Shown here one piece after another: positions 1 to 64,000 of a DNA stretch of 64,000 nt. This stretch comes from Escherichia phage Esco_phi_B-01, in the sequence record OP292222.1. One strand, given 5' to 3'. Under the pieces are notes generated by a model. That model saw nothing but the letters and a program-made list of their open reading frames with translations, ran no database searches and had not been told where the DNA came from. The first letter of the stretch is position 1; each line of letters begins with the position of its first letter. Position numbers and translations under genes: made by a program.

Positions 1-50
1 TGGCTTGTTTTAATGCCTTTGTTCAGCGTATCAAGAAAGAACGTAAAGAA

Positions 51-257
51 ATGGCAAAGAAATACAGCTACTTCGTCCATAACGTTTATGACGCTAATGA
101 CGACGACATGGTAGGTATCGCAGATGAAACTTTTATCCAGGATATTTACGACAAAATGACTCAGTACGAAACCTCTTTAGTTAAAGCGCCAGGGTCTGAT
201 AAGAGCGCCGAATCTAAAGTTGGTGAGCTGGATTTTTTATATGGAACTCAAGATTAA
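51..257 (+). CDS. hypothetical protein; frame is open upstream to the window edge, so this may be the 3' part of a longer gene
   Basis: ORF track; no in-frame stop between position 3 and the first ATG at 51. Confidence 0.4.
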
Positions 258-468
258 CCTGGTAGGCCTTTTAGAAGAAGTAGATGGAGAGTATTCGGCA
301 ATTCCTTATGTTCTTAAAATGTATCTTAAGGATATTGCCAAGCTTCCTATTGTAATAGACCCAAAACACCCTGATTCGGTAGAAATTAAAGCTGAAAAAG
401 GAACATTAACTTATAACTATCACGTTACCGACGAAGATTTTTATATAAAACTGAATTACAAGGATTAA
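241..468 (+). CDS. hypothetical protein (75 aa)
   Basis: ORF track frame; track start at 220 is a TTG, first ATG is at 241. Confidence 0.4.
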
Positions 469-469
469 T

Positions 470-781
470 ATGCAAAGCACCGACATTTCTCAATTGACTG
501 AAGAGCAAATTGAAGAAGCCCAGAAGCGTTTAGAAGAGAATAATGCTAAAGAAGCCGCTTCTCAAGCTGCCAAAATTCTTAAAAAGAATGCCCGTGAAAT
601 TAAGCGTCTTAATACCCATGCTCAGGGCGCTGTTCTTGAAAACAATTTCGAAGCTTACAAATATGCTATAATTAAATTACGTGGTATTTACCGTCAACCA
701 ACTACTGACGAAATCGTTAGAGTTATGTGGGAAACTACGCGTAAACAGATTTGGGAAATTATCAATGGCGCTAGTAAATAA
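470..781 (+). CDS. hypothetical protein (103 aa), acidic/basic helical
   Basis: ORF track; RBS aaggatta 4 nt upstream of ATG. Confidence 0.55.
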   Translation: MQSTDISQLTEEQIEEAQKRLEENNAKEAASQAAKILKKNAREIKRLNTHAQGAVLENNFEAYKYAIIKLRGIYRQPTTDEIVRVMWETTRKQIWEIINGASK

Positions 782-1120
782 ACCCTTTAAACGGCTTCTT
801 ATTGGAGCCGCCTTCAGACTTCGCTCATACGGTAATATTTGTATTAAGCAGACTGAAACCGAATATAAAATGGTTGGGCAGTATTCCGATGAAATTTTTC
901 GGATTGAGCCTGTAGCCAAGGTTTGGGTGGATTCACATCAACTTAAGAAGTGGTGGCAACGATGATAACATGGACTGCCGGTTAATGAATGACGAATACG
1001 AAAAAGTTTAAGAGGTGTATTATGACTATTGATGATGTAGATATTCTTACTTCCGACGAATTAAAACGATTGGGTAATATATTTCAAGACGAACATCCTG
1101 ATTTTTAAGAGGTCATATGA

Positions 1121-1294
1121 ATGACGAATTCGACGGATTTTGATAAGATTAAATCTGACAAAAATGAGATGATACTTAAATTTGAAGCTGCTCGTATTAA
1201 AGCGGAAAATGAAGGTACTATTACCTATAAGCCTATCAAGTTCAGGTCTTCTCATGAACCTCTGTACGGGGTATTAATTGGTAAAGGAGCTTAG
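1121..1294 (+). CDS. small hypothetical protein (57 aa)
   Basis: ATG preceded by aagaggtc; stop codon lies inside the terminator hairpin at 1285-1306. Confidence 0.35.
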   Translation: MTNSTDFDKIKSDKNEMILKFEAARIKAENEGTITYKPIKFRSSHEPLYGVLIGKGA

Positions 1295-1306
1295 GCTCCT
1301 TTTTTG
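1285..1306 (+). terminator. intrinsic terminator (aggagc-ttag-gctcct + TTTTT)
   Basis: perfect 6-bp GC-rich stem followed by T run. Confidence 0.6.
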
Positions 1307-1334
1307 CTTTATATTCGGATGATAAAATGAATTT

Positions 1335-1952
1335 ATGAAATACATCACATACCTGACAATATATTCCGGGACTAAGCTTCCACCGTTTTATATAGGGTCC
1401 ACCACTTTAGAGAAGCATTTGAATGGATACCACGGAAGTGTCCTTTCTAAAGCGTATAAAGAAATCTATAAAAACGAGCTTTTAGAGCATCCTGAACTAT
1501 TTGACTCATGTATTGTAAGTGAACATCCCACAAGAGAAGAGGCTTTAGAAGCTGAAAGAATGTACCAGTTAAGAACTGATGCAGCTCAAAATCCTTTATT
1601 CTTTAATAGGGCTATTGCCGCCCCTAAAGGGTTCTTCGGGCTTTCGCTACCTAAAGAGCATCACCCTCTTTACGGCTCTCATAATGCCAAAGGGTATATT
1701 CATTCCTATAATCCTGTTACATTAGAACAGACCTTTGCACCTACGGTCCCTGAAGGATATGTAGAAGGTCGTTCTCCTAATTATAAAGCATCTAGTCACA
1801 ATAAGGGCAGGAAGTGGTATAATAACGGAATAGAACATAAACTGATTAATCCGTCTAATATTCCTGATGGATGGGTCAAAGGCAAACTTCCGGGCTCGGC
1901 TTCTAAAGCCGCCTCTAAAATGTGGGAACGAATACGTAATGAAAATTCTTAA
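1335..1952 (+). CDS. GIY-YIG family endonuclease-like protein (seg-like homing endonuclease candidate)
   Basis: N-terminal YLTIYSG...FYIGST motif followed by conserved R, E (EEALEAERMY) and N; basic C-terminal region; overlaps gene 47 start by 14 nt. Confidence 0.55.
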   Translation: MKYITYLTIYSGTKLPPFYIGSTTLEKHLNGYHGSVLSKAYKEIYKNELLEHPELFDSCIVSEHPTREEALEAERMYQLRTDAAQNPLFFNRAIAAPKGFFGLSLPKEHHPLYGSHNAKGYIHSYNPVTLEQTFAPTVPEGYVEGRSPNYKASSHNKGRKWYNNGIEHKLINPSNIPDGWVKGKLPGSASKAASKMWERIRNENS

Positions 1953-2961
1953 TACAGGCGACTGGCACCTTGGAGTTAAGAACGACGACCCTTGGGTCCA
2001 AAACATTCAATTGACCGGCATTAAAGATGCTATCAATTATTCTAAAGCAAATGGTATTACTGTATGGATTCAATACGGTGATATTTTTGATGTCCGTAAA
2101 GCCATTACTCATAAGTGTATGGAATTTGCTCGGCATATTTCAGATTTGCTTAAAACCAATGGCATCACCATGTATACCATTGTTGGTAACCATGATGCCC
2201 ACTACAAAAACACCCTAACTCCGAATGCTGCTTCTGAAGTTCTGGGTAAATATGACCATATCAAGGTTATTGAGAAACCTACTACGGTTAACTTTGATGG
2301 CACCGAAATTGATTTGATTCCATGGATGTGTGAAGAAAACACGACTGATATCATGGACCATATCAAAAATACCACAGCAGATTTCTGTATTGGTCATTGG
2401 GAATTAAATGGTTTCTATTTCTATAAAGGAATGAAATCTCACGGTTTAGAACCTGATTTCCTTAAAAAGTATAAGCAAGTTTGGTCAGGCCACTTCCATA
2501 CTATTTCTGATGCAGCAAACGTCAAGTACATTGGTACTCCATGGACCCTTACTGCAGGCGATGAGAACGACCCTCGTGGTTTCTGGATTTTCGATACCGA
2601 AACTCATAAAATGGATTTCATCATTAACGAAACCTGTTGGCATCGTAAGATTCATTATCCTAATGCGACTATCGATTACAAAGATTTTACAAATATCGCA
2701 GTTCGTGTTATAGTCGATAAAATCGATGACGGCCTTACTAAGTTTGAATCAGAACTTGAAAAGGTTGTTCACTCTTTACGTATTGTGTCTAAGGTAGATA
2801 ATAGTGTTGATATCGATGATTCTGAAGAGGAAGATGAAGTTAAATCCCTCTTGGATATGATGTATGATTATATCGACGCCCTTCCTGATGGCCACACTGA
2901 AGAAGACGTTAAAGCCCTTAAGACTATGGCCGCACAACTTTATAATGAGGTTACACGATGA
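1939..2961 (+). CDS. 47: gp47 recombination nuclease subunit (Mre11-like phosphoesterase)
   Basis: starts MKILNTGDWHLG, calcineurin-like motifs (GDWH, GNHD, GHxH); matches T4 gp47 in length and position. Confidence 0.9.
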   Translation: MKILNTGDWHLGVKNDDPWVQNIQLTGIKDAINYSKANGITVWIQYGDIFDVRKAITHKCMEFARHISDLLKTNGITMYTIVGNHDAHYKNTLTPNAASEVLGKYDHIKVIEKPTTVNFDGTEIDLIPWMCEENTTDIMDHIKNTTADFCIGHWELNGFYFYKGMKSHGLEPDFLKKYKQVWSGHFHTISDAANVKYIGTPWTLTAGDENDPRGFWIFDTETHKMDFIINETCWHRKIHYPNATIDYKDFTNIAVRVIVDKIDDGLTKFESELEKVVHSLRIVSKVDNSVDIDDSEEEDEVKSLLDMMYDYIDALPDGHTEEDVKALKTMAAQLYNEVTR

Positions 2962-3221
2962 CTTTAGATGAATTCAAAAAATCGGGACTTGAACTGGAAC
3001 ACGACTGTATAGTTATTGACGATGATGGCCAACCTAGTACAATTAAGTTCTGGTTTGAAGCCGTGAGCACTCGTGATACCGGCGAGCTTATTAAAGTTTA
3101 TGTTGCTACCGATTGGGCTGTAGAATTTAGCTTTAATGTAATGGTAGATGATACTCCAGAAACATTAATTCATATGGCTGAATCATGCATCAAGGATGCG
3201 TATAACGATGAAGACTTTTAA
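2958..3221 (+). CDS. hypothetical protein (87 aa)
   Basis: ORF track; ATGA start/stop overlap with gene 47. Confidence 0.5.
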   Translation: MTLDEFKKSGLELEHDCIVIDDDGQPSTIKFWFEAVSTRDTGELIKVYVATDWAVEFSFNVMVDDTPETLIHMAESCIKDAYNDEDF

Positions 3222-4890
3222 GTTAAAAAAAGTAACGTATAAAAATATTATGTCGGTAGGGCAGCAGCCCATTACAATCCAACTTGACAAGGTCCAAAAG
3301 ACCTTAGTCACTGGTAAAAATGGTGCAGGGAAATCAACATTCCTTGAAGCTGTAACATTTGCTCTGTTCGGTAAGCCTTTTCGTGATGTTAAGAAAGGGC
3401 AGTTGATTAACTCAAGTAACAAGAAAGACCTTTTGGTCGAACTGTGGATGGAATATGATGGCAAAGAATACTATATCAAACGCGGGCAAAAACCCAACGT
3501 TTTTGAAATCTCTTGTGACGGTGAACGTCTTGATGAATCTGCCAGCAGTAAAGACTTCCAAGCGGAATTTGAACAGCTTATCGGAATGTCCTATGCAAGC
3601 TTCAAACAAATTGTCGTACTCGGCACAGCTGGATATACCCCTTTTATGGGCCTATCCACTCCTGCAAGAAGAAAACTCGTCGAAGACCTCTTAGAGGTTT
3701 CTGTATTAGCGGATATGGATAAGTTAAACAAATCTTTGATTCGTGAGACTAATAGCCAAATCCAAGTAATAGACGTTAAGCAAGATTCTATTACCCAACA
3801 AATTAAAATTTATAATGACAACGAAGAACGTCAACGTAAATTATCTGGCGAAAACGCTGCCCGTCTACAATTAATGTATGATGAGCTCGTTAAAGAAGCC
3901 AGGACTGCGAAGGCGAGCATAGAATCCCTGACTGATGAATTACTCAATGTTATCGTAGATGATGACCCTAGCGACTCCATGAGTGACCTGAGTAATAAAG
4001 GATTTGCAATCAAAAATGATATGGCGACCTTTACAAAGGTGGTTAAGTTATACGAAACTGGTGGTCACTGCCCTACGTGTATGCAAGGGTTAGAAGAGCA
4101 TGGTAATATCCTTACTAAAATTAAGGATAAAAACTTTGAGCTTCAAAAATCTTTGGATAAGATTAATGAGCAATACCAAGAGCTCAAGCTCATTAAAGAC
4201 CAAGTAACCGAACAACGCAATAAAGCGTTGGCTATTAAATCTCAGATAGCTACTCATAAGCAGCAAGCCATTACTGCTGTAGAGAAAGCCAAAAAGGTTA
4301 AGGTATTAATTGACCAAGCAGCAGCTGAGTTCGTAAGTAATGCCGAAGAGATTGCTACGCTTCAAGCAGAGCTTGATAAAATCGTCTCTACCAAATCGTC
4401 CTTGGTAATGGAAAAATATCATCGTGGAATTCTGACAGAAATGTTGAAGGATACTGGTATTAAAGGTTCCATTATTAAGAAATACATTCCTATCTTTAAT
4501 AAGCAGATTAATTCTTATTTGAAGATTATGGAAGCGGACTACGTCTTTACCCTAGACGAAGAATTCAATGAGACGATTAAATCACGTGGACGTGAAGACT
4601 TTAGTTATGCTTCATTTTCACAGGGTGAGAAAGCACGTATTGATATAGCACTTCTTTTTACATGGCGCGATATTGCTTCTAAGGTATCAGGTGTTAATAT
4701 CAGCACGTTAATTCTTGATGAAGTTTTTGATAGTGCAACTGACGCTGAAGGCGTTAAGAGCATTGCAACCATCTTGAATAGCCTTGAGGATACGAACGTG
4801 TTCATTATCTCTCACCGAGACCATGACCCACAAGCTTATGGCCAACATCTTCAAATGAAGAAAGTTGGGCGATTCACGGTGTTAGAATGA
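3208..4890 (+). CDS. 46: gp46 recombination ATPase subunit (Rad50/SbcC-like)
   Basis: Walker A GKNGAGKST, coiled-coil middle with CPTC zinc hook, C-terminal LILDEVFD Walker B; start chosen at MKTFKL by alignment to T4. Confidence 0.9.
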   Translation: MKTFKLKKVTYKNIMSVGQQPITIQLDKVQKTLVTGKNGAGKSTFLEAVTFALFGKPFRDVKKGQLINSSNKKDLLVELWMEYDGKEYYIKRGQKPNVFEISCDGERLDESASSKDFQAEFEQLIGMSYASFKQIVVLGTAGYTPFMGLSTPARRKLVEDLLEVSVLADMDKLNKSLIRETNSQIQVIDVKQDSITQQIKIYNDNEERQRKLSGENAARLQLMYDELVKEARTAKASIESLTDELLNVIVDDDPSDSMSDLSNKGFAIKNDMATFTKVVKLYETGGHCPTCMQGLEEHGNILTKIKDKNFELQKSLDKINEQYQELKLIKDQVTEQRNKALAIKSQIATHKQQAITAVEKAKKVKVLIDQAAAEFVSNAEEIATLQAELDKIVSTKSSLVMEKYHRGILTEMLKDTGIKGSIIKKYIPIFNKQINSYLKIMEADYVFTLDEEFNETIKSRGREDFSYASFSQGEKARIDIALLFTWRDIASKVSGVNISTLILDEVFDSATDAEGVKSIATILNSLEDTNVFIISHRDHDPQAYGQHLQMKKVGRFTVLE

Positions 4891-5078
4891 GTGATTTTAT
4901 AACAGGCCAGCATTTGTTGGCCGTTCCAGAAATAAAGAGATATGTTTTAGTTAACAACTTCTCTGGAGACGAACATCTTGTTACTGAAGATTATCTCCAA
5001 AATGCTTTTAAGTCAGAATATGTTACAATAATGTCAAATAGAAATCCAGCATGGTTTGTCTATGAGTACTTTGATTAA
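4887..5078 (+). CDS. hypothetical protein (63 aa)
   Basis: ORF track; ATGA overlap with gene 46 stop. Confidence 0.5.
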   Translation: MSDFITGQHLLAVPEIKRYVLVNNFSGDEHLVTEDYLQNAFKSEYVTIMSNRNPAWFVYEYFD

Positions 5079-5080
5079 AT

Positions 5081-5104
5081 TGCTTTAAAATATTGATTTA
5101 TAAT
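5081..5104 (+). promoter_or_regulatory. MotA-dependent middle promoter (TGCTTTA - 11 nt - TATAAT)
   Basis: MotA-box consensus at 5081-5087 with a -10 hexamer at 5099-5104. Confidence 0.5.
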
Positions 5105-5134
5105 ACATTTACCAACTAAATGAGAGAAAATATT

Positions 5135-5554
5135 ATGTTTGCTACTTCTAATGGCGTTACCGTTAAAGATATCCAAGTTAAAACCATCCGTACTGATTCC
5201 AACCCACATAATCAGAACCGTATCCGTAAATCATGGGTACTGAATATTGATACCAACTCTGCACGCCGATTGCAGTCTCTTCCACAAGAAACCAAGTTTA
5301 TGCTGTACAGTATCATCGATAATGATGTATCTGATAAGTGGATTGAAATCATGCGTAAACACTTTAAAGATTCTTTGGCTGCAGGTGCTAAACTTGTTAT
5401 CGACCGCGACGGTTCTGAACGTTTAGAAGATGATTATTGCGTCGACCCTGATGAGCAGTTGCTTGAAGCCGGTTCTATTATTGCTTCCAAGATTCCAGAG
5501 TATATTGAATCTCTGCCTGAATCAATCCGTAAACAAATGATCGTAATTGCTTAA
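5135..5554 (+). CDS. rpbA: RpbA-like protein (name by position between genes 46 and 45)
   Basis: ORF track; RBS gagagaaaa; name is positional only, start could be 5120. Confidence 0.5.
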   Translation: MFATSNGVTVKDIQVKTIRTDSNPHNQNRIRKSWVLNIDTNSARRLQSLPQETKFMLYSIIDNDVSDKWIEIMRKHFKDSLAAGAKLVIDRDGSERLEDDYCVDPDEQLLEAGSIIASKIPEYIESLPESIRKQMIVIA

Positions 5555-5579
5555 TAATTTGACTTGATAAGGAAACATT

Positions 5580-6278
5580 ATGAAATTCTCTAAAGAAACC
5601 CTGAACATTCTTAAAAACTTCTCTGGTATTAACCCAGGCATTATGCTTAAACCAGGTAACACCATTCTGACCCGATCTGTTACCGGTGCAAGTTACGGTG
5701 AAGCTACTGTAAGTGATACCTTCGATATCGAAGCGGCAATCTATGATTTGAATGGCTTCTTAAGTATTCTGTCTTTGGTATCGGAAAGTGCTGAAGTTTC
5801 GGTAAGTGAAGACCAAACCACATTAATTATTAAAGACCAACGTTCAACAATTAAGTGGCCTATTGCTGACCCAAGCACAATCGCATTCCCAAGTAAAGCT
5901 ATTCCGTTCCCTGTGGCTGAAGTTATTTTCGACCTGAAAGCCGAAGATTATCAACAGTTGATGCGTGTGTCCTCCGGTCTGAGTATTGATACATTTGCAA
6001 TCACTGTAGACGATGGTAAAATTGTTATCAACGGTTATAAACAAGTCGACGATAAAGAATTAACTCGTCCATTGTATTCTCTGGTCGTGGCTGACCATGA
6101 TGGTCCTGACTTTAAGTTCATCATTAACAAAACCAATATGAAAATGATGCCTGCCGATTATCATGTGTTGTTATGGGCGCGCGGTGAAGGTCAGGATGCT
6201 CGATTTGCAGCTAAGTTTGAAGGTACACAAGCTTCTTACGTATTAGCTATGGAAGCAGGCTCAAGCCACTCGTTCTAA
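5580..6278 (+). CDS. 45: gp45 sliding clamp
   Basis: near full-length similarity to T4 gp45 ([25 protein letters not shown]... LLWARGEG). Confidence 0.93.
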   Translation: MKFSKETLNILKNFSGINPGIMLKPGNTILTRSVTGASYGEATVSDTFDIEAAIYDLNGFLSILSLVSESAEVSVSEDQTTLIIKDQRSTIKWPIADPSTIAFPSKAIPFPVAEVIFDLKAEDYQQLMRVSSGLSIDTFAITVDDGKIVINGYKQVDDKELTRPLYSLVVADHDGPDFKFIINKTNMKMMPADYHVLLWARGEGQDARFAAKFEGTQASYVLAMEAGSSHSF

Positions 6279-6284
6279 AGCATA

Positions 6285-6301
6285 GGGAGGAATTTCCTCC
6301 C
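6285..6301 (+). other. perfect 8-bp inverted repeat (gggaggaa t ttcctccc) without T run, upstream of gene 44
   Basis: seen directly; followed by ttggagtataat. Confidence 0.4.
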
Positions 6302-6339
6302 TTGGAGTATAATGTAAAAACAAACCTGAGGAAATTAAT

Positions 6340-7299
6340 ATGCTTACAGTAAATAATAATGAATTCATGTTCGAACAGAAATATCGTCCAGGTACTTTAT
6401 CTGAATGTATTCTGCCTGCTCATGATAAAGAAACTCTCCAAGCCATTGTTAATAAGGGCCTAATCCCTAACATTATCCTAGTCTCTGCTTCACCAGGCAC
6501 AGGTAAAACTACCGTGGCTAAAGCATTGTGTGCTGATACAAATTCAGACATGTTGTTTGTTAACGGTTCCGACTGTCGTATTGATTTCGTTCGTAACGAA
6601 CTTACTCGTTTTGCATCTTCTAAATCTATCGAAGGTAAACGTAAGGTAATTGTTATTGACGAATTCGACCGTGCTGGTGTTGCTGAAGCTCAACGCCACC
6701 TTCGTTCATTCTTAGAGGCCTATTCCTCAAACTGTTCTGTAATTATTACAGCAAACAATATTGATGGTATCATCGGTCCACTTCAATCCCGTTGTCGTGT
6801 AATTAAATTTGGTGAAGCCACTCCAGCTGACCAAACAGCCATGATGAAAGAAATGATTCATCGTGCCGTAGCAATTTGTAAAAACGAAAATATCGAAGTC
6901 GAAGACCTTAAAGTTATTGCTGCTTTAGTTAAACAAAACTTCCCTGACTTCCGTAAAACAGTTAACCAACTGGACCGTTATTCCTCAAGTGGTAAAATCG
7001 ATGCAGGCATTTTGAGTATTGTAATGAATACCAATTCGCCTATTGATGAAGTAGTGGCTGCACTGAAAGATAAAAACTTTAAAGAACTCCGTGCATTAGC
7101 TCCACGTCATGTCAATGATTATGCCAACTTTATTATGGCATTGGCTAACGAACTCTATGGTAAATTGCCTGGACCAAGCATTGTTAGAATGTATGAAATC
7201 GTCGGTGAAAATAACCAATACCACGGTATTGCTGCTAACCCAGAAATTCACCTGACTTATCTGTTTATCCAACTTGCTCTGGAGCTCCAATGGCTATAA
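6340..7299 (+). CDS. 44: gp44 clamp loader large subunit (AAA+)
   Basis: SPGTGKTT Walker A, VIDEFDR, SRC motif; 319 aa as in T4. Confidence 0.93.
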   Translation: MLTVNNNEFMFEQKYRPGTLSECILPAHDKETLQAIVNKGLIPNIILVSASPGTGKTTVAKALCADTNSDMLFVNGSDCRIDFVRNELTRFASSKSIEGKRKVIVIDEFDRAGVAEAQRHLRSFLEAYSSNCSVIITANNIDGIIGPLQSRCRVIKFGEATPADQTAMMKEMIHRAVAICKNENIEVEDLKVIAALVKQNFPDFRKTVNQLDRYSSSGKIDAGILSIVMNTNSPIDEVVAALKDKNFKELRALAPRHVNDYANFIMALANELYGKLPGPSIVRMYEIVGENNQYHGIAANPEIHLTYLFIQLALELQWL

Positions 7300-7862
7300 G
7301 TCTTTTTGATGATGACGTTGAACTGAATGAACATGAAGTTGCTTGGAAACAACGTAACGACGCTGCTATTCAAGCCTTGGCCGATTCATTTAAAGAAAAG
7401 GCTGAAAACGAATTGTTTGCCATTATGAACGATATCACATACGGTAAAAAACAACGTAACTTGGCTCAATCAGAAAACTATAATCAATTTTGGCTAGATA
7501 ATAGTTTGAGCCAGCACGTAGATTGCATTATGCAAGCCGCGATGGTTAACTGTCTTAAACTTGACGACCAAAGTCACTTCAATTATCTTTTACATGCTGT
7601 TCCTAAGGGTAAGAGATTTGGTAAATGGGCTAAGGCCCATGATGATGAAGTTAGTGTAGTTTTTATTACTCGTTTATTGATGAAATACCATTCAATTAAT
7701 AATGATGACGCTTATCGTTATCTCGAGACTTATAAAATTAAAGGCCATCTTCCGGCAATGCTTAAGAAGATGAAAGGGTTGGTTACGGACGAGTTCCTGA
7801 AATCCGTAACTAAAAATGTGAAAGAACAAAAAGATTTGAAAAAGAAAGCATTGGAATGGTAA
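7290..7862 (+). CDS. 62: gp62 clamp loader small subunit
   Basis: similarity to T4 gp62 (LNEHEVAW, C-terminal VKEQKDLKKKALEW); overlaps gene 44 end. Confidence 0.85.
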   Translation: MAISLFDDDVELNEHEVAWKQRNDAAIQALADSFKEKAENELFAIMNDITYGKKQRNLAQSENYNQFWLDNSLSQHVDCIMQAAMVNCLKLDDQSHFNYLLHAVPKGKRFGKWAKAHDDEVSVVFITRLLMKYHSINNDDAYRYLETYKIKGHLPAMLKKMKGLVTDEFLKSVTKNVKEQKDLKKKALEW

Positions 7863-7868
7863 ATTAAA

Positions 7869-8231
7869 ATGATTGAAATTACTCTGAAACAACCTGAAGA
7901 CTTCTTGAAAGTGAAAGAGACCCTAACTCGTATGGGTATCGCTAATAATAAAGAAAAGAAACTATATCAATCCTGTCACATTTTGCAAAAGCAAGGACGG
8001 TATTATATTGTCCACTTTAAAGAGATGTTGCGTATGGATGGCCGCCAGGTAGATATCGATGGTGAAGACTACCAACGCCGTGATTCCATAGCCCAGCTTC
8101 TTAAGGATTGGGGACTTATTGATATTGTAGACGATTCTGAATTGTTCGAAATTACTAATAATTTCCGTGTCATTTCATTTAAACAGAAAAATGACTGGGA
8201 ACTGCTGTCTAAGTATACGATTGGTAATTAA
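7869..8231 (+). CDS. regA: RegA translational repressor
   Basis: near-identical to T4 RegA N-terminus (MIEITLKQPEDFLKVKETLTRMGIANNKEK). Confidence 0.9.
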   Translation: MIEITLKQPEDFLKVKETLTRMGIANNKEKKLYQSCHILQKQGRYYIVHFKEMLRMDGRQVDIDGEDYQRRDSIAQLLKDWGLIDIVDDSELFEITNNFRVISFKQKNDWELLSKYTIGN

Positions 8232-8241
8232 GTTTAAGCAA

Positions 8242-8261
8242 AGGGACTTTGGTCCCTTTTT
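8242..8261 (+). terminator. intrinsic terminator after regA (agggac-tttg-gtccct + TTTTT)
   Basis: GC stem plus T run; followed by ttggagtataat. Confidence 0.55.
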
Positions 8262-8319
8262 GGAGTATAATTATTCATCAACAAACAAAAGACAATCACT
8301 CGTCTATAAAGGAAATGAA

Positions 8320-11031
8320 ATGCAAGAATTCTATTTGACAGTCGAACAAATCGGTGATAATATTCTCGAACGTTACATCGATAAAAATGGTAACGAACGT
8401 AGTCGTGAAGTTCCTTACAAGCCTACAATGTTTATGCATGCCAACCCAGAGCAAGCCGTAAAATATATTGACATCTACGGTAAGGGCTGTGTTAAGAAAG
8501 AATTCGATTCAATGCGCGATGCTTCTCAGTGGATGAAGCGAATGGACGATATGGGTCTCGAAGCCCTTGGTATGGACGACTACAAATTAGCCTATTTGTC
8601 TGATACCTATCGTAAAGAAATCAAGTATGATTCTTCCAAGATTCGTATTGCTAACTTCGACATCGAGGTAACATCTCCTGATGGATTCCCTGAACCTGCC
8701 CAGGCTAAACATCCTATCGATGCCATTACTCACTACGACTCGATTGACGATAAATTCTATGTATTCGACCTTTTAGTTTCACCTTATGGTACGGTCGAAG
8801 AGTGGTCGATTAAAATCGCTGAGAAACTCCAAGACGAAGGTGGTGACGAAGTTCCACAAGAAATCATTGACAAAATCGTTTATCTTCCGTTTAATTCTGA
8901 AGAAGAAATGATGCTTGAGTATCTGAATTTCTGGCAACAGAAAACTCCTGTGATTTTGACTGGATGGAACGTTGAATCATTTGACGTGCCATACGTTTAT
9001 AACCGTCTGAAAAATCTGTTTGGTGAGAACACTGCTAAGCGATTAAGCCCGCATCGTAAGACTCGTGTTAAAGTTATCGAGAATATGTACGGTGTTCGTG
9101 AAATTATTACACTGTTCGGTATTTCTGTTCTGGATTATATCGACCTTTATAAAAAATTCAGCTTTACTAACCAGCCTTCTTATTCTCTGGATTATGTTTC
9201 TGAATATGAATTGAAAGTAGGTAAGTTGAAATATGATGGTCCTATCTCCAAGTTACGTGAGACAAACCACCAACGATATATTTCCTATAACATTATCGAC
9301 GTATATCGTGTTGTGCAGATTGATATGAAACGCCAGTTCATTCTTCTTAGTCTGGACATGGGTTATTATGCTAAGATGCAGATTCAGTCAGTGTTCAGTC
9401 CAATTAAGACTTGGGACGCTATTATCTTTAATAGCCTTAAAGAACAGGGTAAAGTTATTCCTCAGGCCAAATCGCATGCGGTTCAACCTTATCCAGGTGC
9501 TTTCGTTAAGGAACCTATTCCTAACGCGTACAAATATGTAATGAGTTTCGACCTTACATCTCTGTACCCAAGTATCATTCGACAAGTGAATATAAGCCCA
9601 GAGACCATCGCAGGCACATTCGCCAACGCACCGATACATGAATATATTGCCGGAACTGCTCCGCGTCCTAGCGACACCTACAGTTGCTCTCCTAACGGCA
9701 TGATGTACTATAAAGACCGTGATGGTGTGATTCCTACAGAAATCACGAAGGTGTTCTTACAACGTAAAGAACATAAAGGTTATATGCTCGCAGCTCAACG
9801 TAATGGTGAGTTAATTAAAGAAGCATTAGAAAATCCTAATCCATCTGTTGATAGTCCACTGGATATCGATTATCGTTTCGACTTCTCTGACGAAATCAAA
9901 GCCCAGATTAAAAAATTGTCAGCATCTTCTTTAAAAGAAATGTTGTTCAAAGCCGAACGTACTGAAGTCGCAGGTATGACTGCTCAGATTAACCGTAAGT
10001 TGCTTATCAACTCCCTTTATGGTGCACTTGGTAACGTATGGTTCCGTTACTATGACCTCAGGAACGCAACTGCAATCACATTGTTTGGTCAAATGGCCCT
10101 CCAATGGATTGAACGTAAGGTTAACGAATATCTGAATAGCGTATGTAAGACCGAAAACCAGAAGTTCGTGCTCTATGGTGATACCGACTCCATTTATGTT
10201 AAGGCCGATGCAATCATCAATAAAGTAGGCGAAGATAAATTCCGTGATACTAACCACTGGGTTGACTTCTTAGATAAATTTGCACGTGAACGTATGGAAC
10301 CAGCTATTGATGCAGGCTTCCGTGAGATGTGTGAATACATGAACAATAAACAGCACTTGATGTTCATGGACCGAGAAGCTATCGCAGGTCCTCCACTTGG
10401 TTCTAAAGGTCTTGGTGGATTCTGGACAGGCAAGAAACGTTATGCACTGAACGTTTGGGACATGGAAGGTACTCGTTATGCCGAACCACACTTGAAAATC
10501 ATGGGTCTCGAAACTCAGAAATCAAGTACACCTAAAGCGGTTCAGAAAGCACTGAAAGAATGTATCCGTCGTATGCTTCAAGAAGGCGAGGCCTCTTTGC
10601 AAGAGTATTTCAAACAGTTTAATAAGGAATTTAACGAATTAGACTATGTAAGCATTGCTGCAGTATCCAGTGCTAACAACATCGAGAAATATAATGAAGG
10701 TGGTTTCCCTGGTTCTAAATGCCCGTATCACATCAAAGGTTGCTTAGCTTACATGCGTGCTTCTGCTGGTGATTTGACTATGCCTCGTATCGTTGATGGT
10801 GAAAAGGTATATGTACTGCCACTTAAAGAAGGCAACCCGTTCGGTGAAGCTTGTATGGCATGGCCGTCAGGTATTGAACTTCCGATTCAGATTCGTGACC
10901 AAGTCCTCCGTTGGATGGACTACAACGTACTGTTCCAAAAGACCTTTATCAAACCCCTGACCGGTTTTACTGAGTCTGCTAAAATCGACTACGAGAAAAA
11001 AGCAACATTATTTGACATGTTTGACTTTTAA
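8320..11031 (+). CDS. 43: gp43 DNA polymerase (family B)
   Basis: start MQEFYL aligned to T4 MKEFYI; exo motifs (FDIE), pol motifs (SLYPS, YGDTDS); RBS aaaggaaa. Confidence 0.95.
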   Translation: MQEFYLTVEQIGDNILERYIDKNGNERSREVPYKPTMFMHANPEQAVKYIDIYGKGCVKKEFDSMRDASQWMKRMDDMGLEALGMDDYKLAYLSDTYRKEIKYDSSKIRIANFDIEVTSPDGFPEPAQAKHPIDAITHYDSIDDKFYVFDLLVSPYGTVEEWSIKIAEKLQDEGGDEVPQEIIDKIVYLPFNSEEEMMLEYLNFWQQKTPVILTGWNVESFDVPYVYNRLKNLFGENTAKRLSPHRKTRVKVIENMYGVREIITLFGISVLDYIDLYKKFSFTNQPSYSLDYVSEYELKVGKLKYDGPISKLRETNHQRYISYNIIDVYRVVQIDMKRQFILLSLDMGYYAKMQIQSVFSPIKTWDAIIFNSLKEQGKVIPQAKSHAVQPYPGAFVKEPIPNAYKYVMSFDLTSLYPSIIRQVNISPETIAGTFANAPIHEYIAGTAPRPSDTYSCSPNGMMYYKDRDGVIPTEITKVFLQRKEHKGYMLAAQRNGELIKEALENPNPSVDSPLDIDYRFDFSDEIKAQIKKLSASSLKEMLFKAERTEVAGMTAQINRKLLINSLYGALGNVWFRYYDLRNATAITLFGQMALQWIERKVNEYLNSVCKTENQKFVLYGDTDSIYVKADAIINKVGEDKFRDTNHWVDFLDKFARERMEPAIDAGFREMCEYMNNKQHLMFMDREAIAGPPLGSKGLGGFWTGKKRYALNVWDMEGTRYAEPHLKIMGLETQKSSTPKAVQKALKECIRRMLQEGEASLQEYFKQFNKEFNELDYVSIAAVSSANNIEKYNEGGFPGSKCPYHIKGCLAYMRASAGDLTMPRIVDGEKVYVLPLKEGNPFGEACMAWPSGIELPIQIRDQVLRWMDYNVLFQKTFIKPLTGFTESAKIDYEKKATLFDMFDF

Positions 11032-11033
11032 GT

Positions 11034-11063
11034 GTTTACATACCACATGGAACGTGGTATTAT
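11034..11063 (+). promoter_or_regulatory. T4-type early promoter (GTTTAC - 18 - TGgTATTAT)
   Basis: -35 GTTTAC at 11034-11039, extended -10, conserved leader cctatcaactacatgagga. Confidence 0.6.
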
Positions 11064-11093
11064 CCTTCCTATCAACTACATGAGGAAATTATA

Positions 11094-11330
11094 ATGGAAG
11101 CTTTAATCGTTAGTGCTGGTGTTTTAGGATTCGGTTCTCTGGCTATTATGTTCATTGGTTACTTTTTACCATGGATTCTAGCTCTTTTGCGAGGCACCCG
11201 TAGCAATGTCGGAATCTTCTTCCTTAATCTCTTGTTAGGATGGACGATGATTGGTTGGGTAGTGGCTTTAATCTGGGCCATCGTCGCTGAACGTAAATCA
11301 AACGCACAAATCATTATCGTTAAACAATGA
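11094..11330 (+). CDS. imm: Imm-like superinfection immunity membrane protein (two TM helices)
   Basis: 78 aa with two hydrophobic helices and conserved GW motifs; sits where T4 has imm, next to gene 43. Confidence 0.5.
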   Translation: MEALIVSAGVLGFGSLAIMFIGYFLPWILALLRGTRSNVGIFFLNLLLGWTMIGWVVALIWAIVAERKSNAQIIIVKQ

Positions 11331-11464
11331 AGATAATTATTTTATTTCTTATAATGACTGCCTTTACCGTTTATTGGGCAGTGGCAATTCCTCCAATGAT
11401 TCCAACATTAATCATAGGATGGATTATTCTTATAGCACAAATTAAGTATAACTGTTTTAATTGA
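11327..11464 (+). CDS. small hydrophobic membrane peptide (45 aa)
   Basis: ATGA overlap with the imm-like stop; hydrophobic throughout. Confidence 0.35.
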   Translation: MKIIILFLIMTAFTVYWAVAIPPMIPTLIIGWIILIAQIKYNCFN

Positions 11465-11471
11465 GGATATT

Positions 11472-11972
11472 ATGAAAAAGTTAATTATCGCAATGAGTAT
11501 GCTCCTATCAGGTTGCGCGGTCCAATACGGTGATGCAGTTTCGGCTGATGAAGTTGGTAAAGCTCGTATTGCAGCTGAACAGAAACAATTCGACGGCGAA
11601 ATGAAATTCCGTGCCGGTTCTGGACTTGTGTATACCCGAGCTAATAATCAATGTGGTAATAACTGTGCAAAATATGCTCAAAGGGAAATCGAATTCCAAC
11701 GTGAACAAGAGTCTAAGCGTGAAGAGGTACTAGCCAAACACCAGGCAGAAATGAAGCGCCAAGATGATTTGTACAAAAAGCAGAAACTGTATTCTATGTG
11801 TGTAAACCATATCAATCTACAGATTTCTGTCCATGAGGCTCGTTATTACGAAATGCTCGAAACCGAGAGCTTCGATAAAGCTCGTGATTATAAGAAACAA
11901 ATCAACAAGCTTAAGACCAAAGTGCCTGCTGCAGTAGAACAGTGCATGGAATACGGTAAAGATAAGATTTAA
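11472..11972 (+). CDS. putative lipoprotein (166 aa)
   Basis: signal peptide with lipobox LLSGC; RBS gagga. Confidence 0.6.
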   Translation: MKKLIIAMSMLLSGCAVQYGDAVSADEVGKARIAAEQKQFDGEMKFRAGSGLVYTRANNQCGNNCAKYAQREIEFQREQESKREEVLAKHQAEMKRQDDLYKKQKLYSMCVNHINLQISVHEARYYEMLETESFDKARDYKKQINKLKTKVPAAVEQCMEYGKDKI

Positions 11973-12032
11973 GCAATAGAAATTTATTAAAAATAGTGTA
12001 TAATGTACCTACATTCACTTGAGGAACAGATA

Positions 12033-13706
12033 ATGAAAAAGGTTGTTATTTTAGGCGCAGGTCTTGGCTCACGGTTGTATCCAATTACTAACGAAATCCC
12101 GAAGGTATTGGTTAACTATAAACAACATACGGTATTAAAGCATTTGTATGATTTGTATAGTAACCAATCAGATGAAATTATTCTGGTTATTCACAGCAAA
12201 TTTAACGACCTCGTTAAAGGCTATATTAAATCCATTAACATGATTACTGGTGATAAGCCTAAATTCACTATTCGTAACGTTGATGTTGCTAATGGTTCAG
12301 CTCATGCAATCGATTGCATTGCCGAAGATATCATTGGCCATAATGTCCTGTTTAACTGGTGTGACATCATTCCTATCGGTCATAAAGTTGAATGGGGTAA
12401 CGACTACTGTTATACCTATGGAACTGACTGTCGTTTTACATTTGAAGAACCGTACTTACGTGAAATTGGTACTGGTGGCGGTGTAGTTGGTTTGTATCAG
12501 GTAGCCAATTGGACAGGTTTCGACCGTTCTAATTATGGTGAAGACCTTGCTGATAACCTGGATTCAATGGTCTATTTGACCGAACGTAAACTGGATTTTG
12601 TAGTTGATGTCGGTGACAAATTGAAACTGGCTAAGGCCCATGAAGAATCTGAAATTAACCGTGAATTTAATAAATTAGAATTCACCGAGAATCTGGCTAT
12701 TAAAGTACCAACTAACGAATTAGGTAAAGAAATTCAATCTAAAGAAATCAATTGGTATAATTCTATTGATTCTGAATTCGTTCCTAGCATTGTAGACTTT
12801 TCTCCAGGCGAATTCATTAAAATGGAACGTATCTTTGGTCGAACCATGGCAGATGCCTACCGGTTTATGTCCAAAGAAACTAAAGTCCTCATGGTTTATA
12901 AGGTCATTAGTGCATTACGTTCATTTGGTGGAACTATTGATAACCCGTCCGATGAGCAATGGTATTCCGATGTTAAGAAAGAAGTATTGGACAAGGTCCT
13001 TATTCGTAATGCTTCTATTGCTGGATTGATTGAAGGCTTTGCTCCACAGGGCATTACCCATGTTAACGATTTCAAAGTAGGCGACCCTGAAAAACTTCTT
13101 CGCCATGCACTAGAAATTCTGTCTGAACATAAAGAACCGTACCAACTTATTCATGGCGACCCGCACTACAGTAATATTATGCTGTCGGACGAAGGTGATA
13201 TTAAAATCATCGACCCACGTGGTTATTTCGGTAATAGTTCTAAAGGCCCTGCGATTTATGATGAAGCTAAGGTGCTTTATTCTATCGATGGCTATGACAA
13301 ATTTAACTCAGACCCTCTATGGGGCGGATTAACTCGTAACGGAACTCGTGTATTCGTTGATATCGAAAAGATTATGCCTTTAGACGATATCCCTATGTGC
13401 ACATTTAAGCACAAGCTCTGGATTGCTGTTATTTGGATGGCTCTGGCAGGTTACTTTAAGAATAACCCTCTGAAAGCTCTAGGTGCTTATTATAACGGTT
13501 TGTACCAACTGAGTGTGCTGCTGAAGCGGCATCCTCGTAAGCGTAAGCTTATTACGGGTGAATTTGTCGATGAAGTTCGTGACCCTATTACGGCTCAAAT
13601 TATTACTCGTTGTCCTGATAAGTGGGTTTTGCTTGACCAGGAAACTGGTGTAAAATATAAACCTACAGGTTCTACTGAACTCCACAAACAATGGAAGAAA
13701 ATTTAA
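12033..13706 (+). CDS. bifunctional sugar-1-phosphate nucleotidyltransferase / APH-like sugar kinase fusion
   Basis: N-terminal ILGAGLGSRLYPIT...PKVL (RmlA/GlmU-type NTP-transferase signature); C-terminal HGDPHYSNIML...IIDPRGYFG (aminoglycoside/choline kinase fold Brenner and DxxG motifs); RBS gagga. Confidence 0.75.
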   Translation: MKKVVILGAGLGSRLYPITNEIPKVLVNYKQHTVLKHLYDLYSNQSDEIILVIHSKFNDLVKGYIKSINMITGDKPKFTIRNVDVANGSAHAIDCIAEDIIGHNVLFNWCDIIPIGHKVEWGNDYCYTYGTDCRFTFEEPYLREIGTGGGVVGLYQVANWTGFDRSNYGEDLADNLDSMVYLTERKLDFVVDVGDKLKLAKAHEESEINREFNKLEFTENLAIKVPTNELGKEIQSKEINWYNSIDSEFVPSIVDFSPGEFIKMERIFGRTMADAYRFMSKETKVLMVYKVISALRSFGGTIDNPSDEQWYSDVKKEVLDKVLIRNASIAGLIEGFAPQGITHVNDFKVGDPEKLLRHALEILSEHKEPYQLIHGDPHYSNIMLSDEGDIKIIDPRGYFGNSSKGPAIYDEAKVLYSIDGYDKFNSDPLWGGLTRNGTRVFVDIEKIMPLDDIPMCTFKHKLWIAVIWMALAGYFKNNPLKALGAYYNGLYQLSVLLKRHPRKRKLITGEFVDEVRDPITAQIITRCPDKWVLLDQETGVKYKPTGSTELHKQWKKI

Positions 13707-14089
13707 TGTCGTATCGAGTAGAAAATAAGCCACATTTATGTTTTGATATCGATAACACAATCACGATTTGGAACCATGACCGTGATTATGAGAACTTTAA
13801 ACCGGACACCGAAATGGTGTCCATGATTAATAAGCTTTATGATGAAGGGTACGAGATTACATTGTTCACCGCGCGTGGCATGACTTCATGTGGCCCAGGT
13901 CGAATCTTGGTTGAAGTAGTTCCTGCCTTGGTTAAGAACCTTGAAAAAATTGGATTGAAATATCACAATTTGCTTACACATAAGCCGAGTTATACTTTTA
14001 TCATCGATGACCGAGCAATCCGTCCTGACCACTTTAAAGAAATGGTTCGTGAAGGAACTCTTGATGGTTATAAGGCCTATCATCCATGA
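13706..14089 (+). CDS. small HAD-superfamily phosphatase
   Basis: motif I FDIDNTIT near the N-terminus, TAR motif II; TAATG coupling to the upstream gene. Confidence 0.6.
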   Translation: MSYRVENKPHLCFDIDNTITIWNHDRDYENFKPDTEMVSMINKLYDEGYEITLFTARGMTSCGPGRILVEVVPALVKNLEKIGLKYHNLLTHKPSYTFIIDDRAIRPDHFKEMVREGTLDGYKAYHP

Positions 14090-14622
14090 ATCCAAAAATC
14101 ATTGTTATAGACGGCCCGGATAATTCCGGGAAGTCCACTTTAATTAAAAATCTGTTATCCAATAAGAAATACCGCCTTATTGATTTTCCTAAAAAGATTA
14201 ATGGCAAGTGTATTTCATTAGGAACTGATAACGATAAGGCTTTAGTTGAAACTCTGTATAAGTTTTTAGACCCTAATTTCGTTTATATCCTTGACCGTGG
14301 TTATCCAAGTAATATTGTTTACTCAGGATTCCTTCGTGGTGAAATGGACCCTTATGTAGAACTGGAAGATTGGAAAGGGTTTAAATCTGAATTTAACGTT
14401 ATCGAGGTTATTTTAACTCGCAACCCATTAGACGAAGACTTCGAAGACGACCTTATTAAATTAACCGAAGATGAGTTCAACCTAACTATCCGGCAATACG
14501 AAACATGTTTTGAAAACGTGTTTAAAATCTTAAATCATGACGGCCATAATAATTTGCTTAATGTTGATATGGTAGAATTAAAACGTCTGAACGAATATAT
14601 TGAAAATAAGGTGAATAAATGA
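14086..14622 (+). CDS. thymidylate-kinase-like P-loop nucleotide kinase
   Basis: IVIDGPDNSGKST P-loop and DRGYPSNIVYSG (TMK DR(Y/F)..S..AYQ-like motif); ATGA coupling. Confidence 0.6.
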   Translation: MNPKIIVIDGPDNSGKSTLIKNLLSNKKYRLIDFPKKINGKCISLGTDNDKALVETLYKFLDPNFVYILDRGYPSNIVYSGFLRGEMDPYVELEDWKGFKSEFNVIEVILTRNPLDEDFEDDLIKLTEDEFNLTIRQYETCFENVFKILNHDGHNNLLNVDMVELKRLNEYIENKVNK

Positions 14623-15317
14623 AACACATTACCGCTGTTAGTTTTGAAAATGCATTTAAACAAATGAACGAAGAAATCCTGGAAGCTCCACAGTTTGCAG
14701 TTGATTCTCGTATCGGACGTTGTTATGAAATTGGTTCTGCTTCGGTAGAAGTACTGGATGCAAGCACCTATAAATTCACCGACCCACGTATTAATCGTAT
14801 TAGTTATGAATATGCCGAATCCTTTTGGAAATTTATGATTTCTGGTGGTACTGACGCTGCCGAAGCATTTAAGGAATACCCTAATGTTGCTAAGTTCATT
14901 GATAAGCCGAAAAGTGACGTATTGCCTGCAAACTTCAACACTTTCTATGGACCTCGAATTGTGGCCCAACTCCCAGCCCTACTTAAAGAGCTTAAAGAAA
15001 AGGCTAACTCGCGAAGAGTTGTGTTCCAGATTCTCCAAGAACAAGACCAAGCCCTCCTTGATTCTGACGAATCCTTAGAATATCCGTGTACCGATTCGGT
15101 AACGTATTATATTCGTGACGGACGTTTGTATGCACACACCCATATGCGTTCACAGAACTGCGCTGTTGTTATGCAGCTGGATTTCTATCTGCAGGGTAAA
15201 CTGATGGCATTTATTGCTGAACAGTGTGGTGTCGGTTTAGGTACATATTCCCACACCATGGTAAGTGCACACGTGTTTGAACGCGATTTTGACTACGTCC
15301 GAGGTTTCCTGAAATGA
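14619..15317 (+). CDS. 42: dCMP hydroxymethylase (thymidylate-synthase fold)
   Basis: catalytic-Cys region YPCTDSV and MRSQN... align with T4 gp42 FMCTNTV / MRSND; position as in T4. Confidence 0.8.
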   Translation: MKHITAVSFENAFKQMNEEILEAPQFAVDSRIGRCYEIGSASVEVLDASTYKFTDPRINRISYEYAESFWKFMISGGTDAAEAFKEYPNVAKFIDKPKSDVLPANFNTFYGPRIVAQLPALLKELKEKANSRRVVFQILQEQDQALLDSDESLEYPCTDSVTYYIRDGRLYAHTHMRSQNCAVVMQLDFYLQGKLMAFIAEQCGVGLGTYSHTMVSAHVFERDFDYVRGFLK

Positions 15318-16207
15318 GTTTGTTTATCGTTCCTATTTTCAGTATGCGTAGTTACGAAACAGGTGAATATGCCGTCCTTAAGGACGGCAATTTTCAACTC
15401 CATTTAAATCGTGCTCGTCCAGGTGATTATCTGGCTTATCCTAGAAATTCGAGCGATATCAAAGAATGCATTGAATTATTCCCGGAACTGAATTTCGTAC
15501 CACTTTGGTATAAAGAAAATGCTTATGAAACCCGTAAACATTTCTGGTCTGAAAATGAGTTTGTAGTCGATTCACTAATCGAATACTACGATTGCTCAGG
15601 ACTGGTAACTGATATCACCGGTTATGATGGTGCTCACACTGTACAATTCAACTTTAATATCACAATGGACCCTGAAGTTCCTCGTTATTATATCGACGAG
15701 TTCATTGATATTGATGTGGCTTCAGTTGAACGTTCACTTTATACTACAGTCCTGAATCAATGCCAGAAAGACGTCCTGGTGTCACGAGGTGCATCCTCTG
15801 ATAAGATTTTTGTAGACCAAAAGGTAATTAATCCTGCAGTAATTGAGCGTTACTCTGAAGGTCTAGCGCCTATTAAAATTGATGGTATTTTCCATCCATT
15901 CCGTATTTCGGATAAGTGCTATCAATTCGAAAGAGTTGTAGACCAAGCTGCCGCTGAAGGTGCTCGTCTTTATATCACTGACCCGAATGATTCATTTAAG
16001 CGTGAAGACTATCGTCCTGATGTAGAGATTATTAAATTCAAACCGAGTAAGGTTGAATATTATCAAATTCTGAAATCAAGACCACATATCATTTATCATG
16101 AGAACCCAGGTTTAGTATTCCATCCTGGTCTGGCTGAATTCATTTATTTCGGTGCCAATATTCATTCTGAATACGAAATGCCACGTTATGAGGACGTAGT
16201 ATGCTAG
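15314..16207 (+). CDS. hypothetical protein in the beta-glucosyltransferase position; candidate hmC glycosyltransferase
   Basis: 297 aa, coupled to gene 42 (ATGA), no recognisable similarity to T4 beta-gt; function inferred from position and operon context only. Confidence 0.45.
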   Translation: MSLFIVPIFSMRSYETGEYAVLKDGNFQLHLNRARPGDYLAYPRNSSDIKECIELFPELNFVPLWYKENAYETRKHFWSENEFVVDSLIEYYDCSGLVTDITGYDGAHTVQFNFNITMDPEVPRYYIDEFIDIDVASVERSLYTTVLNQCQKDVLVSRGASSDKIFVDQKVINPAVIERYSEGLAPIKIDGIFHPFRISDKCYQFERVVDQAAAEGARLYITDPNDSFKREDYRPDVEIIKFKPSKVEYYQILKSRPHIIYHENPGLVFHPGLAEFIYFGANIHSEYEMPRYEDVVC

Positions 16208-16332
16208 GTCCTCTATTGCTTTTTATAGGTTTGTTATTATTCTCTTTCGGAGCCTTGCTATTACTAGTGTGGCTCGAGAAACGAGAAGTTCGGAAGATAG
16301 TCGATAAGGCTATCAACCGAGGAATTAAGTAA
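16201..16332 (+). CDS. small membrane peptide (43 aa, one TM plus basic tail)
   Basis: ATG overlapping the upstream stop; hydrophobic core LLLFIGLLLFSFGALLLLVWL. Confidence 0.35.
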   Translation: MLGPLLLFIGLLLFSFGALLLLVWLEKREVRKIVDKAINRGIK

Positions 16333-16357
16333 TGCTGTAGCTGTGAAGTGATATAAT
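16333..16357 (+). promoter_or_regulatory. MotA-dependent middle promoter for uvsX (TGCTGTA - 12 - TATAAT)
   Basis: MotA-box-like element with one mismatch, correct spacing to -10. Confidence 0.5.
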
Positions 16358-16409
16358 TACCCTATCTTAAAACGTGAGAAAAATATAATGATGCCTATGG
16401 AAAAATATA

Positions 16410-17582
16410 ATGTCTGATTTAAAATCCCGTTTGATTAAAGCTTCTACTTCTAAAATGACTGCCGACCTGACCAAATCTAAATTGTTTAATGGTCGTGACG
16501 AAGTTCCTACTCGTATTCCTATGCTTAATATTGCATTGGGTGGTGCGTTGAATGCAGGCTTACAATCAGGTTTGACAATCTTTGCTGCACCGTCTAAACA
16601 CTTTAAAACGTTGTTTGGATTAACTATGGTTGCGGCATATATGAAGAAATATCCAGACGCAATTTGCTTGTTCTATGACTCTGAATTCGGTGCTTCAGAA
16701 TCTTATTTCCGTTCAATGGGTGTTGACCTGGAACGTGTGGTTCATACGCCAATCCAGTCAGTCGAACAACTGAAGGTTGACATGACCAACCAATTAGAAG
16801 AAATTACTCGTGGCGAAAAGGTTATTATCTTTATCGACTCCATCGGTAACACTGCTTCTAAGAAAGAAACCGAAGATGCTTTGAACGAGAAAGTTGTAGG
16901 TGATATGACTCGTGCTAAGTCTCTGAAATCTCTGTTCCGTATCGTAACACCTTATCTGACTATCAAGGATATTCCTTGCGTAGCAATTAACCATACGGCT
17001 ATGGAAATTGGTGGAATGTATCCTAAAGAGATTATGGGTGGCGGTACTGGTATTCTGTACTCTGCTTCTACCGTATTCTTTATCTCTAAACGTCAGGTTA
17101 AAGATGGTACCGAGCTCACTGGTTATGACTTCACCCTGAAGGCCGAAAAATCTCGTACTGTTAAAGAGAAATCAACGTTCCCAATTACTGTGAACTTTGA
17201 AGGTGGTATCGACCCATTTAGTGGTCTGCTCGAAATGGCTACTGATATTGGCTTTGTTGTGAAACCTAAAGCTGGTTGGTATAATCGTGCATTCCTTGAC
17301 GAAACCACGGGTGAAATGGTTCAAGAAGAAAAATCATGGCGTGCTAAAGCTACCGATTGTGTCGAGTTCTGGGGACCGCTGTTTAAACATGCTCCATTCC
17401 GTGAAGCAATCGAGAATAAGTATAAGCTCGGTGCAATTAATTCTATTAAAGAAGTCGATGATGCGGTGAACGACCTTATTAACTCTCGTGTCTCTAAGAA
17501 CGTTGCAGTTAAATTGAGTGGCGACACTCAAAGCGCAGCTGATATCGAAAACGATTTAGAAGAGATGGATTTAGATGACTGA
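16410..17582 (+). CDS. uvsX: UvsX recombinase (RecA-like)
   Basis: N-terminus MSDLKSRLIKASTSK identical to T4 UvsX; conserved throughout. Confidence 0.95.
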   Translation: MSDLKSRLIKASTSKMTADLTKSKLFNGRDEVPTRIPMLNIALGGALNAGLQSGLTIFAAPSKHFKTLFGLTMVAAYMKKYPDAICLFYDSEFGASESYFRSMGVDLERVVHTPIQSVEQLKVDMTNQLEEITRGEKVIIFIDSIGNTASKKETEDALNEKVVGDMTRAKSLKSLFRIVTPYLTIKDIPCVAINHTAMEIGGMYPKEIMGGGTGILYSASTVFFISKRQVKDGTELTGYDFTLKAEKSRTVKEKSTFPITVNFEGGIDPFSGLLEMATDIGFVVKPKAGWYNRAFLDETTGEMVQEEKSWRAKATDCVEFWGPLFKHAPFREAIENKYKLGAINSIKEVDDAVNDLINSRVSKNVAVKLSGDTQSAADIENDLEEMDLDD

Positions 17583-17904
17583 TTTATCTGATTTAGATAA
17601 TTTTGTTAAAGATACTGAAGAGGGTCCTAGTGACCCTCGTTATTATGAGAAATCGTTAGATATAATCCGTAAGTCAATGGGTTCTGTTAAGCAGGAAATT
17701 ATGCTTACATTACCTGATGGCACTGCTCACATCGTTTATGTGATGAATATTGTTATTGAGAAAGATGGAAAAGTGTCGGTTGATTTCGGAACGCCTTCCG
17801 AAGACCGAAAAGAAGAGCTAGCGCTTCATGTAGAAAAATGTGTTACAATGCAAATACAAGAAGAACTGGATAAAATTAAATCTAAGAGGTGGTGGAAGTG
17901 GTAG
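17575..17904 (+). CDS. 40: gp40-like protein (name by position between uvsX and 41)
   Basis: 109 aa ORF overlapping both neighbours; positional assignment only. Confidence 0.5.
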   Translation: MTDLSDLDNFVKDTEEGPSDPRYYEKSLDIIRKSMGSVKQEIMLTLPDGTAHIVYVMNIVIEKDGKVSVDFGTPSEDRKEELALHVEKCVTMQIQEELDKIKSKRWWKW

Positions 17905-19328
17905 AAACTATTTTGGCTCAACTGCTAGGCAATAGTGATTATTTCACTAAGGTCTGGCCTTATATGAATGATTCTTATTTTGACCAGGGTCCGGCAAAGA
18001 CCCTTTTCAAAGAAATCAAAAAACATGTCAATGAATATAATGCGGTGCCTTCTAAAAATGCTTTGAGTATTGCATTAGATAACAGCACCCTTTCAGAAGT
18101 TGAACATCAAGGAGCTAAAGAGCTTTTAAATTCTCTGAATGCAGGCCCTGAAGACCAAGAATGGTTGGTTAAAGAGACAGAGAAATATGTTCAGAAGGCA
18201 GCGATGTATAATGCCACTTCAAAAATTATTGAAATTCAAACTAATGCCGACCTTCCGGTTGAGCAACAAAATAGAAAACTCCCAGGTATTGGTGCTATTC
18301 CAGATATCATGCGTGATGCATTATCGATTTGTTTCGATTCTGAATTAGGCCATGACTGGATGGATGACTATGAAGAACGTTTTAAAAGTTATTCTGATAA
18401 AGCACGTAAGGTTCCATTCCGTCTTAATATTCTGAATAAGATTACTAAGGGTGGCGCTGAGTTTGGTACTGAAAACGTATTGTTAGCAGGAACAAACGTA
18501 GGTAAGTCTCTGGGTCTGTGTTCATTGGCTGCTGATTACCTTCAATCCGGTTACGATGTTCTTTATATCTCCATGGAGATGGCAGAGGAAGTATGTGCTA
18601 AGCGTATCGATGCTAACCTTCTAGATGTATCACTGGATGATATTGATGATGGTCACGTCTCATGGCCTGAATATAAAGCCAAGATGGATAAGTGGCGTTC
18701 AACTGCTACTTTAGGTCGTTTAAAGATTAAACAGTATCCTACTGGTGGTGCTAATGCCGATACATTCCGTGCATTATTAAACGAATACAAGCTCAAACAA
18801 AACTTTGTCCCACAGGTCGTTATCGTCGACTACTTGGCCATCTGTGCTTCATCCCGTACGAAAGTTTTCTCTGAAAACAGTTATGGATTGATTAAGATGG
18901 TTGCCGAAGAACTACGTGGACTTGCAGTAGAGAAGAAATTATTGTTGTGGACTGCAGCCCAGACTACTCGTGGCGCGAACGTTGCAGCCGAAATCGATAT
19001 GGCTGATATCGCTGAATCCTTTGGTATTGCACATACTGCAGACTTCATGTTAGGTGTGGTCGAGACAGAAGAGTTTGCTCAGATGGGTATGCAGATGGTT
19101 AAGCAGCTTAAATCCCGTTATGGTGATAAGAGCTACTACAACAAATTTAAGATTGGTGTTAAGAAAGGAAACCAGCGTTGGTATGAAGTTGAAGACGATT
19201 CTAACCCAGGCCCAGTGAACACCGTTCGTGAGGCTACAGGTGAAATGAATCGCCAAGCAGAGGTCAATCGTCAGTCGCGTGTTAATAGAAGCGATTTAGA
19301 CGATTTAGCAGCATCTATCAAATTTTAA
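17889..19328 (+). CDS. 41: gp41 replicative DNA helicase (DnaB-like)
   Basis: GTG start aligning MVEVV.. to T4 MVEII..; Walker A GTNVGKS; C-terminus like T4 gp41. Confidence 0.93.
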   Translation: MVEVVETILAQLLGNSDYFTKVWPYMNDSYFDQGPAKTLFKEIKKHVNEYNAVPSKNALSIALDNSTLSEVEHQGAKELLNSLNAGPEDQEWLVKETEKYVQKAAMYNATSKIIEIQTNADLPVEQQNRKLPGIGAIPDIMRDALSICFDSELGHDWMDDYEERFKSYSDKARKVPFRLNILNKITKGGAEFGTENVLLAGTNVGKSLGLCSLAADYLQSGYDVLYISMEMAEEVCAKRIDANLLDVSLDDIDDGHVSWPEYKAKMDKWRSTATLGRLKIKQYPTGGANADTFRALLNEYKLKQNFVPQVVIVDYLAICASSRTKVFSENSYGLIKMVAEELRGLAVEKKLLLWTAAQTTRGANVAAEIDMADIAESFGIAHTADFMLGVVETEEFAQMGMQMVKQLKSRYGDKSYYNKFKIGVKKGNQRWYEVEDDSNPGPVNTVREATGEMNRQAEVNRQSRVNRSDLDDLAASIKF

Positions 19329-19349
19329 GGAGCTTCGGCTCCTTTTTTG
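19328..19349 (+). terminator. intrinsic terminator (aggagc-ttcg-gctcct + T6)
   Basis: UUCG-loop hairpin plus T run immediately after gene 41. Confidence 0.65.
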
Positions 19350-19357
19350 TTTTAAGG

Positions 19358-19386
19358 GTTTACTTCTCCTGTAGGCATGATACTAT
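19358..19386 (+). promoter_or_regulatory. T4-type early promoter (GTTTAC - 17 - TGaTACTAT)
   Basis: consensus -35/-10 and conserved leader atagacctgtcaactaatggag. Confidence 0.65.
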
Positions 19387-19412
19387 AGACCTGTCAACTA
19401 ATGGAGAACAAA

Positions 19413-19730
19413 ATGAAAACCATCGACTGTAAAGCGGAATATAAAGTGTATTACCATGGAAGTTGTAGTGTTGCTAATATTGGTAATATGCTTTGTCCTC
19501 CTGAGGAAACAGGAGTTCTGTCTGAAACTGGTCGTAAGAAAAACCTGAACCGTGTGTTCTTTACTGAAGATATTGGTTTGGCTAAGATTTATGCTGGCCG
19601 AGCTGCTCGTTCGGTGGGAGGAGAACCTCGTCTTTATCGTGTAATTGCTCCGGTAGATGTGGTTTGTTTAAATGATACCAAAGGCGCTACGGTTTATCAC
19701 GCTGAATGGGCCTTCTGTGAGGAAATCTAA
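19413..19730 (+). CDS. hypothetical protein (105 aa) with HGS...Y...E spacing
   Basis: ORF track; start moved to the ATG that follows RBS ggaga. Confidence 0.5.
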   Translation: MKTIDCKAEYKVYYHGSCSVANIGNMLCPPEETGVLSETGRKKNLNRVFFTEDIGLAKIYAGRAARSVGGEPRLYRVIAPVDVVCLNDTKGATVYHAEWAFCEEI

Positions 19731-19934
19731 ATGTTTAAATTAGAAATCGTAGTGTTTATTGGTTGGTTTGAAAATGGTAATATGTTTACCAAAGAAACTG
19801 CGCTGGATGTTAGTGACCAAAAAATGATTGAATGGGTTACAGTGCAGTATGCAGAAGTGAATAATGCACTGGTGAAAGCCTTTGTTAATGACAATAAAGT
19901 TTTTGAATATGATGCCCGCATTGAGGAAATCTAA
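19731..19934 (+). CDS. dmd: Dmd-like antitoxin (inhibitor of RnlA/LsoA toxins)
   Basis: VVFIGWFENGNMFTKE...QYAEVNNALVKAF matches remembered T4 Dmd (VVFMGWFKNESMFTKE...QYAEVNKALVKAF). Confidence 0.6.
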   Translation: MFKLEIVVFIGWFENGNMFTKETALDVSDQKMIEWVTVQYAEVNNALVKAFVNDNKVFEYDARIEEI

Positions 19935-20075
19935 ATGGAAGAGGTTGAATGTGTAGTATGTGGTTGTTCGGTATGTGAAGACCAGGCGGTATTTGATGCT
20001 TGGGACAACGCAACTTGTTTAGACTGCGATAGCGAATACGAAGAAATTGCTCATAAACATGAAGACGAGGAATAA
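19935..20075 (+). CDS. small Cys-rich zinc-ribbon protein (46 aa)
   Basis: CVVCGCSVC...CLDC four-Cys pattern; RBS gaggaaa; acidic tail. Confidence 0.4.
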   Translation: MEEVECVVCGCSVCEDQAVFDAWDNATCLDCDSEYEEIAHKHEDEE

Positions 20076-20315
20076 ATGAATATTGTATTAATGAAGCCGA
20101 CCTCTAGCTCTTTTTGGAATAAATCTTTTGGTAAGCATAATATGTTTATCCAACGCACCGTAAGCAGCTGGGAACTAGTTCTTTCAGTCGGTCACAACGA
20201 TTATGAACAAGAATACGTAGAGTTCTTCGAATTTCCTGTGAAGCCTACTAAGCGTCAGATTCGTCAGACCAAACATAAATTCCGTAAAATTTATTTGGAA
20301 GATTCATTAAAATAA
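20076..20315 (+). CDS. hypothetical protein (79 aa)
   Basis: ORF track; directly follows the upstream stop. Confidence 0.5.
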   Translation: MNIVLMKPTSSSFWNKSFGKHNMFIQRTVSSWELVLSVGHNDYEQEYVEFFEFPVKPTKRQIRQTKHKFRKIYLEDSLK

Positions 20316-20316
20316 A

Positions 20317-20346
20317 GTTTACAACGGTCTATGGTAGTGATACTAT
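20317..20346 (+). promoter_or_regulatory. T4-type early promoter (GTTTAC - 18 - TGaTACTAT)
   Basis: consensus plus conserved leader atagacctatcaactaatgaggag. Confidence 0.65.
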
Positions 20347-20374
20347 AGACCTATCAACTAATGAGGAGTTAAAA

Positions 20375-20668
20375 ATGAAAAAGTTATTAATCGCAGCAAT
20401 CCTTACAGTAGCATCATGTGGTACAGCTCCAGTTACGGCTGGATTGGATAAAGACCTTTGTGAATGGTCTATGACCGCAGACCAAGAATCAGTTGAACAT
20501 CAGATTTACGCTGATATCATGAATATCACTAAACGTGACCGTCCTGATATGGTTAAAGAAGTATCTGACCAATTGGCTTCTAGCGGTGTTATGCAGTATA
20601 ACTATGTTCTGTACTGTGATGCTAATTTCGATAACAAAAATATTGTTAAAGAGGTGATAGGTGAATAA
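20375..20668 (+). CDS. sp: Spackle-like periplasmic protein (Sp)
   Basis: 97 aa with signal peptide; DKDLCEWSMTADQ...VMQYNYVLYCD resembles remembered T4 Sp. Confidence 0.5.
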   Translation: MKKLLIAAILTVASCGTAPVTAGLDKDLCEWSMTADQESVEHQIYADIMNITKRDRPDMVKEVSDQLASSGVMQYNYVLYCDANFDNKNIVKEVIGE

Positions 20669-21101
20669 GATTAACAGAAATTTGGTTATCAAAAAGCTCC
20701 GTTGCAAAAATCCAAATGCACAAGCATACAGGATGTTTTGGAGCGACGACCACCAGTACCTGGGTTATTTTCTTGTTGATAGTGATGATAGAATTACAAT
20801 GGCCCATAAACTTCTTAACAGAGAATTAAACCATTGGCAAGAACTTATTGCGGTAAGGTCTAAATTATTTTCATGTAATGCAATGCATCAATTGGTTTAT
20901 TTTTTCGCTGAAGGTATTCCTGACAAGGTTGAGTTTGATGGATTCGAATTTAAAGATATCCACCCGGACAACGAATTGAACGACCGCGTTAATATGGATA
21001 TCCCTAGCAAGTATATCAAAAACAGTCTGTTGAAAATTCTGGAAGCTCCGGTTTATTCAATTGACGACCAGATTTTTAATGCCTTTATGAACCGAGGTTA
21101 A
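20661..21101 (+). CDS. hypothetical protein (146 aa)
   Basis: ORF track; GTG start preceded by aaagagg. Confidence 0.5.
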   Translation: MNKINRNLVIKKLRCKNPNAQAYRMFWSDDHQYLGYFLVDSDDRITMAHKLLNRELNHWQELIAVRSKLFSCNAMHQLVYFFAEGIPDKVEFDGFEFKDIHPDNELNDRVNMDIPSKYIKNSLLKILEAPVYSIDDQIFNAFMNRG

Positions 21102-21102
21102 T

Positions 21103-21294
21103 ATGACTGCAATGTGTACGGGCTCTAAGATTTCTGTATTCGAACTGTTCGAAGAATATGAAATCGTATCAAAAGACCAAGAAGCTATCCATATTATTGC
21201 CGGTGATGGCGTAACTTGGATTATCCCACTTTACCACGAAGATACATATGAAGTCACTGATGCAAATGGTGATAAAGCTATTTTCGTAATATAA
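21103..21294 (+). CDS. hypothetical protein (63 aa)
   Basis: ORF track; start 2 nt after upstream stop. Confidence 0.45.
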   Translation: MTAMCTGSKISVFELFEEYEIVSKDQEAIHIIAGDGVTWIIPLYHEDTYEVTDANGDKAIFVI

Positions 21295-21297
21295 ATA
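21290..21297 (+). promoter_or_regulatory. T4 late promoter box TATAAATA
   Basis: exact TATAAATA 14 nt upstream of the ATG at 21311. Confidence 0.45.
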
Positions 21298-21310
21298 AGG
21301 CCAGGAGCCT

Positions 21311-21472
21311 ATGAAATCTTTTAAAGAAGTTATGAACGAAGATATGGTCGCAGGCGATGCTGGTGGAAATCCATCTAATATTGCCTCCGGAACTACCTCA
21401 GGCGCAGTCGTCAACAAAGGGCCTGAACAAATCCCATCTAAAAAGCGTAAAGAAAAATCCGAAAACGAATGA
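21311..21472 (+). CDS. small Gly/Ser-rich protein (53 aa) with basic tail
   Basis: RBS aggag; preceded by a late-promoter box. Confidence 0.4.
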   Translation: MKSFKEVMNEDMVAGDAGGNPSNIASGTTSGAVVNKGPEQIPSKKRKEKSENE

Positions 21473-21510
21473 TATAATGGCTCTATTAATTTAGAGCCCA
21501 AGGAAAAATA

Positions 21511-22539
21511 ATGTCATATGTCGATAGAGAATTTGCTGTACGTGCCTTGAATTACCAACCTAAATTCAGACAAGTAACTGGTAGTGATTTTAAATTAAAC
21601 TGTCGTTGTCGTGTATGCGGCGACTCCCAAAAGGATGAGAACAAAGCTCGATTCTGGGCCTATCCAGCCAATGACGGCTCTGTAATGCTACACTGTTTTA
21701 ACTGTGATTATTCGGCAGGAATTAAGAAGTACCTATACGAATATGAGCCTGATTTATATCGCGAATATATTCTTGAGAAACATAAAGAGCAATCGTTCGG
21801 GAGACAAGCTGCGCCTAAGGTGGAGATATCTGAAAAAATTAAAGCTAAGATGCCTGTCATTGAAAAGCTTAATTTCTGTGAACGATTAGATAGAATGCCG
21901 AAAGACCATCCTATTATTAAGTATGTAACTCTGCGGTGCATTCCTGAAAATAAATGGAATCGGTTATGGTTTACTAAAGAATGGCCTGCATTGGTGAATT
22001 CTGTTAATCCAGGGACATATTCCAAAGAAATGCCTGAACCACGTTTGGTTATTCCAATTTTCAATAAGAATAAACAAATTGAAAGTTTTCAGGGCCGAGC
22101 CTTACGTAAAGATGCTCCACAAAAATATATTACAATAAAAGCTCATGACCAAGCTACAAAAATATATGGAATGGATACAGTTGACGAACGTCAATTGGTG
22201 TGGGTAATGGAAGGTCCTATTGATTCATTATTCGTACCTAATGCAATAGCAATTACTGGTGGGTCGTTGGACTTGGCTATGGTTCCATGTAAAGAAACTC
22301 GTGCCTGGGTAATGGACAATGAACCCCGTCATCCTGACACAATTAAGCGTATGCAACGATTAGTTGATGCCGGCGAAAGGGTCCTATTCTGGGACAAGGC
22401 CCCATGGCCTTCTAAAGATATAAATGATATGGTTATGAAAGATAAAGCTGATATAAATGATGTATTGGCATATATGAAAGCTAATATAGCCCAAGGGTTA
22501 ATGGCAAAAATGAGGCTTTCAAAATATTCTAAAATTTAG
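21511..22539 (+). CDS. 61: gp61 DNA primase
   Basis: 342 aa; zinc-ribbon CRCRVCGD...CFNC; C-terminus NIAQGLMAKMRLSKYSKI matches T4 gp61. Confidence 0.92.
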   Translation: MSYVDREFAVRALNYQPKFRQVTGSDFKLNCRCRVCGDSQKDENKARFWAYPANDGSVMLHCFNCDYSAGIKKYLYEYEPDLYREYILEKHKEQSFGRQAAPKVEISEKIKAKMPVIEKLNFCERLDRMPKDHPIIKYVTLRCIPENKWNRLWFTKEWPALVNSVNPGTYSKEMPEPRLVIPIFNKNKQIESFQGRALRKDAPQKYITIKAHDQATKIYGMDTVDERQLVWVMEGPIDSLFVPNAIAITGGSLDLAMVPCKETRAWVMDNEPRHPDTIKRMQRLVDAGERVLFWDKAPWPSKDINDMVMKDKADINDVLAYMKANIAQGLMAKMRLSKYSKI

Positions 22540-22736
22540 ACAGGAACTCCGCTAAAGAATCCAATTATGCTTAATACGTGTTCCATTGTAACCGCTGGTA
22601 AAATTACCCCTTGGCTAGCGGCTACAGGAACTACTAAAAGATTCCAAAGGAATACGTCTAGCGCAAGAAAACCTAACATCATTTTCTTGTCTTTCTTTTC
22701 AGCCAATTTCCAGATTTGGTAAAAAATACTACCCAT
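22536..22736 (-). CDS. small membrane protein (66 aa) on the opposite strand
   Basis: strong minus-strand RBS AGGAGGA 5 nt before ATG; amphipathic N-terminus then TM segment. Confidence 0.5.
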   Translation of the reverse strand: MGSIFYQIWKLAEKKDKKMMLGFLALDVFLWNLLVVPVAASQGVILPAVTMEHVLSIIGFFSGVPV

Positions 22737-22765
22737 GTTATCCTCCTGTTAAATTAATATTTATT

Positions 22766-22789
22766 CGCTTTAATCTAGCAGTTTATAAT
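22766..22789 (+). promoter_or_regulatory. MotA-type middle promoter for gene 56 (cGCTTTA - 11 - TATAAT)
   Basis: MotA-box-like element with one mismatch, -10 TATAAT. Confidence 0.4.
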
Positions 22790-22830
22790 TATCTAACTTA
22801 CTAACAAATGAATTGATAAGGAAAAATATA

Positions 22831-23352
22831 ATGGCTCATTTTAATGAATGTTCTCAACTGATTGCCGGTGCCGATAAAGCTGAAGAAGCTTATTTTAATG
22901 CTCTGATTCACGAAGATAAAGACCCTCTGCAGGTTATGCTTGATATGCAGAAATCTTTGCAGGTTCGTTTAGCTAAAGATAAGCCTGAATATAATCGTCA
23001 TCCTGATGATTTGGCCACTGCGGGTGAAGTTGTCGATTGGCTTCGCAACCAGAAAGATTATATTGATGACGAATTCCGTGAACTTCTGACTTCTCTTGGT
23101 GGTATGAGCAATGGTGAAAAAGATGCATCTGCAGTATGGAAGCCTTGGAAAGCTCAACATGCTGAACGTCGTGAAACCCTGATTAACGATTTGTCTCCTG
23201 AAGACCAGCTCGAAATTAAATTCGAAATGATTGATATTCTGCACTTTGTTCTGAATATGTTCCAGGGTCTTGGACTGACTGCTGAAGAAATCTTTAAACT
23301 GTATTATCTTAAAAATGCCGAGAACTTTGCTCGTCAAGACCGAGGTTATTAA
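22831..23352 (+). CDS. 56: gp56 dCTPase/dUTPase (MazG-like)
   Basis: MAHFNEC...DPLQVMLDMQ...IDDEFRELLTSLG...EIFKLYYLKNAENFARQDRGY closely matches T4 gp56. Confidence 0.85.
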   Translation: MAHFNECSQLIAGADKAEEAYFNALIHEDKDPLQVMLDMQKSLQVRLAKDKPEYNRHPDDLATAGEVVDWLRNQKDYIDDEFRELLTSLGGMSNGEKDASAVWKPWKAQHAERRETLINDLSPEDQLEIKFEMIDILHFVLNMFQGLGLTAEEIFKLYYLKNAENFARQDRGY

Positions 23353-23354
23353 GT

Positions 23355-23362
23355 TATAAATA
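23355..23362 (+). promoter_or_regulatory. T4 late promoter box TATAAATA upstream of soc
   Basis: exact TATAAATA about 30 nt before the soc ATG. Confidence 0.6.
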
Positions 23363-23393
23363 CACCTGTAATTAAACAACAAAGGAGTTAATT

Positions 23394-23627
23394 ATGGGTG
23401 GTTTCGTTAATATCAAAACCTTTACGCATCCAGCTGGTGAAGGTAAAGAAGTTAAAGGTACTGAGGTTTCAGTTCCGTTTGAAATCTATTCAAATGAGCA
23501 TCGTATTGCCAATGCTCATTATCAGACTTTCCCTTCGGCCGTTGCAGCCTATACTACTGTAGTGACTGATGCAGCCGATTGGCGAACTAAGAACGCGGCG
23601 ATGTTTACGCCTACCGATATTGTTTAA
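23394..23627 (+). CDS. soc: Soc small outer capsid protein
   Basis: GFVNIKTF...AHYQTFPS matches T4 Soc; late promoter upstream; RBS aaaggag. Confidence 0.8.
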   Translation: MGGFVNIKTFTHPAGEGKEVKGTEVSVPFEIYSNEHRIANAHYQTFPSAVAAYTTVVTDAADWRTKNAAMFTPTDIV

Positions 23628-23632
23628 TTATA

Positions 23633-23656
23633 AGGAACCTTCGGGTTCCTTTTTTC
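23633..23656 (+). terminator. intrinsic terminator (aggaacc-ttcg-ggttcct + T6)
   Basis: GC stem, UUCG loop, T run. Confidence 0.7.
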
Positions 23657-23665
23657 GTTTTAGTA

Positions 23666-23695
23666 GTTTACTTTACGAGTAGGCCATGTTAAGAT
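23666..23695 (+). promoter_or_regulatory. T4-type early promoter (GTTTAC - 18 - TGtTAAGAT)
   Basis: -35 consensus with weaker -10. Confidence 0.5.
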
Positions 23696-23721
23696 AGATG
23701 TATCTTATAGAGGAGAACACT

Positions 23722-23931
23722 ATGTTAAATCGTTGGATTAAACCAAATAAAACTTTGGATGAAATTATCGCTAATCACGTATTGAAAAAGTACTTCTATA
23801 CTCCTTGGTATACCGAAGTTATTGTCCATTCATTTATGATGCATGAAGACGGTTCTATCGAATTTAACGCCGAAATCCGTCACGAGACTGATGATATTGA
23901 TAAAGTTGAATTTAAACGAGGTTTCCTATGA
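23722..23931 (+). CDS. hypothetical protein (69 aa)
   Basis: start after RBS aggag; the track ATG at 23698 lies inside the promoter. Confidence 0.5.
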   Translation: MLNRWIKPNKTLDEIIANHVLKKYFYTPWYTEVIVHSFMMHEDGSIEFNAEIRHETDDIDKVEFKRGFL

Positions 23932-24275
23932 TTCAGTGGCTTAAGAATTTTTTCAAAATTAGACCGGGCGAAGGCGCGGTCCCTATTAGGCCTTCAGATG
24001 TCAAGCTAAGAGAATATGTTTATATGGGCGACGGTATGATGGAAGAAGTTATCCGTCAGCCTGAAAAAGCAGGCAATGTTGGGTCTCACGCTTCGAGCTT
24101 AAATGCCGACGAATTAAAAGCCCGTTTAGAAAAATTAAAAGACGAGCGAGCGCAAAGGCAAAATTATATTGATACCACTCCTATTATGGTTGCGGCTGCC
24201 GTTAGTTCTTGGACCGGCGATTCGTCTTATTCTGACTCAGGAAGCTGTGACTCATCGTCCGGCTCGTGTGATTAA
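23928..24275 (+). CDS. hypothetical protein (115 aa) with Ser/Cys-rich C-terminus
   Basis: ORF track; ATGA coupling. Confidence 0.5.
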   Translation: MIQWLKNFFKIRPGEGAVPIRPSDVKLREYVYMGDGMMEEVIRQPEKAGNVGSHASSLNADELKARLEKLKDERAQRQNYIDTTPIMVAAAVSSWTGDSSYSDSGSCDSSSGSCD

Positions 24276-24475
24276 TGAAACCTTTATCATGGCTTAAAGA
24301 TTGGCTAGACCGTCCTGGTGATTATCTTGATGACGGTTGGTTAGACCAAGCTAATGCAGAAATGAAACGTGAATCCGAGGAATGGATTCTTAAAGGCATC
24401 CGTGACGAACGCGAAAAGAAATTAGAACGCGAGGCCCTTAGGATTATGCGTGATATCTATGGGGACAAATCATGA
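24275..24475 (+). CDS. hypothetical protein (66 aa)
   Basis: ORF track; TAATG coupling. Confidence 0.45.
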
Positions 24476-24625
24476 CTATTGGAGAAGCTGAAGCACGTAC
24501 TAAAGAGGCAATGGATTTGCTTCTTAAAATTGGTAGTAAAATGATGGAAGAAAACGAGAAATACATCCAGGAAAATAAAATTCCGGATGGTCCTTTAGTA
24601 GGTAAACTAAAAAGAGGAAAACATA

Positions 24626-25117
24626 ATGAAAGTCTATGAACTCGAATTCCATGTACGTGATTCATCAGGCCAAACGCGTCCTTATGATGCTACGGCGTGT
24701 CTTATCTTTGTCGACAATGGTATGAATTCTATAACCCAGTTAGAAACACGATTAAAAGATATTAAGCTGCCAGAAAATATTCTGATGAAGGCTTACCATA
24801 ACAAAAATGTTGATGTCGCTGAGGGATGCCCTTTTAGTGTGGCTCAAGCCTTGCATATCAAAGGCTATCGTTACCCGGCAGACCCTTATGCCGAAGGAAC
24901 AATGGATATTTTCTATAAAGATAGAGATAGAATGGCTACTGAACGTCTTAAAGGTCGTACTTATCTGATTTCTACCGTCGAAGACCTGACGGAGGTAGAA
25001 TGTCAGATTTGGAAACACTTTGATATTGGTTTGCGTTTTACCCCGACCGAAGAAGCTATTCGTGATGCTAAGTTACGAGCTCGTATGTATGGTTATGGTC
25101 CTATCGGTGGTTACTAA
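24626..25117 (+). CDS. hypothetical protein (163 aa)
   Basis: ORF track; RBS aaaagaggaaa. Confidence 0.55.
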
Positions 25118-25305
25118 TGGACTTATTTGATATGTTTGTCATTCCGGACCCTGAGCCTGAAACAACTCAGGAGCCGCCTATTGACCTTGTCAATGAACTT
25201 GATATGATTATACAGAAGCACGGCTTTAAGTTGCCTAAAGATGCCCTGGCTGACCTAGCTTCTTACTATCAAGACCCTCCACCCTGGGCTCCTTGGGTAA
25301 AATAA
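25117..25305 (+). CDS. hypothetical protein (62 aa), acidic/Pro-rich
   Basis: ORF track; TAATG coupling. Confidence 0.45.
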   Translation: MDLFDMFVIPDPEPETTQEPPIDLVNELDMIIQKHGFKLPKDALADLASYYQDPPPWAPWVK

Positions 25306-25538
25306 TGAATTGGCTAACTAATATACCTACATCGGCGTTGGATATCGACCGTAAACAAGCTCGTAAGGAAACCGAGCAAAAAAATATTCAGGCAAAAGCT
25401 CCTAAGATTGAAGTTGAGAAGCCAGAAACAAAAAGCTCTTATGAATCAAAAAGCTCCTATACTTCATATACCCAATCCTCATTAGGCATGGCTGCCGACA
25501 TTGCGGTGTTTGGCGTCCCACTTGGTGTGTTTAAGTAG
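25305..25538 (+). CDS. hypothetical protein (77 aa) with C-terminal hydrophobic segment
   Basis: first ATG overlapping the upstream stop (track start is a TTG). Confidence 0.45.
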   Translation: MNWLTNIPTSALDIDRKQARKETEQKNIQAKAPKIEVEKPETKSSYESKSSYTSYTQSSLGMAADIAVFGVPLGVFK

Positions 25539-25566
25539 TTTACATCTCCTCCCTTCATGTTATAAT
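25538..25566 (+). promoter_or_regulatory. T4-type early promoter (GTTTAC - 17 - TGtTATAAT)
   Basis: consensus; inverted repeat atgacctc/gaggtcat downstream covers the RBS and ATG. Confidence 0.6.
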
Positions 25567-25590
25567 GACCTCTAAATCACTGGAGGTCAT

Positions 25591-26160
25591 ATGAACATCG
25601 AACAAAAATGTCTTTATCAAGACCGAATCAATTCCAAATTTTCAAAATCTGAACAAGCGTTGTTAGAGAAATGTCTGGATGCCAAAAAAGACCCTAACTT
25701 ACATTATGACCTAGACAAACTAGTTCGTAAACATGTTACTTCGGCCGTTCCGGTAGAGCTTTATCGTGGGATTACCACCAGAGAACTTGAGCAATTAGAG
25801 CTCCTTTCAGTAGGGTGCCACTGGTCTCCTGGTCGGGTTACTTCTTTTAGTACACAATACTCTCAGGCTTGCCAGTTCGCAGGGTCATGGGAATATGGAA
25901 CCAAAACCATTTTAAGTCTCAGGAATGCACCCTTCATTTTTGACTACTACAATCATGCTATCGACCTTGTTCTTGCAGGGAATGCGGACGAACTTGAAAT
26001 AGATGAAACCCGTATTGACCTCTATGATATGGTCGAAACCGAATGTGAGTTCATGGTCTCTAGTCTATCACGGTTCGAGATTGTGGAAATCGAAACTATC
26101 AAAAGGGACCCATACGACATCGAGTACAAAATAATTCATTTAAAAATGTTGGATTTTTAG
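25591..26160 (+). CDS. modB: ADP-ribosyltransferase, ModB-like (R-S-E type)
   Basis: LYRGI (Arg), FSTQ (S-x-S), ECEFMV (E-x-E); position relative to srd and dda as in T4. Confidence 0.55.
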   Translation: MNIEQKCLYQDRINSKFSKSEQALLEKCLDAKKDPNLHYDLDKLVRKHVTSAVPVELYRGITTRELEQLELLSVGCHWSPGRVTSFSTQYSQACQFAGSWEYGTKTILSLRNAPFIFDYYNHAIDLVLAGNADELEIDETRIDLYDMVETECEFMVSSLSRFEIVEIETIKRDPYDIEYKIIHLKMLDF

Positions 26161-26189
26161 TTTACAGGCAAGGATGCTTATGTTACTAT
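26160..26189 (+). promoter_or_regulatory. T4-type early promoter (GTTTAC - 18 - TGtTACTAT)
   Basis: consensus elements. Confidence 0.55.
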
Positions 26190-26214
26190 CTTTCTATCAA
26201 CTGAGGAGAATAAT

Positions 26215-26829
26215 ATGTTATATCCAAGCCATAAATTAGCAGAATTTATCAACAATGCCAAATGCGATGATTTCCGTGAGAATACTCAGATAGAAATTGA
26301 TGAGGTGTATTCTGATTTAGAACAGAGCACGCTCTGGCAGTGTATGGAAAATAAACCTGATTCTATCCAGGAAACTCTGAACAAAATTATTCGTAAGAAC
26401 CTGACTTCTGTAGTGCCTGATAAGCTCTATCGCGGTATATCTAAAAAGACCCTGAAGTATCTAGAGTCCACAATGTGTGTGGGTGCGGTAATTGAATTCG
26501 ACCGCGTGATGAGCTTCTCTAAAGACTTCAACGTAGCAAGGAATTTCGCATCTTATAACTTCTACGGCACATTTAATATCTTTTGTATTAATGATGCGCC
26601 ATTTGTGTACAATTATCAGGAAGAAATCTTTAAAATGTTATGTGCTGCGCCCCCTGAAGAGTTCCCAGGCGCATTTCCTGAATCTACCCGTGTAGCAAAC
26701 TTACAATTAATTAATGATGAAGATGAGATGATGTTCCCTGCGGGAACTACGCTGCGCGTAGACTCTATTGAGAGAAATCCTAAATGGAATAATTACACCA
26801 TTTGGAATCTTTCCGTTCTTTCTTACTGA
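26215..26829 (+). CDS. modA: ADP-ribosyltransferase, ModA-like (R-S-E type)
   Basis: LYRGIS, MSFSKDF, EDEMMF motifs; paralog of the upstream gene. Confidence 0.55.
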   Translation: MLYPSHKLAEFINNAKCDDFRENTQIEIDEVYSDLEQSTLWQCMENKPDSIQETLNKIIRKNLTSVVPDKLYRGISKKTLKYLESTMCVGAVIEFDRVMSFSKDFNVARNFASYNFYGTFNIFCINDAPFVYNYQEEIFKMLCAAPPEEFPGAFPESTRVANLQLINDEDEMMFPAGTTLRVDSIERNPKWNNYTIWNLSVLSY

Positions 26830-26898
26830 ACCACCCGGTTTAATTGAAAGGCAAAGTCCTTGATTCATTATACCGTTGAAAATTTAAAGCAAAAAAGT

Positions 26899-26927
26899 GT
26901 TTACTTTATTAAGCAACATGATACTAT
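26899..26927 (+). promoter_or_regulatory. T4-type early promoter (GTTTAC - 17 - TGaTACTAT)
   Basis: consensus plus conserved leader atagacctatcaactaat. Confidence 0.65.
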
Positions 26928-26967
26928 AGACCTATCAACTAATCGTCCGTAAGATGAGAAAAATATC

Positions 26968-27717
26968 ATGCCTACTATTAAAACTAGCGATGAATTTGAG
27001 TTAAAGGTTTACAACCGCCGCAAACACACCAAAGCTTCTGCTTATAAACGTGGTAAGGACTTCAATCTGTCTAGTAAGTATGTTCGTAGACTTCTCGAAC
27101 AAAAAGTGTGCGCTTATTCAGGCGAGTACTTTGATGAAAATTCAGTTAATGATAAGATTTCATTTGAACGTTTTAACAACGATATCGGCTATATTGAGGG
27201 TAATGTAATCCCAGTTAAAGTTAAGTATAACAGCTTACGTGCCGATTTGTCCCTTGATGAACTGAAACGTGCCCAGACTCGTTTAGCAGTTCGTATTTCA
27301 GGTAGTTCTAAAATGCCTAATAGTTTTAAAGTTACCCCTGATAATTATTATAAAATCCGTAAAATCGTTAAAAATATAAAAGATACCCAAAGAGGTCTTA
27401 AAAAACGTGAAAAACGTCTTAAAGACCTTATTAAATCGGGAGCTACTGATAAGACTCCTTCTGTTATCGCGGTTAAGGCCCGTATCCACGGTTCTAACGC
27501 TTCAATCGGTACTATGGAAAAAGGTCTTAAATCTTTAATTGGTGGGCCTGACTGGCGCGTCAAGTTTAAATTGTCTGAAGCAGAAACGCGTTACGATATG
27601 TATGATAAAATTATTCAAGGTCTGGAGCGTTTAGAACACCTTTCTTTTATTGACAAATTGAAGTTGAAAAAAGGTCTTCCGCTGAATGCTTCAATTTTTT
27701 CACTGATTAGAGGTTAA
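26968..27717 (+). CDS. srd: Srd-like protein (name by position and size)
   Basis: 249 aa ORF located modA - srd - dda.1 - dda as in T4; contains a CxxxGE...N...N HNH-like core lacking the His residues. Confidence 0.55.
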   Translation: MPTIKTSDEFELKVYNRRKHTKASAYKRGKDFNLSSKYVRRLLEQKVCAYSGEYFDENSVNDKISFERFNNDIGYIEGNVIPVKVKYNSLRADLSLDELKRAQTRLAVRISGSSKMPNSFKVTPDNYYKIRKIVKNIKDTQRGLKKREKRLKDLIKSGATDKTPSVIAVKARIHGSNASIGTMEKGLKSLIGGPDWRVKFKLSEAETRYDMYDKIIQGLERLEHLSFIDKLKLKKGLPLNASIFSLIRG

Positions 27718-27721
27718 CGTG

Positions 27722-28018
27722 ATGTACTATGCATACGTATTAGTTCACAAGGACAAAGACGGGTATGAAATTCCATTAGAAGATGCCGGTGAAGTGACTT
27801 TGTATTCGACAAAGATTGGAGCCGACACTGCTTTAGAGGCTTATGAAATCTCAACAAAAAGATATCTTCGGCTTGGACGCCTTGAAACAGTGTGCACGCC
27901 AAGAAAATGGTGGTTTGATAAGTGGGAAACTAAAACAGTTTTTCCTACCAAAGAACGGGCCCGAGAATTAAAATTGATTTTAGACACTTTATATGTTAAG
28001 CGAGTAAAATTGGCATGA
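27722..28018 (+). CDS. hypothetical protein (98 aa), dda.1 position
   Basis: ORF track; ATG just after GTG. Confidence 0.45.
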   Translation: MYYAYVLVHKDKDGYEIPLEDAGEVTLYSTKIGADTALEAYEISTKRYLRLGRLETVCTPRKWWFDKWETKTVFPTKERARELKLILDTLYVKRVKLA

Positions 28019-29346
28019 TTACATTTGAAGACTTGAATATTGGGCAACGGACGGCCTTTAAAGAAATCATTGAAGCTGTTAAACGACGTAAGGGCGAATG
28101 GATTACATTGAATGGTCCTGCGGGTACAGGTAAAACGACCCTTACTAAATTTATCCTTGACCACTTAGTCAAGAATGGCGAACTCGGAGTTATTTTGACC
28201 GCACCTACGCACGCGGCCAAGAAGGTATTGTCGAAACTCGCAGGCCAAGAAGCATCGACAATCCACCGAATCTTAAAGATTAACCCGACTACATACGAAG
28301 ACCAGGATATTTTTGAACAACGTGAAGCTCCTGATTTGAGCAAATGTAATGTTCTTGTGGTCGACGAAGGCTCAATGATTGACGGTAAGTTGTTTAAGAT
28401 TATCGAAGCATCGGTTCCACCATGGTGCACTGTACTGGGGATTGGCGACCGAGCTCAGTTACAGCCAGTAGAACCTGGAAGTGATGGAAGTCCTCAGTTG
28501 TCTCCATTCTTTACCCATCCTAAAATTAAACAGCTACACCTTACTGAAGTAATGCGTAGTAATGCTCCTATCATTGAGGTTGCTACTGAAATCCGTAATG
28601 GTGGATGGTTCCGAGATTGTATATTCGAAGGTCACGGTGTCCATGGTTTTAAATCTCAAACGGCTTTAAAAGATTTTATGATGAATTATTTTTCCATCGT
28701 AAAAGATGCTGATGCCTTGTTTGAGAATAGGATGTTTGCTTATACAAATAAATCAGTTGAAAAACTGAATAGTATTATTCGTAAAAAGCTTTATGAAACC
28801 GATGCACCTTATATCAAGGGCGAAATCCTCGTGATGCAAGAGCCTTTTATTAAGGAACTTGAATATGACGGTAAGAAATTCTCTGAAACCATTTTTAATA
28901 ACGGCCAGATGGTTCGTATTTTAGATGTGAACCACACCTCATTGTTCTTGTCTGCCAAGGATGTAGGCACTCGCCAGATGATTAATTACTGGGACCTCCA
29001 GGTTGAATCTGTTGATGAGGATGACGAGTACTACGTAGAACACTTGAAAGTTATTGATGAGGCTTCAGTTGAGAAGTTCCATTATTTCTTGGCTAAGGTG
29101 GCTACTGAGTACAAGGCCATGCGTGGGACTGGTAATAAACCTAAGTGGGCTGATTTCTGGAAAGCCAAGCGAATGTTCACTAAGGTCCGAGCTCTTCCGG
29201 TGAGCACTGTTCATAAATCACAGGGCCTTACTGTCCAAAACAGTTTCATCTATACTCCGTGCATGCACATGGCTGATGCGAATTTAGCTTCACAGCTGGC
29301 TTATGTTAGTATTACCCGTGCTCGTACTGATGCCTATTATGTTTGA
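28015..29346 (+). CDS. dda: Dda DNA helicase (SF1B)
   Basis: LNGPAGTGKTT Walker A, VVDEGSM Walker B, C-terminal SITRAR motif; 443 aa. Confidence 0.9.
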   Translation: MITFEDLNIGQRTAFKEIIEAVKRRKGEWITLNGPAGTGKTTLTKFILDHLVKNGELGVILTAPTHAAKKVLSKLAGQEASTIHRILKINPTTYEDQDIFEQREAPDLSKCNVLVVDEGSMIDGKLFKIIEASVPPWCTVLGIGDRAQLQPVEPGSDGSPQLSPFFTHPKIKQLHLTEVMRSNAPIIEVATEIRNGGWFRDCIFEGHGVHGFKSQTALKDFMMNYFSIVKDADALFENRMFAYTNKSVEKLNSIIRKKLYETDAPYIKGEILVMQEPFIKELEYDGKKFSETIFNNGQMVRILDVNHTSLFLSAKDVGTRQMINYWDLQVESVDEDDEYYVEHLKVIDEASVEKFHYFLAKVATEYKAMRGTGNKPKWADFWKAKRMFTKVRALPVSTVHKSQGLTVQNSFIYTPCMHMADANLASQLAYVSITRARTDAYYV

Positions 29347-29353
29347 GGAAAAT

Positions 29354-29593
29354 ATGATTAAAGTAACTAAAGACCAATTTTATAAGTTGAAATTCGAAAC
29401 CGAATATATTATTAAGGTCAACCCAGACGATACAAATATCCGTGGCAAGGCTCATAAGGTCTTGCATTCACTTAAAGAGATTGAAAGTGATTTTATTGCA
29501 GTGCAAAAACTGATGGACGACAACATCTCTTCGGTTTATATTGAAGACTATACTGTTGGCCAAATCCGAGACCTTATGAGGTACGTTAAATGA
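29354..29593 (+). CDS. hypothetical protein (79 aa)
   Basis: start after RBS gaggaaaat. Confidence 0.5.
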   Translation: MIKVTKDQFYKLKFETEYIIKVNPDDTNIRGKAHKVLHSLKEIESDFIAVQKLMDDNISSVYIEDYTVGQIRDLMRYVK

Positions 29594-30264
29594 AAGATAT
29601 AATTATTGACTTCGAAACCTTTGCCACTACCCAAAATGCAGCAGTTATCGACCTCGCCGTAATTGCTTATGACCCTAATCCAGAGGTAGTAGAATCTTTT
29701 GAAGAGCTTACTCAACGTGGCCTTCGTATTAAATTCGATTTGGCTTCTCAACGCGATAAACGTCTGTTCTCTAAAAGCACATTGCAGTGGTGGAAAGAAC
29801 AAGGACCTGAAGCACGTAAAAACCTGGCTCCGTCCGAAATTGATGTGAGTACTTCTATCGGCATTGGTAATTTCTTGGAATACTGCCGTAAAAACGAAGT
29901 GGACCAATGGAAATCCCAGATGTGGTGCCGCGGAATGTCCTTTGACTTTCCAATCTTAGTGGACCTTATTCGTGATGCTTATCGTTCTGAAGGTGTTCCT
30001 GAGAACGAAATCGATACCACTAAGTTGGAACCGGTTAAATTCTGGAACCAACGCGATATCCGTACGGCCATTGAAGCCTATTCACTGACGCGTGGATTAA
30101 GCATGTGCCCTCTGCCTAACGGGACATTGAATGGCTTTGTGGCTCACGACTCTATCCATGACTGCGCCAAGGATATCTTGATGCTGAAATATGCCCAACG
30201 ATATGCTTTAAACCTGGAAGATGTTCCTGAGAATCCAGACCCATTAAGTGTAAAAAATCGATAA
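29590..30264 (+). CDS. dexA: DexA exonuclease A (DnaQ-like 3'-5' exonuclease)
   Basis: IIDFETFAT exo I motif, HDSIHDCAKD exo III; 224 aa; position after dda. Confidence 0.8.
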   Translation: MKDIIIDFETFATTQNAAVIDLAVIAYDPNPEVVESFEELTQRGLRIKFDLASQRDKRLFSKSTLQWWKEQGPEARKNLAPSEIDVSTSIGIGNFLEYCRKNEVDQWKSQMWCRGMSFDFPILVDLIRDAYRSEGVPENEIDTTKLEPVKFWNQRDIRTAIEAYSLTRGLSMCPLPNGTLNGFVAHDSIHDCAKDILMLKYAQRYALNLEDVPENPDPLSVKNR

Positions 30265-30268
30265 AAGT

Positions 30269-30297
30269 GTTTACTTCTCCTCATGACATGATATTAT
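30269..30297 (+). promoter_or_regulatory. T4-type early promoter (GTTTAC - 17 - TGaTATTAT)
   Basis: consensus elements. Confidence 0.6.
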
Positions 30298-30324
30298 CTA
30301 CCCTATCAACATGAGGAGAACAAA

Positions 30325-30834
30325 ATGAAACTTTATCGAGTTGAGTCATCGTTCAGTATCTTAGATGATGGAAACGCTATCACAATACGACGAGACCTCT
30401 GTACTCAAATGACCCCGTATAGAAGTACAACAGACTCATGGAGTGAAGGCTGGTTATTAGAAGTAGGTTTAGACAGGCCTATTTTTAGACACCATCATAG
30501 CATTAATAAAAATATCCCACTACCAAGTCAAGATAAGCTGTTGGTAGAAAATTCTAATAAAGCCATTAGAACTAAGTGGAAAAGGCCTGATTATGAAGGC
30601 TCTGATGATTATATTCCAGGTTGGTTTGTTAACCTCTACCATTTTGCTTTTGCCAGTGAGTATGATATGATGCGCTGGTTCACTCGTGAAGAGCGTGAAG
30701 AATTATCTTCTAAAGGATTCTATCTTGCTGTTTACGAAATACCAGAAGATGAGGTTGTCATCGGTGGCCGCCAAGTAATGTTCCGCAAATCCCATGCCGA
30801 ACTTGTAGATTTTATTGAATTGAGAACAATATGA
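30325..30834 (+). CDS. hypothetical protein (169 aa)
   Basis: ORF track; RBS gaggaga. Confidence 0.55.
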   Translation: MKLYRVESSFSILDDGNAITIRRDLCTQMTPYRSTTDSWSEGWLLEVGLDRPIFRHHHSINKNIPLPSQDKLLVENSNKAIRTKWKRPDYEGSDDYIPGWFVNLYHFAFASEYDMMRWFTREEREELSSKGFYLAVYEIPEDEVVIGGRQVMFRKSHAELVDFIELRTI

Positions 30835-31379
30835 AATTTAATTACAACCCTAAATACACCCCGAATCCGGCAGCTAAACTGATTGATTTTGATGTTTTAA
30901 GCACTTATGTATGCCCTGTTAAACCACTGGAAATTAAGGAAACCACTATGACTACTCAGACTATCGAAATCGGCAAAACCTACAAACTGGTTGAACCTGA
31001 AATTAAAACTAAGGCCTTGATTTCTGGTTATAAAACTCTGACTTATGTTTTTGGCGAAGGCGAATTTATTGTTGAAGAATTCGCCAAAAGTGAGTGGTTT
31101 GACAAATCTTACGTCCTCCACGGCCGCCGGTTAGATAATAACAAAATAGAGAAAAACCTGGTTTATGAAGATGAGTTCATCCTGTTCCAAGAAGTTGAAG
31201 AACAAGGCCCTACCGACCTGTTGTGTGCTGCTGTGGCTATCCGTCGTCCTTTTGATAATCCTATCTGTGGTTGGGTAACAGACCAGTGGATTGAAGATGG
31301 TGTTGAACTCCTGAACGTTGTACATGCTGGTGATTTTAGCGTAGTACCTCGTAGTGCAGTGGTTAATGTATTGAATTAA
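30831..31379 (+). CDS. hypothetical protein (182 aa), paralog of 31453-32019
   Basis: shared C-terminal domain (GWVTDQWIEDGVELLNVVHAGDFSVVPRS vs GYITDQWVEEGVKLYNIVFLGTFKVVPES). Confidence 0.5.
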   Translation: MKFNYNPKYTPNPAAKLIDFDVLSTYVCPVKPLEIKETTMTTQTIEIGKTYKLVEPEIKTKALISGYKTLTYVFGEGEFIVEEFAKSEWFDKSYVLHGRRLDNNKIEKNLVYEDEFILFQEVEEQGPTDLLCAAVAIRRPFDNPICGWVTDQWIEDGVELLNVVHAGDFSVVPRSAVVNVLN

Positions 31380-31381
31380 TA

Positions 31382-31410
31382 GTTTACTTTATCGAGGGCC
31401 ATGTTATAAT
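31382..31410 (+). promoter_or_regulatory. T4-type early promoter (GTTTAC - 17 - TGtTATAAT)
   Basis: consensus elements. Confidence 0.6.
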
Positions 31411-31452
31411 GGCTCTCATGGATTATAAACCTTTAACCAAGAGAGAAAAATT

Positions 31453-32019
31453 ATGATTACTATTTCCGATATCGGCAGTATCGTTCGTGTATCCAAAAAG
31501 TCTCGTTCAAAAGCTGCGGGCAGTTTAGTTGAAGTTGTTAGCATCCAACTTAAAGAAGGTGTCAGTGAAGAAAATTATGAAGTAAAAGTTCGTATCATTC
31601 CTAAAAATCGCCAGACTGAAACCCAATTCGGTTATGTGCGCGCTAAATTCTTGGAATCGACTGAATTTACCGGATACATCGCTCCCGTAGTTGAAGAAGT
31701 TGAATCCCATGATGGGTATGTATGTGAAAGCAATGATATCCGTGGCGTAGTAGCTCAAGACGTTGAAACTATTGACCAATCTCATGTCGGCGTTGATTTC
31801 AAATGGAAATTAGGTCGAGGAGTGTGTTTTAATACTCCTAAACCGTTCAAATATGTTGACGAACCTTTTGGTACTTATGAAACTACTAGCATGTCCGGTT
31901 ACATCACAGACCAGTGGGTTGAAGAAGGCGTTAAGCTTTATAACATCGTGTTCCTTGGAACCTTTAAAGTGGTTCCTGAAAGCTTTATTGTCGAGTATGC
32001 TAATATTCATCGTGCATAA
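31453..32019 (+). CDS. hypothetical protein (188 aa), paralog of 30831-31379
   Basis: see paralog; RBS gagagaaaaa. Confidence 0.55.
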   Translation: MITISDIGSIVRVSKKSRSKAAGSLVEVVSIQLKEGVSEENYEVKVRIIPKNRQTETQFGYVRAKFLESTEFTGYIAPVVEEVESHDGYVCESNDIRGVVAQDVETIDQSHVGVDFKWKLGRGVCFNTPKPFKYVDEPFGTYETTSMSGYITDQWVEEGVKLYNIVFLGTFKVVPESFIVEYANIHRA

Positions 32020-32033
32020 AGTTTAAAAAAGTA

Positions 32034-32063
32034 GTGTACAACAAGATAGGGTAGTGATAAGAT
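32034..32063 (+). promoter_or_regulatory. early-type promoter variant (GTGTAC - 18 - TGaTAAGAT) inside an inverted repeat agggta/taccct
   Basis: near-consensus -35 and extended -10. Confidence 0.4.
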
Positions 32064-32179
32064 TACCCTATCAAAACAAATGAGTGATGGAGAATAAAAA
32101 TGTTTGCACCTTATATTATGATTGCAGTTATCGTTATCTGTCTGTATCTTTTAATTAAAGCTTGTTAAGGAGATTCAAA

Positions 32180-32398
32180 ATGGCTAAAGTTGCTGTGAAC
32201 TCAACTCGCGAAGAATTTGAAGATGTTCTGTTCAACCCTGATTTAATCGTAGTTCAAAAGGAACATTCTGATACGTTTTCTCATTTATCGTCGGTTTATG
32301 TATACGAAAATCAAGGTGATAAAAACCCTATCTATGCAGTGTTCCGTGAAATTACTGCTGAAGGTACTGACTTCTGGAAGGAAACTTATAATGCGTAA
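32180..32398 (+). CDS. hypothetical protein (72 aa)
   Basis: start after RBS aaggaga. Confidence 0.45.
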   Translation: MAKVAVNSTREEFEDVLFNPDLIVVQKEHSDTFSHLSSVYVYENQGDKNPIYAVFREITAEGTDFWKETYNA

Positions 32399-32807
32399 TC
32401 AATCTAAATTTGAAGTTGGTAAGTGGTATTATTTTAAAGACGAAGCATCTGAAGCTGAATTCCGTCGTAGAGTTATCAATAACACCGGTATAGCGGATGC
32501 TATTGTTGAAGCCGAAGGTTTTTGTCCAAGGACTATCAAAGCGGGTAATGTAATTAATGTAGACCTAGCTTATGGTGATAATAAAGATATGATTTTATAT
32601 CCTACTGAGCGGAAATTCTTTACTGAAATGTGTGTAGTTGAAAATGAAGATGAATGGGCAGAAGACGGTGTCTCCGAAGACGAAGACCAGTCTGAAGATG
32701 CTGCGCCGTTCGAACCGAGTGATTTCCCTTTGACTAAAATCACTATTTCTAATAATTCTGAAGCCTGGACAGTTTACCAGATGCTGAAAGCCCACTTTAA
32801 GGAATAA
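32391..32807 (+). CDS. hypothetical protein (138 aa), acidic C-terminus
   Basis: ATG overlapping the upstream stop. Confidence 0.5.
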   Translation: MRNQSKFEVGKWYYFKDEASEAEFRRRVINNTGIADAIVEAEGFCPRTIKAGNVINVDLAYGDNKDMILYPTERKFFTEMCVVENEDEWAEDGVSEDEDQSEDAAPFEPSDFPLTKITISNNSEAWTVYQMLKAHFKE

Positions 32808-32810
32808 TAG

Positions 32811-32987
32811 ATGCCACTTTATGATTACAAATGCCAATCTGAAGACTGTGCAAAAGAATACGAAAAAATCAAGAAAATCTCTGAAAGAGATAACGATGTT
32901 TGTCCTGATTGCCATCGGCTGGCTGTTCGGTTAGTTTCAGCTCCTAAACATGTTAACGGCGGGTTCTATGACCTGCTAACTAAGTGA
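32811..32987 (+). CDS. FmdB-family-like zinc ribbon protein (58 aa)
   Basis: MPLYDYKCQSEDC...CPDC pattern typical of the small CxxC...CxxC regulatory zinc ribbon; RBS aaggaa. Confidence 0.45.
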   Translation: MPLYDYKCQSEDCAKEYEKIKKISERDNDVCPDCHRLAVRLVSAPKHVNGGFYDLLTK

Positions 32988-32993
32988 GAAATT

Positions 32994-33254
32994 ATGAAAT
33001 ATGTTAATCGTTCTATCGCGGCTCTTGTACTAGCAGTTTCGTTGGTTGGTTGTACTGATGCCGATAATGCTACCCGTGTATTAGATGCAAATGGCTACGA
33101 ACAAATCCAAATCACGGGATACAACCTATTTGGCTGTTCTGAAGATGATTTCCAACGTACAGGCTTTATTGCTGTAGGGCCGACAGGTAAAAGGGTTGAA
33201 GGAACAGTTTGTTCCGGGTTATTCTTTAAAAAGTCGACCATTCGATTTGATTAA
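32994..33254 (+). CDS. putative lipoprotein (86 aa)
   Basis: signal peptide with lipobox LVGC. Confidence 0.55.
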   Translation: MKYVNRSIAALVLAVSLVGCTDADNATRVLDANGYEQIQITGYNLFGCSEDDFQRTGFIAVGPTGKRVEGTVCSGLFFKKSTIRFD

Positions 33255-33270
33255 GGGCTTCGGCCCTTTT
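33253..33270 (+). terminator. intrinsic terminator (aagggc-ttcg-gccctt + TT)
   Basis: UUCG hairpin plus T run. Confidence 0.55.
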
Positions 33271-33271
33271 A

Positions 33272-33296
33272 TGCTTTAAGTGAAATGGGATAATAT
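33272..33296 (+). promoter_or_regulatory. MotA-dependent middle promoter for gene 39 (TGCTTTA - 12 - TAATAT)
   Basis: exact MotA-box core with correct spacing. Confidence 0.5.
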
Positions 33297-33320
33297 TCTC
33301 CTACTACATGAGGAAATAAC

Positions 33321-35138
33321 ATGATTAAGAATGAAATTAAAGTACTGTCCGACATTGAACATATCAAAAAACGTAGTGGGATGTATATTGGCTCAAGTGC
33401 TAATGAAGCTCACGGTCGATTCCTGTTTGGTAATTTTACCCAGGTGAACTATGTTCCTGGACTGGTTAAATTAATTGACGAAATCATTGATAACTCTGTC
33501 GATGAAGCTATTCGTACCAATTTTAAATTCGCAAATAAAATCGATGTTCAAATTAAGAATAATCAGGTTTCAGTTTCTGATAATGGCCGTGGTATTCCTC
33601 AAGCAATGGTTACTGACCAAAACGGTGAACAAATTCCGGGCCCTGTAGCTGCATGGACTATTCCAAAGGCAGGTGGTAACTTTGGAGATGACGCCGAGCG
33701 TAAGACAGGCGGCATGAACGGTGTTGGTAGTAGTTTAACTAATATCTTCTCTGTTTTGTTCACAGGCATCACCTCTGATGGTGAGAATGAGATTACTGTT
33801 AACTGTTCCAACGGAATGGAAAACAAAGGTTGGTCTACTAAGAAATCTAAAGGTAAGGGTACTTCGGTTATATTCACCCCAGACTTTAACCATTTCGAAG
33901 AAAATAGCCTGTCCCAAATTTATCTGGATATTACATTAGACCGTCTTCAAACACTGGCCGTAATTTATCCAGATATCCAATTTACTTTTAATGGTAAAAA
34001 AGTGGATGGCAACTTTAAAAAGTATGCTAAGCAATTTGGTGAAGACTTTGTAATCCAAGAAACCGATAATGTTTCGATGGCATTTACTCCTTCTCCGGAC
34101 GGGTTCCGTCAACTGACGTATGTAAACAATATCCATACTAAGAACGGTGGTCACCATGTTGAATGTGTGTTCGATGATATCTGTGAGCACCTTCTGCCAG
34201 GTATTAAAAAGAAATATAAAGGAATCGAAGTAACTAAGGCCCGTGTTAAAGAATGTCTGACCATGGTCATGTTCATTCGTGATATGAGCAATATGCGTTT
34301 TGATTCACAGACTAAAGAGCGATTAACCTCTCCATTTGGTGAGATTCGTAACCATATCCAAATTGATGCTAAGAAAATTGCAACGGCTATTCTTAAGGTC
34401 GATGGGTTGATTATGCCTATTGTCGAAGCCGCTTTAGCACGTAAACTTGCTGCTGAAAAAGCCGCCGAAACAAAAGCTGCTAAGAAAGCTTTGAAAGCCA
34501 AGGTCCATAAGCATATTAAAGCCAATATGTATGGCAAAGATGCTGATACGACTTTATTCCTTACGGAAGGTGATTCTGCAATGGGTCCTTTCATTGAAGT
34601 TCGTAATAAAGACCTCCAAGGTGGTTATCCGTTACGCGGAAAGGTTATGAATACCTGGGGTATGACTGCTGCCGATATCATGAAGAACAAAGAATTGTTT
34701 GATATCTGTGCAATCACTGGACTGGTTATTGGTGAACCTGCAGATAAAACCAACTATCGTAATATCGCTATCATGACTGACGCCGATGTGGATGGTACTG
34801 GTTCGATTTATCCTTCGTTATTAGCTTTCTTTAGTCAGTGGCCGGAATTGTTTGAACAGGGACGAATTCGTTTCTGTAAGACTCCTGTAATCATTGCTCA
34901 GGTTGGTAAAGAACAGGAATGGTTCTATGATGTACCTAGTTATACCAAAGCTAAGGACTCACTACCAAAACATTCTATTCGTTATATTAAAGGTCTCGGT
35001 TCTCTTGAGAAGGCTGAATACCGTCGAATGATTCAAGACCCTAAATTCGATGTAGTTCAATTACCTGAAGATTGGAAAGACCAGTTCGAAATGCTCCTTG
35101 GAAACGACCCACAGCTGCGTAAGGCTTGGATGTCATAA
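33321..35138 (+). CDS. 39: DNA topoisomerase II large subunit, fused gp39+gp60 equivalent (GyrB-like ATPase plus TOPRIM)
   Basis: 605-aa continuous ORF; GHKL ATPase motifs (IDNSVDE, GRGIP, GGxxGxG) and C-terminal part matching T4 gp60. Confidence 0.92.
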   Translation: MIKNEIKVLSDIEHIKKRSGMYIGSSANEAHGRFLFGNFTQVNYVPGLVKLIDEIIDNSVDEAIRTNFKFANKIDVQIKNNQVSVSDNGRGIPQAMVTDQNGEQIPGPVAAWTIPKAGGNFGDDAERKTGGMNGVGSSLTNIFSVLFTGITSDGENEITVNCSNGMENKGWSTKKSKGKGTSVIFTPDFNHFEENSLSQIYLDITLDRLQTLAVIYPDIQFTFNGKKVDGNFKKYAKQFGEDFVIQETDNVSMAFTPSPDGFRQLTYVNNIHTKNGGHHVECVFDDICEHLLPGIKKKYKGIEVTKARVKECLTMVMFIRDMSNMRFDSQTKERLTSPFGEIRNHIQIDAKKIATAILKVDGLIMPIVEAALARKLAAEKAAETKAAKKALKAKVHKHIKANMYGKDADTTLFLTEGDSAMGPFIEVRNKDLQGGYPLRGKVMNTWGMTAADIMKNKELFDICAITGLVIGEPADKTNYRNIAIMTDADVDGTGSIYPSLLAFFSQWPELFEQGRIRFCKTPVIIAQVGKEQEWFYDVPSYTKAKDSLPKHSIRYIKGLGSLEKAEYRRMIQDPKFDVVQLPEDWKDQFEMLLGNDPQLRKAWMS

Positions 35139-35146
35139 TAAATACG

Positions 35147-35164
35147 TACGGTACATGAGTACCG
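35147..35164 (+). other. hairpin acggtac-atga-gtaccgt without T run
   Basis: 7-bp inverted repeat just after gene 39. Confidence 0.35.
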
Positions 35165-35180
35165 TATAAAAGGAGACTTT

Positions 35181-35342
35181 ATGAGAAAGTACTGGGTTAC
35201 GCTCGTCACAGGTGAATATGGTTATCTCTGGACAGATACACGTCCTCTTTTTGCAGAGTACGTTACTATCACAGTTGAAACATGGGACGGCGAAGTTTAC
35301 CAAACCCGTGGTCAAGTTTATAGAGTCGATTCAAGCAACTAA
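35181..35342 (+). CDS. small hypothetical protein (53 aa)
   Basis: RBS aaaggag; ends before the terminator at 35347. Confidence 0.35.
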   Translation: MRKYWVTLVTGEYGYLWTDTRPLFAEYVTITVETWDGEVYQTRGQVYRVDSSN

Positions 35343-35346
35343 TTAA

Positions 35347-35364
35347 GGGCCGCAAGGCCCTTTT
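35347..35364 (+). terminator. intrinsic terminator (gggcc-gcaa-ggccc + TTTT)
   Basis: GC stem with GNRA loop and T run. Confidence 0.6.
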
Positions 35365-35368
35365 CGGG

Positions 35369-35396
35369 GTTTACAACAGATTAAAAGTGTGATACG
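35369..35396 (+). promoter_or_regulatory. early-type promoter (GTTTAC - 16 - TGtGATACG), weak -10
   Basis: consensus -35 only. Confidence 0.35.
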
Positions 35397-35416
35397 ATTC
35401 TCTAAGAGGTGAGAAT

Positions 35417-35740
35417 ATGATTATGCAAGATAATAGTATAGTGAACACTGATAACTTGGCTTTGTCTTTTATGGAGACCGCAATTCGCAATTGTAAAGAC
35501 GAAGGAGTCGTGATTACAAGTGGCAAGGGACTAGAATATCTTAAGGCTGTAAAATCTATTGCCTTAAAGATTAAAGATAACCAGGCGCTCTCTCCTGTTG
35601 TCCAGGAAAAGGTTCTGGAGATATTGTATCGCCACAGAGAGCACAAAAGTACAATGGGTTCTATGAGAAGAATTCTGGCTGAACTGGGTTCTACCAGAGA
35701 ATATGTTCAACATGAGGTAGTTAAAAATGACAAACTTTAA
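35417..35740 (+). CDS. hypothetical protein (107 aa)
   Basis: ORF track; RBS aagaggtgag. Confidence 0.5.
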   Translation: MIMQDNSIVNTDNLALSFMETAIRNCKDEGVVITSGKGLEYLKAVKSIALKIKDNQALSPVVQEKVLEILYRHREHKSTMGSMRRILAELGSTREYVQHEVVKNDKL

Positions 35741-35930
35741 AGTCAACATTGATTTGTTTGATAAAGCTGTCCACAAAGAATTCCGGCTAATCCAGAGATT
35801 TTTTGATATCAATGCAGCTGAAGATTTTAAAGAACGCTTTAAAGAAATCAGATATAAAATACTCAACGACATCGCTACTAAGGAAGAGCTCCTTGAAGTA
35901 GCAGATATTTTTAAACGTAACCTGAATTGA
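35727..35930 (+). CDS. hypothetical protein (67 aa)
   Basis: ORF track; overlaps upstream end. Confidence 0.45.
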   Translation: MTNFKVNIDLFDKAVHKEFRLIQRFFDINAAEDFKERFKEIRYKILNDIATKEELLEVADIFKRNLN

Positions 35931-35937
35931 GAAAAAT

Positions 35938-38148
35938 ATGATTATTGAAACCGAAAAAGAACAAATCATTGGCAACGGCTCTAAGTCCACAGGATTTACT
36001 ATCCAGGCCTCGCCTAAGGTCTTTAAAATTCTTTCATCAGACCTTTATAGTAATAAGGTACGTGCTGTAGTTCGTGAACTAATTACCAACATGATTGATG
36101 CTCATATTCTGAATGGTAATAAAGAACGTTGGAAAGTACAGGTTCCTGGTAAGCTCGACCCTCGCTTTGTGTGCCGTGATTTCGGACCAGGCATGAGTGA
36201 TTTCCAGATTCGTGGTGATGAAAACGAAACCGGTTTGTATAACTCTTATTTCGCATCATCCAAAACCGCTTCTAACGATTTCATTGGTGGCTTTGGCCTT
36301 GGTTCTAAATCTCCGTTCAGTTATACAGAAACGTTTAATATTACCTCATGGCACAATGGTGAAGTTCGCGGATATGTAGCTTATATGGATGGCGATGGTC
36401 CACAGATTAAACCTACTTTCGTAGAACCTATGCAGCCAGGTGATAAAACAGGTATCGAAATCACGGTTCCTGTCGATGAAGAAGATTTCCGTAAGTTTGA
36501 AACTGAAGTTCGATATATCATGCGTCCGTTCATTGGACTCGGCGATGTTGACGGTGTTGAAGTTGATTATTTCCCTGAATTTGATGACTACTATGCTGTA
36601 ACAGATACAGGTTACAGAGATTTCGAACGTTCAGGACTTTATGCTGTTTATGGCGGTATTGTTTATCCATTGGATTCTGCTTATAATAAAGGCACATGGA
36701 TGCGTACTCGCCATGATGTAGTTTATATTAAGTTCCCTATGGGCTCGCTGGATATTGCTCCGTCTCGTGAAGTGTTGTCTCTTGATAAACGTACGATGGA
36801 AAATATTGCAACCCGTATCGAAGCACTGGATGCAGTGGTCTTTAAAAACGATACACAAGAATGGGTTGAATCTGATAATCCACGCCATGTTTATCGCGAC
36901 CTTTCTAACCTTGGTTACAGTGCTCGTGACTATCTTACCAAAAAAGGTGGGACTAGCCTGTTTACTACAGAAAAATTGACATACGAGAAATTGTACCAAC
37001 GTTATACACTTCAAAACGACCTTATTAATTTGGGTGTTGTTTACGAAATCGTTTCAGACCCACGTTTGAAACGAATTAAGCCGAGTGGTAATACTTCTTC
37101 GGTGGCAGGACTTAGTAGCCTATTAGGCATTAATAATAAAGAAATCCATATTGTTTATGATGATGAAAAGGGTCGTGTGCCACTAGTTCGAGGACTTTGG
37201 GCTCTAGCAATGGACAACAGTGCTTCGGCTAAGAAAATTGTTAAAGAGAACAATATTCCTAAATACGGAACTGACCTTATTTTCGTCGACCCAAATTCAA
37301 TGCTGCAAATGCAACAACTTGAAAAGGTTAAAGAACTTTTTAAAGGTGATACTATTCATTTTTATAAAGTCTCTGAACTGAATAAAATTGTTAAGCCATG
37401 GATTCCGGTTACTGTTCGTTCATCCGAACCTCGTCCTAAAACACCAAGTGCTTATCGTTGGTTCATTAAAGACGGGCGTTGGCAACAAGAGACCTTATAC
37501 TTAACTGCTGCAGAAGCAGAAGAAATTACAGGGTACGTATTGTTTGGTAGTCGTTCTGATATCATGGGAATGGATGAAGCTTATGGTATCTTTGACATCA
37601 ACACCACTACCATGTGTCGTATGGCTAATTTGATTGGTGCTACCGAATTCCATATCATTCGCCCTCAGATTGCCAAAAAGATTAAAAAGTTAGGCCAATG
37701 TGAATGCTTGATGGAAACCACGTTGGAAGCTTATGCCGAAGCACTAGATGCTGTAGATATTGATGAATATATTGGTAGTAATACCCGTGCAAGGTATTAT
37801 CTTGAAATCATTGCTAAGTTCCCTGAGCTTGGTTTTATGACCAAATATTTCAGTGATAAGCCGGTGTCTGAAGCATATACTCGTCTGAGTAATTTCTATG
37901 ATATATTCCGTTATATGAATTTCCATGGGTATATCACTGATGACAAACTTTCTGTTATCAAGAAAATCTGTAACACGACGTTCAATACGTTAACCAATAA
38001 TGCTTCAAGTAACAATGATAAAATGACTGTACAGTTTGAATCCGATTACCATTTAGTTTCGGACTACATGTATCGTCGTGGAACATCCATTACCGAGGCT
38101 TCTGTAGCTCAAATCGTTAAATTCATGAAAGCCGTGGAAGCGGCTTAA
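35938..38148 (+). CDS. rIIA: rIIA protein (GHKL-ATPase-like N-terminal domain)
   Basis: 736 aa; N-terminal region VRELITNMIDA, GFGLGSKS typical of rIIA; followed by rIIB. Confidence 0.85.
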   Translation: MIIETEKEQIIGNGSKSTGFTIQASPKVFKILSSDLYSNKVRAVVRELITNMIDAHILNGNKERWKVQVPGKLDPRFVCRDFGPGMSDFQIRGDENETGLYNSYFASSKTASNDFIGGFGLGSKSPFSYTETFNITSWHNGEVRGYVAYMDGDGPQIKPTFVEPMQPGDKTGIEITVPVDEEDFRKFETEVRYIMRPFIGLGDVDGVEVDYFPEFDDYYAVTDTGYRDFERSGLYAVYGGIVYPLDSAYNKGTWMRTRHDVVYIKFPMGSLDIAPSREVLSLDKRTMENIATRIEALDAVVFKNDTQEWVESDNPRHVYRDLSNLGYSARDYLTKKGGTSLFTTEKLTYEKLYQRYTLQNDLINLGVVYEIVSDPRLKRIKPSGNTSSVAGLSSLLGINNKEIHIVYDDEKGRVPLVRGLWALAMDNSASAKKIVKENNIPKYGTDLIFVDPNSMLQMQQLEKVKELFKGDTIHFYKVSELNKIVKPWIPVTVRSSEPRPKTPSAYRWFIKDGRWQQETLYLTAAEAEEITGYVLFGSRSDIMGMDEAYGIFDINTTTMCRMANLIGATEFHIIRPQIAKKIKKLGQCECLMETTLEAYAEALDAVDIDEYIGSNTRARYYLEIIAKFPELGFMTKYFSDKPVSEAYTRLSNFYDIFRYMNFHGYITDDKLSVIKKICNTTFNTLTNNASSNNDKMTVQFESDYHLVSDYMYRRGTSITEASVAQIVKFMKAVEAA

Positions 38149-38162
38149 TCTAAGGAAATATT

Positions 38163-39128
38163 ATGTACAATATTAAATGTGTCTCTGAATACGAACAAAC
38201 CTTAATTACTTCTATGTATGCTTCAGGTAATTATACCCAATCTGAACTGGCCGAAGATTTTGGTATCTCGGTTGATACGGTCCGTAAAGTTCTAAAAAAT
38301 GCTGAAGAAGCTAAACGTTCACAAGTGGTTATTACTGGAAATATCAAAGTAACGGTTCCTAACGAGCCTCGTGTAGTTCCGGTTGAAGTTACTATTGGTG
38401 GCTCTCGTCCAGAAATTATCTGGAACGCGAGTTCTAAATTCGTATCCATCACTGAAGGTCGTACAGTATGGAATACTACTAATAAGAACAAACACTTTGA
38501 TGCCATCGTACAGGCCCTTAAAGAATCCCGTTTTGATGATGCGATTAAACTGATTTCCATTAAAGAAGCTGTTAAGGCTTTCGTTAAAGGTAACGTTCGT
38601 ATTGAAGGTGGACGTCTGGTTTATCAAGGTATCGAATTGCGTTCAGGCTTGATTGACCGTATTATCACCTCAATGGAAAATGGCGAAGATTTTGAATTCT
38701 ACCTGCCGTTCCTTGAGAATCTGTTAGAAAACCCAAGCGAAAAAGCTGTACAGCGTCTGTTCGACTTCCTGGTCGCGAACGATATCAAAATCACTGAAGA
38801 CGGCCACTTTATCGCATGGAAAGTTGTTAACTCAGATTACACCGACTGCCGTACCGGTACGTTTGATAACTCGCCAGGTAAGCCAGTTAAAATGCCTCGT
38901 TCGCGTGTAAATGACGATGATGAAGTAACTTGTTCAAGTGGTCTGCACGTTTGCTCTCGTAGCTATATCGGTCATTTTGGTAACTCAAGCTGTAAAGTAG
39001 TTTCATGTAAAGTTAACCCACGTGATGTTGTTAGTATCCCAGTTGATTATGGTGATGCTAAAATGCGTGTGTGTTATTATGAAGTTCTGGAAGACGTCAC
39101 TGAACAGTTCGCAAACGAATACAAATAA
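38163..39128 (+). CDS. rIIB: rIIB protein
   Basis: 321 aa ORF immediately after rIIA, size and order as in T4. Confidence 0.8.
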   Translation: MYNIKCVSEYEQTLITSMYASGNYTQSELAEDFGISVDTVRKVLKNAEEAKRSQVVITGNIKVTVPNEPRVVPVEVTIGGSRPEIIWNASSKFVSITEGRTVWNTTNKNKHFDAIVQALKESRFDDAIKLISIKEAVKAFVKGNVRIEGGRLVYQGIELRSGLIDRIITSMENGEDFEFYLPFLENLLENPSEKAVQRLFDFLVANDIKITEDGHFIAWKVVNSDYTDCRTGTFDNSPGKPVKMPRSRVNDDDEVTCSSGLHVCSRSYIGHFGNSSCKVVSCKVNPRDVVSIPVDYGDAKMRVCYYEVLEDVTEQFANEYK

Positions 39129-39163
39129 ACTAAATGGAGGCTTCGGCCTCCTAAGAGGAAATT

Positions 39164-39361
39164 ATGTTAGATTACCAAGCACGTGTAATTGATGAATATG
39201 CCCAACTGGTCCTGAAAATTAATGCACTAGAAACCTTTATTAAAGGCGGTGTTTTTGAAACTCTTGATATCCGTCAACAAGGGTTACTTATTGCACAACT
39301 GGACGCGATGGGTGCATACGCTCATTGTTTAGAGGTTCGTATTTCTTATTTCGGTGAGTAA
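39164..39361 (+). CDS. hypothetical protein (65 aa)
   Basis: ORF track; RBS aagaggaaa. Confidence 0.45.
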   Translation: MLDYQARVIDEYAQLVLKINALETFIKGGVFETLDIRQQGLLIAQLDAMGAYAHCLEVRISYFGE

Positions 39362-39362
39362 A

Positions 39363-39680
39363 ATGATTAATTTCATGAACGTCGGCGACGAAGATATCAA
39401 AGATAGTTATCTCCAAGGTAATCATGTGGCCGATAAGGTTTATTGTGTAGATGTAATCAAATCTGATAAAGCTACAGGCCATCTTTTTGCAACAGATGTG
39501 ATTTTCGATTCAGTTGAAAACCTTAAAAAATTAGACCACAGTAAATTGAGTGAAAACTCTCGTATCTATTTTGGTAATGTTCACGTCGAAGAATTGTATA
39601 TTGGTGGCGATTATGAATCCGTCAAATCCGGGACTAGTTCGACTGTCGAAGATGCCGACATTTACCCTGAAGACATCTGA
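39363..39680 (+). CDS. hypothetical protein (105 aa)
   Basis: ORF track; first ATG after a GTG. Confidence 0.45.
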   Translation: MINFMNVGDEDIKDSYLQGNHVADKVYCVDVIKSDKATGHLFATDVIFDSVENLKKLDHSKLSENSRIYFGNVHVEELYIGGDYESVKSGTSSTVEDADIYPEDI

Positions 39681-39693
39681 TTTAACGGGTGAA

Positions 39694-40170
39694 ATGAAGG
39701 TCAAGATTAAGGATACCGTATTGTATTCCTTAAGCCAAGACCCGTCCCAAGATAAGAAAGAAGTATTGACTCGGTGTGTTATTGCAACGTATGCAGAGTA
39801 CATGGTTGCTGATTGGTTGAAAGGATACGTCAACAGTGGTCTGGAAGACCATGACGACCCTTATACCTACGCCTGGGATGTTTTAGCCCATCCTATGTAC
39901 TGTGGACTACGTGTAGAGGTCAAGACCCACCAATCTGATTCTAAGTGGATTTCCTGCACTACAGGATACTCGGGTGACTTCCCTTATGGAACAGGGATAA
40001 ACCTAGGACCGCTCTTGAATCATAAAGTTGCAGACTGTATAATTATATTCGACACTTCAGTAAATGAGGCAGGCGACGTCCTGTTCACTCCTAAGTTCTC
40101 TGGTGACAGAGAATCCATCAAAAAGCTAGTCCGTAAGAGTAATTACAACGGCTGGTATCTCGCCTTATAA
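39694..40170 (+). CDS. hypothetical protein (158 aa); occupies the denB position but is unverified
   Basis: ORF frame; internal ATG chosen because earlier starts overlap the upstream gene. Confidence 0.45.
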   Translation: MKVKIKDTVLYSLSQDPSQDKKEVLTRCVIATYAEYMVADWLKGYVNSGLEDHDDPYTYAWDVLAHPMYCGLRVEVKTHQSDSKWISCTTGYSGDFPYGTGINLGPLLNHKVADCIIIFDTSVNEAGDVLFTPKFSGDRESIKKLVRKSNYNGWYLAL

Positions 40171-40183
40171 TTTTAAAATAAGT

Positions 40184-40213
40184 GTTTACATACGCCATGG
40201 ATGGTGTTACTAT
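40184..40213 (+). promoter_or_regulatory. T4-type early promoter (GTTTAC - 18 - TGtTACTAT)
   Basis: consensus plus leader cctatcaactacatgagagg. Confidence 0.6.
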
Positions 40214-40244
40214 CTTCCTATCAACTACATGAGAGGAAAACAAA

Positions 40245-40505
40245 ATGGATATCAAATTATATTACGCTAAACACAAAGTTACGGGTAAAGTTGTTGCCGC
40301 AATGTATGATGCATCAGGTGAAGATGTTATTACGGAATTATCCCTTTCTAATTGTAGATTTCTTCGTCCTTTGATAGCGTCAAAAAAAGATTTACAAAAA
40401 CTTATCGACGGTAAATTAGATAATGTCGATGGTATAGATATCCATTATGAACTCCGCCATGCACTGAATGATGGGTTTATGGAAATAAAAGAGATAGTAT
40501 TATGA
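40245..40505 (+). CDS. hypothetical protein (86 aa)
   Basis: ORF track; RBS gagagg. Confidence 0.5.
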   Translation: MDIKLYYAKHKVTGKVVAAMYDASGEDVITELSLSNCRFLRPLIASKKDLQKLIDGKLDNVDGIDIHYELRHALNDGFMEIKEIVL

Positions 40506-40730
40506 GTAGCAAAACCTGGTGCTTTATTTGGATGACTTGTATTCCAATTATTTGTATATGTTTTAGTTTAATTATAATTTTATAATGAGGATTTATGTAT
40601 ATACATAAATTTGGTAAAGATAAGTTCGGCAACTGGTTAGTTATGCGCGATTACATTTTTGAGTGCCAGGCCTTAAACGCCCAAAGAATTTACGGTGGTA
40701 TAATAGAATATTACGAAAAACGATAAATCA

Positions 40731-40759
40731 GTATACATCTCCATTAGACATGATACTAT
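40731..40759 (+). promoter_or_regulatory. early promoter variant (GTATAC - 17 - TGaTACTAT)
   Basis: consensus -10 and leader atagacctatcaactaatggag. Confidence 0.5.
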
Positions 40760-40785
40760 AGACCTATCAACTAATGGAGATGATT

Positions 40786-40896
40786 ATGAAAAACTTACTT
40801 AAAGCAATTTGGAACATGTTTGTGTTATTGGTTGTATTGAGCATTTTCCCAATAGTTTTTATGATTGACCACGTACGTGTATTCTTTAACTTCTGA
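40786..40896 (+). CDS. small membrane peptide (36 aa)
   Basis: RBS ggaga 5 nt before ATG; hydrophobic core. Confidence 0.35.
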   Translation: MKNLLKAIWNMFVLLVVLSIFPIVFMIDHVRVFFNF

Positions 40897-40906
40897 GGAA
40901 AATATT

Positions 40907-41053
40907 ATGGGTAATCGAATTTATAAAGTAAAGCTGCACGGTAAAGTGATTACTACCGTTAGCTTTAATTTTTATATCAGCGCTGACTGCGCCCGCGATA
41001 TCCTCATCGAGGAAGGATATAGCGAATACATCCAAATTGAAGAAGTTCTTTAA
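40907..41053 (+). CDS. small hypothetical protein (48 aa)
   Basis: RBS tgaggaaaatatt before ATG. Confidence 0.4.
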   Translation: MGNRIYKVKLHGKVITTVSFNFYISADCARDILIEEGYSEYIQIEEVL

Positions 41054-41069
41054 TTCTGAGGAAAATATT

Positions 41070-41294
41070 ATGAAACTTTTTAAAGATATCGCAGTTGGTG
41101 AAAAATTTGTCTTAGGTAATGGTCAACAATTGATTCGTATTTCTCCTTTAATGGATAATAGCGAGCGGCCTATTCGTACTGAAAACTGTTTGGATTATCC
41201 TTTTTATCAAAAGCGTTTTGCTATTGAAAATAATACCGAGTGTTTCACGGTTGATGAACTGATGGAATTATCAGAAGAAGTCGACTCTGAATAA
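41070..41294 (+). CDS. hypothetical protein (74 aa)
   Basis: RBS tgaggaaaatatt before ATG. Confidence 0.45.
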   Translation: MKLFKDIAVGEKFVLGNGQQLIRISPLMDNSERPIRTENCLDYPFYQKRFAIENNTECFTVDELMELSEEVDSE

Positions 41295-41308
41295 TTGAGG
41301 AAATTATC

Positions 41309-41653
41309 ATGTCTAAAGTATTTTTTGGTAATGCTAAGATTATGTTCTTTGAGCAACTCAGTCTTAAAGAGGCATTGGCAGCCTTCAATCAAGAACTGGT
41401 TACTGGGTTAGATTCAAAAACTATGGCAAGCGCGGATTTCGTTTTCGTTCAAGACCCGGATACAGGGTTTTATCGATTCATCAAATTCCGTATGAGCATG
41501 GACCCTGACTATCGTAGTGCTTACTATGTGAGTTACGAAAATGTTATCAAAGAATTACGTGATACCTATGGACGTGCTTTGAACCCACTGAATAAGGTAT
41601 ATAATGCGTCCTTTTATACGAGCGGATTTATTTTAGAACAGCTACAAAAATAG
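41309..41653 (+). CDS. hypothetical protein (114 aa)
   Basis: ORF track; RBS gaggaaa. Confidence 0.5.
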   Translation: MSKVFFGNAKIMFFEQLSLKEALAAFNQELVTGLDSKTMASADFVFVQDPDTGFYRFIKFRMSMDPDYRSAYYVSYENVIKELRDTYGRALNPLNKVYNASFYTSGFILEQLQK

Positions 41654-41681
41654 TTTACAACCTCGAGAATCATGTTATAAT
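41653..41681 (+). promoter_or_regulatory. T4-type early promoter (GTTTAC - 17 - TGtTATAAT)
   Basis: consensus elements. Confidence 0.6.
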
Positions 41682-41730
41682 GGTTCTCGTTGACTGGATA
41701 ACAAAACATTAATCTACTGAGGAAATTGAT

Positions 41731-42180
41731 ATGAATACTTATATGACTCGCGGTAACGTTCTGTCTGCTGGTGCTACTACTGTTGCTTATGTTAAGAATG
41801 GCGAATACCAAAATGGTAAGCCTTCTAAAGAAATCTCAGCTCAGCCAGGCTTCTACTTCTTTGTTAAAGGTGAAGCAGATTCTCGTGTCGTAGCCGCTCG
41901 CTTTTATGTCGGTAACCAACGTTCAGCTCAAGGTCTTGATGGTATTGTGGCTAACATCCGTAAGAAACGTTCTCAATCAGCTCGCACTATGGCAGTGAAT
42001 GGTGTGGTGTATGAAGTTCTTTATGTGCCAGCTTCTAAAATGAAACCTCTGACTACAGGCTTTGGTAAAGGTCAAATTGCAATGGTTTTCACTCGCAATC
42101 ATAGTTCAGACCTTCAGACACTGGAAGAAATGAACCGTATGTTGGCCGATAACTTCAAATTCGTTCTGCAGGCTTACTAA
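41731..42180 (+). CDS. ndd: Ndd nucleoid disruption protein
   Basis: C-terminal half [16 protein letters not shown]...FTRNH...[21 protein letters not shown] essentially identical to T4 Ndd. Confidence 0.8.
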
Positions 42181-42260
42181 TGAGTAATTTCCATAACGAA
42201 CATGTGATGCAATGGCACCGTCATAATCTGAAATTAACCGGTGTCTTCGGACGCCCTTGA
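42180..42260 (+). CDS. stp: Stp-like 26-aa peptide (T4 Stp modulates the host EcoprrI restriction / PrrC anticodon nuclease system)
   Basis: [26 protein letters not shown] versus remembered T4 Stp [26 protein letters not shown]; ATG shares the A of the ndd stop. Confidence 0.6.
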
Positions 42261-42267
42261 GGAAAAT

Positions 42268-42417
42268 ATGAATATTTTACAAGGTTTTGCTGCGGGTATT
42301 TGGACTTATCTAGGTATTTGGACTATTACGACGGGTGAAACTTCGGTCATTTCTCAGGCCATTCCACAATTCATATTGGCATTTGTTCTGATTCTACAGG
42401 CCTTTACCAAAAAATGA
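42268..42417 (+). CDS. small membrane protein (49 aa), cassette copy A
   Basis: RBS tgaggaaaat; hydrophobic. Confidence 0.4.
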   Translation: MNILQGFAAGIWTYLGIWTITTGETSVISQAIPQFILAFVLILQAFTKK

Positions 42418-42477
42418 TTAAGAAATCTTGGGTTACTCGGTAGCCCTTTCTTCTTTATTGGTAACACTGTATTACGG

Positions 42478-42552
42478 AGTAATTCCCATAACGAACATGT
42501 GATGCAGTTCTATCGTAACAATCTTAAAACTAAAGGCGTCTTCGGACGCTAA
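42478..42552 (+). pseudogene. stp paralog remnant lacking the initiator ATG (encodes ...[24 protein letters not shown])
   Basis: second repeat copy; start codon replaced, internal GTG/ATG at 42499/42502 would give only a 16-17 aa product. Confidence 0.4.
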
Positions 42553-42562
42553 TGAGGAAAAT

Positions 42563-42724
42563 ATGATTATCATAGTTTTTATTGAACTTATTACGGCTAT
42601 AGTCTGTTCGGTTTGCTTCTTTTTAGGTGTGTGGACCCCTGGTCCGGTATTCTTAAGTTTTCTGTTTATTGGCTGGGTTCTTTCTACTTTTGTCGGTTTA
42701 CTTAAGATGATTAAAAATGATTAA
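42563..42724 (+). CDS. small membrane protein (53 aa), cassette copy B, unrelated to the copy A ORF
   Basis: RBS tgaggaaaat; two hydrophobic segments. Confidence 0.4.
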   Translation: MIIIVFIELITAIVCSVCFFLGVWTPGPVFLSFLFIGWVLSTFVGLLKMIKND

Positions 42725-42857
42725 GAAAATCTTGGGCTACTCGGTAGCCCTTGCTGCTTTATTGGTAGCACTGTATTATGGAGTAATATTCGGTCTTATC
42801 CAAGTTGTGCTTTTTATTTCCGATGTTATTATGGTTATTCATTCACTAGTATGGTAA
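42717..42857 (+). CDS. small membrane peptide (46 aa); its copy-A counterpart at 42414-42443 is frameshifted
   Basis: intact only in copy B (aagaaaatc vs aagaaatc). Confidence 0.35.
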   Translation: MIKKILGYSVALAALLVALYYGVIFGLIQVVLFISDVIMVIHSLVW

Positions 42858-42861
42858 AATT

Positions 42862-44241
42862 ATGGCTGATGTAATTGATACCCTTTTTAAACAATCCTTA
42901 GATGTTTACGATGATGCTTTTACTCGTCGTGACTTAAAAAGCATTATCGACAATGAAGCGCTGGCTTACGCAATGTATACTGTCGAAAACCGCGCCATTC
43001 CAAATATGATTGATGGCTTTAAACCCGTACAACGTTTTGTAGTTGCTCGTTGTCTTGATATGGCTCGTGGTAATAAAGAAAAATTCCACAAATTAGCTTC
43101 TATTGCAGGTGGTGTAGCCGACCTTGGATATCACCATGGTGAAGGCTCTGCTCAAGAAGCAGGTGCTCTGATGGCTAACACTTGGAACAACAACTTCCCA
43201 CTGTTGGATGGCCAGGGTAACTTTGGTTCTCGATTGGTTCAAAAAGCAGCGGCATCTCGTTATATTTTTGCACGTATTGGAACTAATTTCGCAAAGGTTT
43301 ATAAGGATACAGAATATGCTCCGGTTCATGCGGATGTCGAACATAAGCCACCAGCTTTTTATCTGCCTATTATTCCTACTGTTCTTCTTAATGGTATTTC
43401 CGGTATTGCAACTGGTTATGCAACTAATATTCTTCCTCATAGTTTTGATTCTGTTAAGAAAGCTGTATTGCAGGTTCTTCAAGAAAAACGCGTAACCAAG
43501 CCTAAGGTGGCTTATCCGGAATTCCGTGGTGATGTGGTTGAGATTGAACCAGGTAGTTATGAACTACGAGGCACGTATAAGTTCACATCTCGAACCCAAA
43601 TGCATATCACAGAAATCCCGTACAAATACGACCGTGAAACGTATGTGGCCAAGGTATTAGACCCTCTAGAAGACAAAGGGTATATCACATATGATGACGA
43701 TTGTGACGAGAATGGTTTCGGCTTCAAGGTTAAGATTCGTAAAGAATATGAATTGCCTACTGAAGAAAATAAGAAGCACGAAAAAATCATGAAGGACTTT
43801 GGGTTAATCGAACGCCGTTCACAAAACCTGACTGTCATTAATGAGAAAGGTAAACTTAAGGTTTACGAAGATGCAGTTGAACTGATTCGTGATTTCGTTG
43901 AGGTCCGTAAGACCTTTGTACAAAAACGTATTGATGGTAAAATCATCGAAACCGAAGAAGCTTTCAAACTGGCATTGGCTAAAGCCACCTTTATCAAAGA
44001 TGTTATTGATGGAATTGTGGTTATCCAAGGTAAGACTCGTAAGGTTTTAACCGAAGAATTGGCTGGTAATAAAGTCTACGGCGAATATGCCGATAAACTC
44101 GTAGCAATGAATATTTTCCATATCACTTCCGATGAAGCTAAGAAACTGGCTTTGGAAGCCAAGGCTAAGAAAGAAGAGCACCAATACTGGAAAACCACTG
44201 ATGTTGTAACTGAGTATGTTAAAGATTTGGAGGCTCTATGA
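42862..44241 (+). CDS. 52: gp52 DNA topoisomerase II medium subunit (GyrA-like)
   Basis: 459 aa; RAIPNMIDGFKPVQR motif typical of the GyrA/ParC N-terminus. Confidence 0.92.
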   Translation: MADVIDTLFKQSLDVYDDAFTRRDLKSIIDNEALAYAMYTVENRAIPNMIDGFKPVQRFVVARCLDMARGNKEKFHKLASIAGGVADLGYHHGEGSAQEAGALMANTWNNNFPLLDGQGNFGSRLVQKAAASRYIFARIGTNFAKVYKDTEYAPVHADVEHKPPAFYLPIIPTVLLNGISGIATGYATNILPHSFDSVKKAVLQVLQEKRVTKPKVAYPEFRGDVVEIEPGSYELRGTYKFTSRTQMHITEIPYKYDRETYVAKVLDPLEDKGYITYDDDCDENGFGFKVKIRKEYELPTEENKKHEKIMKDFGLIERRSQNLTVINEKGKLKVYEDAVELIRDFVEVRKTFVQKRIDGKIIETEEAFKLALAKATFIKDVIDGIVVIQGKTRKVLTEELAGNKVYGEYADKLVAMNIFHITSDEAKKLALEAKAKKEEHQYWKTTDVVTEYVKDLEAL

Positions 44242-44342
44242 GCCTTGGAGTCGAGTTCTTGTTACTCTGTATCTTTGCTGTTATCCTAGGCCTGGCAACA
44301 GGCTTAGCTATAGGTTTAATAGCGGCTCACTTTAAAAAGTAA
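44238..44342 (+). CDS. small membrane peptide (34 aa)
   Basis: ATGA overlap with gene 52 stop; ends at the terminator. Confidence 0.3.
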   Translation: MSLGVEFLLLCIFAVILGLATGLAIGLIAAHFKK

Positions 44343-44365
44343 GGAACCTTCGGGTTCCTTTTTTG
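44342..44365 (+). terminator. intrinsic terminator (aggaacc-ttcg-ggttcct + T5)
   Basis: same hairpin as at 23633. Confidence 0.7.
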
Positions 44366-44383
44366 GGTTTAGTGCAAAAAAGT

Positions 44384-44412
44384 GTTTACATCTGCTTTAA
44401 ACATGATACTAT
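44384..44412 (+). promoter_or_regulatory. T4-type early promoter (GTTTAC - 17 - TGaTACTAT)
   Basis: consensus; the spacer also contains TGCTTTA. Confidence 0.6.
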
Positions 44413-44460
44413 AGACCTATCAAATAAATGAACTGAAACAAACAACCCGGAGATACAAAA

Positions 44461-44688
44461 ATGAAATTTAAAATCGAAAACGAAATCGTTAAAGCTAAAA
44501 ATGCTCTGACTGCTAACAAACTGGTTGTAGATGGTATTGAATATGATATCTGTGGAGTTCGTGAAGAAAAACCCGGTGTTCTGACTTTCTTCACAATGAT
44601 TTTTAAATTTAAAGGTGTCACAGAATTCAAACAGTTTGATTTTGCCCCTGAAGACGAAATCGAAGTTCGTAATCTGAACATTAAGTAA
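44461..44688 (+). CDS. hypothetical protein (75 aa)
   Basis: ORF track; RBS ggaga. Confidence 0.5.
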   Translation: MKFKIENEIVKAKNALTANKLVVDGIEYDICGVREEKPGVLTFFTMIFKFKGVTEFKQFDFAPEDEIEVRNLNIK

Positions 44689-44699
44689 GTACTTTATTA

Positions 44700-44719
44700 G
44701 AGCTCTTGAAAAAGAGCTC
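44700..44719 (+). other. stable hairpin gagctctt-gaaa-aagagctc (GNRA loop) without T run
   Basis: 8-bp perfect stem directly after the upstream stop. Confidence 0.4.
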
Positions 44720-44727
44720 AAAATAAA

Positions 44728-44756
44728 GTTTACTTCTGCTTTAAACATGATACTAT
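44728..44756 (+). promoter_or_regulatory. T4-type early promoter (GTTTAC - 17 - TGaTACTAT) upstream of motA
   Basis: consensus plus conserved leader. Confidence 0.65.
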
Positions 44757-44790
44757 AGACCTATCAAATAAATGGTTATCGGAGATTAAA

Positions 44791-45423
44791 ATGTCTAAAA
44801 TTACTTACATCATCAAAGCTTCTGAAGACGTCCTGAATGAAAAAACGGCTTCTATCTTAGTACATATCATCAAGAACAACTTCATCACTTCAGGCGAAGT
44901 CCGTGAAGCCCTGAGTGAACAATTTAGTGCAGCGGTAGTTAACTCTAACATCGGTGTATTGATTAAGAAAGGATTCATCGAAAAATCTGGTGATGGACTG
45001 GTGGCTACAGGTGAAGCAATGGACCTAGTTCAAAAAGCTGCCGACCTGTTCGCTTCTGAAAATGCTCCAGAGATGTTGGAAAAACGTAAAACTCGCAGTT
45101 CACGTGGTGTTACTCCTGAAATGGTAGTATTGGCTGATGAAGTTAAATCTTTGTTAGAAGACCGTATCGAGATTCGTGAAATCGCTGAAAACCGTAGCAA
45201 TCTTGAAGTTCGATTCGCTAAACGTACCAATGGTATTCGTCAAATCGAAGTCCGTCGTGACGGAATGATGCGTATCTTCGGTTATAATATGACCGATAAA
45301 GAAAAACAAGTGTTTACTTCTTTGAATCTTGATGTTAAGATTAAGACCGGTGGTAAGAATACTTATATCGACTTCCAAAACGTATCATCTGAAGTTATCA
45401 AAACCGTAACCAACGCAATTTAA
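44791..45423 (+). CDS. motA: MotA middle-transcription activator
   Basis: MSKITYIIKASEDVLNEKTASIL...NSNIGVLIKKGFIEKSGDGL matches T4 MotA; 210 aa. Confidence 0.88.
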   Translation: MSKITYIIKASEDVLNEKTASILVHIIKNNFITSGEVREALSEQFSAAVVNSNIGVLIKKGFIEKSGDGLVATGEAMDLVQKAADLFASENAPEMLEKRKTRSSRGVTPEMVVLADEVKSLLEDRIEIREIAENRSNLEVRFAKRTNGIRQIEVRRDGMMRIFGYNMTDKEKQVFTSLNLDVKIKTGGKNTYIDFQNVSSEVIKTVTNAI

Positions 45424-45441
45424 CTGACTGAGGAAATTATT

Positions 45442-45771
45442 ATGAACAAGCTGAATATTGTTAATGAACTTCGTCGTTGTGCAGAACCTACTCAAGAAGG
45501 TTGGGATATTTGGTACCATGGCGCTTATCTTGGAACTATTGTTAAGATTAAAGCGGGTAAATACTTAATCATCCGTGGTGGTTCTGAAGCTTCTATGGGA
45601 ATTCGTAAGAACTTTATGGCAGCCATCAGCACCTTTGTTCCAGCTGCTTATGAAGTCTATAAAGCCGACTACAAAGAATACCAGGAATCACAACCAGTTA
45701 TTCGTTCAATTGGTGTTAATAAAGCTCAACAGAAAACTTTATGGCAACGTATTAAAGGATGGTTCAAATGA
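45442..45771 (+). CDS. hypothetical protein (109 aa)
   Basis: ORF track; RBS tgaggaaatt. Confidence 0.5.
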   Translation: MNKLNIVNELRRCAEPTQEGWDIWYHGAYLGTIVKIKAGKYLIIRGGSEASMGIRKNFMAAISTFVPAAYEVYKADYKEYQESQPVIRSIGVNKAQQKTLWQRIKGWFK

Positions 45772-45923
45772 AAACATTTAAAATTGTCGTAGAATTTTAT
45801 AACGGCGAAGGTGTGGTCCATCTTAAAGCAGCCAACCAATTTGATGCTGTAAGAGTATATTGTCAATGCTTTGAAAGTTCCAAAAAGGCCATAAAAATCA
45901 AAAGCGTTGAGGAAACCAAATGA
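45768..45923 (+). CDS. small hypothetical protein (51 aa)
   Basis: ATGA overlaps at both ends (translational coupling). Confidence 0.4.
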
Positions 45924-46384
45924 AACCCTTCAAAGAGCGTCTTGAATTATTAGACCTGGCTTTATCACGTGAGACCCCTGAAAGTCTTGCTGCTAAATTC
46001 CAGTCATATGGATACGCCAACTATACAGAAGAAGATGTTCTAAAAGAAGTTCCTGAAATCTGTTGGCAGATTGCTCATTGGAACAACAATGAAAAATATC
46101 AGCGACGAATTGTGTGTGCAGCCAACCGCTTTAAGTTAAAAGACGGCGGGACTTTGGTTATTCCTGGCGCTCGTCATTATTCAAAAGATATGGCGGAAGT
46201 GCTTGACCAAGTAAGTGATAAACTTGTGTCAGAGCATGTTTGTGGTGATGACCAAGGATTTATCGACCAATATTCAAACTATTGGACTCGCGAAGAAGCA
46301 ATGATTATTGCAACATATGCTAATCAAGTTCGTATTGAACGTGGTGGTAGTGAAAAAGAACTTTACTCTGAGGACCTTTACTAA
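45920..46384 (+). CDS. hypothetical protein (154 aa)
   Basis: ORF track. Confidence 0.5.
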
Positions 46385-46665
46385 TGAATCTTAAACAACT
46401 CCAGATTGATGCAATCGAAGCCCATATCAACCATATTAAACGTCTGAATGTTATGGTGGAAGACAACTGGGGAACTTATGTCAACCAACCGGCTTGGGAT
46501 GCATTAGACCATGAATATATAAAGAATATTAGCTCCAAGACAATCCATGGGAATATGGAAGGGTTGAAGCCGTTCCTACGTGATATGTATATTGCAACTA
46601 ATAAAGAAATTATCAGTTCTCTTGAATATCAATTAAGGAAATTACGTGAACAATCTGGTAGCTAA
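46384..46665 (+). CDS. hypothetical protein (93 aa)
   Basis: ORF track; TAATG coupling. Confidence 0.5.
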   Translation: MNLKQLQIDAIEAHINHIKRLNVMVEDNWGTYVNQPAWDALDHEYIKNISSKTIHGNMEGLKPFLRDMYIATNKEIISSLEYQLRKLREQSGS

Positions 46666-46754
46666 GCACGATTTCAATAAGGCTTCGGTCCATAAGGACA
46701 AGAAGAAAAATTTTAAAGAGTCCAAGCGTAAGCAGAAACATAAGGGTAAAGGGT

Positions 46755-46919
46755 ATGAGTCATAACTTAGAGAATACCGTAACAGGTATGCGTACGCGTG
46801 AGCAGGAGTGCTTTGAGGAATTCCTAGGAGCTGATTTTAAGTTCCAGGAACCTATTGAAGAAATGTATCAGGAATATGTTGTACGGATGAAAAATCATGT
46901 GTACAACCTAGAAGAATAG
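46755..46919 (+). CDS. small acidic hypothetical protein (54 aa)
   Basis: RBS aagggtaaaggg. Confidence 0.35.
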   Translation: MSHNLENTVTGMRTREQECFEEFLGADFKFQEPIEEMYQEYVVRMKNHVYNLEE

Positions 46920-46977
46920 TGTTACAATATTCTTACTGAATAAATGAATGTCCTATTGAATACTTGAGTAAATTAAA

Positions 46978-47253
46978 ATGACTAAAATTGAAATCGTTTC
47001 CGAAATTGCTACTATTGTTTCCATTTTGATTAAAACGGATTGTGAAGACATCATGCAACGCCGTGATGAGTTTATTGCCTTTTTGAATGAGTTAGGTATT
47101 CGTAATGAACATGGAAAGGAACTTAACGGTCTATCTTTTAATAAACTCTTTAAGTCTTTAACTGAAGATGAACGTGATACTCTTATTGAGCAATTTAACG
47201 AAGGGTATGAAGATATACACCGTTATCTAATGATGTATACCTCCAATTTTTAA
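46978..47253 (+). CDS. asiA: AsiA anti-sigma70 factor
   Basis: IVSILIK...FIAFLNE...LTEDE...LIEQFNEGYE...YLMMYT matches T4 AsiA; 91 aa. Confidence 0.88.
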   Translation: MTKIEIVSEIATIVSILIKTDCEDIMQRRDEFIAFLNELGIRNEHGKELNGLSFNKLFKSLTEDERDTLIEQFNEGYEDIHRYLMMYTSNF

Positions 47254-47903
47254 CGAGTTCGACCTAATGTCCTCCCGGCCTGACCACACATAGACGAAAG
47301 TCTAGGAAATCCTAAATCCGGTTTGGTATCGTACCAATATAATGATATCGAGCCGGCATAGATGTTATCCAAATTAAAAAACGGGCATGAAAACATATAC
47401 GTGAATTGGGTTTTCTTCTTTGTAGGAAGGAACACAGTTTCTGTACTTGATTCAAAATAGTTTCCGTTAACTCCCGCCATATATTCTACTGACGTTTTGT
47501 CAATTGGAAACCCTCCCGTATTTTTTGCGTCTACCGTTTCCGGTAATTTACCCTCATAAGCAACCATATCCACAAAATAATTCATGTTGGTTGGTCTAAA
47601 AGAATATATTGCTGTGAAGTCTGCGCCTGAAGAAGAATGCACTATTCGGAGCTGCTCGATAGCCGCAATTTTAAATCTATTGTCCTGGTCTTGTCTAATC
47701 ATTTCAGTATAAGAGGCATAAGTTGTCTCTTTATAAAAGTTTAGAATATACTCGCCTTTATACCAAACTAATGCCATAAAGAACAATAATATTACGACTA
47801 GGACCCGGGAAAAAACTACTTTCCCGGAAGAAGTATCTTTAAAAATTCTATCAAGAAGTCCAAAAAGTAGGTCTGATAATGAAAATCCTACTTTTGGTTC
47901 CAT
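47250..47903 (-). CDS. t: holin T
   Basis: LSDLLFGLLDRIFKD, single TM, YMFSCPFFNLDNIYAG as in T4 gpt; 217 aa. Confidence 0.9.
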   Translation of the reverse strand: MEPKVGFSLSDLLFGLLDRIFKDTSSGKVVFSRVLVVILLFFMALVWYKGEYILNFYKETTYASYTEMIRQDQDNRFKIAAIEQLRIVHSSSGADFTAIYSFRPTNMNYFVDMVAYEGKLPETVDAKNTGGFPIDKTSVEYMAGVNGNYFESSTETVFLPTKKKTQFTYMFSCPFFNLDNIYAGSISLYWYDTKPDLGFPRLSSMCGQAGRTLGRTR

Positions 47904-47921
47904 ACTTTTCTCCTTTAAAGA

Positions 47922-47929
47922 TATTTATA
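47922..47929 (-). promoter_or_regulatory. T4 late promoter TATAAATA (minus strand) for t
   Basis: plus-strand tatttata; RBS AAGGAG between box and ATG. Confidence 0.55.
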
Positions 47930-47945
47930 ATTTAATACTTTCGTA

Positions 47946-48722
47946 TTATACCCAAGACCCGTAAATAGTACCTGTGGCACCCCATGAAGGACTATTACCA
48001 CTTACAGCAGGCCCTGCAGCTCCAGGTGGAGACATGGATACACTGCGTCCATAACCCCAGCCGCCTGCAGCGCCTGCGTCACCGCCCCAACCGCCACCAA
48101 ACTGTCCGCCGGCATCCCCGGGACCACCGGCCCCAGCATAACTAGCGTTACCGCCAGGTCTATAACTAGTTGCACCACCTAACCCGAATGGTCTGCCACC
48201 GCCACCGCCGCAGGTTGAGCCAGAAGGATAGCTATTTTGCAATGATGTAGCACCGCCACCACCGCCACCACCACAGATAACACCATAGTTCCATATGCGT
48301 AAACGCCCACCAATTTCATTATAAATTGCTGTACCGCCTTGTTGGCCTCCACCGCCATTGGTTGCGCCATTACCACCGCGTCCCCACATATGAACCCCAC
48401 CATGAATATTCAAAGTAACGTATTCGTTAGGGATGTCACTATTCATAAAGAACAATGGAAGGTCTCTAGTATAAGATACTAAATCGCCGGTGATATTAAA
48501 CACAATAGGTGCAGCGCCGGCTTCAAAACAACGGTCTCTAAACCAATACCCGTTGAAGTTGTGGTCCGCCCCAAGTGTGTGAATTATTTCAACAGACCGA
48601 CCTATCATATTACTCATCCAAAATGGAACACCCATTCTCAATCGTTGGGCTGCTCCTGCCATCCAAGGGTCCCCAGTTTGTACCCTTGCAGACCATCCTA
48701 CCCACGGTCCTTCAACTGCCAT
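47946..48722 (-). CDS. 38: gp38 tail fiber adhesin (T2-type, glycine-rich motifs)
   Basis: polyglycine tracts ([20 protein letters not shown]); [11 protein letters not shown] region like T2 gp38; start at the ATG that follows SD GGAGG. Confidence 0.85.
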
Positions 48723-48734
48723 ATAAACCTCCAA

Positions 48735-48748
48735 GGGGCCTAGGCCCC
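48735..48748 (-). other. perfect palindrome ggggcctaggcccc between the gene 37 stop and the gene 38 RBS
   Basis: seen directly. Confidence 0.4.
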
Positions 48749-48753
48749 TCTTA

Positions 48754-51700
48754 TTATTTTAACAATGATTTAACTAAAGCTTTAAGTTCTTCAATCTCTG
48801 ATTTCAATTCTGCTATTTCGGCAGTGTGCTCATTGATTGCAGCTGTATTTAAACCAATTACACCGTTATAGTTCAAACGAAGTAAAGCTTCACCATCAGG
48901 GTCACCTTCAACCAATTCAGGTAAAATAGCTTGAACTTCTTGGGCAATTAAACCAGCATTAGGTTCCCATTTCTGATTACCTTCCTCATCTAGGCCTCGC
49001 TTCTGCATATAAGTGTAACCGTTAATTTTAGAAAGCTTCTGAGAAGCATTTTCAAATTTAACAAGGTCCTTTTTAACACGAATATCAGAGCGGACATAAA
49101 CATCGCGGACAAACGTAGAATAGGCATCACTTTGTTGGACTAAATGCCCATAAGAAATAATAGCTCTTCCTGTTTCGGTCCACAAAGCACCGGTGGTATC
49201 CCAAAGACCTTGATGAATCTGATAACCGGCTGACCATGAAGCAATATGAACACCATTGGCAACCATATTGATTCGGCCATCGCCACCATGAACTAATCCG
49301 GTATCATTATCACCAATAACAAGACATGGTCCGGCCCACACAGGGTCACCGCCGCCAGCTGATAATCTTGCTCCAGTTTTAACCATGTTAGGAACAAACA
49401 GAGTTCCATTGTGGTGGAATTCATATATAGCTTGTGGGTCAGAACCGTTTTCTTGGTTACCTACACGAATAATACCTTGCGCCCATGTATTAGTGATGCG
49501 TCGCATGCCAAAATCAACACCTGATATGTATCCTTCGTTAGTAATACCAGATTTTCCTTTGATAATTGGATAATAACTATCATTACCAACATTACCAAAA
49601 TCAACAAATACCGGTGCTTCTTGCTTCCATTGGTTTCCCCAATCGCCAGCCTGGTGGGATGCCCAGACAGAGCCATTAATAAAAAGACGGTCCCTATTAA
49701 AATTAAAAGTGGCTGAACCTTGTGGGTTTAAAGCAATATCGCCGTCTGCATTAATATTTACGCCTGAATTAGTTTGAAAACTATAAATTGATACAGCATT
49801 ATCGGCACCGCCGTTACCTACATACCAGTTATCAATACCAGCTTTTTGTCCTTTCATATAACCAGATTCGGTTGCAGCACTGTTAATAACAATAGCATCC
49901 GAGTTTGCATTCAGCGTTAAACGCCCGGTCATTGTGTCGCCGCCTTTACCTACACGAGTATTCACCGCTGCGTCAAGGTTAGTAGCACCGCTATACTTGT
50001 TCCAAATAGAACCTGCAATATTACCATCAGTATTCATGAAAGCTGTACCGGCATATAAGCGGTTCTGAGCCATGAAGTTACCTTCTTTGGTAAAGCGCCA
50101 GTATTTTAATCCGGTTGTAACGCCATCGCCCTGCAAATCACCTTGAGCAACAATTCGGTATTCGCTCGTGGTGCGGTCCATACCTTGAGTAATAGTTACA
50201 TTAGAAACTGTATTTTTCTGCTTGGTAATTGGATAGAATGCTTGGGTTGCTGCACCAAGTGTTTGATACAACGGAGCTTTAGTCGTATTCTGGTTGGCAT
50301 AAGATGCACCATTACCAGCAGGGAATTCTAATACGCTGTTAGCAATAAAAGAAACTTGGTCAGCCGCTAAATTAGGGATTTTAACTTGACCGGTGTCTAA
50401 CGTAATACTTAATGGGCGTAATGGGCCTAATCCGCCACTTTCGCCGGCATTAACATTGGTTGGGATAATATGCAGCTGGTCTTCTGAATTTCGGAAAATA
50501 ACACCATATTTATCATTCCAAATACGAAGACCACTAGCAGCGCGGACTTTAATTTCATTGGAAACATACAGATTGCGTTTTAAGGATGTATCTTGACTGA
50601 CAGACAATCCTTCGACGATGTTCATCGTACCGTTTAAATAAGATTCGACTTTACCTGCTGTAGTTCGTTGAATATAGTGCATCCAGCCGGTAGCATCAGA
50701 TGTTTCCAATACGTTTTTACGAGAACCACCTACCGTATTAAAAGTGTCACCCCAACCTTTGAGCTCTATATTATCAACTGAACTATATCCTGTGGTACTT
50801 CCTTTAAAAATCACAGTGGAAGCGTTACCACGACCGTCAATATTAACCGAACCACCACGGACTTCAACGTTACCAGGAGTAACCAACAACCCACCATCAG
50901 TGTTAACGTTTGTTACACCTTTACCACGGAAATAATGGTGGTATTTACCACTCTGATGATAACCTAAAAGAGTCTGTCCATCACCAAAGCCGTTTTTATC
51001 ATTAGTAGTATTAACAATAACTAATGGATAGTTTTGAGCTGTAGGAAGAATTAAATCAGAACCGTTGGTTGAATAACCAGCAACTAACTGTTTAAGGCTT
51101 GTAACTTCAGTCGGAGTTGTAAGTAAAGTATAAGCTCCATTATTAACTGTATGGAACTGGCCGTCTTGTTTCCATTTCAAACCTGTGTTATTGTCACCAA
51201 GAGCAATTGAAGCCGTCCCTAATTCAGAATATCCTTTAGGGCCACCTGGAAGACCTACAGAAATAGAATGACCGGCTTTCAATCCACCGGACCAGGTAAA
51301 CGACCAAAGATAAGTGTCTAAGCCATCTCCGGAATACCAGGCTATTCCGTCATTAACATTAACTTCGTGGAAAATACCTGCTCCTACAGCATTTCGCATA
51401 ACACGGAGGTGGTTAATAGCCGTTTCGCTTTCTGCCAATGGAGTGTTATTTGATAATGAAGATATATCGTAATCGCCGGCGGCTTTACCGTCGGTAATAA
51501 CTTTATTAGTATAAATTATTGGAGATTTTACCGATGTTCCACCAGAAATAGATGGAGCATAAAATAAACCGTCACCGTTGAATGCAAAAATATTAGATGT
51601 TGAATTAGTGTAATCCTGAACACGAACATTTAAGATTTGCTTGGTATCCCCAGCACGGTTTTGAGAATAAATTATGCCTCTTTCACGCGCATCAGCCAAA

Positions 51701-52074
51701 TCCTGGAATCGAACGTGGGTAGTTCCTGCACCCCGTACAAGAACTTCACCGTTATCTGTCATTAGGCGAGATTTTGCTGTGATATCACCATTTGCTGTTA
51801 TACTTCCGGATGTCGTATAACTACCTGTTTGGGTAAAAGCACCCTTCAGGGCATAATCGCCGGTCTGGTTGTAGTTACCGTTATGAATAACGTTTCCGTC
51901 GATATTACCACCTTTAGCAAAGCCAAGGTCGATAATCGCTCCAGTGTCATCTTTGGTAAATAACAAACGGTCTTTTAAGTTAATAGCCAGCTCGCCTTCA
52001 GCCAACTGCGCTGGCGTAGGACGTACACCAGCTACTTTACTTCTTTTAAATTGTATCTGTTTTAAAGTAGCCAT
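48754..52074 (-). CDS. 37: gp37 long tail fiber distal subunit with C-terminal intramolecular-chaperone (peptidase S74-like) domain
   Basis: N-terminus [13 protein letters not shown] as T4 gp37; C-terminus SDIRVKKD...[15 protein letters not shown]...coiled coil. Confidence 0.9.
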
Positions 52075-52082
52075 AATGCCTC

Positions 52083-52730
52083 TTAATAATAACCAAAATC
52101 TTGAATAGAATCTTTTTGAACAATCTGGTCAAAGCGAGGAACGTGTCCTGCACCAGAGGCCGGATTCCGTGAAATAAAGTTAGGAGCCGCTAGCACTCCA
52201 TCCATTATTTGCATGTCAGTATTATTTATTTGGACCTGTTTTGCGTTATCTACTAATGACAATCCAACTTGGGCTTTAGTAGGGGTGTTGCCTGGGCTGA
52301 ATACGCGGCCTGATTCATCATAAACTTGACGGAATAACGAATCACCCATTACAGTAAGACGTTTAGCACCAACTGTTGTATTTGGGTCAAATATCATAAA
52401 CGGAGTACCATCTTCCGTTTCATATCCAAAAGCACCTTTAATACGGAAAGAAGCTGTGAACGGGGCTCCGCCGGTTCTTGCTCCTAATTTAATACCATAT
52501 CCATTAGTATCATTAAAGGTCAAACCTTTTTCAAAATACACGTTGTTCTGATAATTACCACCGTTAGCTTTTGAAACGAAATCGTTATCAACTGCTTGAG
52601 GTTTATTATACTCGGTGTAAACTTTATATGTTTTGTAAAGAAGGTCGTTTGATACAGGCGTTAAAGGAAAATTACCTTGGTGCCATAATACCGAACCTCC
52701 TGCTGTAGAACCTAATTTTAAATCTGCCAT
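52083..52730 (-). CDS. 36: gp36 long tail fiber connector
   Basis: MADLKLGSTAGGSVLWHQGNFPL matches T4 gp36 N-terminus. Confidence 0.88.
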   Translation of the reverse strand: MADLKLGSTAGGSVLWHQGNFPLTPVSNDLLYKTYKVYTEYNKPQAVDNDFVSKANGGNYQNNVYFEKGLTFNDTNGYGIKLGARTGGAPFTASFRIKGAFGYETEDGTPFMIFDPNTTVGAKRLTVMGDSLFRQVYDESGRVFSPGNTPTKAQVGLSLVDNAKQVQINNTDMQIMDGVLAAPNFISRNPASGAGHVPRFDQIVQKDSIQDFGYY

Positions 52731-52784
52731 TTGAGTTTCCTTTGGGAGTTATAGCCTTTTATATATTTATGGCTGTAGAAAATG

Positions 52785-52806
52785 AAAAAGGAACCCGAAG
52801 GTTCCT
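52785..52806 (-). terminator. intrinsic terminator on the minus strand between genes 35 and 36
   Basis: minus strand reads aggaacc-ttcg-ggttcct + TTTTT. Confidence 0.6.
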
Positions 52807-53927
52807 TAATATTTTTCTCTAAATTCAGCGACCCAAACCTGACCAGGCTTAGTACCTGTTTTATCGTATAACTGAGCTATGGTAGTACCCATATTCTTAG
52901 TTTCGGTACCGAAATTCATACGAATACCATTTACACCAAATTCGGCTGATTTAGGTTGAGATTCTGGCTCTGATACTTCACCAAACATCACATTACGTAC
53001 ACCGCCAACTCCATCGGCCACTGTTTTTCTTGCATACAATGTAAATGTTTCAGTATTAGCAGGAACTTCAATTACCCGCTCAAAAGTCATCCAAGACCCA
53101 GCAGGGACATTAGGTGGAACTTCCATATTAACCGACCCTGTTAAAGCACCTGAGGCATTAAAAAATCTAACAGACATCTGAGAGGTCCCTAAATCTTTTA
53201 ATTCCTGGTCACACATCATTTGGAATTTAAGATAAAAGAATTCTCCAGGCTTCATATTATAATCGGCGCAAGGAGTAGTAGGAGATTCAGTAGGGAAACG
53301 TTTTATTTCCTCTCCATCATTACTTAGATAAGTGTTTTCATCTTCCACTATTCTTATAGGATACCCGGTGCCGCCAACATCACTGATATCGTCAAAAACG
53401 ACTTCTAATGGTGTAGAAACATCTTCAACAAACACCCCATCATTATAAAGGACGTGTTCCATCACTATAGTATTTCTACCGGACACGTAAAAGGCCGAAT
53501 AAGACGGCTCGAAGCGGTCTATTAGCCATTTAGATGGAAATGCGGTACTTCCAGCTGCACGGAACCAATCAATAAGATTTTGTGAAGCATTTAATCTACC
53601 GGAAGATACTAAACAAACTATTCTATTGGCTGGTATTGAACTTATGTAAGTAATAAAAGCTTCAGAGATAACATCAAAATCTTTTGTAAAGCTATAAGTT
53701 TTGTTAGCCACCACTTTAGGTTCGGCACTAACATCAATTTCTATAAGGTTTAGTCCATTTTGAAAATTCTGGGGACCAAAGTCCCCATCTTGAAATTTAA
53801 CATATGCTTTTGTGGTAGACTTAGTACAGCTACCTGCTATACTAAGTTTATACCTTACAGCATTGTTTTCAGATAATGTAGGAACCTGGACATATCCTTG
53901 TCCAAATTCTGCCATAAATCTTTCCAT
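52806..53927 (-). CDS. 35: gp35 long tail fiber hinge protein
   Basis: MERFMAEFGQGYVQ and C-terminus like T4 gp35. Confidence 0.88.
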   Translation of the reverse strand: MERFMAEFGQGYVQVPTLSENNAVRYKLSIAGSCTKSTTKAYVKFQDGDFGPQNFQNGLNLIEIDVSAEPKVVANKTYSFTKDFDVISEAFITYISSIPANRIVCLVSSGRLNASQNLIDWFRAAGSTAFPSKWLIDRFEPSYSAFYVSGRNTIVMEHVLYNDGVFVEDVSTPLEVVFDDISDVGGTGYPIRIVEDENTYLSNDGEEIKRFPTESPTTPCADYNMKPGEFFYLKFQMMCDQELKDLGTSQMSVRFFNASGALTGSVNMEVPPNVPAGSWMTFERVIEVPANTETFTLYARKTVADGVGGVRNVMFGEVSEPESQPKSAEFGVNGIRMNFGTETKNMGTTIAQLYDKTGTKPGQVWVAEFREKY

Positions 53928-53935
53928 AATACCTC

Positions 53936-56900
53936 TTATTCAATCCACTCAAACTTAACGGATTTAGTGACTGGGTCAGGGATAATACGAACATTACCAA
54001 TACGTAACCAATCAAGGATTGTAATGTTTTTCATGGTGGCATTATCTGCAGGTAAAGCACCCACGTCATTGGCTGTAGGCGGGTTAGCTGCTGTATAAAC
54101 CATAGCAAAATCCGTCCACTCATTTTTATTTTTCTGCCAAGTACGGGTATAACGAATGGTACCACCATTCAAACCTACAGGATAACAAATCCAATCTTGA
54201 TAACACGAATCCAATGTATTACCAAACTGGGTTAACGTACCAGGGTATTTAATTTCGTTTTTATCTCTATCAAAGAAATCAAACCATTGGCCTCTAAGCT
54301 TTTCATCATTAGAGCCTAAAACCGGGGCTCCTTCAGTACCATCCTCATTCAGATAATGTATTTCAGGCGAATCAAAAGTTCCATCTAACGTCAACCAGCC
54401 TGAGGCTTTCCAAACTTCATCCGTCACCGAAGGTGGCTTGGTCTGAATTGTATCAATAGTTATATGACGACGTAATATCATTCTATGATACCCAGGGAAC
54501 TTACTATAAGTAGCCTCGTCATTGATATCAACAGACCAGAAGCCAACTGTCTCTGCCGTAGGAACCTGAGAATCTAATGTAGGCTTAGTACCAAATACGC
54601 GAACCGGAGCATTCACACGGAGTACACCGGACATTGTATCACCGGCTTGGTTAACAAAGTTTCTGTCTACAATTTCTACTGCGTTTTTCTCGGTAAGAAC
54701 TTTATAAGCACCACCACCATTAGCTACGATATTTCCTGCATCTAATGTTTTAAGTACCAAGTTCTGTGAGTTATCGCCTAAAGTCAATGTAGCACCAGAA
54801 GCTTCACCAGTGGTGGTTGCGATAGTTCTTCCATTTAACACAAAGTTATTTTTGGCTTGAACATCATTACCAGCGCTAAGGTTGTTAAGTGCAGCAACAT
54901 TACCTGTAGCAGTGTTTAATGTCAATACGTTAGTAGTATCGCCAATCGTTAATGTAGTTCCAGTAGATGGAGATGTTATTTTCCATTTATTAGTTCCGTT
55001 AACAACATTCACTGTACCAAAGGTAGAATTAGTAGCTGTAACATCCGTAAATGTAGCAGTACTAGAAGACACCAGAGGGGCTGCCAGGTTCAATTGTTTG
55101 GTCAGGGTTAAAGAACCATTAACCGTTTGGTCGACGTCTCTACGAATGAACTGAAGTGAATCCAGGCCATCCAATTTCTCGGAGTTCACAGCCGTAGCAT
55201 TTATAGGTAAAAAGTTCTGTAAAGTTTTATTCATCTCGTAAGATGAAACCGCATAACCTGTTTTAGGATAGTTGGCTGCATTCAGAACAGTATCGTCATT
55301 CTCATAAAGGCCTGTAGCTGAGTTAAATTTAACACCAGAACCGGTAACTTTATTTCCTGAGTAAGTCAAAGCACCTTCGGTCAATTTAACAAATCCACGA
55401 CGAAGTGCAGTAGATTCCCAAGTGGTTTCGGTCTGTACTACATATTTTAAACCAGAAGGGCTTACAGCCAGAACTTTAGAAGTTCCTGCAGTGGTTTCGG
55501 TATTCGTTGCAACACGAATAATACCTTCAGAACTTTCAGTAGATTTTTTAGAGTGTAATTTCAAAGGAGTGATGATGGTTTTGTCATCAGTGCCAACATT
55601 GACTTCGGTCTGGGTAGCCAGACGAGCGGTACCACGTTGGGTCTCATTTGCTTCTCTAATATCTAGTGTATAATGGTTCCATAAGGTTCCTGATTCAATC
55701 AAACCACTGGCTGCTGAGACAGAAGTTCTAGCAGTATCATTAAGTCTTGTTTTAATTTTCAACGGAGTTGAAATAACATTATCTAACGTGCCTTCATCAA
55801 ATTCTGCCTGGGTTGCAATTCTAGCAATACCAGTCAATCCTTCCGTAGCTTTCCTATCATTTAACGTTTTAGGCGTTACCGCACGAGTATAATCTGTTCC
55901 AGTATCTGTCTCTACTTGCGTAGCAATTTCAATTAACCCTGTACGAGTATCAAGAGCCACACGAGCATGCAACGTTTCAGGAGAAACCGCGCTGTTAGCA
56001 AATCCACTAGCAGATTGTCCGGTATTAACTTCTGATTGGGTAGAAAGATATACCGTACCTTGTTGGACTTGAGTAGCTTTATATTGGTCTAAAGCTTTAG
56101 GAGAAATAACCAAATTGCCTACGTTCTTATTATAAACGTTAGTACCTACAGTGTCCCTAGCAGTCGCAGGAGTTGTGTCTACCGTAGAGGTATATTTTAC
56201 AATACCTGAAAGACTTTCAGTGCCCTGGCGCGTCTGTAGCTTCTTAGGAGTAATAATGGTGGTATCGTCAACACCGGCATCAGTTTCCTGTTGCGTAGCA
56301 ATTTCGGCTACACCACGACGAGTTTCGGTTGCAGTACGTTCGTTTAATTTCTTAGGAGAAATAATCAAATCATCCTGGAAAGCGAAAGTTGTATCTTGGT
56401 TCACCTGAGCAGTCGTAGCAATACGAGCAATACCACGACGAGTTTCAGTGGCAACACGATTGGCTAAAGTCTGAGGAGTAATTGCAAGTTCTTTTTCAGG
56501 ATTATTTTCATGGTCAACGTTAGCCTGGGTCTGAGACGCAAGGGCAATAACACCAAGACGAGCACGAGTTAAATCATCCTTAGAATCTACACGTTCTACT
56601 GTAGGAACGTTCTGAGCAACAACCCAATATTTACCGCCTGTAGTGGTGTCTTCGATATAACTCAGTTCAATAACCGGGGTATAACTTATATTGCCATTAA
56701 AGGTCAATACGTCATTCAACACCCATTCAGTATCTGGTGGATATTCAGAACGTTTAGGGAACTGGAGCAATTGAACAGAAGAAGCAATTTTATCACCTAC
56801 AGCAGCCTTAATATTTACTGTCTGTGCTTTACGAAGATAGTTCAATGCGATTTTAATAGTATCGCCTTGTGCTACGCTAGTAGGTAAAGTGATATTAATA

Positions 56901-57907
56901 GTTTGTGGAGTTGTGTTATTAGGACCAAAAACAATAATACTTTCGTTAGCCAAAAGTTCTACGTCATCACGAATAACACGCAGTCGAGTTTGGCGGTCAC
57001 CGTCCCAAACATACCATATTTTTTCAACAGAGTTATAAACAAAGAACCCATCACCAGAGGTACGGAATTCCATGCTATGCTGGCCAGGCTTACCTAATGA
57101 AGACGATGCATCAAAGGTTTCAACGATTAAGTGGAACTTACTTCCAAGACCATCGATATCTACGGTTTTAACCATATCACCTTGGTTCGCATACTTAGGA
57201 AGAGTAAATTTAATTACTGCACCTGAAGTATAACGACGTAAAACGTTATCACCCGCTTGAGCTTGGAACTGTGCAGTATTAGGCTCTACGCGAATACCAC
57301 GTTCTTCGTTACCTGCTTCCCAGAAATGCCAAAGACGGTTAGCAAAGATAAGCATGTTATAAGAAAAAGGTTTGGTTATCAGAGTTTCAGAGAACTGGTT
57401 ACCAAATCGAACAATTTTCTGATTACCGCCGCCTGGAGCAGAACTAGATTGAACCTTGATTTCATTATAACCTACACGACCGCCGATATCCTTGATTACA
57501 ATGGTATCACCATCAGTAGGGTTAGGAGGCAGAGTAAATGTAGTAAAGCTAGCAGCTGAGTCCACCGCAATATATTCACCGGAAGCCAACTGGCGCGTAG
57601 GAGATGCTACTGTAATCCATTTAGGGTCAGTACGGGTAGCAGTCCAATAACCAGGTACAAAAGTTCCAGATGGTGCAGCGATATCACGTTGAGCAACCCA
57701 AATACGTTGGTCATGGATTACGGCAAACCCTTTCTTATATCCGCGCGTCTCGTCGTACGCCTGGATGGTGTTCTCATCTATAAAGAATTCAACGTTGACG
57801 CCATCATCTAGTACATTGTAATCGGCTTTGGCAACATTGATAACTTTCTCGCCCGCAGCATCGAGTCCGGATGTAGCACGGAATGCAGGTTTTAAAATAT
57901 CAGCCAT
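53936..57907 (-). CDS. 34: gp34 long tail fiber proximal subunit
   Basis: 1323 aa; gene order 34-35-36-37-38 as in T4. Confidence 0.9.
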   Translation of the reverse strand: MADILKPAFRATSGLDAAGEKVINVAKADYNVLDDGVNVEFFIDENTIQAYDETRGYKKGFAVIHDQRIWVAQRDIAAPSGTFVPGYWTATRTDPKWITVASPTRQLASGEYIAVDSAASFTTFTLPPNPTDGDTIVIKDIGGRVGYNEIKVQSSSAPGGGNQKIVRFGNQFSETLITKPFSYNMLIFANRLWHFWEAGNEERGIRVEPNTAQFQAQAGDNVLRRYTSGAVIKFTLPKYANQGDMVKTVDIDGLGSKFHLIVETFDASSSLGKPGQHSMEFRTSGDGFFVYNSVEKIWYVWDGDRQTRLRVIRDDVELLANESIIVFGPNNTTPQTINITLPTSVAQGDTIKIALNYLRKAQTVNIKAAVGDKIASSVQLLQFPKRSEYPPDTEWVLNDVLTFNGNISYTPVIELSYIEDTTTGGKYWVVAQNVPTVERVDSKDDLTRARLGVIALASQTQANVDHENNPEKELAITPQTLANRVATETRRGIARIATTAQVNQDTTFAFQDDLIISPKKLNERTATETRRGVAEIATQQETDAGVDDTTIITPKKLQTRQGTESLSGIVKYTSTVDTTPATARDTVGTNVYNKNVGNLVISPKALDQYKATQVQQGTVYLSTQSEVNTGQSASGFANSAVSPETLHARVALDTRTGLIEIATQVETDTGTDYTRAVTPKTLNDRKATEGLTGIARIATQAEFDEGTLDNVISTPLKIKTRLNDTARTSVSAASGLIESGTLWNHYTLDIREANETQRGTARLATQTEVNVGTDDKTIITPLKLHSKKSTESSEGIIRVATNTETTAGTSKVLAVSPSGLKYVVQTETTWESTALRRGFVKLTEGALTYSGNKVTGSGVKFNSATGLYENDDTVLNAANYPKTGYAVSSYEMNKTLQNFLPINATAVNSEKLDGLDSLQFIRRDVDQTVNGSLTLTKQLNLAAPLVSSSTATFTDVTATNSTFGTVNVVNGTNKWKITSPSTGTTLTIGDTTNVLTLNTATGNVAALNNLSAGNDVQAKNNFVLNGRTIATTTGEASGATLTLGDNSQNLVLKTLDAGNIVANGGGAYKVLTEKNAVEIVDRNFVNQAGDTMSGVLRVNAPVRVFGTKPTLDSQVPTAETVGFWSVDINDEATYSKFPGYHRMILRRHITIDTIQTKPPSVTDEVWKASGWLTLDGTFDSPEIHYLNEDGTEGAPVLGSNDEKLRGQWFDFFDRDKNEIKYPGTLTQFGNTLDSCYQDWICYPVGLNGGTIRYTRTWQKNKNEWTDFAMVYTAANPPTANDVGALPADNATMKNITILDWLRIGNVRIIPDPVTKSVKFEWIE

Positions 57908-57939
57908 TTTATTTCCTTTTCGTTTTCAGGGTATAGAAC

Positions 57940-57947
57940 TATTTATA
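57940..57947 (-). promoter_or_regulatory. T4 late promoter TATAAATA (minus strand) for gene 34
   Basis: plus-strand tatttata 32 nt upstream of the gene 34 start. Confidence 0.55.
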
Positions 57948-57954
57948 GCAAAGT

Positions 57955-57983
57955 GTTTACTTCTTCCAGGGTCATGATATAAT
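57955..57983 (+). promoter_or_regulatory. T4-type early promoter (GTTTAC - 17 - TGaTATAAT) for rnh
   Basis: consensus; diverges from the gene 34 late promoter. Confidence 0.6.
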
Positions 57984-58014
57984 AACCTTCTACACTAATT
58001 GGACAGAGGTTCAT

Positions 58015-58962
58015 ATGAACGATTTAGATTTCTTACTTCCTGAAGAAGACCAACAAAAAGACGGATTTTTACTCCTGGATTTCAGCCAAATCATTATGGC
58101 TGCAGCCTTCCAAGAATTTGGTGAAAGCGCTGGATTTCCTAAAGTAACCACAGCAATGCTTCGACACCTTGTGTTGAATTCAATTAAGAAAAACATTAAA
58201 GACTTTAAAAAACAAGGTTACAACCAACTAATCATTTGTGTTGATAACTCTAAATCAGGTTATTGGCGTCGTCGTTATTCTTCTTATTATAAGAAAAACC
58301 GTGCCAAGGCACGTGACGAATCACCATTTGATTGGGAAGGCTTATTCACTGCAATGCATATTATTGTGGATGAACTGGAACAAAACATGCCTTATATTGT
58401 TATGAATATCGATACAATCGAGGCTGATGACCATATTGCTGTATTGACTCGTATCCTTACGGCTAAAGGCCATCCGGTTATGATTGGTTCTTCTGATGGT
58501 GACTTTACCCAACTTCATAAATTTCCTGGTGTAAAACAATGGTCTCCAATGCAGAAAAAATTCGTCAAAACAAAATCCGGTGATGCTCTGCTTGATTGTG
58601 TGACTAAGGTTGTTAAAGGTGACCGCAAGGACAACGTTGCAAGTATTAAAGTTCGTGGTGATTATTGGTTGACAATGGTTGAAGGCGAACGTACTCCTAG
58701 CACTCGTGCCAAGGAACTTGAAGCAATTGCTCTGAATTATTATGACCATGATATAATTAAAACACTTCTTACTGAGGAACAATATGAACGTTTCTGTGAA
58801 AACCAAATCTTAATTGATATGGACTTTATTCCAGACGATATTGTTGCTTTAATTACTGAAAGATATAATACGTATAACAAACCTTCGAAATCTAAAGTTT
58901 ATCCTTATTTCGTTAAATCAGGTTTGTCTAAACTAACTGCTACAGTAGCTGATTTTTATTAA
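58015..58962 (+). CDS. rnh: RNase H (FEN-1-like 5'-3' exonuclease)
   Basis: LLDFSQI, CVDNSKSGYWRR, SSDGDFTQLH match T4 RNase H. Confidence 0.9.
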   Translation: MNDLDFLLPEEDQQKDGFLLLDFSQIIMAAAFQEFGESAGFPKVTTAMLRHLVLNSIKKNIKDFKKQGYNQLIICVDNSKSGYWRRRYSSYYKKNRAKARDESPFDWEGLFTAMHIIVDELEQNMPYIVMNIDTIEADDHIAVLTRILTAKGHPVMIGSSDGDFTQLHKFPGVKQWSPMQKKFVKTKSGDALLDCVTKVVKGDRKDNVASIKVRGDYWLTMVEGERTPSTRAKELEAIALNYYDHDIIKTLLTEEQYERFCENQILIDMDFIPDDIVALITERYNTYNKPSKSKVYPYFVKSGLSKLTATVADFY

Positions 58963-58972
58963 GGTGAATATA

Positions 58973-59242
58973 ATGGCTAAAGAAAAAGTGAAAGTTGAAT
59001 TCAATCAAGAAGAACATGGTAATACCCTGGCCCAGTTGATTAAAACTGCTTCCGATACTAAATTAAAAATGGAAGCATATGGTGACGAAATTAAAGATAT
59101 CAAAGACCGTGCTAAGACTGAACTTGGTGTAGACGGTAAAATGTTTAACCAGCTGTTCTCCCTGTATCATAAAGGCACTCGTGAACGTTTCGAAGACGAA
59201 AAAACTGAAGTGGTAGAACTGTATGACACAATCTTTGAATGA
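58973..59242 (+). CDS. dsbA: DsbA double-stranded DNA binding protein
   Basis: 89 aa; ELGVDGKMFNQLFSLYHK and C-terminal VVELYDT match T4 DsbA; RBS aaggtg. Confidence 0.75.
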   Translation: MAKEKVKVEFNQEEHGNTLAQLIKTASDTKLKMEAYGDEIKDIKDRAKTELGVDGKMFNQLFSLYHKGTRERFEDEKTEVVELYDTIFE

Positions 59243-59525
59243 TTTTGATGGAGCGGTTAATACCGCTTCTGAACCCGTCCATGTATTGGTAAATAAACAA
59301 CAGAATGGCCTTGATATTGAGGCCTTTGTTGAGGCTGAAGGTTGTAGTTACCTCGAAGCGGCTACCGCATGGTTGGAAGAGAACAGCATCCCTGAAGGTA
59401 ACTTTGCTCGTTATTTGCCTGCAGGAATTATTGATAAAATTATGAACGAGGCCATTGATGATAACTTGCTTCGTCCTTCAATGGCACGAACGCAAAAAAC
59501 TAATACCCTGGATTTCTTGTTATGA
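59223..59525 (+). CDS. 33: gp33 late transcription co-activator
   Basis: SYLEAATAWLEENSIPE...NLLRPS...KTNTLDFLL matches T4 gp33. Confidence 0.8.
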   Translation: MTQSLNDFDGAVNTASEPVHVLVNKQQNGLDIEAFVEAEGCSYLEAATAWLEENSIPEGNFARYLPAGIIDKIMNEAIDDNLLRPSMARTQKTNTLDFLL

Positions 59526-60175
59526 TTAAGATTCGCATGCCACCAAACAATAACCGTATGGTGAATGGTAAGAGCGTATATTCACTATACTTAATGCTCA
59601 AACATCACTTCAATGCCAAATACGACGTTATAAAATATAACTGGGTCATGCGAATCTCTGATACGGCTTACCAAAAACGTCGTGACAAATATTTCTTCGA
59701 GAAATTGAGTGATAAATACACTTTGAAAGAGCTTGCTCTTATCTTCATGAGTAACTTGGTGGCTAACCAAGATGCATGGATTGGCGACATCAGTGATGCT
59801 GACGCCTTAGTCTTTTACCGAGAATATATCGGTAGACTTAAAAGAATAAAACAAGTTTTTGAGGATGATATCAAAAACATCTATTATTTCAGTAAGAAAG
59901 TGGAAGTTCAAGCGCTTTCTGAAATTTTTGAATATAATAAAAAAGTTAACTCGAGCTATATTTTTAAGCTCCTTCAATCGAATGTTATTTCATTCGAAAC
60001 GTTTATTTTGCTTGATTCATTTATGGATATAATAAATAAACATGATGAACAGACCAACGATTTAGTGTGGTCTAAGTATTCGACTAAATTAAATGCTTAT
60101 AAGAAAATTCTTATAATCGATAATTTAGAAGCTCGTAAATTGTTCATTGAAACTATCAAATCTTGTAAGTTTTAA
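59522..60175 (+). CDS. 59: gp59 helicase loader
   Basis: MIKIRMP...YDVIKYNWVMRISD...SNLVANQDAWIGDISDADALVFYREYIGRLK nearly identical to T4 gp59. Confidence 0.88.
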   Translation: MIKIRMPPNNNRMVNGKSVYSLYLMLKHHFNAKYDVIKYNWVMRISDTAYQKRRDKYFFEKLSDKYTLKELALIFMSNLVANQDAWIGDISDADALVFYREYIGRLKRIKQVFEDDIKNIYYFSKKVEVQALSEIFEYNKKVNSSYIFKLLQSNVISFETFILLDSFMDIINKHDEQTNDLVWSKYSTKLNAYKKILIIDNLEARKLFIETIKSCKF

Positions 60176-60184
60176 TGCTTCATA

Positions 60185-60265
60185 TTAAATGTGTTAATAT
60201 ACTAACTCAATCTGTTAAAAACTGTTAATAAAATACAACTGCTAAAATCTGCTAAGGTAAATAAT
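60185..60265 (+). promoter_or_regulatory. gene 32 5' leader with reiterated CTG(T/C)TAA elements (candidate gp32 translational operator)
   Basis: five repeats at 60192, 60213, 60223, 60240, 60250 in an A/T-rich leader. Confidence 0.45.
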
Positions 60266-61171
60266 ATGTTCAAACGTAAAGACCCTTCCCAACTGGCTGC
60301 TCAACTGTCTGCAATGAAAGGTGGTTCTTCTTTCTCTTCCGATGATAAAGCTGAATGGAAATTGAAAGATGACAATGGTGTTGGTACTGCGGTAATTCGT
60401 TTCCTACCTTCGAAAAACGAAGAAAATCCATCTCCATTCGTTAAGCTCGTTAACCACGGCTTTAAGAAAAATGGTCAATGGTACATTGAAAACTGTACGT
60501 CTACTCACGGTGATTTCGATTCTTGTCCTGTATGTAAATACATGAACCAGAACGATACGTATAATACTAATAACGCCGAATACAAACTGATGAAACGTAA
60601 AACTTCCTTCTGGGCTAACATCCTTGTTATTAAGGATAGTGCAGTGCCTGCTAACGAAGGTAAAGTGTTTAAATTCCGTTTCGGTCAGAAAATTATGGAT
60701 AAAATCAACCAGATGGTTGAAGTTGATACTGATATTGGTGAAGTGCCGGTTGACGTAACATGTCCGTTTGATGGTGCTAACTTCGTACTGAAATCTAAGA
60801 AAGTTGGTGACTTCAAAAACTACGACGATTCCAAATTCATGGGTCAGTCTGAAATTCCTAACATCAATGATGAAGCTTACCAAGCTAAATTGATGGAAGA
60901 AATGCACGACCTTTCTAAACTGCTCGAGTTCAAATCGTTTGAAACTAACGAAGCCAAGTTTAAGAAAGTTGTTGGTACTGCTGCTCTTGGTGGTGCTGCC
61001 GCTAAAGCTTCTGCAGCTGCTGATAAGATTGGTGATGACCTGGACGCATTCAGTGCAGACCTTGATGCATATGATTCCAAACCGTCTACACCGACCCGTT
61101 CCACTACTCCTGAACCATCAGTAAGTCCTTCTGATGACGATGGTCTGGACGACCTGTTAGCTGGTCTATAA
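60266..61171 (+). CDS. 32: gp32 single-stranded DNA binding protein
   Basis: 301 aa; MFKRK...AVIRFLPSK...VNHGFKKNG...zinc site and acidic C-terminus as in T4. Confidence 0.95.
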
Positions 61172-61187
61172 GTTATTGATTTATAAT

Positions 61188-61213
61188 GGGAAGACTTCGG
61201 TCTTCCCTTTTTG
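61188..61213 (+). terminator. intrinsic terminator (gggaagac-ttcg-gtcttccc + T5)
   Basis: 8-bp stem, UUCG loop, T run. Confidence 0.7.
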
Positions 61214-61223
61214 GCATTTAATG

Positions 61224-61252
61224 GTTTACAATGCCTTTAAACATGATACTAT
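61224..61252 (+). promoter_or_regulatory. T4-type early promoter (GTTTAC - 17 - TGaTACTAT)
   Basis: consensus plus conserved leader. Confidence 0.65.
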
Positions 61253-61281
61253 AGACCTATCAACTACATGAGGAAATAAAA

Positions 61282-61650
61282 ATGGAAATTGGTAAATTTT
61301 ACGTATTAGACCCTGCTGCCAAAAAACAATTCATCGCTGGTAGTCCTGATGATAATTATAATTCGTGCATGGTCAAGTTGATGGAACAACATGGCAATTC
61401 CTTCAAAGTCCTGGATATGAGTTATATTGAAGGTGATTATTTTGTTGAAAAAGTTGAAATGAAAGATGGCACTATCCTGAATAGTATGGGTGGGCCTGAT
61501 GAGTACTTTGAACTCGGTGAATGGGAATTCCAACATTTCATGGAAGTTGATGGTGATGCACCTGTTGATACCCAAACCATTCATGTGCAGGTAAACCACA
61601 AAAATGCGGCAGAAGTTGTTGCCTTGATTAAAGCAACCTTTGGAATTTAA
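61282..61650 (+). CDS. hypothetical protein (122 aa), tandem paralog of the next gene
   Basis: shares M.IGK.Y.L.P...EEYFEL.E.EF architecture with 61654-62034. Confidence 0.5.
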   Translation: MEIGKFYVLDPAAKKQFIAGSPDDNYNSCMVKLMEQHGNSFKVLDMSYIEGDYFVEKVEMKDGTILNSMGGPDEYFELGEWEFQHFMEVDGDAPVDTQTIHVQVNHKNAAEVVALIKATFGI

Positions 61651-61653
61651 AAA

Positions 61654-62034
61654 ATGAAAATTGGTAAAAAATACGAACTTCGCCCTGAGTGTATCAAAGC
61701 TTTTATTAATATCACCCCTATCAATAATAATGATATGGTCGATATTATCCAAGAAAACGGCGGGTGGTTTGAAGTAAAGGATACAATGACCACAGATGGG
61801 GATAAATTTGTAACTAAAATCAAATGTGCTAATGGCAAGATTTTTAGTTCGGACGGAACACTAGAGGAATATTTTGAATTGCATGAAGATGAGTTCTATT
61901 GCTTCCGTGAATATGACGAAGATGAAGTTGACAAACCTGTTACTAAGGCAGGCGTGACTCAAATCCATTGCATTGTTACCGAACAGAACGTTGACCAAAT
62001 TATTGAACTTTTGCAAAAAACTTTTAAGGCCTAA
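61654..62034 (+). CDS. hypothetical protein (126 aa), tandem paralog
   Basis: see previous. Confidence 0.5.
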   Translation: MKIGKKYELRPECIKAFINITPINNNDMVDIIQENGGWFEVKDTMTTDGDKFVTKIKCANGKIFSSDGTLEEYFELHEDEFYCFREYDEDEVDKPVTKAGVTQIHCIVTEQNVDQIIELLQKTFKA

Positions 62035-62035
62035 C

Positions 62036-62296
62036 ATGACTAAAGATGATTTCCTGGATGCAGTAGAAAAAGCCAGTGAGAAATTTGAAGTGATGGCTGT
62101 TCGAGTTCACAAAGACCGAAATTACGGCCTCGATATCCAAACGTATTCGTTATGGCTTGTAGGTGAACATAGCCTTGTAACCACTTTAGTTATGGGTGTT
62201 GATGCTCAACCTTTACTGGTTAAATTTAGAAGTATGGAAAAAGCCACCAAGGAAATGATTAAACTTGGTAAATGGCTTGATAAAATTCAAAAATAA
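62036..62296 (+). CDS. hypothetical protein (86 aa)
   Basis: first ATG 2 nt after upstream stop. Confidence 0.45.
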   Translation: MTKDDFLDAVEKASEKFEVMAVRVHKDRNYGLDIQTYSLWLVGEHSLVTTLVMGVDAQPLLVKFRSMEKATKEMIKLGKWLDKIQK

Positions 62297-62298
62297 AT

Positions 62299-62327
62299 GT
62301 TTACAAGGTCTATAGGCATGATACTAT
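62299..62327 (+). promoter_or_regulatory. T4-type early promoter (GTTTAC - 17 - TGaTACTAT)
   Basis: consensus; flanking inverted repeat ggtctatag / ctatagacc. Confidence 0.65.
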
Positions 62328-62359
62328 AGACCTATCAACTAACGAGTGAGGAAAATAAA

Positions 62360-62587
62360 ATGGCTAAGGTTAATATTGATATCGTTGATTTTGAATACAC
62401 CTACGAAGTTATCCGTAATCGTTATCCTTCTTTGACTATGACTTATATCAAAGACACACAATTCTGTAGTATGCAAATTGAAGTCCAAGGTCCTCTTGAA
62501 GACCTTACCCGCTTTATGGCTGATGAATATTGCGATGGTATGCATGCTGAAGACGCTGAATTTTATATGGGCTTAATTCAAAAATAA
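62360..62587 (+). CDS. hypothetical protein (75 aa)
   Basis: ORF track; RBS gaggaaaat. Confidence 0.5.
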
Positions 62588-62589
62588 GT

Positions 62590-62619
62590 GTTTACCTAAG
62601 GCTATGGTAGTGATACTAT
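62590..62619 (+). promoter_or_regulatory. T4-type early promoter (GTTTAC - 18 - TGaTACTAT)
   Basis: consensus; inverted repeat aaggctat / atagcctt around the -10. Confidence 0.6.
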
Positions 62620-62645
62620 AGCCTTATCAACTTGAGGAGAATAAA

Positions 62646-62885
62646 ATGAAATTACAACGCGAATCAATTAAAGATTCTGAAGTTAAAGGCAAATGGTACT
62701 TCACAATCCAAGGTAGCAATCCGGAAGCTCTGGAAAAAGCCGAACAAGCTTTGTGTGAAATGGGTTGGAAAGATGAGTGTGATGGATGTCCTCTTTATGA
62801 AGATGGTAGCTCATCTGGTTTCTGGATTCACCATTCTGATGTTGACCAATTTAAAGCTGACTGGAAAATCGCTAAGAAAGCGTGA
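62646..62885 (+). CDS. hypothetical protein (79 aa)
   Basis: ORF track; RBS gaggaga. Confidence 0.5.
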   Translation: MKLQRESIKDSEVKGKWYFTIQGSNPEALEKAEQALCEMGWKDECDGCPLYEDGSSSGFWIHHSDVDQFKADWKIAKKA

Positions 62886-62895
62886 GGAAAATATA

Positions 62896-64000
<1,105 letters not shown>

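What the first reader, a model, noticed from the sequence alone, without database searches (positions are those of the whole stretch)
1335..1952. GIY-YIG endonuclease-like gene overlapping the start of gene 47
A 205-aa ORF with a clear GIY-YIG N-terminal module and a basic C-terminal extension ends 14 nt inside the recombination nuclease gene 47. Free-standing GIY-YIG homing endonucleases (seg genes) are mobile in T-even phages; insertion next to an essential recombination gene is typical of such elements.
Basis: partly seen in the sequence, partly recalled or inferred. Interest (0 to 1): 0.45.

Follow-up and report, generated by a model that had tools for sequence, protein, structure and literature searches.

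The report
Seg-type homing endonuclease gene upstream of gene 47
This is an intact, uncharacterised member of the well-known family of free-standing "Seg" GIY-YIG homing endonuclease genes of T4-like phages, sitting as an optional cassette at the start of the recombination nuclease gene 47; it is an ordinary example of a known kind of selfish phage gene.

Summary
A 205-aa ORF (1335..1952, +) ends 14 nt inside gene 47 (ATG 1939). Its N-terminal half is a divergent GIY-YIG nuclease domain. Pfam scores it below threshold, but the predicted fold matches the I-TevI catalytic domain best, and BLASTP finds T4 SegG and SegE. Its basic C-terminal half carries two SegE-like repeats.

The window is a JS98-like (Dhakavirus) phage. 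Close relatives have either the 47-aa gene 47.1 or nothing in this slot. Only about 12 of about 91 related records carry the ORF. Homologues occupy the same slot in Tequatrovirus, Mosigvirus, Marfavirus and an Erwinia phage.

Comparison with ORF-less relatives places the cassette from just after the -10 element of a MotA-type middle promoter (about 1329-1334) to nt 15 of gene 47 (1953). The only flank differences fixed between carriers and non-carriers are four synonymous changes in gene 47 codons 3-5.

The copies are under strong purifying selection (dN/dS 0.02-0.06).

Best reading: an active Seg-type homing endonuclease. It probably cuts ORF-less genomes near the start of gene 47 and is copied in by recombinational repair. 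Cleavage and homing were not tested. This is a new member of a known kind, of low to moderate interest.

The parts
1283..1305 (+). Intrinsic-terminator-like hairpin plus T-run after gene a-gt.2. It is shared by genomes with and without the ORF.
   Evidence: Terminator scan, 8-bp stem AAAGGAGC/GCTCCTTT followed by a T-run. Conserved in the 12 relatives compared, with compensatory variation in VR5.
1305..1328 (+). MotA-type middle-promoter-like site: MotA box TGCTTTA (1305-1311), an 11-nt spacer, and -10 TAAAAT (1323-1328). It is the shared promoter of the gene 47 slot. The predicted transcription start falls at about the ORF's ATG.
   Evidence: Pattern match. Only 5 strict matches occur on the + strand of the whole 64-kb window. 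Present in the ORF-bearing, 47.1 and empty alleles; replaced only in Ec2-ASingh. Function is inferred from the T4 middle-promoter consensus (my own knowledge), not shown here.
1329..1953 (+). The optional cassette as delimited against relatives. The left junction lies just after the -10 element (1329-1334). The right junction lies at nt 15 of gene 47.
   Evidence: Alignments with JS98, EcWhh-1, WG01 and VR5 (47.1 allele) and dhaeg and dhabil (empty allele).
1335..1952 (+). Seg-like endonuclease ORF, 205 aa.
   Evidence: (PHROG 10820 at E=2e-92; PHROG 314 'homing endonuclease' at 4e-16).
1335..1622 (+). N-terminal GIY-YIG catalytic domain (aa 1-96). Family-invariant residues are Y6, Y10, G12, P16, Y19, G21, Y32, G34, E48, F56, A70, E74 and N91.
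1623..1691 (+). Low-confidence linker (aa 97-119) containing a degenerate NUMOD3-like HPLYGSHN.
   Evidence: pLDDT 53-58 over aa 101-120. The family profile matches the NUMOD3 region of the I-TevI DNA-binding domain 1I3J weakly, at E=0.045. Many relatives carry Pfam NUMOD3 at this position.
1692..1886 (+). Basic C-terminal DNA-binding region. It holds two beta-hairpin repeats, aa 120-146 (...VPEGYVEGR) and aa 159-184 (KWYNNG...IPDGWVKGK), of the type found in T4 SegE.
   Evidence: BLASTP alignment to SegE extends over aa 19-192 (SegE sequence printed in the same call). Predicted hairpins at 122-135 and 160-171 with pLDDT about 90. pI 9.66. DNA binding is inferred.
1815..1823 (+). TGGTATAAT, an extended -10-like sequence inside the ORF (codons W161-Y162-N163). 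It is a possible embedded promoter for gene 47.
   Evidence: Promoter scan. Identical in short-form copies from Dhakavirus, Marfavirus and Tequatrovirus, and broken in long-form copies. This is a weak hint only.
1939..1952 (+). 14-nt overlap between the ORF's 3' end (..R N E N S *) and gene 47 (M K I L N..). No Shine-Dalgarno sequence lies in front of the gene 47 ATG.
   Evidence: In ORF-less alleles gene 47 is coupled to 47.1 by an ATGA overlap, or has its own GAGG.
1947..1953 (+). Four synonymous substitutions in gene 47 codons 3-5 (nt 9, 10, 12 and 15 of gene 47; ATT CTT AAT against ATA TTA AAC). These are the only right-flank positions fixed between short-form carriers and non-carriers. 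They are candidate target-site immunity changes, or simply the cassette's 3' end.
   Evidence: Column-by-column comparison of 5 short-form carriers against 6 non-carriers over 1.9 kb.
1939..2961 (+). Gene 47 (Mre11/SbcD-like recombination nuclease subunit), the neighbour and probable target gene.

Best explanation
The ORF encodes a free-standing, Seg-type GIY-YIG homing endonuclease. It combines a SegG-like catalytic domain with a SegE-like C-terminal DNA-binding domain made of two beta-hairpin repeats. The gene is an optional cassette of about 620 bp inserted exactly in the slot between the gene 47 middle promoter and codon 5 of gene 47.

Proposed mechanism (inferred, not shown): when a carrier phage and a non-carrier relative infect the same cell, the enzyme binds and cuts the non-carrier DNA at or near the a-gt.2/47.1-47 junction, that is, the 5' end of gene 47. 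The break is repaired by T4-type recombination-dependent replication using the carrier genome as template. This copies the cassette, together with variable lengths of flank, into the cut genome.

The carrier would be protected in two ways: the insertion splits the site, and four synonymous changes sit in gene 47 codons 3-5.

Expression is probably kept low. The ORF has no Shine-Dalgarno sequence, and its ATG lies at about the predicted +1 of the middle promoter. Gene 47 has lost its own ribosome-binding context and overlaps the ORF by 14 nt, so it is probably translated by coupling to the ORF.
For: Shown:
- The ORF and the overlap exist as described.
- Both motif tyrosines, the catalytic Glu (E74, aligned to I-TevI E75) and the Asn (N91) are invariant in 64 homologues.
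- BLASTP gives SegE at E=3e-10 over 198 aa and SegG at E=7e-7. Both are experimentally proven homing endonucleases (PMC2988022, PMC2330249).
- Distribution is sporadic. About 12 of about 91 Dhakavirus-like records carry the ORF, and near-identical relatives have 47.1 or an empty site.
- The junctions are sharp, and no flank positions are diagnostic apart from gene 47 nt 9, 10, 12 and 15.
- The same slot is occupied in Tequatrovirus, Mosigvirus, Marfavirus and an Erwinia phage. In Tequatrovirus fPS-90 the insert sits exactly at the T4 gene 47 ATG, flanked by ATGAAAA repeats, and again four synonymous changes are confined to gene 47 nt 9-18.
- dN/dS is 0.02-0.06.
- The ORF copies of IME08, QL01 and 005 are nearly identical (dS 0.015-0.08) while the adjacent gene 47 differs strongly (dS 0.24-0.50). 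005 and KIT01 carry a divergent patch centred on the ORF/47 junction.

By analogy: SegE cuts in the intergenic region where segE is inserted and homes with almost 100% efficiency (PMC2330249).
Against: - No cleavage or homing data exist for this protein or any close homologue, and none was found in the literature.
- The Pfam GIY-YIG hit is below threshold.
- The arginine corresponding to I-TevI R27 is not obviously present. Position 27 is K or R in 59 of 64 homologues, which is only a plausible substitute.
- The four 'immunity' substitutions lie within or next to the ORF's own 3' end, so their linkage to the ORF is expected regardless of any role in target recognition. The Dhakavirus carrier codons (ATT..AAT) equal the T4 non-carrier codons, so no universal immune sequence exists.
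- The ORF does not sit in a clear island of high identity in most pairwise comparisons.
- GC content is the same as the flanks, so there is no sign of recent arrival from outside the T4-like gene pool.
Confidence: 0.8

Rival explanations
1. A retained, effectively domesticated gene. The protein is kept because the phage benefits from it, not because it homes. Possible benefits are serving as the translational leader for essential gene 47, excluding markers of competing phages, or stimulating local recombination or amplification.
For: Purifying selection is as strong as on the essential gene 47 (dN/dS 0.02-0.06 against 0.02-0.04). The slot is conserved across at least four genera, with copies only about 61-67% identical, which implies long residence. 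Gene 47 has no Shine-Dalgarno sequence of its own in carriers and overlaps the ORF. Base composition is fully ameliorated. A beneficial role for a Seg enzyme has precedent: SegB promotes amplification of anti-defence loci (abstract of PMC13096335).
Against: Most close relatives do without the ORF, and the empty allele has an ordinary Shine-Dalgarno sequence for gene 47. This is the pattern of an optional selfish element. Continued homing among a recombining population also maintains purifying selection. The two readings are not mutually exclusive.
Confidence: 0.15
2. A catalytically inactive relic that survives only as a DNA-binding protein or as a spacer for gene 47 expression.
For: No clear counterpart of the canonical GIY-YIG arginine. 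Sub-threshold Pfam score. The short form lacks the extra C-terminal module seen in the 251-284-aa forms of 005, KIT01 and AV115.
Against: The GIY and YIG tyrosines, E74 and N91 are invariant across 64 homologues, and the whole N-terminal domain is under purifying selection. The proven enzymes T4 SegE and SegG score as badly or worse in Pfam (21.6 bits and no hit). The printed sequences of T4 SegA-E show no Arg between the YIG and GYMGSG motifs either.
Confidence: 0.05

Closest known systems
T4 SegE (free-standing GIY-YIG homing endonuclease, 205 aa, located just upstream of uvsW)
   Same: Identical length. 28% identity over 198 aa at E=3e-10. Both have two C-terminal repeats ending in (V/I)P(E/D)G(F/W/Y)(V/I)KG(R/K/M). 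The geometry is the same: the endonuclease gene abuts the 5' end of a DNA-metabolism gene in the same orientation. SegE cuts in the intergenic region of phages that lack it and homes with almost 100% efficiency (PMC2330249).
   Different: Different locus (hoc/inh-uvsW against a-gt.2-47). The catalytic domain is of another subtype: SegE has the DGYLGSG motif and matches Pfam SegE_GIY-YIG, while this ORF has GYHGS and is closer to SegG. The target sequence is unknown.
T4 SegG (free-standing GIY-YIG homing endonuclease located between genes 59 and 32)
   Same: Best match for the catalytic domain: 33% identity over 105 aa at E=7e-7, sharing PP(F/Y)YIGS and EAER.YQL...NP.(F/Y)FN. Like this ORF, SegG escapes Pfam GIY-YIG entirely. 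It lies directly upstream of an essential recombination/replication gene.
   Different: Unrelated C-terminal half. SegG cleaves at a distance from its insertion site, inside gene 32 (title and table of PMC2988022). Here the only carrier-linked differences lie within 15 nt of the junction.
I-TevI (intron-encoded GIY-YIG homing endonuclease of the T4 td gene)
   Different: This ORF is not intron-encoded. It has no zinc finger or helix-turn-helix. The helix carrying R27 is shorter here and carries K27 instead. The sequence relationship is undetectable by phmmer.
Unnamed homologues at the same slot in other T4-like phages (for example Klebsiella phage EI 'SegE homing endonuclease', Yersinia phage fPS-90 g059c, Escherichia phages Killian and AV115)
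   Same: 61-67% identical proteins immediately upstream of gene 47. The short forms also overlap the start of gene 47.
   Different: In Tequatrovirus, gene 47.1 is retained and the ORF sits between 47.1 and 47. Mosigvirus and some Dhakavirus copies have a different, longer C-terminus. They are variously annotated as hypothetical, 'HNH endonuclease' (a mislabel) or homing endonuclease, and none has been characterised.

Membership tests
GIY-YIG nuclease superfamily | 'GIY' and 'YIG' beta-strand motifs with conserved tyrosines and glycine | tested here: met
   The motifs are YITY (Y6) and FYIGS (Y19, G21). Y6, Y19 and G21 are invariant in 64 homologues.
GIY-YIG nuclease superfamily | Catalytic glutamate (I-TevI E75) and downstream asparagine (I-TevI N90) | tested here: met
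   E74 and N91 are invariant. hhalign aligns E74 with I-TevI E75, at E=9e-4 but only 23% probability.
GIY-YIG nuclease superfamily | Conserved arginine in the first helix (I-TevI R27) | tested here: inconclusive
   There is no invariant Arg. Position 27 is K in 49, R in 10 and N or I in 5 of 64 homologues. R67 is conserved in 60 of 64 but lies elsewhere in the sequence. T4 SegA-E likewise show no Arg at this point in their printed sequences.
GIY-YIG nuclease superfamily | Alpha/beta fold with a three-stranded antiparallel sheet flanked by helices | tested here: met
GIY-YIG nuclease superfamily | Pfam PF01541 gathering score | tested here: not met
   17 bits against a cut-off of 22.6. The bona fide T4 SegE (21.6 bits) and SegG (no hit) also fail, so this criterion is insensitive for Seg proteins.
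Seg-type free-standing homing endonuclease genes of T4-like phages | Significant sequence similarity to characterised Seg proteins | tested here: met
   SegE at E=3e-10 and SegG at E=7e-7. SegA, B, C, D and F are not significant.
Seg-type free-standing homing endonuclease genes of T4-like phages | Stand-alone ORF between conserved genes, co-oriented with them and not inside an intron or intein | tested here: met
   The ORF lies between a-gt.2 and 47 on the same strand.
Seg-type free-standing homing endonuclease genes of T4-like phages | Sporadic presence or absence among closely related genomes, with precise junctions | tested here: met
   There are four allele types at the slot (empty, 47.1, short ORF, long ORF). 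The junctions lie at the -10 element and at gene 47 nt 15. Petrov et al. list no homing endonuclease genes in JS98 or JS10 (PMC2993671).
Seg-type free-standing homing endonuclease genes of T4-like phages | Site-specific double-strand cleavage of the allele that lacks the gene | not testable with these tools
   Needs an in vitro cleavage assay on JS98- or dhaeg-type DNA.
Seg-type free-standing homing endonuclease genes of T4-like phages | Endonuclease-dependent preferential inheritance (homing or marker exclusion) in mixed infection | not testable with these tools
   Needs phage crosses. The only indirect hints are mosaicism and a divergent patch centred on the junction.

The most novel reading that the evidence does not exclude
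The cassette has taken over the translation-initiation slot of the essential gene 47. In carriers, gene 47 has no ribosome-binding site of its own and starts 14 nt before the endonuclease stop codon. Meanwhile the endonuclease ATG sits at the predicted +1 of the middle promoter, which would make that message leaderless. If gp47 synthesis really depends on ribosomes that translate the endonuclease ORF, or on a promoter embedded in it (TGGTATAAT at 1815-1823), two things follow. The selfish gene would be 'addictive', because simple deletions would cripple the recombination nuclease. Its own expression would also be tied to that of the very nuclease (gp46/47) that processes the breaks it makes.
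Probability: 0.3. Interest if true: 0.45.

Novelty: new member of a known kind. Interest (0 to 1): 0.25.

Why it matters
The finding adds an uncharacterised Seg-family enzyme, with a SegG-like catalytic domain and a SegE-like binding domain, at a locus that is empty in T4 itself.

JS98-type phages were listed as free of homing endonuclease genes in 2010. This shows that the group does carry them sporadically.

The near-isogenic carrier, 47.1 and empty alleles give a clean natural system for mapping a Seg target site. They could also be used to test translational coupling of a homing endonuclease gene to an essential recombination gene.

The finding has practical value for annotation. Many database copies are labelled 'HNH endonuclease' or 'hypothetical', and in IME08 the ORF is missed and gp47 is wrongly extended.

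It does not change any concept.

Tried and rejected
- Sequence searches of the PDB, with the single protein and with a 64-sequence profile, did not find any GIY-YIG catalytic domain. They gave only a weak NUMOD3-region hit to the I-TevI DNA-binding domain. Fold comparison was needed.
- NCBIfam gave nothing useful.
- hhalign against I-TevI alone aligned only the E75 region, with low probability.
- I looked for a co-conversion tract or an island of high identity around the ORF. Apart from four positions at the junction, flank haplotypes are mosaic and independent of ORF presence. Pairwise identity profiles show no island, except for the divergent junction patch in 005 and KIT01.
- Two IMG/VR scans for the carrier-type and non-carrier-type gene 47 5' sequences returned four contigs whose lengths equal those of the isolate genomes QL01, VR5, IME281 and JS98, so they added no independent sample.
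- No T4 late-promoter (TATAAATA) or second MotA-type site lies in or around the ORF.
- tblastn found no second seg-like gene in the 64-kb window.
- The alternative long ORF 1867..2961, an N-terminally extended gp47 as annotated in IME08, was rejected. The extension is the out-of-frame 3' end of the endonuclease ORF, and all other annotations start gp47 at MKILNTGDWH.
- The 'HNH endonuclease' label of PHROG 10820 and RefSeq was rejected on fold grounds.
- Four literature searches found no paper describing a seg gene upstream of gene 47.

Full report
**1. Observation.**

The window encodes, on the + strand, an ATG-initiated ORF at 1335..1952 (205 aa; stop TAA at 1950-1952). The next gene begins at ATG 1939 (MKILNTGDWHLG...). 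It is gene 47, the Mre11/SbcD-like subunit of the T4-type recombination nuclease (Pfam Metallophos; PHROG 100 at E=2e-134). The C-terminal half of the ORF is basic, with pI 9.66 against 6.41 for the N-terminal half.

The gene order is 55, a-gt.5, a-gt.4, a-gt.3, a-gt.2, ORF, 47, 46.2, 46. This order, together with 97-98% nucleotide identity to JS98-like phages, identifies a Dhakavirus (T4-like, Straboviridae).

**2. Is it a GIY-YIG nuclease?**

At the sequence level the signal is weaker than 'clear':
- Pfam PF01541 gives 17 bits (E=0.007), below the 22.6-bit cut-off.
- NCBIfam finds nothing.
- Neither the protein nor a 64-sequence profile finds a solved GIY-YIG domain by sequence.

Three independent lines nevertheless settle the assignment.

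(a) BLASTP against all T4 Seg proteins and I-TevI/II finds SegE (28% identity over 198 aa, E=3e-10) and SegG (33% over the N-terminal 105 aa, E=7e-7). Both are experimentally established homing endonucleases (PMC2988022, table; PMC2330249).

(c) In the family alignment, Y6 (GIY), Y19 and G21 (YIG), E74 and N91 are invariant. hhalign places E74 on I-TevI E75.

The one canonical residue I could not place is the arginine of I-TevI (R27). Position 27 is K or R in 59 of 64 sequences, and R67 is conserved in 60 of 64. Without model coordinates I cannot say which of these reaches the active site.

This is not disqualifying. T4 SegE itself is below the Pfam cut-off (21.6 bits) and SegG gets no Pfam hit. 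The printed sequences of SegA-E also lack an Arg between the YIG and GYMGSG motifs.

The PHROG and RefSeq label 'HNH endonuclease' for this family is a mislabel.

**3. Architecture.**

- Residues 1-96: the catalytic domain.
- Residues 97-119: a low-confidence linker with a vestigial NUMOD3-like HPLYGSHN.
- Residues 120-146 and 159-184: two related beta-hairpin modules ending in VPEGYVEGR and IPDGWVKGK. T4 SegE has the same pair.

The protein therefore combines a SegG-like catalytic domain with a SegE-like binding domain.

The C-terminus is modular across the family:
- Some Dhakaviruses (005, KIT01) and Mosigvirus AV115 have 251-284-aa forms that diverge after KWYNNG.
- Many more distant relatives share only the catalytic domain and carry NUMOD3 tails.
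- One such paralogue lies elsewhere in Dhakavirus IME281.

**4. Presence, absence and boundaries.**

At least four states occur at this slot in Dhakavirus:

| State | Phages |
|---|---|
| Empty, 52 nt between the a-gt.2 terminator and the gene 47 ATG | dhaeg, dhabil |
| The 47-aa membrane-protein gene 47.1 | JS98, EcWhh-1, WG01, VR5; also T4 |
| Short endonuclease ORF | window, IME08, NC-G, QL01, Ec2-ASingh |
| Long endonuclease ORF | 005, KIT01 |

Roughly 12 of about 91 Dhakavirus-like records carry the ORF. Petrov et al. listed JS98 and JS10 as having no homing endonuclease genes (PMC2993671).

*Left junction.* All alleles share the terminator hairpin (1283-1305) and a MotA-type middle-promoter-like site: TGCTTTA at 1305-1311, 11 nt of spacer, TAAAAT at 1323-1328. 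This is one of only five strict matches on this strand of the window. The alleles diverge immediately after the -10 element. No upstream position is diagnostic of ORF presence.

*Right junction.* In 1.9 kb compared across 5 short-form carriers and 6 non-carriers, the only fixed differences are gene 47 nt 9, 10, 12 and 15 (window 1947, 1948, 1950, 1953). All four are synonymous in gene 47: ATT CTT AAT in carriers against ATA TTA AAC in non-carriers. From nt 22 onwards the haplotypes are mosaic. For example, the window is identical to the empty-site phage dhaeg over nt 22-192.

The cassette is thus about 1329/1334 to 1953.

**5. Other genera.**

Homologues that are 61-67% identical occupy the same slot, directly upstream of gene 47. 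They occur in Tequatrovirus (fPS-90, Killian and roughly a hundred further records in the 60-80% identity band, which also includes other genera), Mosigvirus (the AV1xx phages), Marfavirus (Klebsiella phage EI) and Erwinia phage FBB1.

In fPS-90, gene 47.1 is retained. The insert begins exactly at the position of the T4 gene 47 start codon, so the ORF's ATGAAAA replaces that of gene 47 and inherits the ATGA overlap with 47.1. Gene 47 is regenerated 601 nt downstream behind a second ATGAAAA. Once again the only differences from T4 in the first 70 nt of gene 47 are four synonymous changes, at nt 9, 10, 15 and 18.

The element is therefore old, site-faithful and widely but patchily distributed. 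Its GC and GC3 content equal those of the flanks.

**6. Selection and mosaicism.**

Among Dhakavirus copies dN/dS is 0.02-0.06 at dS of about 0.3. This is as tight as for gene 47, so the protein is functional.

The ORF copies of IME08, QL01 and 005 are almost identical (dS 0.015-0.08), while their gene 47 sequences differ strongly (dS 0.24-0.50). 005 and KIT01 carry a divergent patch of about 500 nt running from ORF codon 165 to gene 47 nt 400. The patch is centred on the junction, as expected if breaks and repair from heterologous donors occur there.

This is suggestive only. Most pairwise profiles show general mosaicism rather than an island.

**7. Mechanism.**

Best explanation (confidence about 0.8 for the class, about 0.45 for the target location): an active Seg-type homing endonuclease.

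- *Cleavage (inferred).* In mixed infections the enzyme cuts non-carrier genomes at or near the 47.1/empty-47 junction. This is inferred by analogy with SegE, which cuts in the intergenic region where its gene is inserted (PMC2330249). It is also inferred from the confinement of carrier-linked differences to the junction.
- *Repair (inferred).* Recombination-dependent repair copies the cassette into the cut genome. The neighbouring gene product gp47, with gp46, is listed as a possible participant in homing in T4 (PMC2988022).
- *Self-protection (inferred).* This would come from disruption of the site by the insert, plus the four synonymous changes.

There are two caveats about those changes. 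They lie in or next to the ORF's own 3' end, so their linkage to the ORF is automatic. And the Dhakavirus carrier codons equal the T4 non-carrier codons, so there is no universal 'immune' sequence.

*Expression (inferred).* There is no Shine-Dalgarno sequence before ATG 1335, which lies about 7 nt after the -10 element, at roughly the predicted transcription start. This fits the weak or absent translation-initiation regions reported for half of the T4 free-standing endonuclease genes (PMC2988022).

Gene 47 has no Shine-Dalgarno sequence in carriers. In the 47.1 allele it is coupled by an ATGA overlap, and in the empty allele it has GAGG. In carriers it is therefore probably translated by coupling to the ORF. 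An extended -10-like TGGTATAAT inside the ORF (1815-1823) is conserved in short forms from three genera but broken in long forms. This is a weak hint of an embedded promoter, a feature known for segG, segA and segE (PMC2988022).

**8. Rivals.**

(a) A beneficial, domesticated role (confidence about 0.15): a coupling leader for gene 47, exclusion of competitors, or stimulation of recombination as reported for SegB (PMC13096335). Strong selection and old residence fit this. But the ORF is dispensable in most relatives, and this reading is compatible with homing.

(b) An inactive relic (confidence about 0.05). The invariant catalytic residues and the purifying selection argue against it.

(c) A chance ORF, excluded.

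**9. Novelty and verdict.**

This is a new member of a known kind. I found no paper that describes it. Database records call it hypothetical, 'HNH endonuclease', 'homing endonuclease' or 'SegE'. IME08 omits it and extends gp47 instead.

The universality condition for refutation is not met. Activity remains to be shown.

Interest is low to moderate (0.25). The locus is a tidy natural system for mapping a Seg target and for testing coupling between a selfish nuclease gene and an essential recombination gene, but it is conceptually expected.

Noticed in passing
window 2958-3221 / 3196: The window has no gene 46.1: gene 46.2 runs directly into the start of gene 46. JS98, IME08, QL01, dhabil and WG01 have a 46.1 gene of about 210 nt between them, whereas EcWhh-1, NC-G and dhaeg, like the window, lack it. 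This is a second presence/absence polymorphism only 1 kb from the finding.
   Followed up: partly
window 989-1108: An unannotated small ORF (39 aa; an internal ATG at 1022 is preceded by AAGAGGTG) in the a-gt.3/a-gt.2 spacer. This stretch shows indels relative to IME08, NC-G and Ec2-ASingh.
   Followed up: no
window ~235-635 (a-gt.5/a-gt.4): This stretch is only 49-62% identical to IME08 and NC-G but 99-100% identical to Ec2-ASingh, while neighbouring stretches are above 90% identical to all three. It is a sharply bounded mosaic block.
   Followed up: no
L012 (Ec2-ASingh) 1216-1460: In the closest database relative the P47 promoter region is replaced. An extra ORF of about 75 aa lies between the a-gt.2 terminator and the endonuclease gene, whose first ~11 codons are also different (MFIVYLTIYGGD...). 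The rest of the ORF is 97% identical to the window.
   Followed up: partly
L014 (vB_EcoM_005) and L015 (KIT01), endonuclease codon ~165 to gene 47 nt ~400: A divergent patch of about 500 nt (55-81% identity to IME08) is centred on the endonuclease/gene 47 junction. It includes a different, longer endonuclease C-terminus. Sequence on both sides is 94-100% identical.
   Followed up: partly
L001 (IME08, NC_014260) 1741-2358; window 1867-2961: The IME08 record does not annotate the intact endonuclease ORF. Instead it extends gp47 by 27 codons upstream, and the same spurious 364-aa ORF exists in the window. RefSeq and PHROG call the family 'HNH endonuclease', although the fold is GIY-YIG.
   Followed up: yes
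NC_055740 (IME281) ~167465-167754; protein P0031: A paralogue elsewhere in a Dhakavirus that lacks the gene 47 cassette. It has the same catalytic domain (67% identity over the N-terminal 57%) fused to a NUMOD3 C-terminus. This points to domain shuffling among seg genes. No such copy lies in this window.
   Followed up: partly
window 1815-1823: TGGTATAAT (an extended -10 consensus) lies inside the endonuclease ORF at codons W161-Y162-N163. It is identical in short-form copies from three genera, but reads TATAAC or TATACC in the long forms.
   Followed up: partly
L006 (fPS-90) 2480-3120 vs L009 (T4) 36400-36660: In Tequatrovirus the endonuclease gene is inserted exactly at the T4 gene 47 start codon, downstream of a retained 47.1 and flanked by ATGAAAA direct repeats. 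The result is a chain of overlapping ORFs: 47.1, then the endonuclease, then 47.
   Followed up: yes

What the first reader, a model, noticed from the sequence alone, without database searches (positions are those of the whole stretch)
6285..8271. Hairpin plus TTGGAGTATAAT module repeated upstream of genes 44 and 43
Both gene 44 (6285-6312) and gene 43 (8242-8271) are preceded by a GC-rich hairpin immediately followed by ttggagtataat about 40 nt before the start codon. The gene 43 copy has a T run (terminator-like) and the gene 44 copy does not. A shared structure next to a GGAG-containing -10-like sequence could be a processing or translational-control site, for example RegB-type cleavage at GGAG or the gp43 and RegA operators, rather than a simple promoter.
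Basis: inference. Interest (0 to 1): 0.35.

Follow-up and report, generated by a model that had tools for sequence, protein, structure and literature searches.

The report
Hairpin-plus-promoter punctuation in T-even replication genes
The repeated hairpin plus TTGGAGTATAAT is real, but the gene 43 copy is the counterpart of phage T4's already mapped gene 43 middle promoter sitting against the regA terminator hairpin, so it is a known kind of gene-boundary signal, with a possible but untested extra role as a RegB RNA-cutting site.

Summary
The window comes from a JS98/JS10-type T-even coliphage (Dhakavirus). TTGGAGTATAAT occurs exactly twice, at 6302-6313 and 8260-8271, each directly after a stable GC-rich hairpin that closes the upstream cistron (gene 45; regA).

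The gene 43 copy is orthologous to T4. T4 has hairpin + TTATTTGGAGTATAAT at the same place, and its mapped middle promoter P43 starts 5 nt after that TATAAT. AGTATAAT is invariant there in most of the roughly 12 lineages compared. The real gp43 operator hairpin lies further downstream, at 8290-8305, and RegA-type targets lie at the start codons. The module is neither operator.

Both hairpins show compensatory changes across genera. The regA hairpin is followed by U5 and looks like a terminator. The gene 45 hairpin is not.

At gene 44 the conserved part across genera is hairpin + GGAGUA + A/U-rich sequence. The -10 hexamer is perfect only in Dhakaviruses. GGAGUAUAAU matches 9 of 11 bases of the RegB/S1 model substrate GGAGUAUAAAA, and the lineage encodes RegB. 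RegB cutting of read-through RNA is therefore plausible but untested.

Neither copy has a -35 hexamer or a canonical MotA box. Verdict: a new member of a known kind, of low interest.

The parts
6284..6302 (+). RNA hairpin closing gene 45 (AGGGAGGA-auu-UCCUCCCU). Only two U follow it, so it is probably a 3'-end stabiliser or barrier, or at most a weak terminator.
   Evidence: Fold -13.0 kcal/mol, z = -2.6. A hairpin is present at this junction in nearly all T-even relatives examined, with many different stems and compensatory changes at all 8 pairs.
6302..6313 (+). TTGGAGTATAAT, gene 44 copy.
   Evidence: Exact match. Invariant in 9 Dhakavirus sequences.
6304..6314 (+). RegB/S1-like 11-mer GGAGUAUAAUG. 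It would be present only in RNA reading through from gene 45.
   Evidence: 9 of 11 identical to the motB minimal substrate GGAGUAUAAAA; 4 of 7 to the 3' consensus RAYARAA; no C. GGAGUA is conserved after this hairpin in Gaprivervirus, PM2, Kanagawavirus and L052.
6308..6313 (+). Perfect sigma-70 -10 hexamer TATAAT, 26 nt before the gene 44 ATG. A possible lineage-specific weak promoter for 44-62-regA; the start would be near 6319-6320 (inference).
   Evidence: No -35 hexamer and no MotA box upstream (sequence). In other genera the hexamer is TACAAA, TATTAA, TATTGA or TAATAA. T4 has hairpin + TT + TATAAT, but no P44 is listed among T4 middle promoters.
8240..8259 (+). RNA hairpin closing regA (AAAGGGAC-uuug-GUCCCUUU; core GGGAC/GUCCC followed by UUUUU). 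An intrinsic-terminator-like element.
   Evidence: Fold -11.5 kcal/mol, z = -3.1. Orthologous hairpins followed by a U-rich tail occur in all 40 distinct relatives that have a full-length spacer, with compensatory changes at 7 of 8 pairs. The equivalent site is annotated 'terminator' in phages e11/2 and Merlin.
8260..8271 (+). TTGGAGTATAAT, gene 43 copy.
   Evidence: Exact match. The identical 12-mer is at the orthologous place in T4, Mosigvirus G53 and L055-57.
8262..8272 (+). RegB/S1-like 11-mer GGAGUAUAAUU. It would be present only in read-through RNA from regA.
   Evidence: Same scoring as the gene 44 copy. GGAG is kept here in about 7 of 12 lineages and replaced by GUAG, AGAG or GGGG in others.
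8266..8271 (+). -10 element of the orthologue of T4 middle promoter P43.
   Evidence: The T4 P43 start site 29933 lies 5 nt after the TATAAT of the same 12-mer. TATAAT is invariant upstream of gene 43 in about 12 lineages.
8276..8278 (+). Predicted transcription start of the P43 orthologue.
   Evidence: Inference by position from T4 (TATAAT-atatC/A versus TATAAT-tattC/A). Not measured.
8290..8305 (+). Context, not part of the module: gp43 translational-operator-like hairpin AGAC-AAUCACUC-GUCU, followed by AUAAAGGAAAUGAAAUG.
   Evidence: Aligns with the T4 operator AGCCU-AAUAACUC-GGGCU and the RB69-type AGAC-AAUAACUC-GUCU. Operator description from PMC3014915.
6326..6342 (+). Context, not part of the module: gene 44 translation initiation region CUGAGGAAAUUAAUAUG, similar to the T4 gene 44 RegA target region.
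   Evidence: T4 has AAUGAGGAAAUUAUG. The RegA target on gene 44 is quoted as AAAUUAUGAUU in PMC3014915.

Best explanation
The two modules are intercistronic punctuation signals of the T-even replication-gene cluster (45 | 44-62-regA | 43). Each packs two or three overlapping signals into about 30 bp.

**1. The hairpin.** It forms in RNA at the end of the upstream cistron. After regA it is followed by U5 and acts as a leaky intrinsic terminator. After gene 45 it has no U tract and mainly stabilises or blocks the 3' end.

**2. The TATAAT.** It abuts the hairpin and is a sigma-70 -10 element. At gene 43 it is the orthologue of the -10 of T4's mapped middle promoter P43. RNA is predicted to start at about 8276-8278, so the leader begins just upstream of the gp43 operator hairpin at 8290-8305.

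**3. The GGAG.** It lies upstream of that start, so it exists only in RNA reading through from upstream promoters. There GGAGUAUAAU, single-stranded just 3' of the hairpin, is a plausible RegB/S1 cleavage site. Cleavage would cut the upstream cistron, protected by its hairpin, away from the downstream one.

**Gene 44 copy.** The ancestral, conserved part is hairpin + GGAGUA. Dhakaviruses have in addition a perfect -10, which may give a weak extra promoter for 44-62-regA.

**Shown versus inferred.**
- Shown: the sequences, the hairpin covariation, orthology with T4, and the presence of motA, asiA and regB.
- Taken from the literature: the T4 P43 start site and RegB specificity.
- Inferred: promoter activity and termination in this phage, any RegB cleavage, and any promoter at gene 44.
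For: **Identity of the window.** It is 99% identical to JS10/JS98 over 5800-8700. Gene order is 45, 44, 62, regA, 43.

**T4 orthology.** T4 has hairpin + TTATTTGGAGTATAAT + operator hairpin + Shine-Dalgarno sequence upstream of gene 43. T4 P43 start site 29933 is 40 nt upstream of ATG 29893 and 5 nt after TATAAT.

**MotA dependence in T4.** The T4 region containing genes 43, 45 and 44/62 is strongly MotA-dependent in RNA-seq (PMC6024815). motA and asiA are in the window.

**Conservation.** (A/G)GTATAAT is kept upstream of gene 43 in about 12 lineages while the flanks diverge.

**Hairpins.**
- regA hairpin: 93% of cells paired, 7 of 8 pairs with double changes.
- Gene 45 hairpin: 85% paired, 8 of 8 pairs with double changes. 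For both, 0 of 500 shuffles reach the observed covariation score.
- U-rich tails follow the regA hairpin in all relatives.

**RegB.**
- Consensus GGAGRAYARAA and substrate GGAGUAUAAAA (PMC1702504; PMC3014915).
- regB is present in JS10.
- Canonical RegB-type Shine-Dalgarno sequences occur in the window.
- GGAGUA is conserved after the gene 45 hairpin where the -10 is not.

**General layout.** Hairpin followed by a promoter is the general intergenic layout in this phage and is the published PeSL/PmSL layout. Gene 43 is flanked by PeSLs in RB49/phi1 (PMC2839356; PMC4122927).
Against: **No upstream promoter element.** Neither copy has a -35 hexamer; the sigma-70 scan does not call them. Neither has a MotA box at the canonical place. 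Position -30 falls inside the hairpin: T4 has GCTT at -33..-30, the window has ACTT at -32..-29, and the gene 44 copy has nothing similar. How RNA polymerase is recruited is therefore unexplained. More distant relatives (CC31-like, Klebsiella phages, Merlin) do have TGCTAT or TACTTTA at N11-12 between hairpin and -10.

**Gene 44.** No P44 is listed for T4.

**GGAG is not universal at gene 43.** Gaprivervirus has GUAG, PM2 has AGAG, and L035/36 and L052/54 have GGGG.

**RegB match is partial.** The 3' part matches only 4 of 7 consensus positions and lacks the conserved A at position 11.

**Terminator call.** The simple terminator scan called neither hairpin.

**No RNA data.** No RNA-end data exist for any Dhakavirus in the material I could read. 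I could not see Figure 3A of PMC1702504, which lists the T4 GGAG sites that are cut.

**Hairpin alignments.** They were anchored on predicted hairpins, so the percentage paired is partly by construction.
Confidence: 0.6

Rival explanations
1. Pure RNA-processing element. The hairpin plus GGAGUAUAAU exists to be cut by RegB (with S1) in polycistronic RNA, and the TATAAT is only the A/U-rich 3' half of the RegB site, not a working promoter. This may hold for the gene 44 copy even if it is false for the gene 43 copy.
For: At gene 44 only GGAGUA + A/U-rich sequence is conserved across genera. The hexamers TACAAA, TATTAA, TATTGA and TAATAA lack the key T at -7. The 11-mer matches the motB substrate at 9 of 11 bases. 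There is no -35 hexamer or MotA box. regB is present in the lineage. RegB is reported to stimulate gp43 synthesis in T4 (PMC3014915).
Against: The T4 P43 start site lies 5 nt after the same TATAAT. TATAAT is invariant at gene 43 while GGAG is lost in several lineages. The match to the 3' consensus is only 4 of 7. The stimulation of gp43 by RegB may be indirect (PMC1702504 introduction).
Confidence: 0.15
2. Host RNase E/G processing site. A stable hairpin followed by a single-stranded A/U-rich stretch (AGUAUAAU) is cut by RNase E or G. This separates the stable upstream mRNA from the downstream cistrons, and the GGAG plays no specific part.
For: The hairpin + A/U-rich layout is seen at both sites. 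RNase E and G process many T4 mRNAs (PMC3014915). T4's gene 44 copy has hairpin + UUUAUAAUUU without GGAG. The title of Hsu and Karam 1990 mentions mRNA processing sites in this cluster.
Against: It does not explain the conservation of GGAG/GGRG itself or the invariant TATAAT at gene 43. No cleavage data could be found.
Confidence: 0.08
3. Ordinary terminator plus ordinary -10, with the shared TTGGAG an accident of descent or of local gene conversion and no function of its own.
For: Repeated 12-mers are common (about 250 chance pairs). GAGTATAAT and GGAGTATAAT also occur in ordinary early promoters of JS10. GGAG is replaceable at gene 43. In Dhakaviruses the two modules also share AAGCAnAGGGA, which suggests copying between them.
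Against: GGAGUA follows the gene 45 hairpin in five lineages with diverged flanks, and GG(A/G)G precedes the P43 -10 in most lineages. That argues for selection on these bases.
Confidence: 0.12
4. The module hairpins are the gp43 or RegA translational operators.
For: They are hairpins upstream of genes known to be translationally repressed in T4 (PMC3014915).
Against: The operator homologue, with loop AAUCACUC next to the Shine-Dalgarno sequence, is a different hairpin at 8290-8305. The module loops are UUUG/UUCG and AUU. RegA sites are unstructured and lie at the AUG. P43-initiated RNA would not even contain the module.
Confidence: 0.02

Closest known systems
T4 middle promoter P43 with the regA-distal C(UUCG)G hairpin
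   Same: Same genomic position (between regA, or an inserted small ORF, and gene 43). Identical TTGGAGTATAAT. A GC-rich tetraloop hairpin with a U-rich tail immediately upstream. The gp43 operator hairpin and Shine-Dalgarno sequence downstream. The start site is listed in PMC2988021 Table 1.
   Different: Stem and loop sequence differ (GGGAC-UUUG-GUCCC versus GGGGC-UUCG-GCCCC). The spacing from hairpin to -10 is 1 nt shorter. The leader is longer (48 versus 44 nt from TATAAT to ATG). No experimental data exist for the Dhakavirus.
PeSL / PmSL composite terminator-promoter cassettes of T4-like phages (Arbiol 2010; Comeau 2014)
   Same: Stem-loop, then promoter, then Shine-Dalgarno sequence, then start codon in an intergenic space. 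Gene 43 is flanked by PeSLs in RB49/phi1. The regA-43 spacer is a hotspot for gain and loss of a small ORF. Other intergenic spaces of this window carry canonical versions.
   Different: In PeSL/PmSL the stem-loop lies upstream of a complete promoter (-35 hexamer or MotA box plus -10). Here the stem-loop occupies the -35/-30 position and only the -10 remains. These sites lie in the conserved core, not in a hyperplastic region.
RegB/S1 cleavage sites (GG*AGRAYARAA)
   Same: GGAG in an intergenic, single-stranded, C-free, A/U-rich context. 9 of 11 identical to the motB minimal substrate GGAGUAUAAAA.
   Different: It is not a Shine-Dalgarno sequence. U replaces A at position 10 and G or U replaces A at position 11. 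It lies in a middle-gene cluster, and most middle transcripts are reported to be RegB-resistant. Cleavage is untested.
gp43 translational operator of T4/RB69
   Same: A hairpin in the gene 43 leader.
   Different: It is a different hairpin: the operator homologue is at 8290-8305. The module hairpin lacks the 8-nt AAUAACUC-type loop and lies 60 nt from the ATG.

Membership tests
T4-type MotA-dependent middle promoter | Sigma-70 -10 element TAnnnT | tested here: met
   TATAAT at 6308-6313 and 8266-8271.
T4-type MotA-dependent middle promoter | MotA box (a/t)(a/t)(a/t)TGCTT(t/c)A with GCTT at -30..-27, 11-13 bp from the -10 (PMC1524935) | tested here: not met
   Gene 43 copy: ACTT at -32..-29, inside the hairpin loop. 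Gene 44 copy: GGGAGGAAT at -35..-27. Canonical boxes at N11-12 are easily seen elsewhere in the window (5099, 1303, 33269, 22784) and upstream of gene 43 in CC31-like, Klebsiella and Merlin phages. T4 P43 itself has GCTT 3 bp too far upstream.
T4-type MotA-dependent middle promoter | MotA and AsiA encoded by the phage | tested here: met
   Pfam MotA_activ + MotCF at 44791-45423 and AsiA at 46978-47253.
T4-type MotA-dependent middle promoter | Positional orthology with an experimentally mapped middle promoter | tested here: met
   Gene 43 copy only: T4 P43 start 29933 lies 5 nt after the same TATAAT. No P44 is listed for T4.
T4-type MotA-dependent middle promoter | MotA/AsiA-dependent primary 5' end | not testable with these tools
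   Needs RNA from infected cells.
Intrinsic (rho-independent) terminator | GC-rich stem-loop conserved as a structure | tested here: met
   Both hairpins.
Intrinsic (rho-independent) terminator | U tract directly after the stem | tested here: inconclusive
   Gene 43 copy: GUCCC + UUUUU (met if the stem is taken as 5 bp). Gene 44 copy: only UU (not met). The tool's scan called neither.
RegB/S1 cleavage site | Invariant GGA(G/U), unpaired | tested here: met
   GGAG at 6304-6307 and 8262-8265, outside the stable hairpin. Only a weak alternative pairing appears in the gene 43 leader.
RegB/S1 cleavage site | A-rich, C-poor 7 nt on the 3' side (RAYARAA; A at positions 6, 8, 11 most conserved) | tested here: inconclusive
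   UAUAAUG and UAUAAUU: 4 of 7. A at positions 6 and 8 but not at 11. No C. 9 of 11 identical to GGAGUAUAAAA.
RegB/S1 cleavage site | regB gene in the phage | tested here: met
   Annotated regB in JS10 at 55557-56015. That region lies outside this window.
RegB/S1 cleavage site | regB-dependent cut between G and A in vivo | not testable with these tools
   No data found. The figure listing the T4 sites is not held.
gp43 translational operator | Hairpin with 8-nt loop containing UAAC/UAAA-type bases, adjacent to and continuous with the Shine-Dalgarno region (PMC3014915) | tested here: not met
   The module loop is UUUG and lies 60 nt from the ATG. The operator homologue is at 8290-8305.
RegA operator | Unstructured A/U-rich sequence at or next to the initiator AUG | tested here: not met
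   The module ends 26 nt (gene 44) and 48 nt (gene 43) before the AUG and includes a stable hairpin.
PeSL/PmSL cassette | Stem-loop upstream of a complete promoter (-35 hexamer or MotA box, plus -10), then Shine-Dalgarno sequence and ATG | tested here: not met
   Stem-loop, -10, Shine-Dalgarno sequence and ATG are present, but there is no -35 hexamer or MotA box.
PeSL/PmSL cassette | Association with indels between close relatives | tested here: met
   A 72-aa ORF is present or absent just upstream of the gene 43 hairpin. No indel is seen at the 45-44 junction.

The most novel reading that the evidence does not exclude
A dual-coded switch. The same 10 bases would serve in DNA as the -10 of a middle promoter and in RNA as a RegB/S1 cleavage site placed just 3' of a protective hairpin. 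Transcripts that start at the promoter begin downstream of the GGAG and escape RegB. Early read-through transcripts carry the site and are cut at the cistron boundary. This would uncouple 45 | 44-62-regA | 43 expression and help the early-to-middle hand-over. It would give a concrete reason why RegB spares middle transcripts and why it stimulates gp43 synthesis.
Probability: 0.2. Interest if true: 0.45.

Novelty: new member of a known kind. Interest (0 to 1): 0.2.

Why it matters
It mostly confirms that the regulatory layout worked out for T4 (terminator hairpin, P43, gp43 operator) is kept in JS98-type phages, which helps annotate them. Two small open points remain.

First, how does P43 work in T4, Dhakavirus and several other genera when the hairpin occupies the place of the MotA box, while more distant relatives keep a proper box?

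Second, is the conserved GGAGUA after the gene 45 and regA hairpins a RegB site that separates cistrons? If it is, it would link promoter architecture to selective decay of read-through RNA.

Tried and rejected
- **Sigma-70 and terminator consensus scan.** It called neither module, which shows the lack of a -35 hexamer but is otherwise uninformative.
- **Rfam search of 5500-8600 at E <= 1.** No match.
- **MotA box search at N11-13.** Absent from both copies. The GCTT/ACTT in the hairpin loops is 2-3 bp out of register and is not conserved across genera, so I rejected it as a canonical box.
- **Late promoter TATAAATA.** The modules read TATAATGT and TATAATTA; rejected.
- **Small ORF reading.** The gene 44 copy reads GGAG-TATA-ATG-TAA, and some relatives have TATAATG at gene 43. 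This is not conserved across genera or even in this window; rejected as the main function.
- **PeSL-type recombination between the two copies.** The only nearby indel (the ORF between regA and 43) is not flanked by two modules.
- **Literature.** I looked for direct evidence of RegB cleavage upstream of T4 gene 43, or of a promoter or processing site upstream of gene 44, and found none in the papers held. Petrov and Karam 2002 and Trojanowska 1984 (looked up by PMC id) are not held. I did not look up Hsu and Karam 1990, Guild 1988 or Sanson 1993/2000; they are known here only as references in the reviews. There are no supplements for PMC1702504.
Full report
**What the window is.** The stretch 5800-8700 is 99% identical to Escherichia phages JS10 and JS98 (Dhakavirus, Tevenvirinae). 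The local genes are:
- 45 (5580-6278)
- 44 (6340-7299)
- 62 (7290-7862)
- regA (7869-8231)
- 43 (8320-11031)

These assignments rest, with the gene 43 start corrected. The window also encodes MotA (44791-45423) and AsiA (46978-47253). JS10 encodes RegB outside the region covered by the window.

**The observation.** TTGGAGTATAAT occurs exactly twice, at 6302-6313 and 8260-8271. It occurs nowhere else in a JS10-type genome. Each copy abuts a stable hairpin:
- 6284-6302: AGGGAGGA-att-TCCTCCCT, -13.0 kcal/mol.
- 8240-8259: AAAGGGAC-tttg-GTCCCTTT, -11.5 kcal/mol.

The stems differ in sequence. Apart from the 12-mer the modules share only AAGCAnAGGGA. The 12-mer starts 38 nt before the gene 44 ATG and 60 nt before the gene 43 ATG.

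A 12-mer repeat by itself is not unusual. About 250 chance pairs are expected in 64 kb. The case for function rests on comparison with relatives.

**The gene 43 copy is the T4 P43 region.** T4 reads, after the regA stop: GCAA-GGGGCTTCGGCCCC-TTATTTGGAGTATAAT-atatcaAGAGCCTAATAACTCGGGCTataaactaaggaatatctATG. That is the same 12-mer after a C(UUCG)G hairpin, followed by the well-known gp43 operator hairpin.

Hinton's review lists T4 middle promoter P43 with start site 29933, citing Guild 1988 and Hsu and Karam 1990. With gene 43 at complement(27197..29893), that start is 40 nt upstream of the ATG and 5 nt after the TATAAT. The same arithmetic places P45 correctly downstream of its MotA box and -10 (after applying the 14-nt coordinate correction found), which validates the coordinates. 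T4 RNA-seq shows that the 35.7-27.2 kb region, containing genes 43, 45 and 44/62, is highly MotA-dependent (PMC6024815).

Across 42 distinct regA/ORF-43 spacers from about 12 lineages, a hairpin with a U-rich tail is present in the 40 that are full-length. It is followed by (T/C/G)(T/C)GG(A/G)G-TATAAT or close variants. AGTATAAT is invariant in most lineages.

All these phages also keep a second hairpin with loop AAU(A/C/U)ACUC next to the Shine-Dalgarno sequence. In the window this is AGAC-AAUCACUC-GUCU at 8290-8305, the homologue of the T4/RB69 gp43 operator (PMC3014915). The module hairpin is therefore not the gp43 operator. RegA targets are unstructured sequences at the AUG, so it is not a RegA operator either.

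**An unresolved point about P43.** Canonical middle promoters have GCTT at -30..-27, 11-13 bp from the -10 (PMC1524935). They are obvious elsewhere in this window:
- TGCTTTA-N11-TATAAT before rpbA.
- Hairpin + TTTGCTTTA-N11-TAAAAT at 1283.
- Hairpin + ATGCTTTA-N12-TAATAT at 33253.

Upstream of gene 43 the picture splits. CC31-like, Klebsiella and Merlin-type phages have TGCTAT or TACTTTA at N11-12 between the hairpin and the -10. In T4, Dhakavirus, Mosigvirus, Gaprivervirus, PM2, Kanagawavirus and others the hairpin lies only 8-12 nt from TATAAT, so position -30 falls inside the hairpin. The loop-borne GCTT (T4) or ACTT (window) is 2-3 bp out of register and is not conserved. There is no -35 hexamer either. 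The window's module fails the MotA-box criterion, as T4 P43 itself does by sequence. I file it as the orthologue of P43, not as a canonical middle promoter.

**The hairpins are selected as structures.** I used alignments of distinct hairpin sequences: 22 of the distinct regA hairpins, and 22 of the gene 45 hairpins. Pairing was 93% for the regA hairpin and 85% for the gene 45 hairpin. Double-sided changes occurred at 7 of 8 and 8 of 8 pairs. In both cases 0 of 500 shuffles reached the observed covariation score, and slid controls scored far lower.

One caveat applies. I anchored the alignments on predicted hairpins, so the paired percentage is partly by construction. The informative fact is that nearly every genome has a hairpin at the same place with a different stem.

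The regA hairpin is annotated as a terminator in phages e11/2 and Merlin. The gene 45 hairpin is rarely followed by a U tract. I therefore read it as a 3'-end stabiliser or barrier rather than an efficient terminator.

**The gene 44 copy.** In T4 the gene 45 hairpin is followed by TT-TATAAT without GGAG, and no P44 is listed among T4 middle promoters. In the lineages nearest the window the hairpin is followed by GGAGTA plus A/T-rich sequence:

| Lineage | 11-mer after the hairpin |
|---|---|
| Dhakavirus | GGAGTATAATG |
| Kanagawavirus | GGAGTATTAAG |
| Gaprivervirus | GGAGTACAAAG / GGAGTATTGAG |
| PM2 | GGAGTATTAAT |
| L052 | GGAGTAATAAT |

The -10-critical T at -7 is present only in Dhakaviruses, whereas GGAGUA is invariant. 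That pattern fits an RNA-level signal better than a promoter.

RegB cuts GG*AG followed by a C-poor, A-rich heptamer (GGAGRAYARAA). The minimal efficient motB substrate is GGAGUAUAAAA (PMC1702504; PMC3014915). The window's 11-mers differ from it only at positions 10-11, and they score 4 of 7 on the degenerate consensus.

Several Shine-Dalgarno sequences in the window are perfect RegB sites, including that of motA, so the RegB system with T4-like specificity is very likely active in this lineage. RegB is also reported to stimulate gp43 synthesis in T4, although this may be indirect. No paper I could read says whether the T4 GGAG upstream of gene 43 is cut.

**Synthesis.** The modules are compact cistron-boundary signals:
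- an RNA hairpin (terminator or stabiliser);
- a -10 element pressed against it (certainly meaningful at gene 43, doubtful at gene 44);
- an overlapping GGAG that only read-through RNA carries and that may be a RegB site.

This matches the general layout of intergenic spaces in this phage and the published PeSL/PmSL concept. The difference is that the upstream promoter element is missing because the hairpin takes its place.

The operator ideas, and the claim that this is not a promoter, do not survive.

**Novelty and interest.** The gene 43 element is already known from T4, and the Dhakavirus version is a new member. The exact duplication of the 12-mer at gene 44 is a lineage detail. Interest is low (0.2).

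The most novel reading still open is a dual-coded -10/RegB site that lets RegB tell read-through transcripts from promoter-initiated ones. I give it a probability of about 0.2.

Noticed in passing
window 20326-20351, 31394-31417, 32045-32072, 41664-41689, 62306-62333, 62597-62626: Early promoters (GTTTAC-N17-TATAAT/TACTAT) carry 9-13 bp inverted repeats that begin right after the -35 hexamer. The -10 falls in the loop or the 3' arm (for example GGTCTATGGTA-gtga-TACTATAGACC). Several share the same arm sequence. This is a promoter-embedded dyad whose role (DNA-level, or a hairpin in read-through RNA) is unclear.
   Followed up: no
window 8290-8305: gp43 translational-operator-like hairpin AGAC-AAUCACUC-GUCU next to the Shine-Dalgarno sequence. 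The loop differs from T4/RB69 AAUAACUC by one base (UAAC to UCAC). The same variant occurs in Gaprivervirus, Kanagawavirus and CC31-like phages.
   Followed up: partly
window 8229-8240; L001 3934-4149: A 72-aa ORF ('43.1'-like) lies between regA and the hairpin in JS10, IME08, e11/2, Sf24, Merlin, PM2, Q7622 and EAWsc9. It is absent from the window, NC-G, VR5, T4, UPEC07 and G53. The window keeps the remnant GTTTAAGCA of the ORF's end, and regA and the ORF both end in AATT(T)AA. This suggests repeated deletion through short homology.
   Followed up: partly
window 1283-1330, 33253-33295; 19327-19385, 23632-23690, 35345-35400, 44341-44400: Canonical composite cassettes. Two sites have a terminator-like hairpin directly followed by a MotA box + -10. 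Four sites have a hairpin followed by a GTTTAC-type early promoter. This is the PeSL/PmSL-like architecture.
   Followed up: partly
window 32089, 62636, 30315, 26205, 44781: Shine-Dalgarno sequences that are perfect or near-perfect RegB/S1 sites: GGAGAAUAAAA, GGAGAACAAAA, GGAGAAUAAUA. The motA Shine-Dalgarno sequence, GGAGAUUAAAA, is among them, as in T4.
   Followed up: no
window 6304-6317; L002, L016 and L017, gene 43 leader: The gene 44 module reads GGAG-TATA-ATG-TAA, a Shine-Dalgarno sequence plus a start-stop pair. In NC-G, VR5 and IME08 the gene 43 module reads TATAATG, opening a 22-codon upstream ORF that overlaps the gene 43 start. The window has TATAATT instead.
   Followed up: partly
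window 44230-44258 (+) and 48750-48722 (-): Two further hairpins are followed directly by TTGGAG. One is after gene 52 (GGAGUCGAGUU, a poor RegB context). In the other the GGAG is the Shine-Dalgarno sequence of the next gene. In all, 5 of 26 transcribed-strand intergenic hairpins have GGAG within 4 nt of the stem.
   Followed up: no

What the first reader, a model, noticed from the sequence alone, without database searches (positions are those of the whole stretch)
11094..16332. Expanded gene block between DNA polymerase and uvsX: candidate hydroxymethylcytosine hypermodification pathway
In T4 the interval between genes 43 and uvsX holds only imm, 42 and beta-gt. Here it holds an Imm-like protein, a TM peptide, a lipoprotein, then a five-gene operon joined by overlapping stop/start codons (TAATG, ATGA, ATGA, ATGA): a fused nucleotidyltransferase/kinase, a HAD phosphatase, a TMK-like kinase, dCMP hydroxymethylase, and a 297-aa protein where beta-glucosyltransferase would be. 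The enzyme logic reads as sugar-phosphate to free sugar (HAD), to sugar-1-phosphate (APH-like kinase), to NDP-sugar (nucleotidyltransferase), to transfer onto hmC (the 297-aa protein), with hmC supplied by gp42. That would be a phage-encoded salvage route to an activated sugar the host does not make, as expected for a non-glucose hmC modification such as an arabinosyl or other pentosyl/hexosyl adduct.
Basis: partly seen in the sequence, partly recalled or inferred. Interest (0 to 1): 0.88.

Follow-up and report, generated by a model that had tools for sequence, protein, structure and literature searches.

The report
Phage arabinosyl-hydroxycytosine DNA modification genes

Summary
All nine ORFs, the TAATG overlap and the three ATGA overlaps are present. 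The block is 98.4% identical to phage JS98 (Dhakavirus).

The block does encode a route to an activated pentose plus a glycosyltransferase:
- The fusion protein has nucleotidyltransferase and APH-kinase domains.
- The 127-aa protein is a HAD phosphatase.
- The 297-aa protein models confidently as a GT-B glycosyltransferase.

The "dCMP hydroxymethylase" call is wrong. That protein is 79.7% identical to RB69 gp48, a proven flavin-dependent 5-hydroxy-dCMP synthase, and only 24.5% identical to T4 gp42. It carries the diagnostic Asp169-to-Asn signature. The base is therefore most likely 5-hydroxycytosine, with the sugar ether-linked at C5.

The pathway was published in 2018 and 2025-2026 for RB69, HY126, DLP3 and Bas46/47, and Dhakaviruses are named as carrying the syntenic cluster.

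What this analysis adds is small. The Dhakavirus version is minimal: it has no arabinose-5-P isomerase, no U32-family protein and no second transferase. That predicts mono-arabinosylation and dependence on host arabinose-5-P. The thymidylate-kinase-like gene remains unexplained.

The parts
11094..11330 (+). Imm superinfection-immunity membrane protein (78 aa). It lies next to the modification genes but is not part of the modification chemistry.
   Evidence: Pfam PF14373, E 5e-18. 45.8% identical to T4 Imm. A promoter-like site, TTTACA-17-TATTAT, lies at 11035-11063.
11327..11464 (+). Small hydrophobic peptide, homolog of RB69 ORF054c. JS98 annotates the shorter form, equivalent to 11354-11464. 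Function unknown.
   Evidence: 55.6% identical to RB69 ORF054c. phrog_3610, E 3e-21. Kyte-Doolittle 19-residue maximum 2.5.
11472..11972 (+). Predicted lipoprotein of 166 aa, function unknown. It is conserved at the same position, just after the polymerase gene, in several other genera.
   Evidence: Lipobox LSGC at residues 12-15. phrog_1754, E 4e-52. Homologs are present in L016, L020-L023, L025 and L027.
12033..13706 (+). Bifunctional sugar-1-phosphate nucleotidyltransferase (N-terminal) and APH-type sugar kinase (C-terminal), of the RB69 ORF53_52c / HY126 AfhE type. Inferred activities are arabinose-5-P 1-kinase and UDP-arabinofuranose pyrophosphorylase.
   Evidence: Pfam NTP_transferase residues 13-110 and APH residues 356-427. 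44% and 41% identical to RB69 ORF053c and ORF052c. Motifs GAGLGSRL, HGDPHYSN and IIDPRG. phrog_4098, E 5e-268. The activities are taken from PMC13326640 and were not tested here.
13706..14089 (+). HAD-superfamily phosphatase of the RB69 gp51 / HY126 AfhF type. Inferred to be the arabinose-1,5-bisphosphate 5-phosphatase.
   Evidence: PDB 9iqw, E 1e-52, and 1xpj, E 5e-12. 60.8% identical to RB69 ORF051c. TIGR01689, E 1e-14, below its cutoff. DIDNT motif.
14086..14622 (+). Thymidylate-kinase-like P-loop nucleotide kinase (RB69 gp45 homolog). Its role in the pathway is unknown.
14619..15317 (+). Thymidylate-synthase-family 5-hydroxy-dCMP synthase (dCMP C5-hydroxylase), not a dCMP hydroxymethylase.
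   Evidence: 79.7% identical to RB69 gp48 against 24.5% to T4 gp42. PDB 9iqu/9iqc/9ir2, E 2e-125, against T4 gp42 (1b49), E 1.5e-4. Catalytic Cys is present in YPCT; Asn sits at ThyA position 169 and Asp at position 177 (RSQNCAVVMQLD). The activity of RB69 gp48 was shown experimentally in PMC13326640.
15314..16207 (+). GT-B fold glycosyltransferase (called GT1 here; RB69 gp46:47 and DLP3 gp79 homolog). Inferred to transfer the first arabinofuranose onto 5-hydroxycytosine.
16201..16332 (+). 43-aa hydrophobic ORF overlapping the end of the transferase gene. It is unannotated in JS98 and it is uncertain whether it is a real gene.
   Evidence: ORF listed. Kyte-Doolittle maximum 2.9. No family match. 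Many relatives align only as far as about 16200.
22831..23352 (+). gp56 dCTPase/dUTPase. It lies outside the finding's coordinates and supplies dCMP while excluding dCTP, so it is the upstream step of the pathway.
   Evidence: 100% identical to JS98 gp56. Pfam dUTPase_2.

Best explanation
The block is the Dhakavirus version of the phage pathway that replaces cytosine in virion DNA with arabinosylated 5-hydroxycytosine.

Base branch:
1. gp56 (window 22831-23352) converts dCTP to dCMP.
2. The TS homolog (14619-15317) hydroxylates dCMP at C5 using a flavin and O2, giving 5-hydroxy-dCMP.
3. The phage gp1 dNMP kinase and host NDP kinase raise this to the triphosphate.
4. The phage DNA polymerase incorporates it.

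Sugar branch:
1. Arabinose-5-phosphate is phosphorylated at C1 by the kinase domain of the fusion protein. It must come from the host (KdsD/GutQ), because the phage has no isomerase.
2. The HAD phosphatase removes the 5-phosphate.
3. The nucleotidyltransferase domain condenses arabinofuranose-1-P with UTP to give UDP-arabinofuranose.

Final step: the 297-aa GT-B transferase puts arabinose on the 5-hydroxyl. Only one transferase was found in the Dhakavirus genome sequence searched (JS98 1-146,000 plus this window), so the expected product is mono-arabinosyl-5-hydroxycytosine.

What is shown here: homology, motifs, folds, synteny, and absence of the other genes.
What is taken from published experiments on RB69, HY126 and DLP3: the enzyme activities.
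What is inferred: the sugar identity, the arabinose number and the host dependence in this phage.

The role of the TMK-like kinase is unknown.
For: Identity of the phage and block:
- The block is 98.4% identical to JS98 (Dhakavirus).

TS homolog:
- 79.7% identical to RB69 gp48, and matches PDB 9iqu at E 2e-125.
- Carries the Asn169/Asp177 signature, which PMC13326640 gives as predictive of 5-hydroxy-dCMP synthases.

Sugar-activation proteins:
- HAD protein matches PDB 9iqw at E 1e-52.
- The fusion protein has NTP_transferase and APH domains with intact motifs.

Transferase:

Synteny:
- Of the 51 related loci (49 from IMG/VR plus two metagenome/genome contigs), 45 of the 46 TS homologs next to a GT1 homolog are Asn169-type, and the T4-like loci also carry the fusion and HAD genes.

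Absences:
- No gp42-type enzyme, beta-gt, second transferase, isomerase or U32 gene was found in JS98 1-146,000 plus the window.

Literature:
- PMC13326640 names Dhakaviruses among the genera with the syntenic cluster.
- Published phages fit a rule that transferase count tracks arabinose count. Thanatos has a single ara-GT and is mono-arabinosylated (PMC13326640). LC53 is mono-arabinosylated, and no RB69 gp3 homolog was seen in any Serratia phage record. RB69 and Bas46 have two transferases and two arabinoses. DLP3 has three of each.
Against: - No chemical analysis of a Dhakavirus virion DNA was found in the searchable library, so the base and sugar are inferred by homology.
- The fusion protein is only 41-44% identical to RB69's, and the isomerase is missing, so a different pentose phosphate cannot be excluded.
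- The first-transfer activity of the gp46:47 family has not been reconstituted. Single transferases were inactive on 5-hydroxycytosine DNA (PMC13326640).
- The Thanatos homolog TH1_063 was instead reported to form UDP-xylose from UTP and xylose-1-P (PMC12838424).
- He et al. 2026 and Mahler et al. 2025 could not be read.
Confidence: 0.85

Rival explanations
1. gp42-type dCMP hydroxymethylase supplies hmC. A salvage route (sugar-phosphate to free sugar by HAD, to sugar-1-P by the kinase, to NDP-sugar) feeds a transferase that glycosylates the hydroxymethyl group.
For: The TS homolog is a thymidylate-synthase-family protein with Asp at the dCMP-specifying position. RB69 was originally reported as arabinosyl-hmC (PMC6024577). 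Table 1 of PMC13326640 still lists the free-arabinose order of steps.
Against: - The protein is 24.5% identical to T4 gp42 but 79.7% identical to the proven hydroxylase RB69 gp48, and it has Asn, not Asp, at position 169.
- The RB69 hmC assignment has been corrected to 5-hydroxycytosine (PMC13326640; PMC13390438).
- The kinase-then-phosphatase order is reported for HY126.
- No other gp42-like gene was found in JS98 1-146,000 plus the window.
Confidence: 0.04
2. Same 5-hydroxycytosine scaffold but a different sugar. Because the Dhakavirus cluster lacks the arabinose-5-P isomerase, the kinase, phosphatase and nucleotidyltransferase would activate another host pentose or hexose phosphate, and the transferase would add that sugar.
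For: No isomerase was found in JS98 1-146,000 plus the window. The fusion protein is only 41-44% identical to RB69's. 5-hydroxycytosine is known to carry hexoses in other phages such as RL38J1 (PMC13326640). The Thanatos authors suggested xylose.
Against: - E. coli makes arabinose-5-P constitutively for Kdo synthesis (established knowledge), so an isomerase is dispensable.
- The HAD protein and the transferase are 61% and 65-70% identical to the RB69 proteins.
- Marfa-like Klebsiella phages also lack the isomerase while keeping the rest of the cluster.
- PMC13326640 treats the Thanatos modification as arabinose.
Confidence: 0.08
3. The first glycosylation happens on the free nucleotide rather than on DNA. 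GT1 arabinosylates 5-hydroxy-dCMP, the TMK-like kinase phosphorylates the bulky product that gp1 cannot handle, and the polymerase incorporates the glycosylated triphosphate.
For: - The order TS homolog, GT1, TMK-like kinase is kept across very distant phages, including loci with no sugar-activation genes nearby.
- JS98-type phages already have a separate gp1 dNMP kinase, so the extra kinase needs an explanation.
- The model of the extra kinase is closest to thymidylate kinases.
- Single transferases were inactive on 5-hydroxycytosine DNA, and the authors state they cannot tell the nucleotide level from the DNA level.
Against: - All characterised phage DNA glycosylations are post-replicative.
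- DLP3 gp76 and gp77 act on DNA.
- RB69 gp1-type kinase phosphorylates 5-hydroxy-dCMP.
- Negative in vitro results are weak evidence.
- No polymerase is known to use a glycosylated dCTP in vivo (own knowledge).
- He et al. 2026 may already have settled this and could not be read.
Confidence: 0.1
4. The sugar genes serve host-surface or capsule/LPS remodelling rather than DNA modification, as some database names suggest ('capsule biosynthesis protein', 'phosphoheptose isomerase').
For: Annotation names in phage records, TIGR01689 and the PDB title of 9iqw. The structural neighbours of the transferase are LPS and cell-wall glycosyltransferases.
Against: - The genes are translationally coupled to the dCMP hydroxylase and lie among replication genes.
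- They co-occur with Asn169-type TS homologs across phage genera.
- Arabinose is found on the DNA of relatives (PMC6024577, PMC13326640).
Confidence: 0.01

Closest known systems
RB69 (Mosigvirus) cytosine arabinosylation cluster, gp45-gp55 plus gp3 (Thomas 2018, PMC6024577; Lee et al. 2026, PMC13326640)
   Same: - Same location between gene 43 and uvsX.
- Homologs of gp48 (79.7% identity), gp46:47 (65-70%), gp51 (60.8%), ORF53_52c (41-44%), gp45 (37.9%) and ORF054c (55.6%).
- Same signature residues in the hydroxylase.
   Different: - The window lacks gp55 (arabinose-5-P isomerase), gp50 (U32 family), gp49 and the second transferase gp3. None of these was found in JS98 1-146,000 plus the window.
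- The TMK-like gene lies before the hydroxylase instead of after the transferase.
- Imm and a lipoprotein gene sit at the head of the block.
- Expected product is mono- rather than mono-plus-di-arabinosyl.
Phage HY126 Afh enzymes (He et al. 2026, Nat Chem Biol; PDB 9iqu/9iqc/9ir2, 9iqw, 9iqz)
   Same: The hydroxylase and the HAD phosphatase match PDB chains 9iqu (E 2e-125) and 9iqw (E 1e-52). AfhE (kinase plus pyrophosphorylase) and AfhF (phosphatase) are the reported activities for the fusion and HAD types.
Acinetobacter phage DLP3 gp76-gp83 (tri-arabinosyl-5-hydroxycytosine)
   Same: Same core set: hydroxylase, GT1, TMK-like kinase, HAD and fusion protein. The hydroxylase is about 71% identical in related Acinetobacter phages.
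   Different: DLP3-type phages add the isomerase and two gp3-like transferases, giving three arabinoses.
Shewanella phage Thanatos TH1_060-TH1_063 (PMC12838424)
   Same: A single 300-aa GT-B protein next to a TS homolog, plus a 561-aa fusion protein. It is mono-pentosylated cytosine, the same transferase count as this window.
   Different: - Distant host and lineage.
- The authors reported UDP-xylose pyrophosphorylase activity for the GT-B protein and proposed a deoxypentose or xylose.
T4 hmC glucosylation system (gp42, alpha-gt, beta-gt)
   Same: - Same genome position and overall logic: dCTPase, a TS-family enzyme modifying dCMP at C5, then a GT-B transferase using a UDP-sugar.
   Different: - Different chemistry at C5: hydroxyl through flavin and O2 instead of hydroxymethyl through folate.
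- Different sugar, and the donor must be made by the phage.
- No sequence similarity to beta-gt.

Membership tests
Phage arabinosyl-5-hydroxycytosine modification cluster (RB69 / HY126 / DLP3 type) | TS-family enzyme of the 5-hydroxy-dCMP synthase class: Asn at E. coli ThyA position 169, Asp at position 177, catalytic Cys retained | tested here: met
   The alignment with E. coli ThyA, T4 gp42 and RB69 gp48 shows RSQN...QLD and YPCT. 79.7% identity to RB69 gp48. PDB 9iqu, E 2e-125.
Phage arabinosyl-5-hydroxycytosine modification cluster (RB69 / HY126 / DLP3 type) | Bifunctional nucleotidyltransferase / APH-type kinase fusion (AfhE type) | tested here: met
   Both Pfam domains score above their cutoffs. 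Motifs are intact. 41-44% identity to both halves of RB69 ORF53_52c. phrog_4098 matches end to end.
Phage arabinosyl-5-hydroxycytosine modification cluster (RB69 / HY126 / DLP3 type) | Small HAD phosphatase (AfhF type) | tested here: met
   PDB 9iqw, E 1e-52. DxDxT motif. 60.8% identity to RB69 gp51.
Phage arabinosyl-5-hydroxycytosine modification cluster (RB69 / HY126 / DLP3 type) | GT-B glycosyltransferase encoded directly after the hydroxylase gene | tested here: met
Phage arabinosyl-5-hydroxycytosine modification cluster (RB69 / HY126 / DLP3 type) | Phage-encoded arabinose-5-phosphate isomerase (SIS domain; RB69 gp55) | tested here: not met
   tblastn found no hit in the window or in JS98 1-146,000. 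It is also absent from Marfa-like loci L015, L017, L018 and from L029, so it is an accessory gene rather than a universal one.
Phage arabinosyl-5-hydroxycytosine modification cluster (RB69 / HY126 / DLP3 type) | Arabinose ether-linked to C5 of cytosine in virion DNA | not testable with these tools
   This needs LC-MS/NMR of virion DNA. No such data for a Dhakavirus were found.
Phage arabinosyl-5-hydroxycytosine modification cluster (RB69 / HY126 / DLP3 type) | Enzyme activities: flavin-dependent hydroxylation, arabinose-5-P 1-kinase, 5-phosphatase, UDP-arabinofuranose pyrophosphorylase, arabinosyl transfer | not testable with these tools
   Known only from experiments on RB69, DLP3 and HY126 homologs.
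T4-type hydroxymethylcytosine glucosylation system | gp42-type dCMP hydroxymethylase (Asp at ThyA position 169; close similarity to T4 gp42) | tested here: not met
   24.5% identity over 159 residues. PDB 1b49, E 1.5e-4. Asn at position 169. No other hit in the genome sequence searched.
T4-type hydroxymethylcytosine glucosylation system | Homolog of alpha- or beta-glucosyltransferase | tested here: not met
Thymidylate kinase (dTMP kinase) family | P-loop NMP-kinase fold with Walker A motif; family-level sequence score | tested here: inconclusive

The most novel reading that the evidence does not exclude
The conserved trio of hydroxylase, GT1 transferase and thymidylate-kinase-like kinase works on free nucleotides. 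On this reading, 5-hydroxy-dCMP is arabinosylated before replication, the dedicated kinase phosphorylates the glycosylated monophosphate, and the phage polymerase incorporates a sugar-bearing dCTP. That would be a pre-replicative glycosylation unlike the T4 paradigm. The held literature states that the site of the first arabinosylation is unresolved.
Probability: 0.1. Interest if true: 0.7.

Novelty: already known. Interest (0 to 1): 0.25.

Why it matters
Arabinosylated 5-hydroxycytosine protects phage DNA from restriction enzymes, some CRISPR-Cas systems and the Brig1 glycosylase. It also exposes the phage to modification-dependent nucleases. Knowing which therapeutic coliphages carry it therefore helps predict host range.

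For this window the value is mainly in correcting annotation. JS98-type records still label these genes "dCMP hydroxymethylase", "thymidylate synthase", "phosphoheptose isomerase", "capsule biosynthesis protein" or "hypothetical".

The Dhakavirus cluster is the smallest arabinosylation set seen among the T4-like loci compared here. That makes it a convenient minimal system for three tests:
- reconstituting the pathway;
- testing dependence on host arabinose-5-P;
- finding the role of the extra kinase.

Tried and rejected
Searches that came back negative:
- Homologs of RB69 gp3, gp55, gp50 and gp49, of T4 beta-gt and gp42, and of a Flavodoxin_2 protein were searched in the window and in JS98 1-146,000. 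None was found, except gp42 hitting the hydroxylase weakly.
- The idea that the gap between gene 39 and rIIA.1 holds a decayed second transferase was rejected. There is no tblastn signal, only a 107-aa ORF.
- PDB sequence searches gave nothing significant for the 297-aa protein and only distant nucleotidyltransferase hits for the fusion protein.
- No tRNA genes are present in the window.

Weak or uninformative results:
- The promoter and terminator scan was not above shuffled expectation. Only the two 10-of-12 promoter matches, upstream of imm and of the fusion gene, are worth noting.
- The word-indexed protein search found only 9 relatives of the TMK-like protein, so its model rests on a shallow alignment.

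Papers that could not be obtained:
- Mahler et al. 2025, He et al. 2026 and Zuber et al. 2007 are not held.

A correction to my own assumption:
- I first assumed phages dhaeg and dhabil were the BASEL phages Bas46/47. They are Danish wastewater Dhakaviruses. Bas47 (AlbertHofmann) is closely related to the Mosigvirus NP, and Bas46 carries the two-arabinose modification typical of Mosigviruses, so no measured Dhakavirus was found.

Full report
**What is in the sequence**

The window is a T4-like coliphage of the JS98 group (genus Dhakavirus). The region 11094-16332 is 98.4% identical over its full length to JS98. Fifty-one phage records hold at least 80% of it. The JS98 annotation shows the same genes between DNA polymerase (gene 43) and uvsX.

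- Imm (Pfam PF14373, E 5e-18)
- a 45-aa hydrophobic peptide homologous to RB69 ORF054c
- a 166-aa protein with the lipobox LSGC
- five tightly packed genes
- a 43-aa hydrophobic ORF

The junctions read directly from the sequence are TAATG at 13704-13708 and ATGA at 14086, 14619 and 15314.

Two start codons should be adjusted:
- The fusion gene most likely begins at 12033. A GAGGA ribosome-binding site lies upstream, JS98 is annotated this way, and a TATAAT box overlaps the earlier ATG at 12003.
- The phosphatase gene most likely begins at 13706.

T4 itself has imm.1, imm, 42, beta-gt and segA in this interval, so the "expanded block" description is fair.

**What the five proteins are**

1. *Fusion protein, 12033-13706.* It has an N-terminal NTP_transferase domain and a C-terminal APH-type kinase domain, both above the Pfam cutoffs. 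The motifs GAGLGSRL, HGDPHYSN and IIDPRG are intact. It is 44% and 41% identical to the two halves of RB69 ORF53_52c.

2. *Phosphatase, 13706-14089.* It has no Pfam hit, but it carries the HAD motif DIDNT. It matches TIGR01689 and HAD-IIIA models. It matches PDB chain 9iqw at E 1e-52 and is 60.8% identical to RB69 gp51.

4. *Thymidylate-synthase homolog, 14619-15317.* See the next section.

**The key correction: the base**

It is not of that type.
- It is 79.7% identical to RB69 gp48 but only 24.5% identical to T4 gp42.
- It matches PDB chains 9iqu, 9iqc and 9ir2 at E 2e-125, against E 1.5e-4 for T4 gp42.
- In an alignment with E. coli ThyA, T4 gp42 and RB69 gp48, it keeps the catalytic cysteine and the Asp that selects dCMP (ThyA position 177). 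At ThyA position 169 it has Asn, where ThyA and gp42 both have Asp.

Lee et al. 2026 (PMC13326640) showed experimentally that RB69 gp48 and DLP3 gp80 make 5-hydroxy-dCMP, with oxygen from O2 and a bound flavin. They propose exactly this Asp169-to-Asn change as the predictive signature.

They also showed that RB69 DNA carries arabinose ether-linked to 5-hydroxycytosine, not arabinosyl-hmC as first reported in 2018. The Durham phage study says the same.

A tblastn search of JS98 1-146,000 plus the window found no other gp42-like gene. The window covers the parts of the JS98 genome outside that range.

**Independent support from gene neighbourhoods**

I collected 49 viral loci, one genome contig and one metagenome contig that encode a relative of the 297-aa transferase. 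I then searched their six-frame ORFs with the window and RB69 proteins.
- A thymidylate-synthase homolog lies immediately upstream of the transferase gene in most loci. In 45 of these 46 neighbours it has Asn at position 169; the exception is L056.
- A TMK-like gene is adjacent in 45 of the 51 loci. It is missing only from the four most distant loci (L053, L054, L056, L057) and from one contig (L049) that ends at the transferase gene.
- All the T4-like loci that extend far enough also carry the fusion and HAD genes.

The transferase family is therefore tied to the hydroxylase type of enzyme, not to hmC.

**Mechanism**

The published route is as follows (PMC13326640, which cites He et al. 2026 for the HY126 enzymes AfhE and AfhF):
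1. Ribulose-5-P is converted to arabinose-5-P by an isomerase.
2. The kinase domain converts arabinose-5-P to arabinose-1,5-bisphosphate.
3. The HAD phosphatase converts that to arabinofuranose-1-P.
4. The nucleotidyltransferase domain forms UDP-arabinofuranose.
5. Arabinose is transferred to 5-hydroxycytosine.

On the base side, gp56 dCTPase is present in the window at 22831-23352. JS98 has the usual gp1 dNMP kinase, td, cd, alc and denA.

**How the Dhakavirus version differs**

It is the smallest set among the T4-like loci compared. It lacks:
- an arabinose-5-P isomerase (RB69 gp55)
- a U32-family protein (gp50)
- gp49
- a second, gp3-type transferase

None of these was found in the window or in JS98 1-146,000. 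At the site where RB69 carries gp3, JS98 has a gap with no annotated gene.

Two predictions follow.
- Arabinose-5-P must come from the host. E. coli makes it for Kdo synthesis (established knowledge).
- The DNA should carry a single arabinose. Published phages fit this rule. Thanatos has a single ara-GT and one pentose, and LC53 also carries one arabinose. RB69, Bas46 and phage NP have two transferases and two arabinoses. DLP3 has three of each.

Both predictions are inferences. I found no chemical analysis of a Dhakavirus.

**What remains uncertain**

- The first-transfer activity of this transferase family has not been reconstituted in the papers I could read. Lee et al. saw no activity of single transferases on 5-hydroxycytosine DNA, and they state that they cannot tell whether the first arabinose goes onto the nucleotide or onto DNA.
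- The Thanatos study reported, unexpectedly for a GT-B protein, that its homolog TH1_063 forms UDP-xylose from UTP and xylose-1-P.
- The TMK-like kinase has no assigned role. RB69's gp1-type kinase already phosphorylates 5-hydroxy-dCMP.
- The near-invariant order of hydroxylase, transferase and TMK-like kinase across distant phages leaves room for a nucleotide-level first glycosylation. I rate this at about 10%.
- He et al. 2026 and Mahler et al. 2025 could not be read and may already settle these points.

**Novelty and verdict**

The feature is already known:
- Thomas et al. 2018 pointed to this gene module in RB69 and to its counterparts in relatives.
- Petrov et al. 2010 had already asked what JS98 and RB69 do in place of glucosylation.
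- The 2025-2026 papers defined the base, the hydroxylase and the sugar route.
- Lee et al. list Dhakaviruses among the genera with the syntenic cluster.

The sequence here is essentially JS98. Interest is therefore low, about 0.25. The residual value lies in the minimal gene set, the annotation corrections and the unexplained kinase.

Noticed in passing
L007 6426-6932; L008 1-523; L037-L049 and L055 (Flavodoxin_2 genes); L015-L027, L029, L031 (U32 genes); L003 4493-5662 (RB69 gp50): Upstream of the Asn169-type TS homolog and the GT1 gene there is either a U32-peptidase-family gene (enterobacterial T4-like phages) or a Flavodoxin_2 (PF02525) gene (distant and jumbo-phage contigs), and never both. 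Dhakaviruses and Acinetobacter phages have neither. A flavin reductase partner would suit a flavin-dependent hydroxylase. U32-family proteins are known from other hydroxylations, such as tRNA ho5U and ubiquinone (own knowledge)..
   Followed up: partly
L053 9950-12057; L057 4756-6862: Two distant loci have a GT1 relative (25-30% identity) directly followed by a U32-family gene. No TS homolog lies within the fetched flanks (up to 10 kb). This hints at a different way of making the acceptor base..
   Followed up: no
L035-L050 and L007 (for example L040 8715-11500): Many distant loci have only the Flavodoxin_2, TS, GT1 and TMK-like genes, with no fusion kinase, HAD or isomerase gene in the fetched flanks (up to 10 kb). 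They may use a host NDP-sugar, as hexose-modified 5-hydroxycytosine phages do..
   Followed up: no
window 35417-35740 (+): A 107-aa ORF lies in the gap between gene 39 and rIIA.1, overlapping the rIIA.1 start. The equivalent gap is unannotated in JS98 RefSeq. This is the site where RB69 carries its second arabinosyltransferase, but the ORF shows no similarity to it..
   Followed up: partly
window 16201-16332 (+): A 43-aa strongly hydrophobic ORF overlaps the transferase stop by 7 nt. It is not annotated in JS98. Many relatives align only up to about position 16200, so the transferase-uvsX spacer is variable..
   Followed up: partly
window 11472-11972 (+): The 166-aa lipoprotein (phrog_1754) has no RB69 counterpart. 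It has a weak, non-significant resemblance to T4 Imm.1 (25% over 107 aa, E 1.1)..
   Followed up: partly
window 13706-16207; phage records listed: Public annotations of this block are inconsistent and mostly wrong. The HAD phosphatase appears as 'phosphoheptose isomerase' or 'capsule biosynthesis protein'. The hydroxylase appears as 'thymidylate synthase' or 'dCMP hydroxymethylase'. Other labels under the match include 'RNA polymerase binding protein' and 'capsid and scaffold protein'..
   Followed up: yes
window 63401-64000; window 48001-56000: The last 600 bases are only 88% identical to JS98 (near td/frd), against about 99% at the window start, so the genome is mosaic relative to JS98. GC skew turns negative between about 48 and 56 kb, which would be expected where the coding strand switches.
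   Followed up: no
phage records PQ561406.1 and PQ561417.1 ('phage Ec2-ASingh'): The best database match to the window (PQ561406.1, 100 kb, 98.5%) shares its name with another contig (PQ561417.1) that carries a Mosigvirus-type arabinose-5-P isomerase at 96.9% identity to RB69's. That submission therefore appears to mix contigs from two different arabinosylating phages..
   Followed up: no
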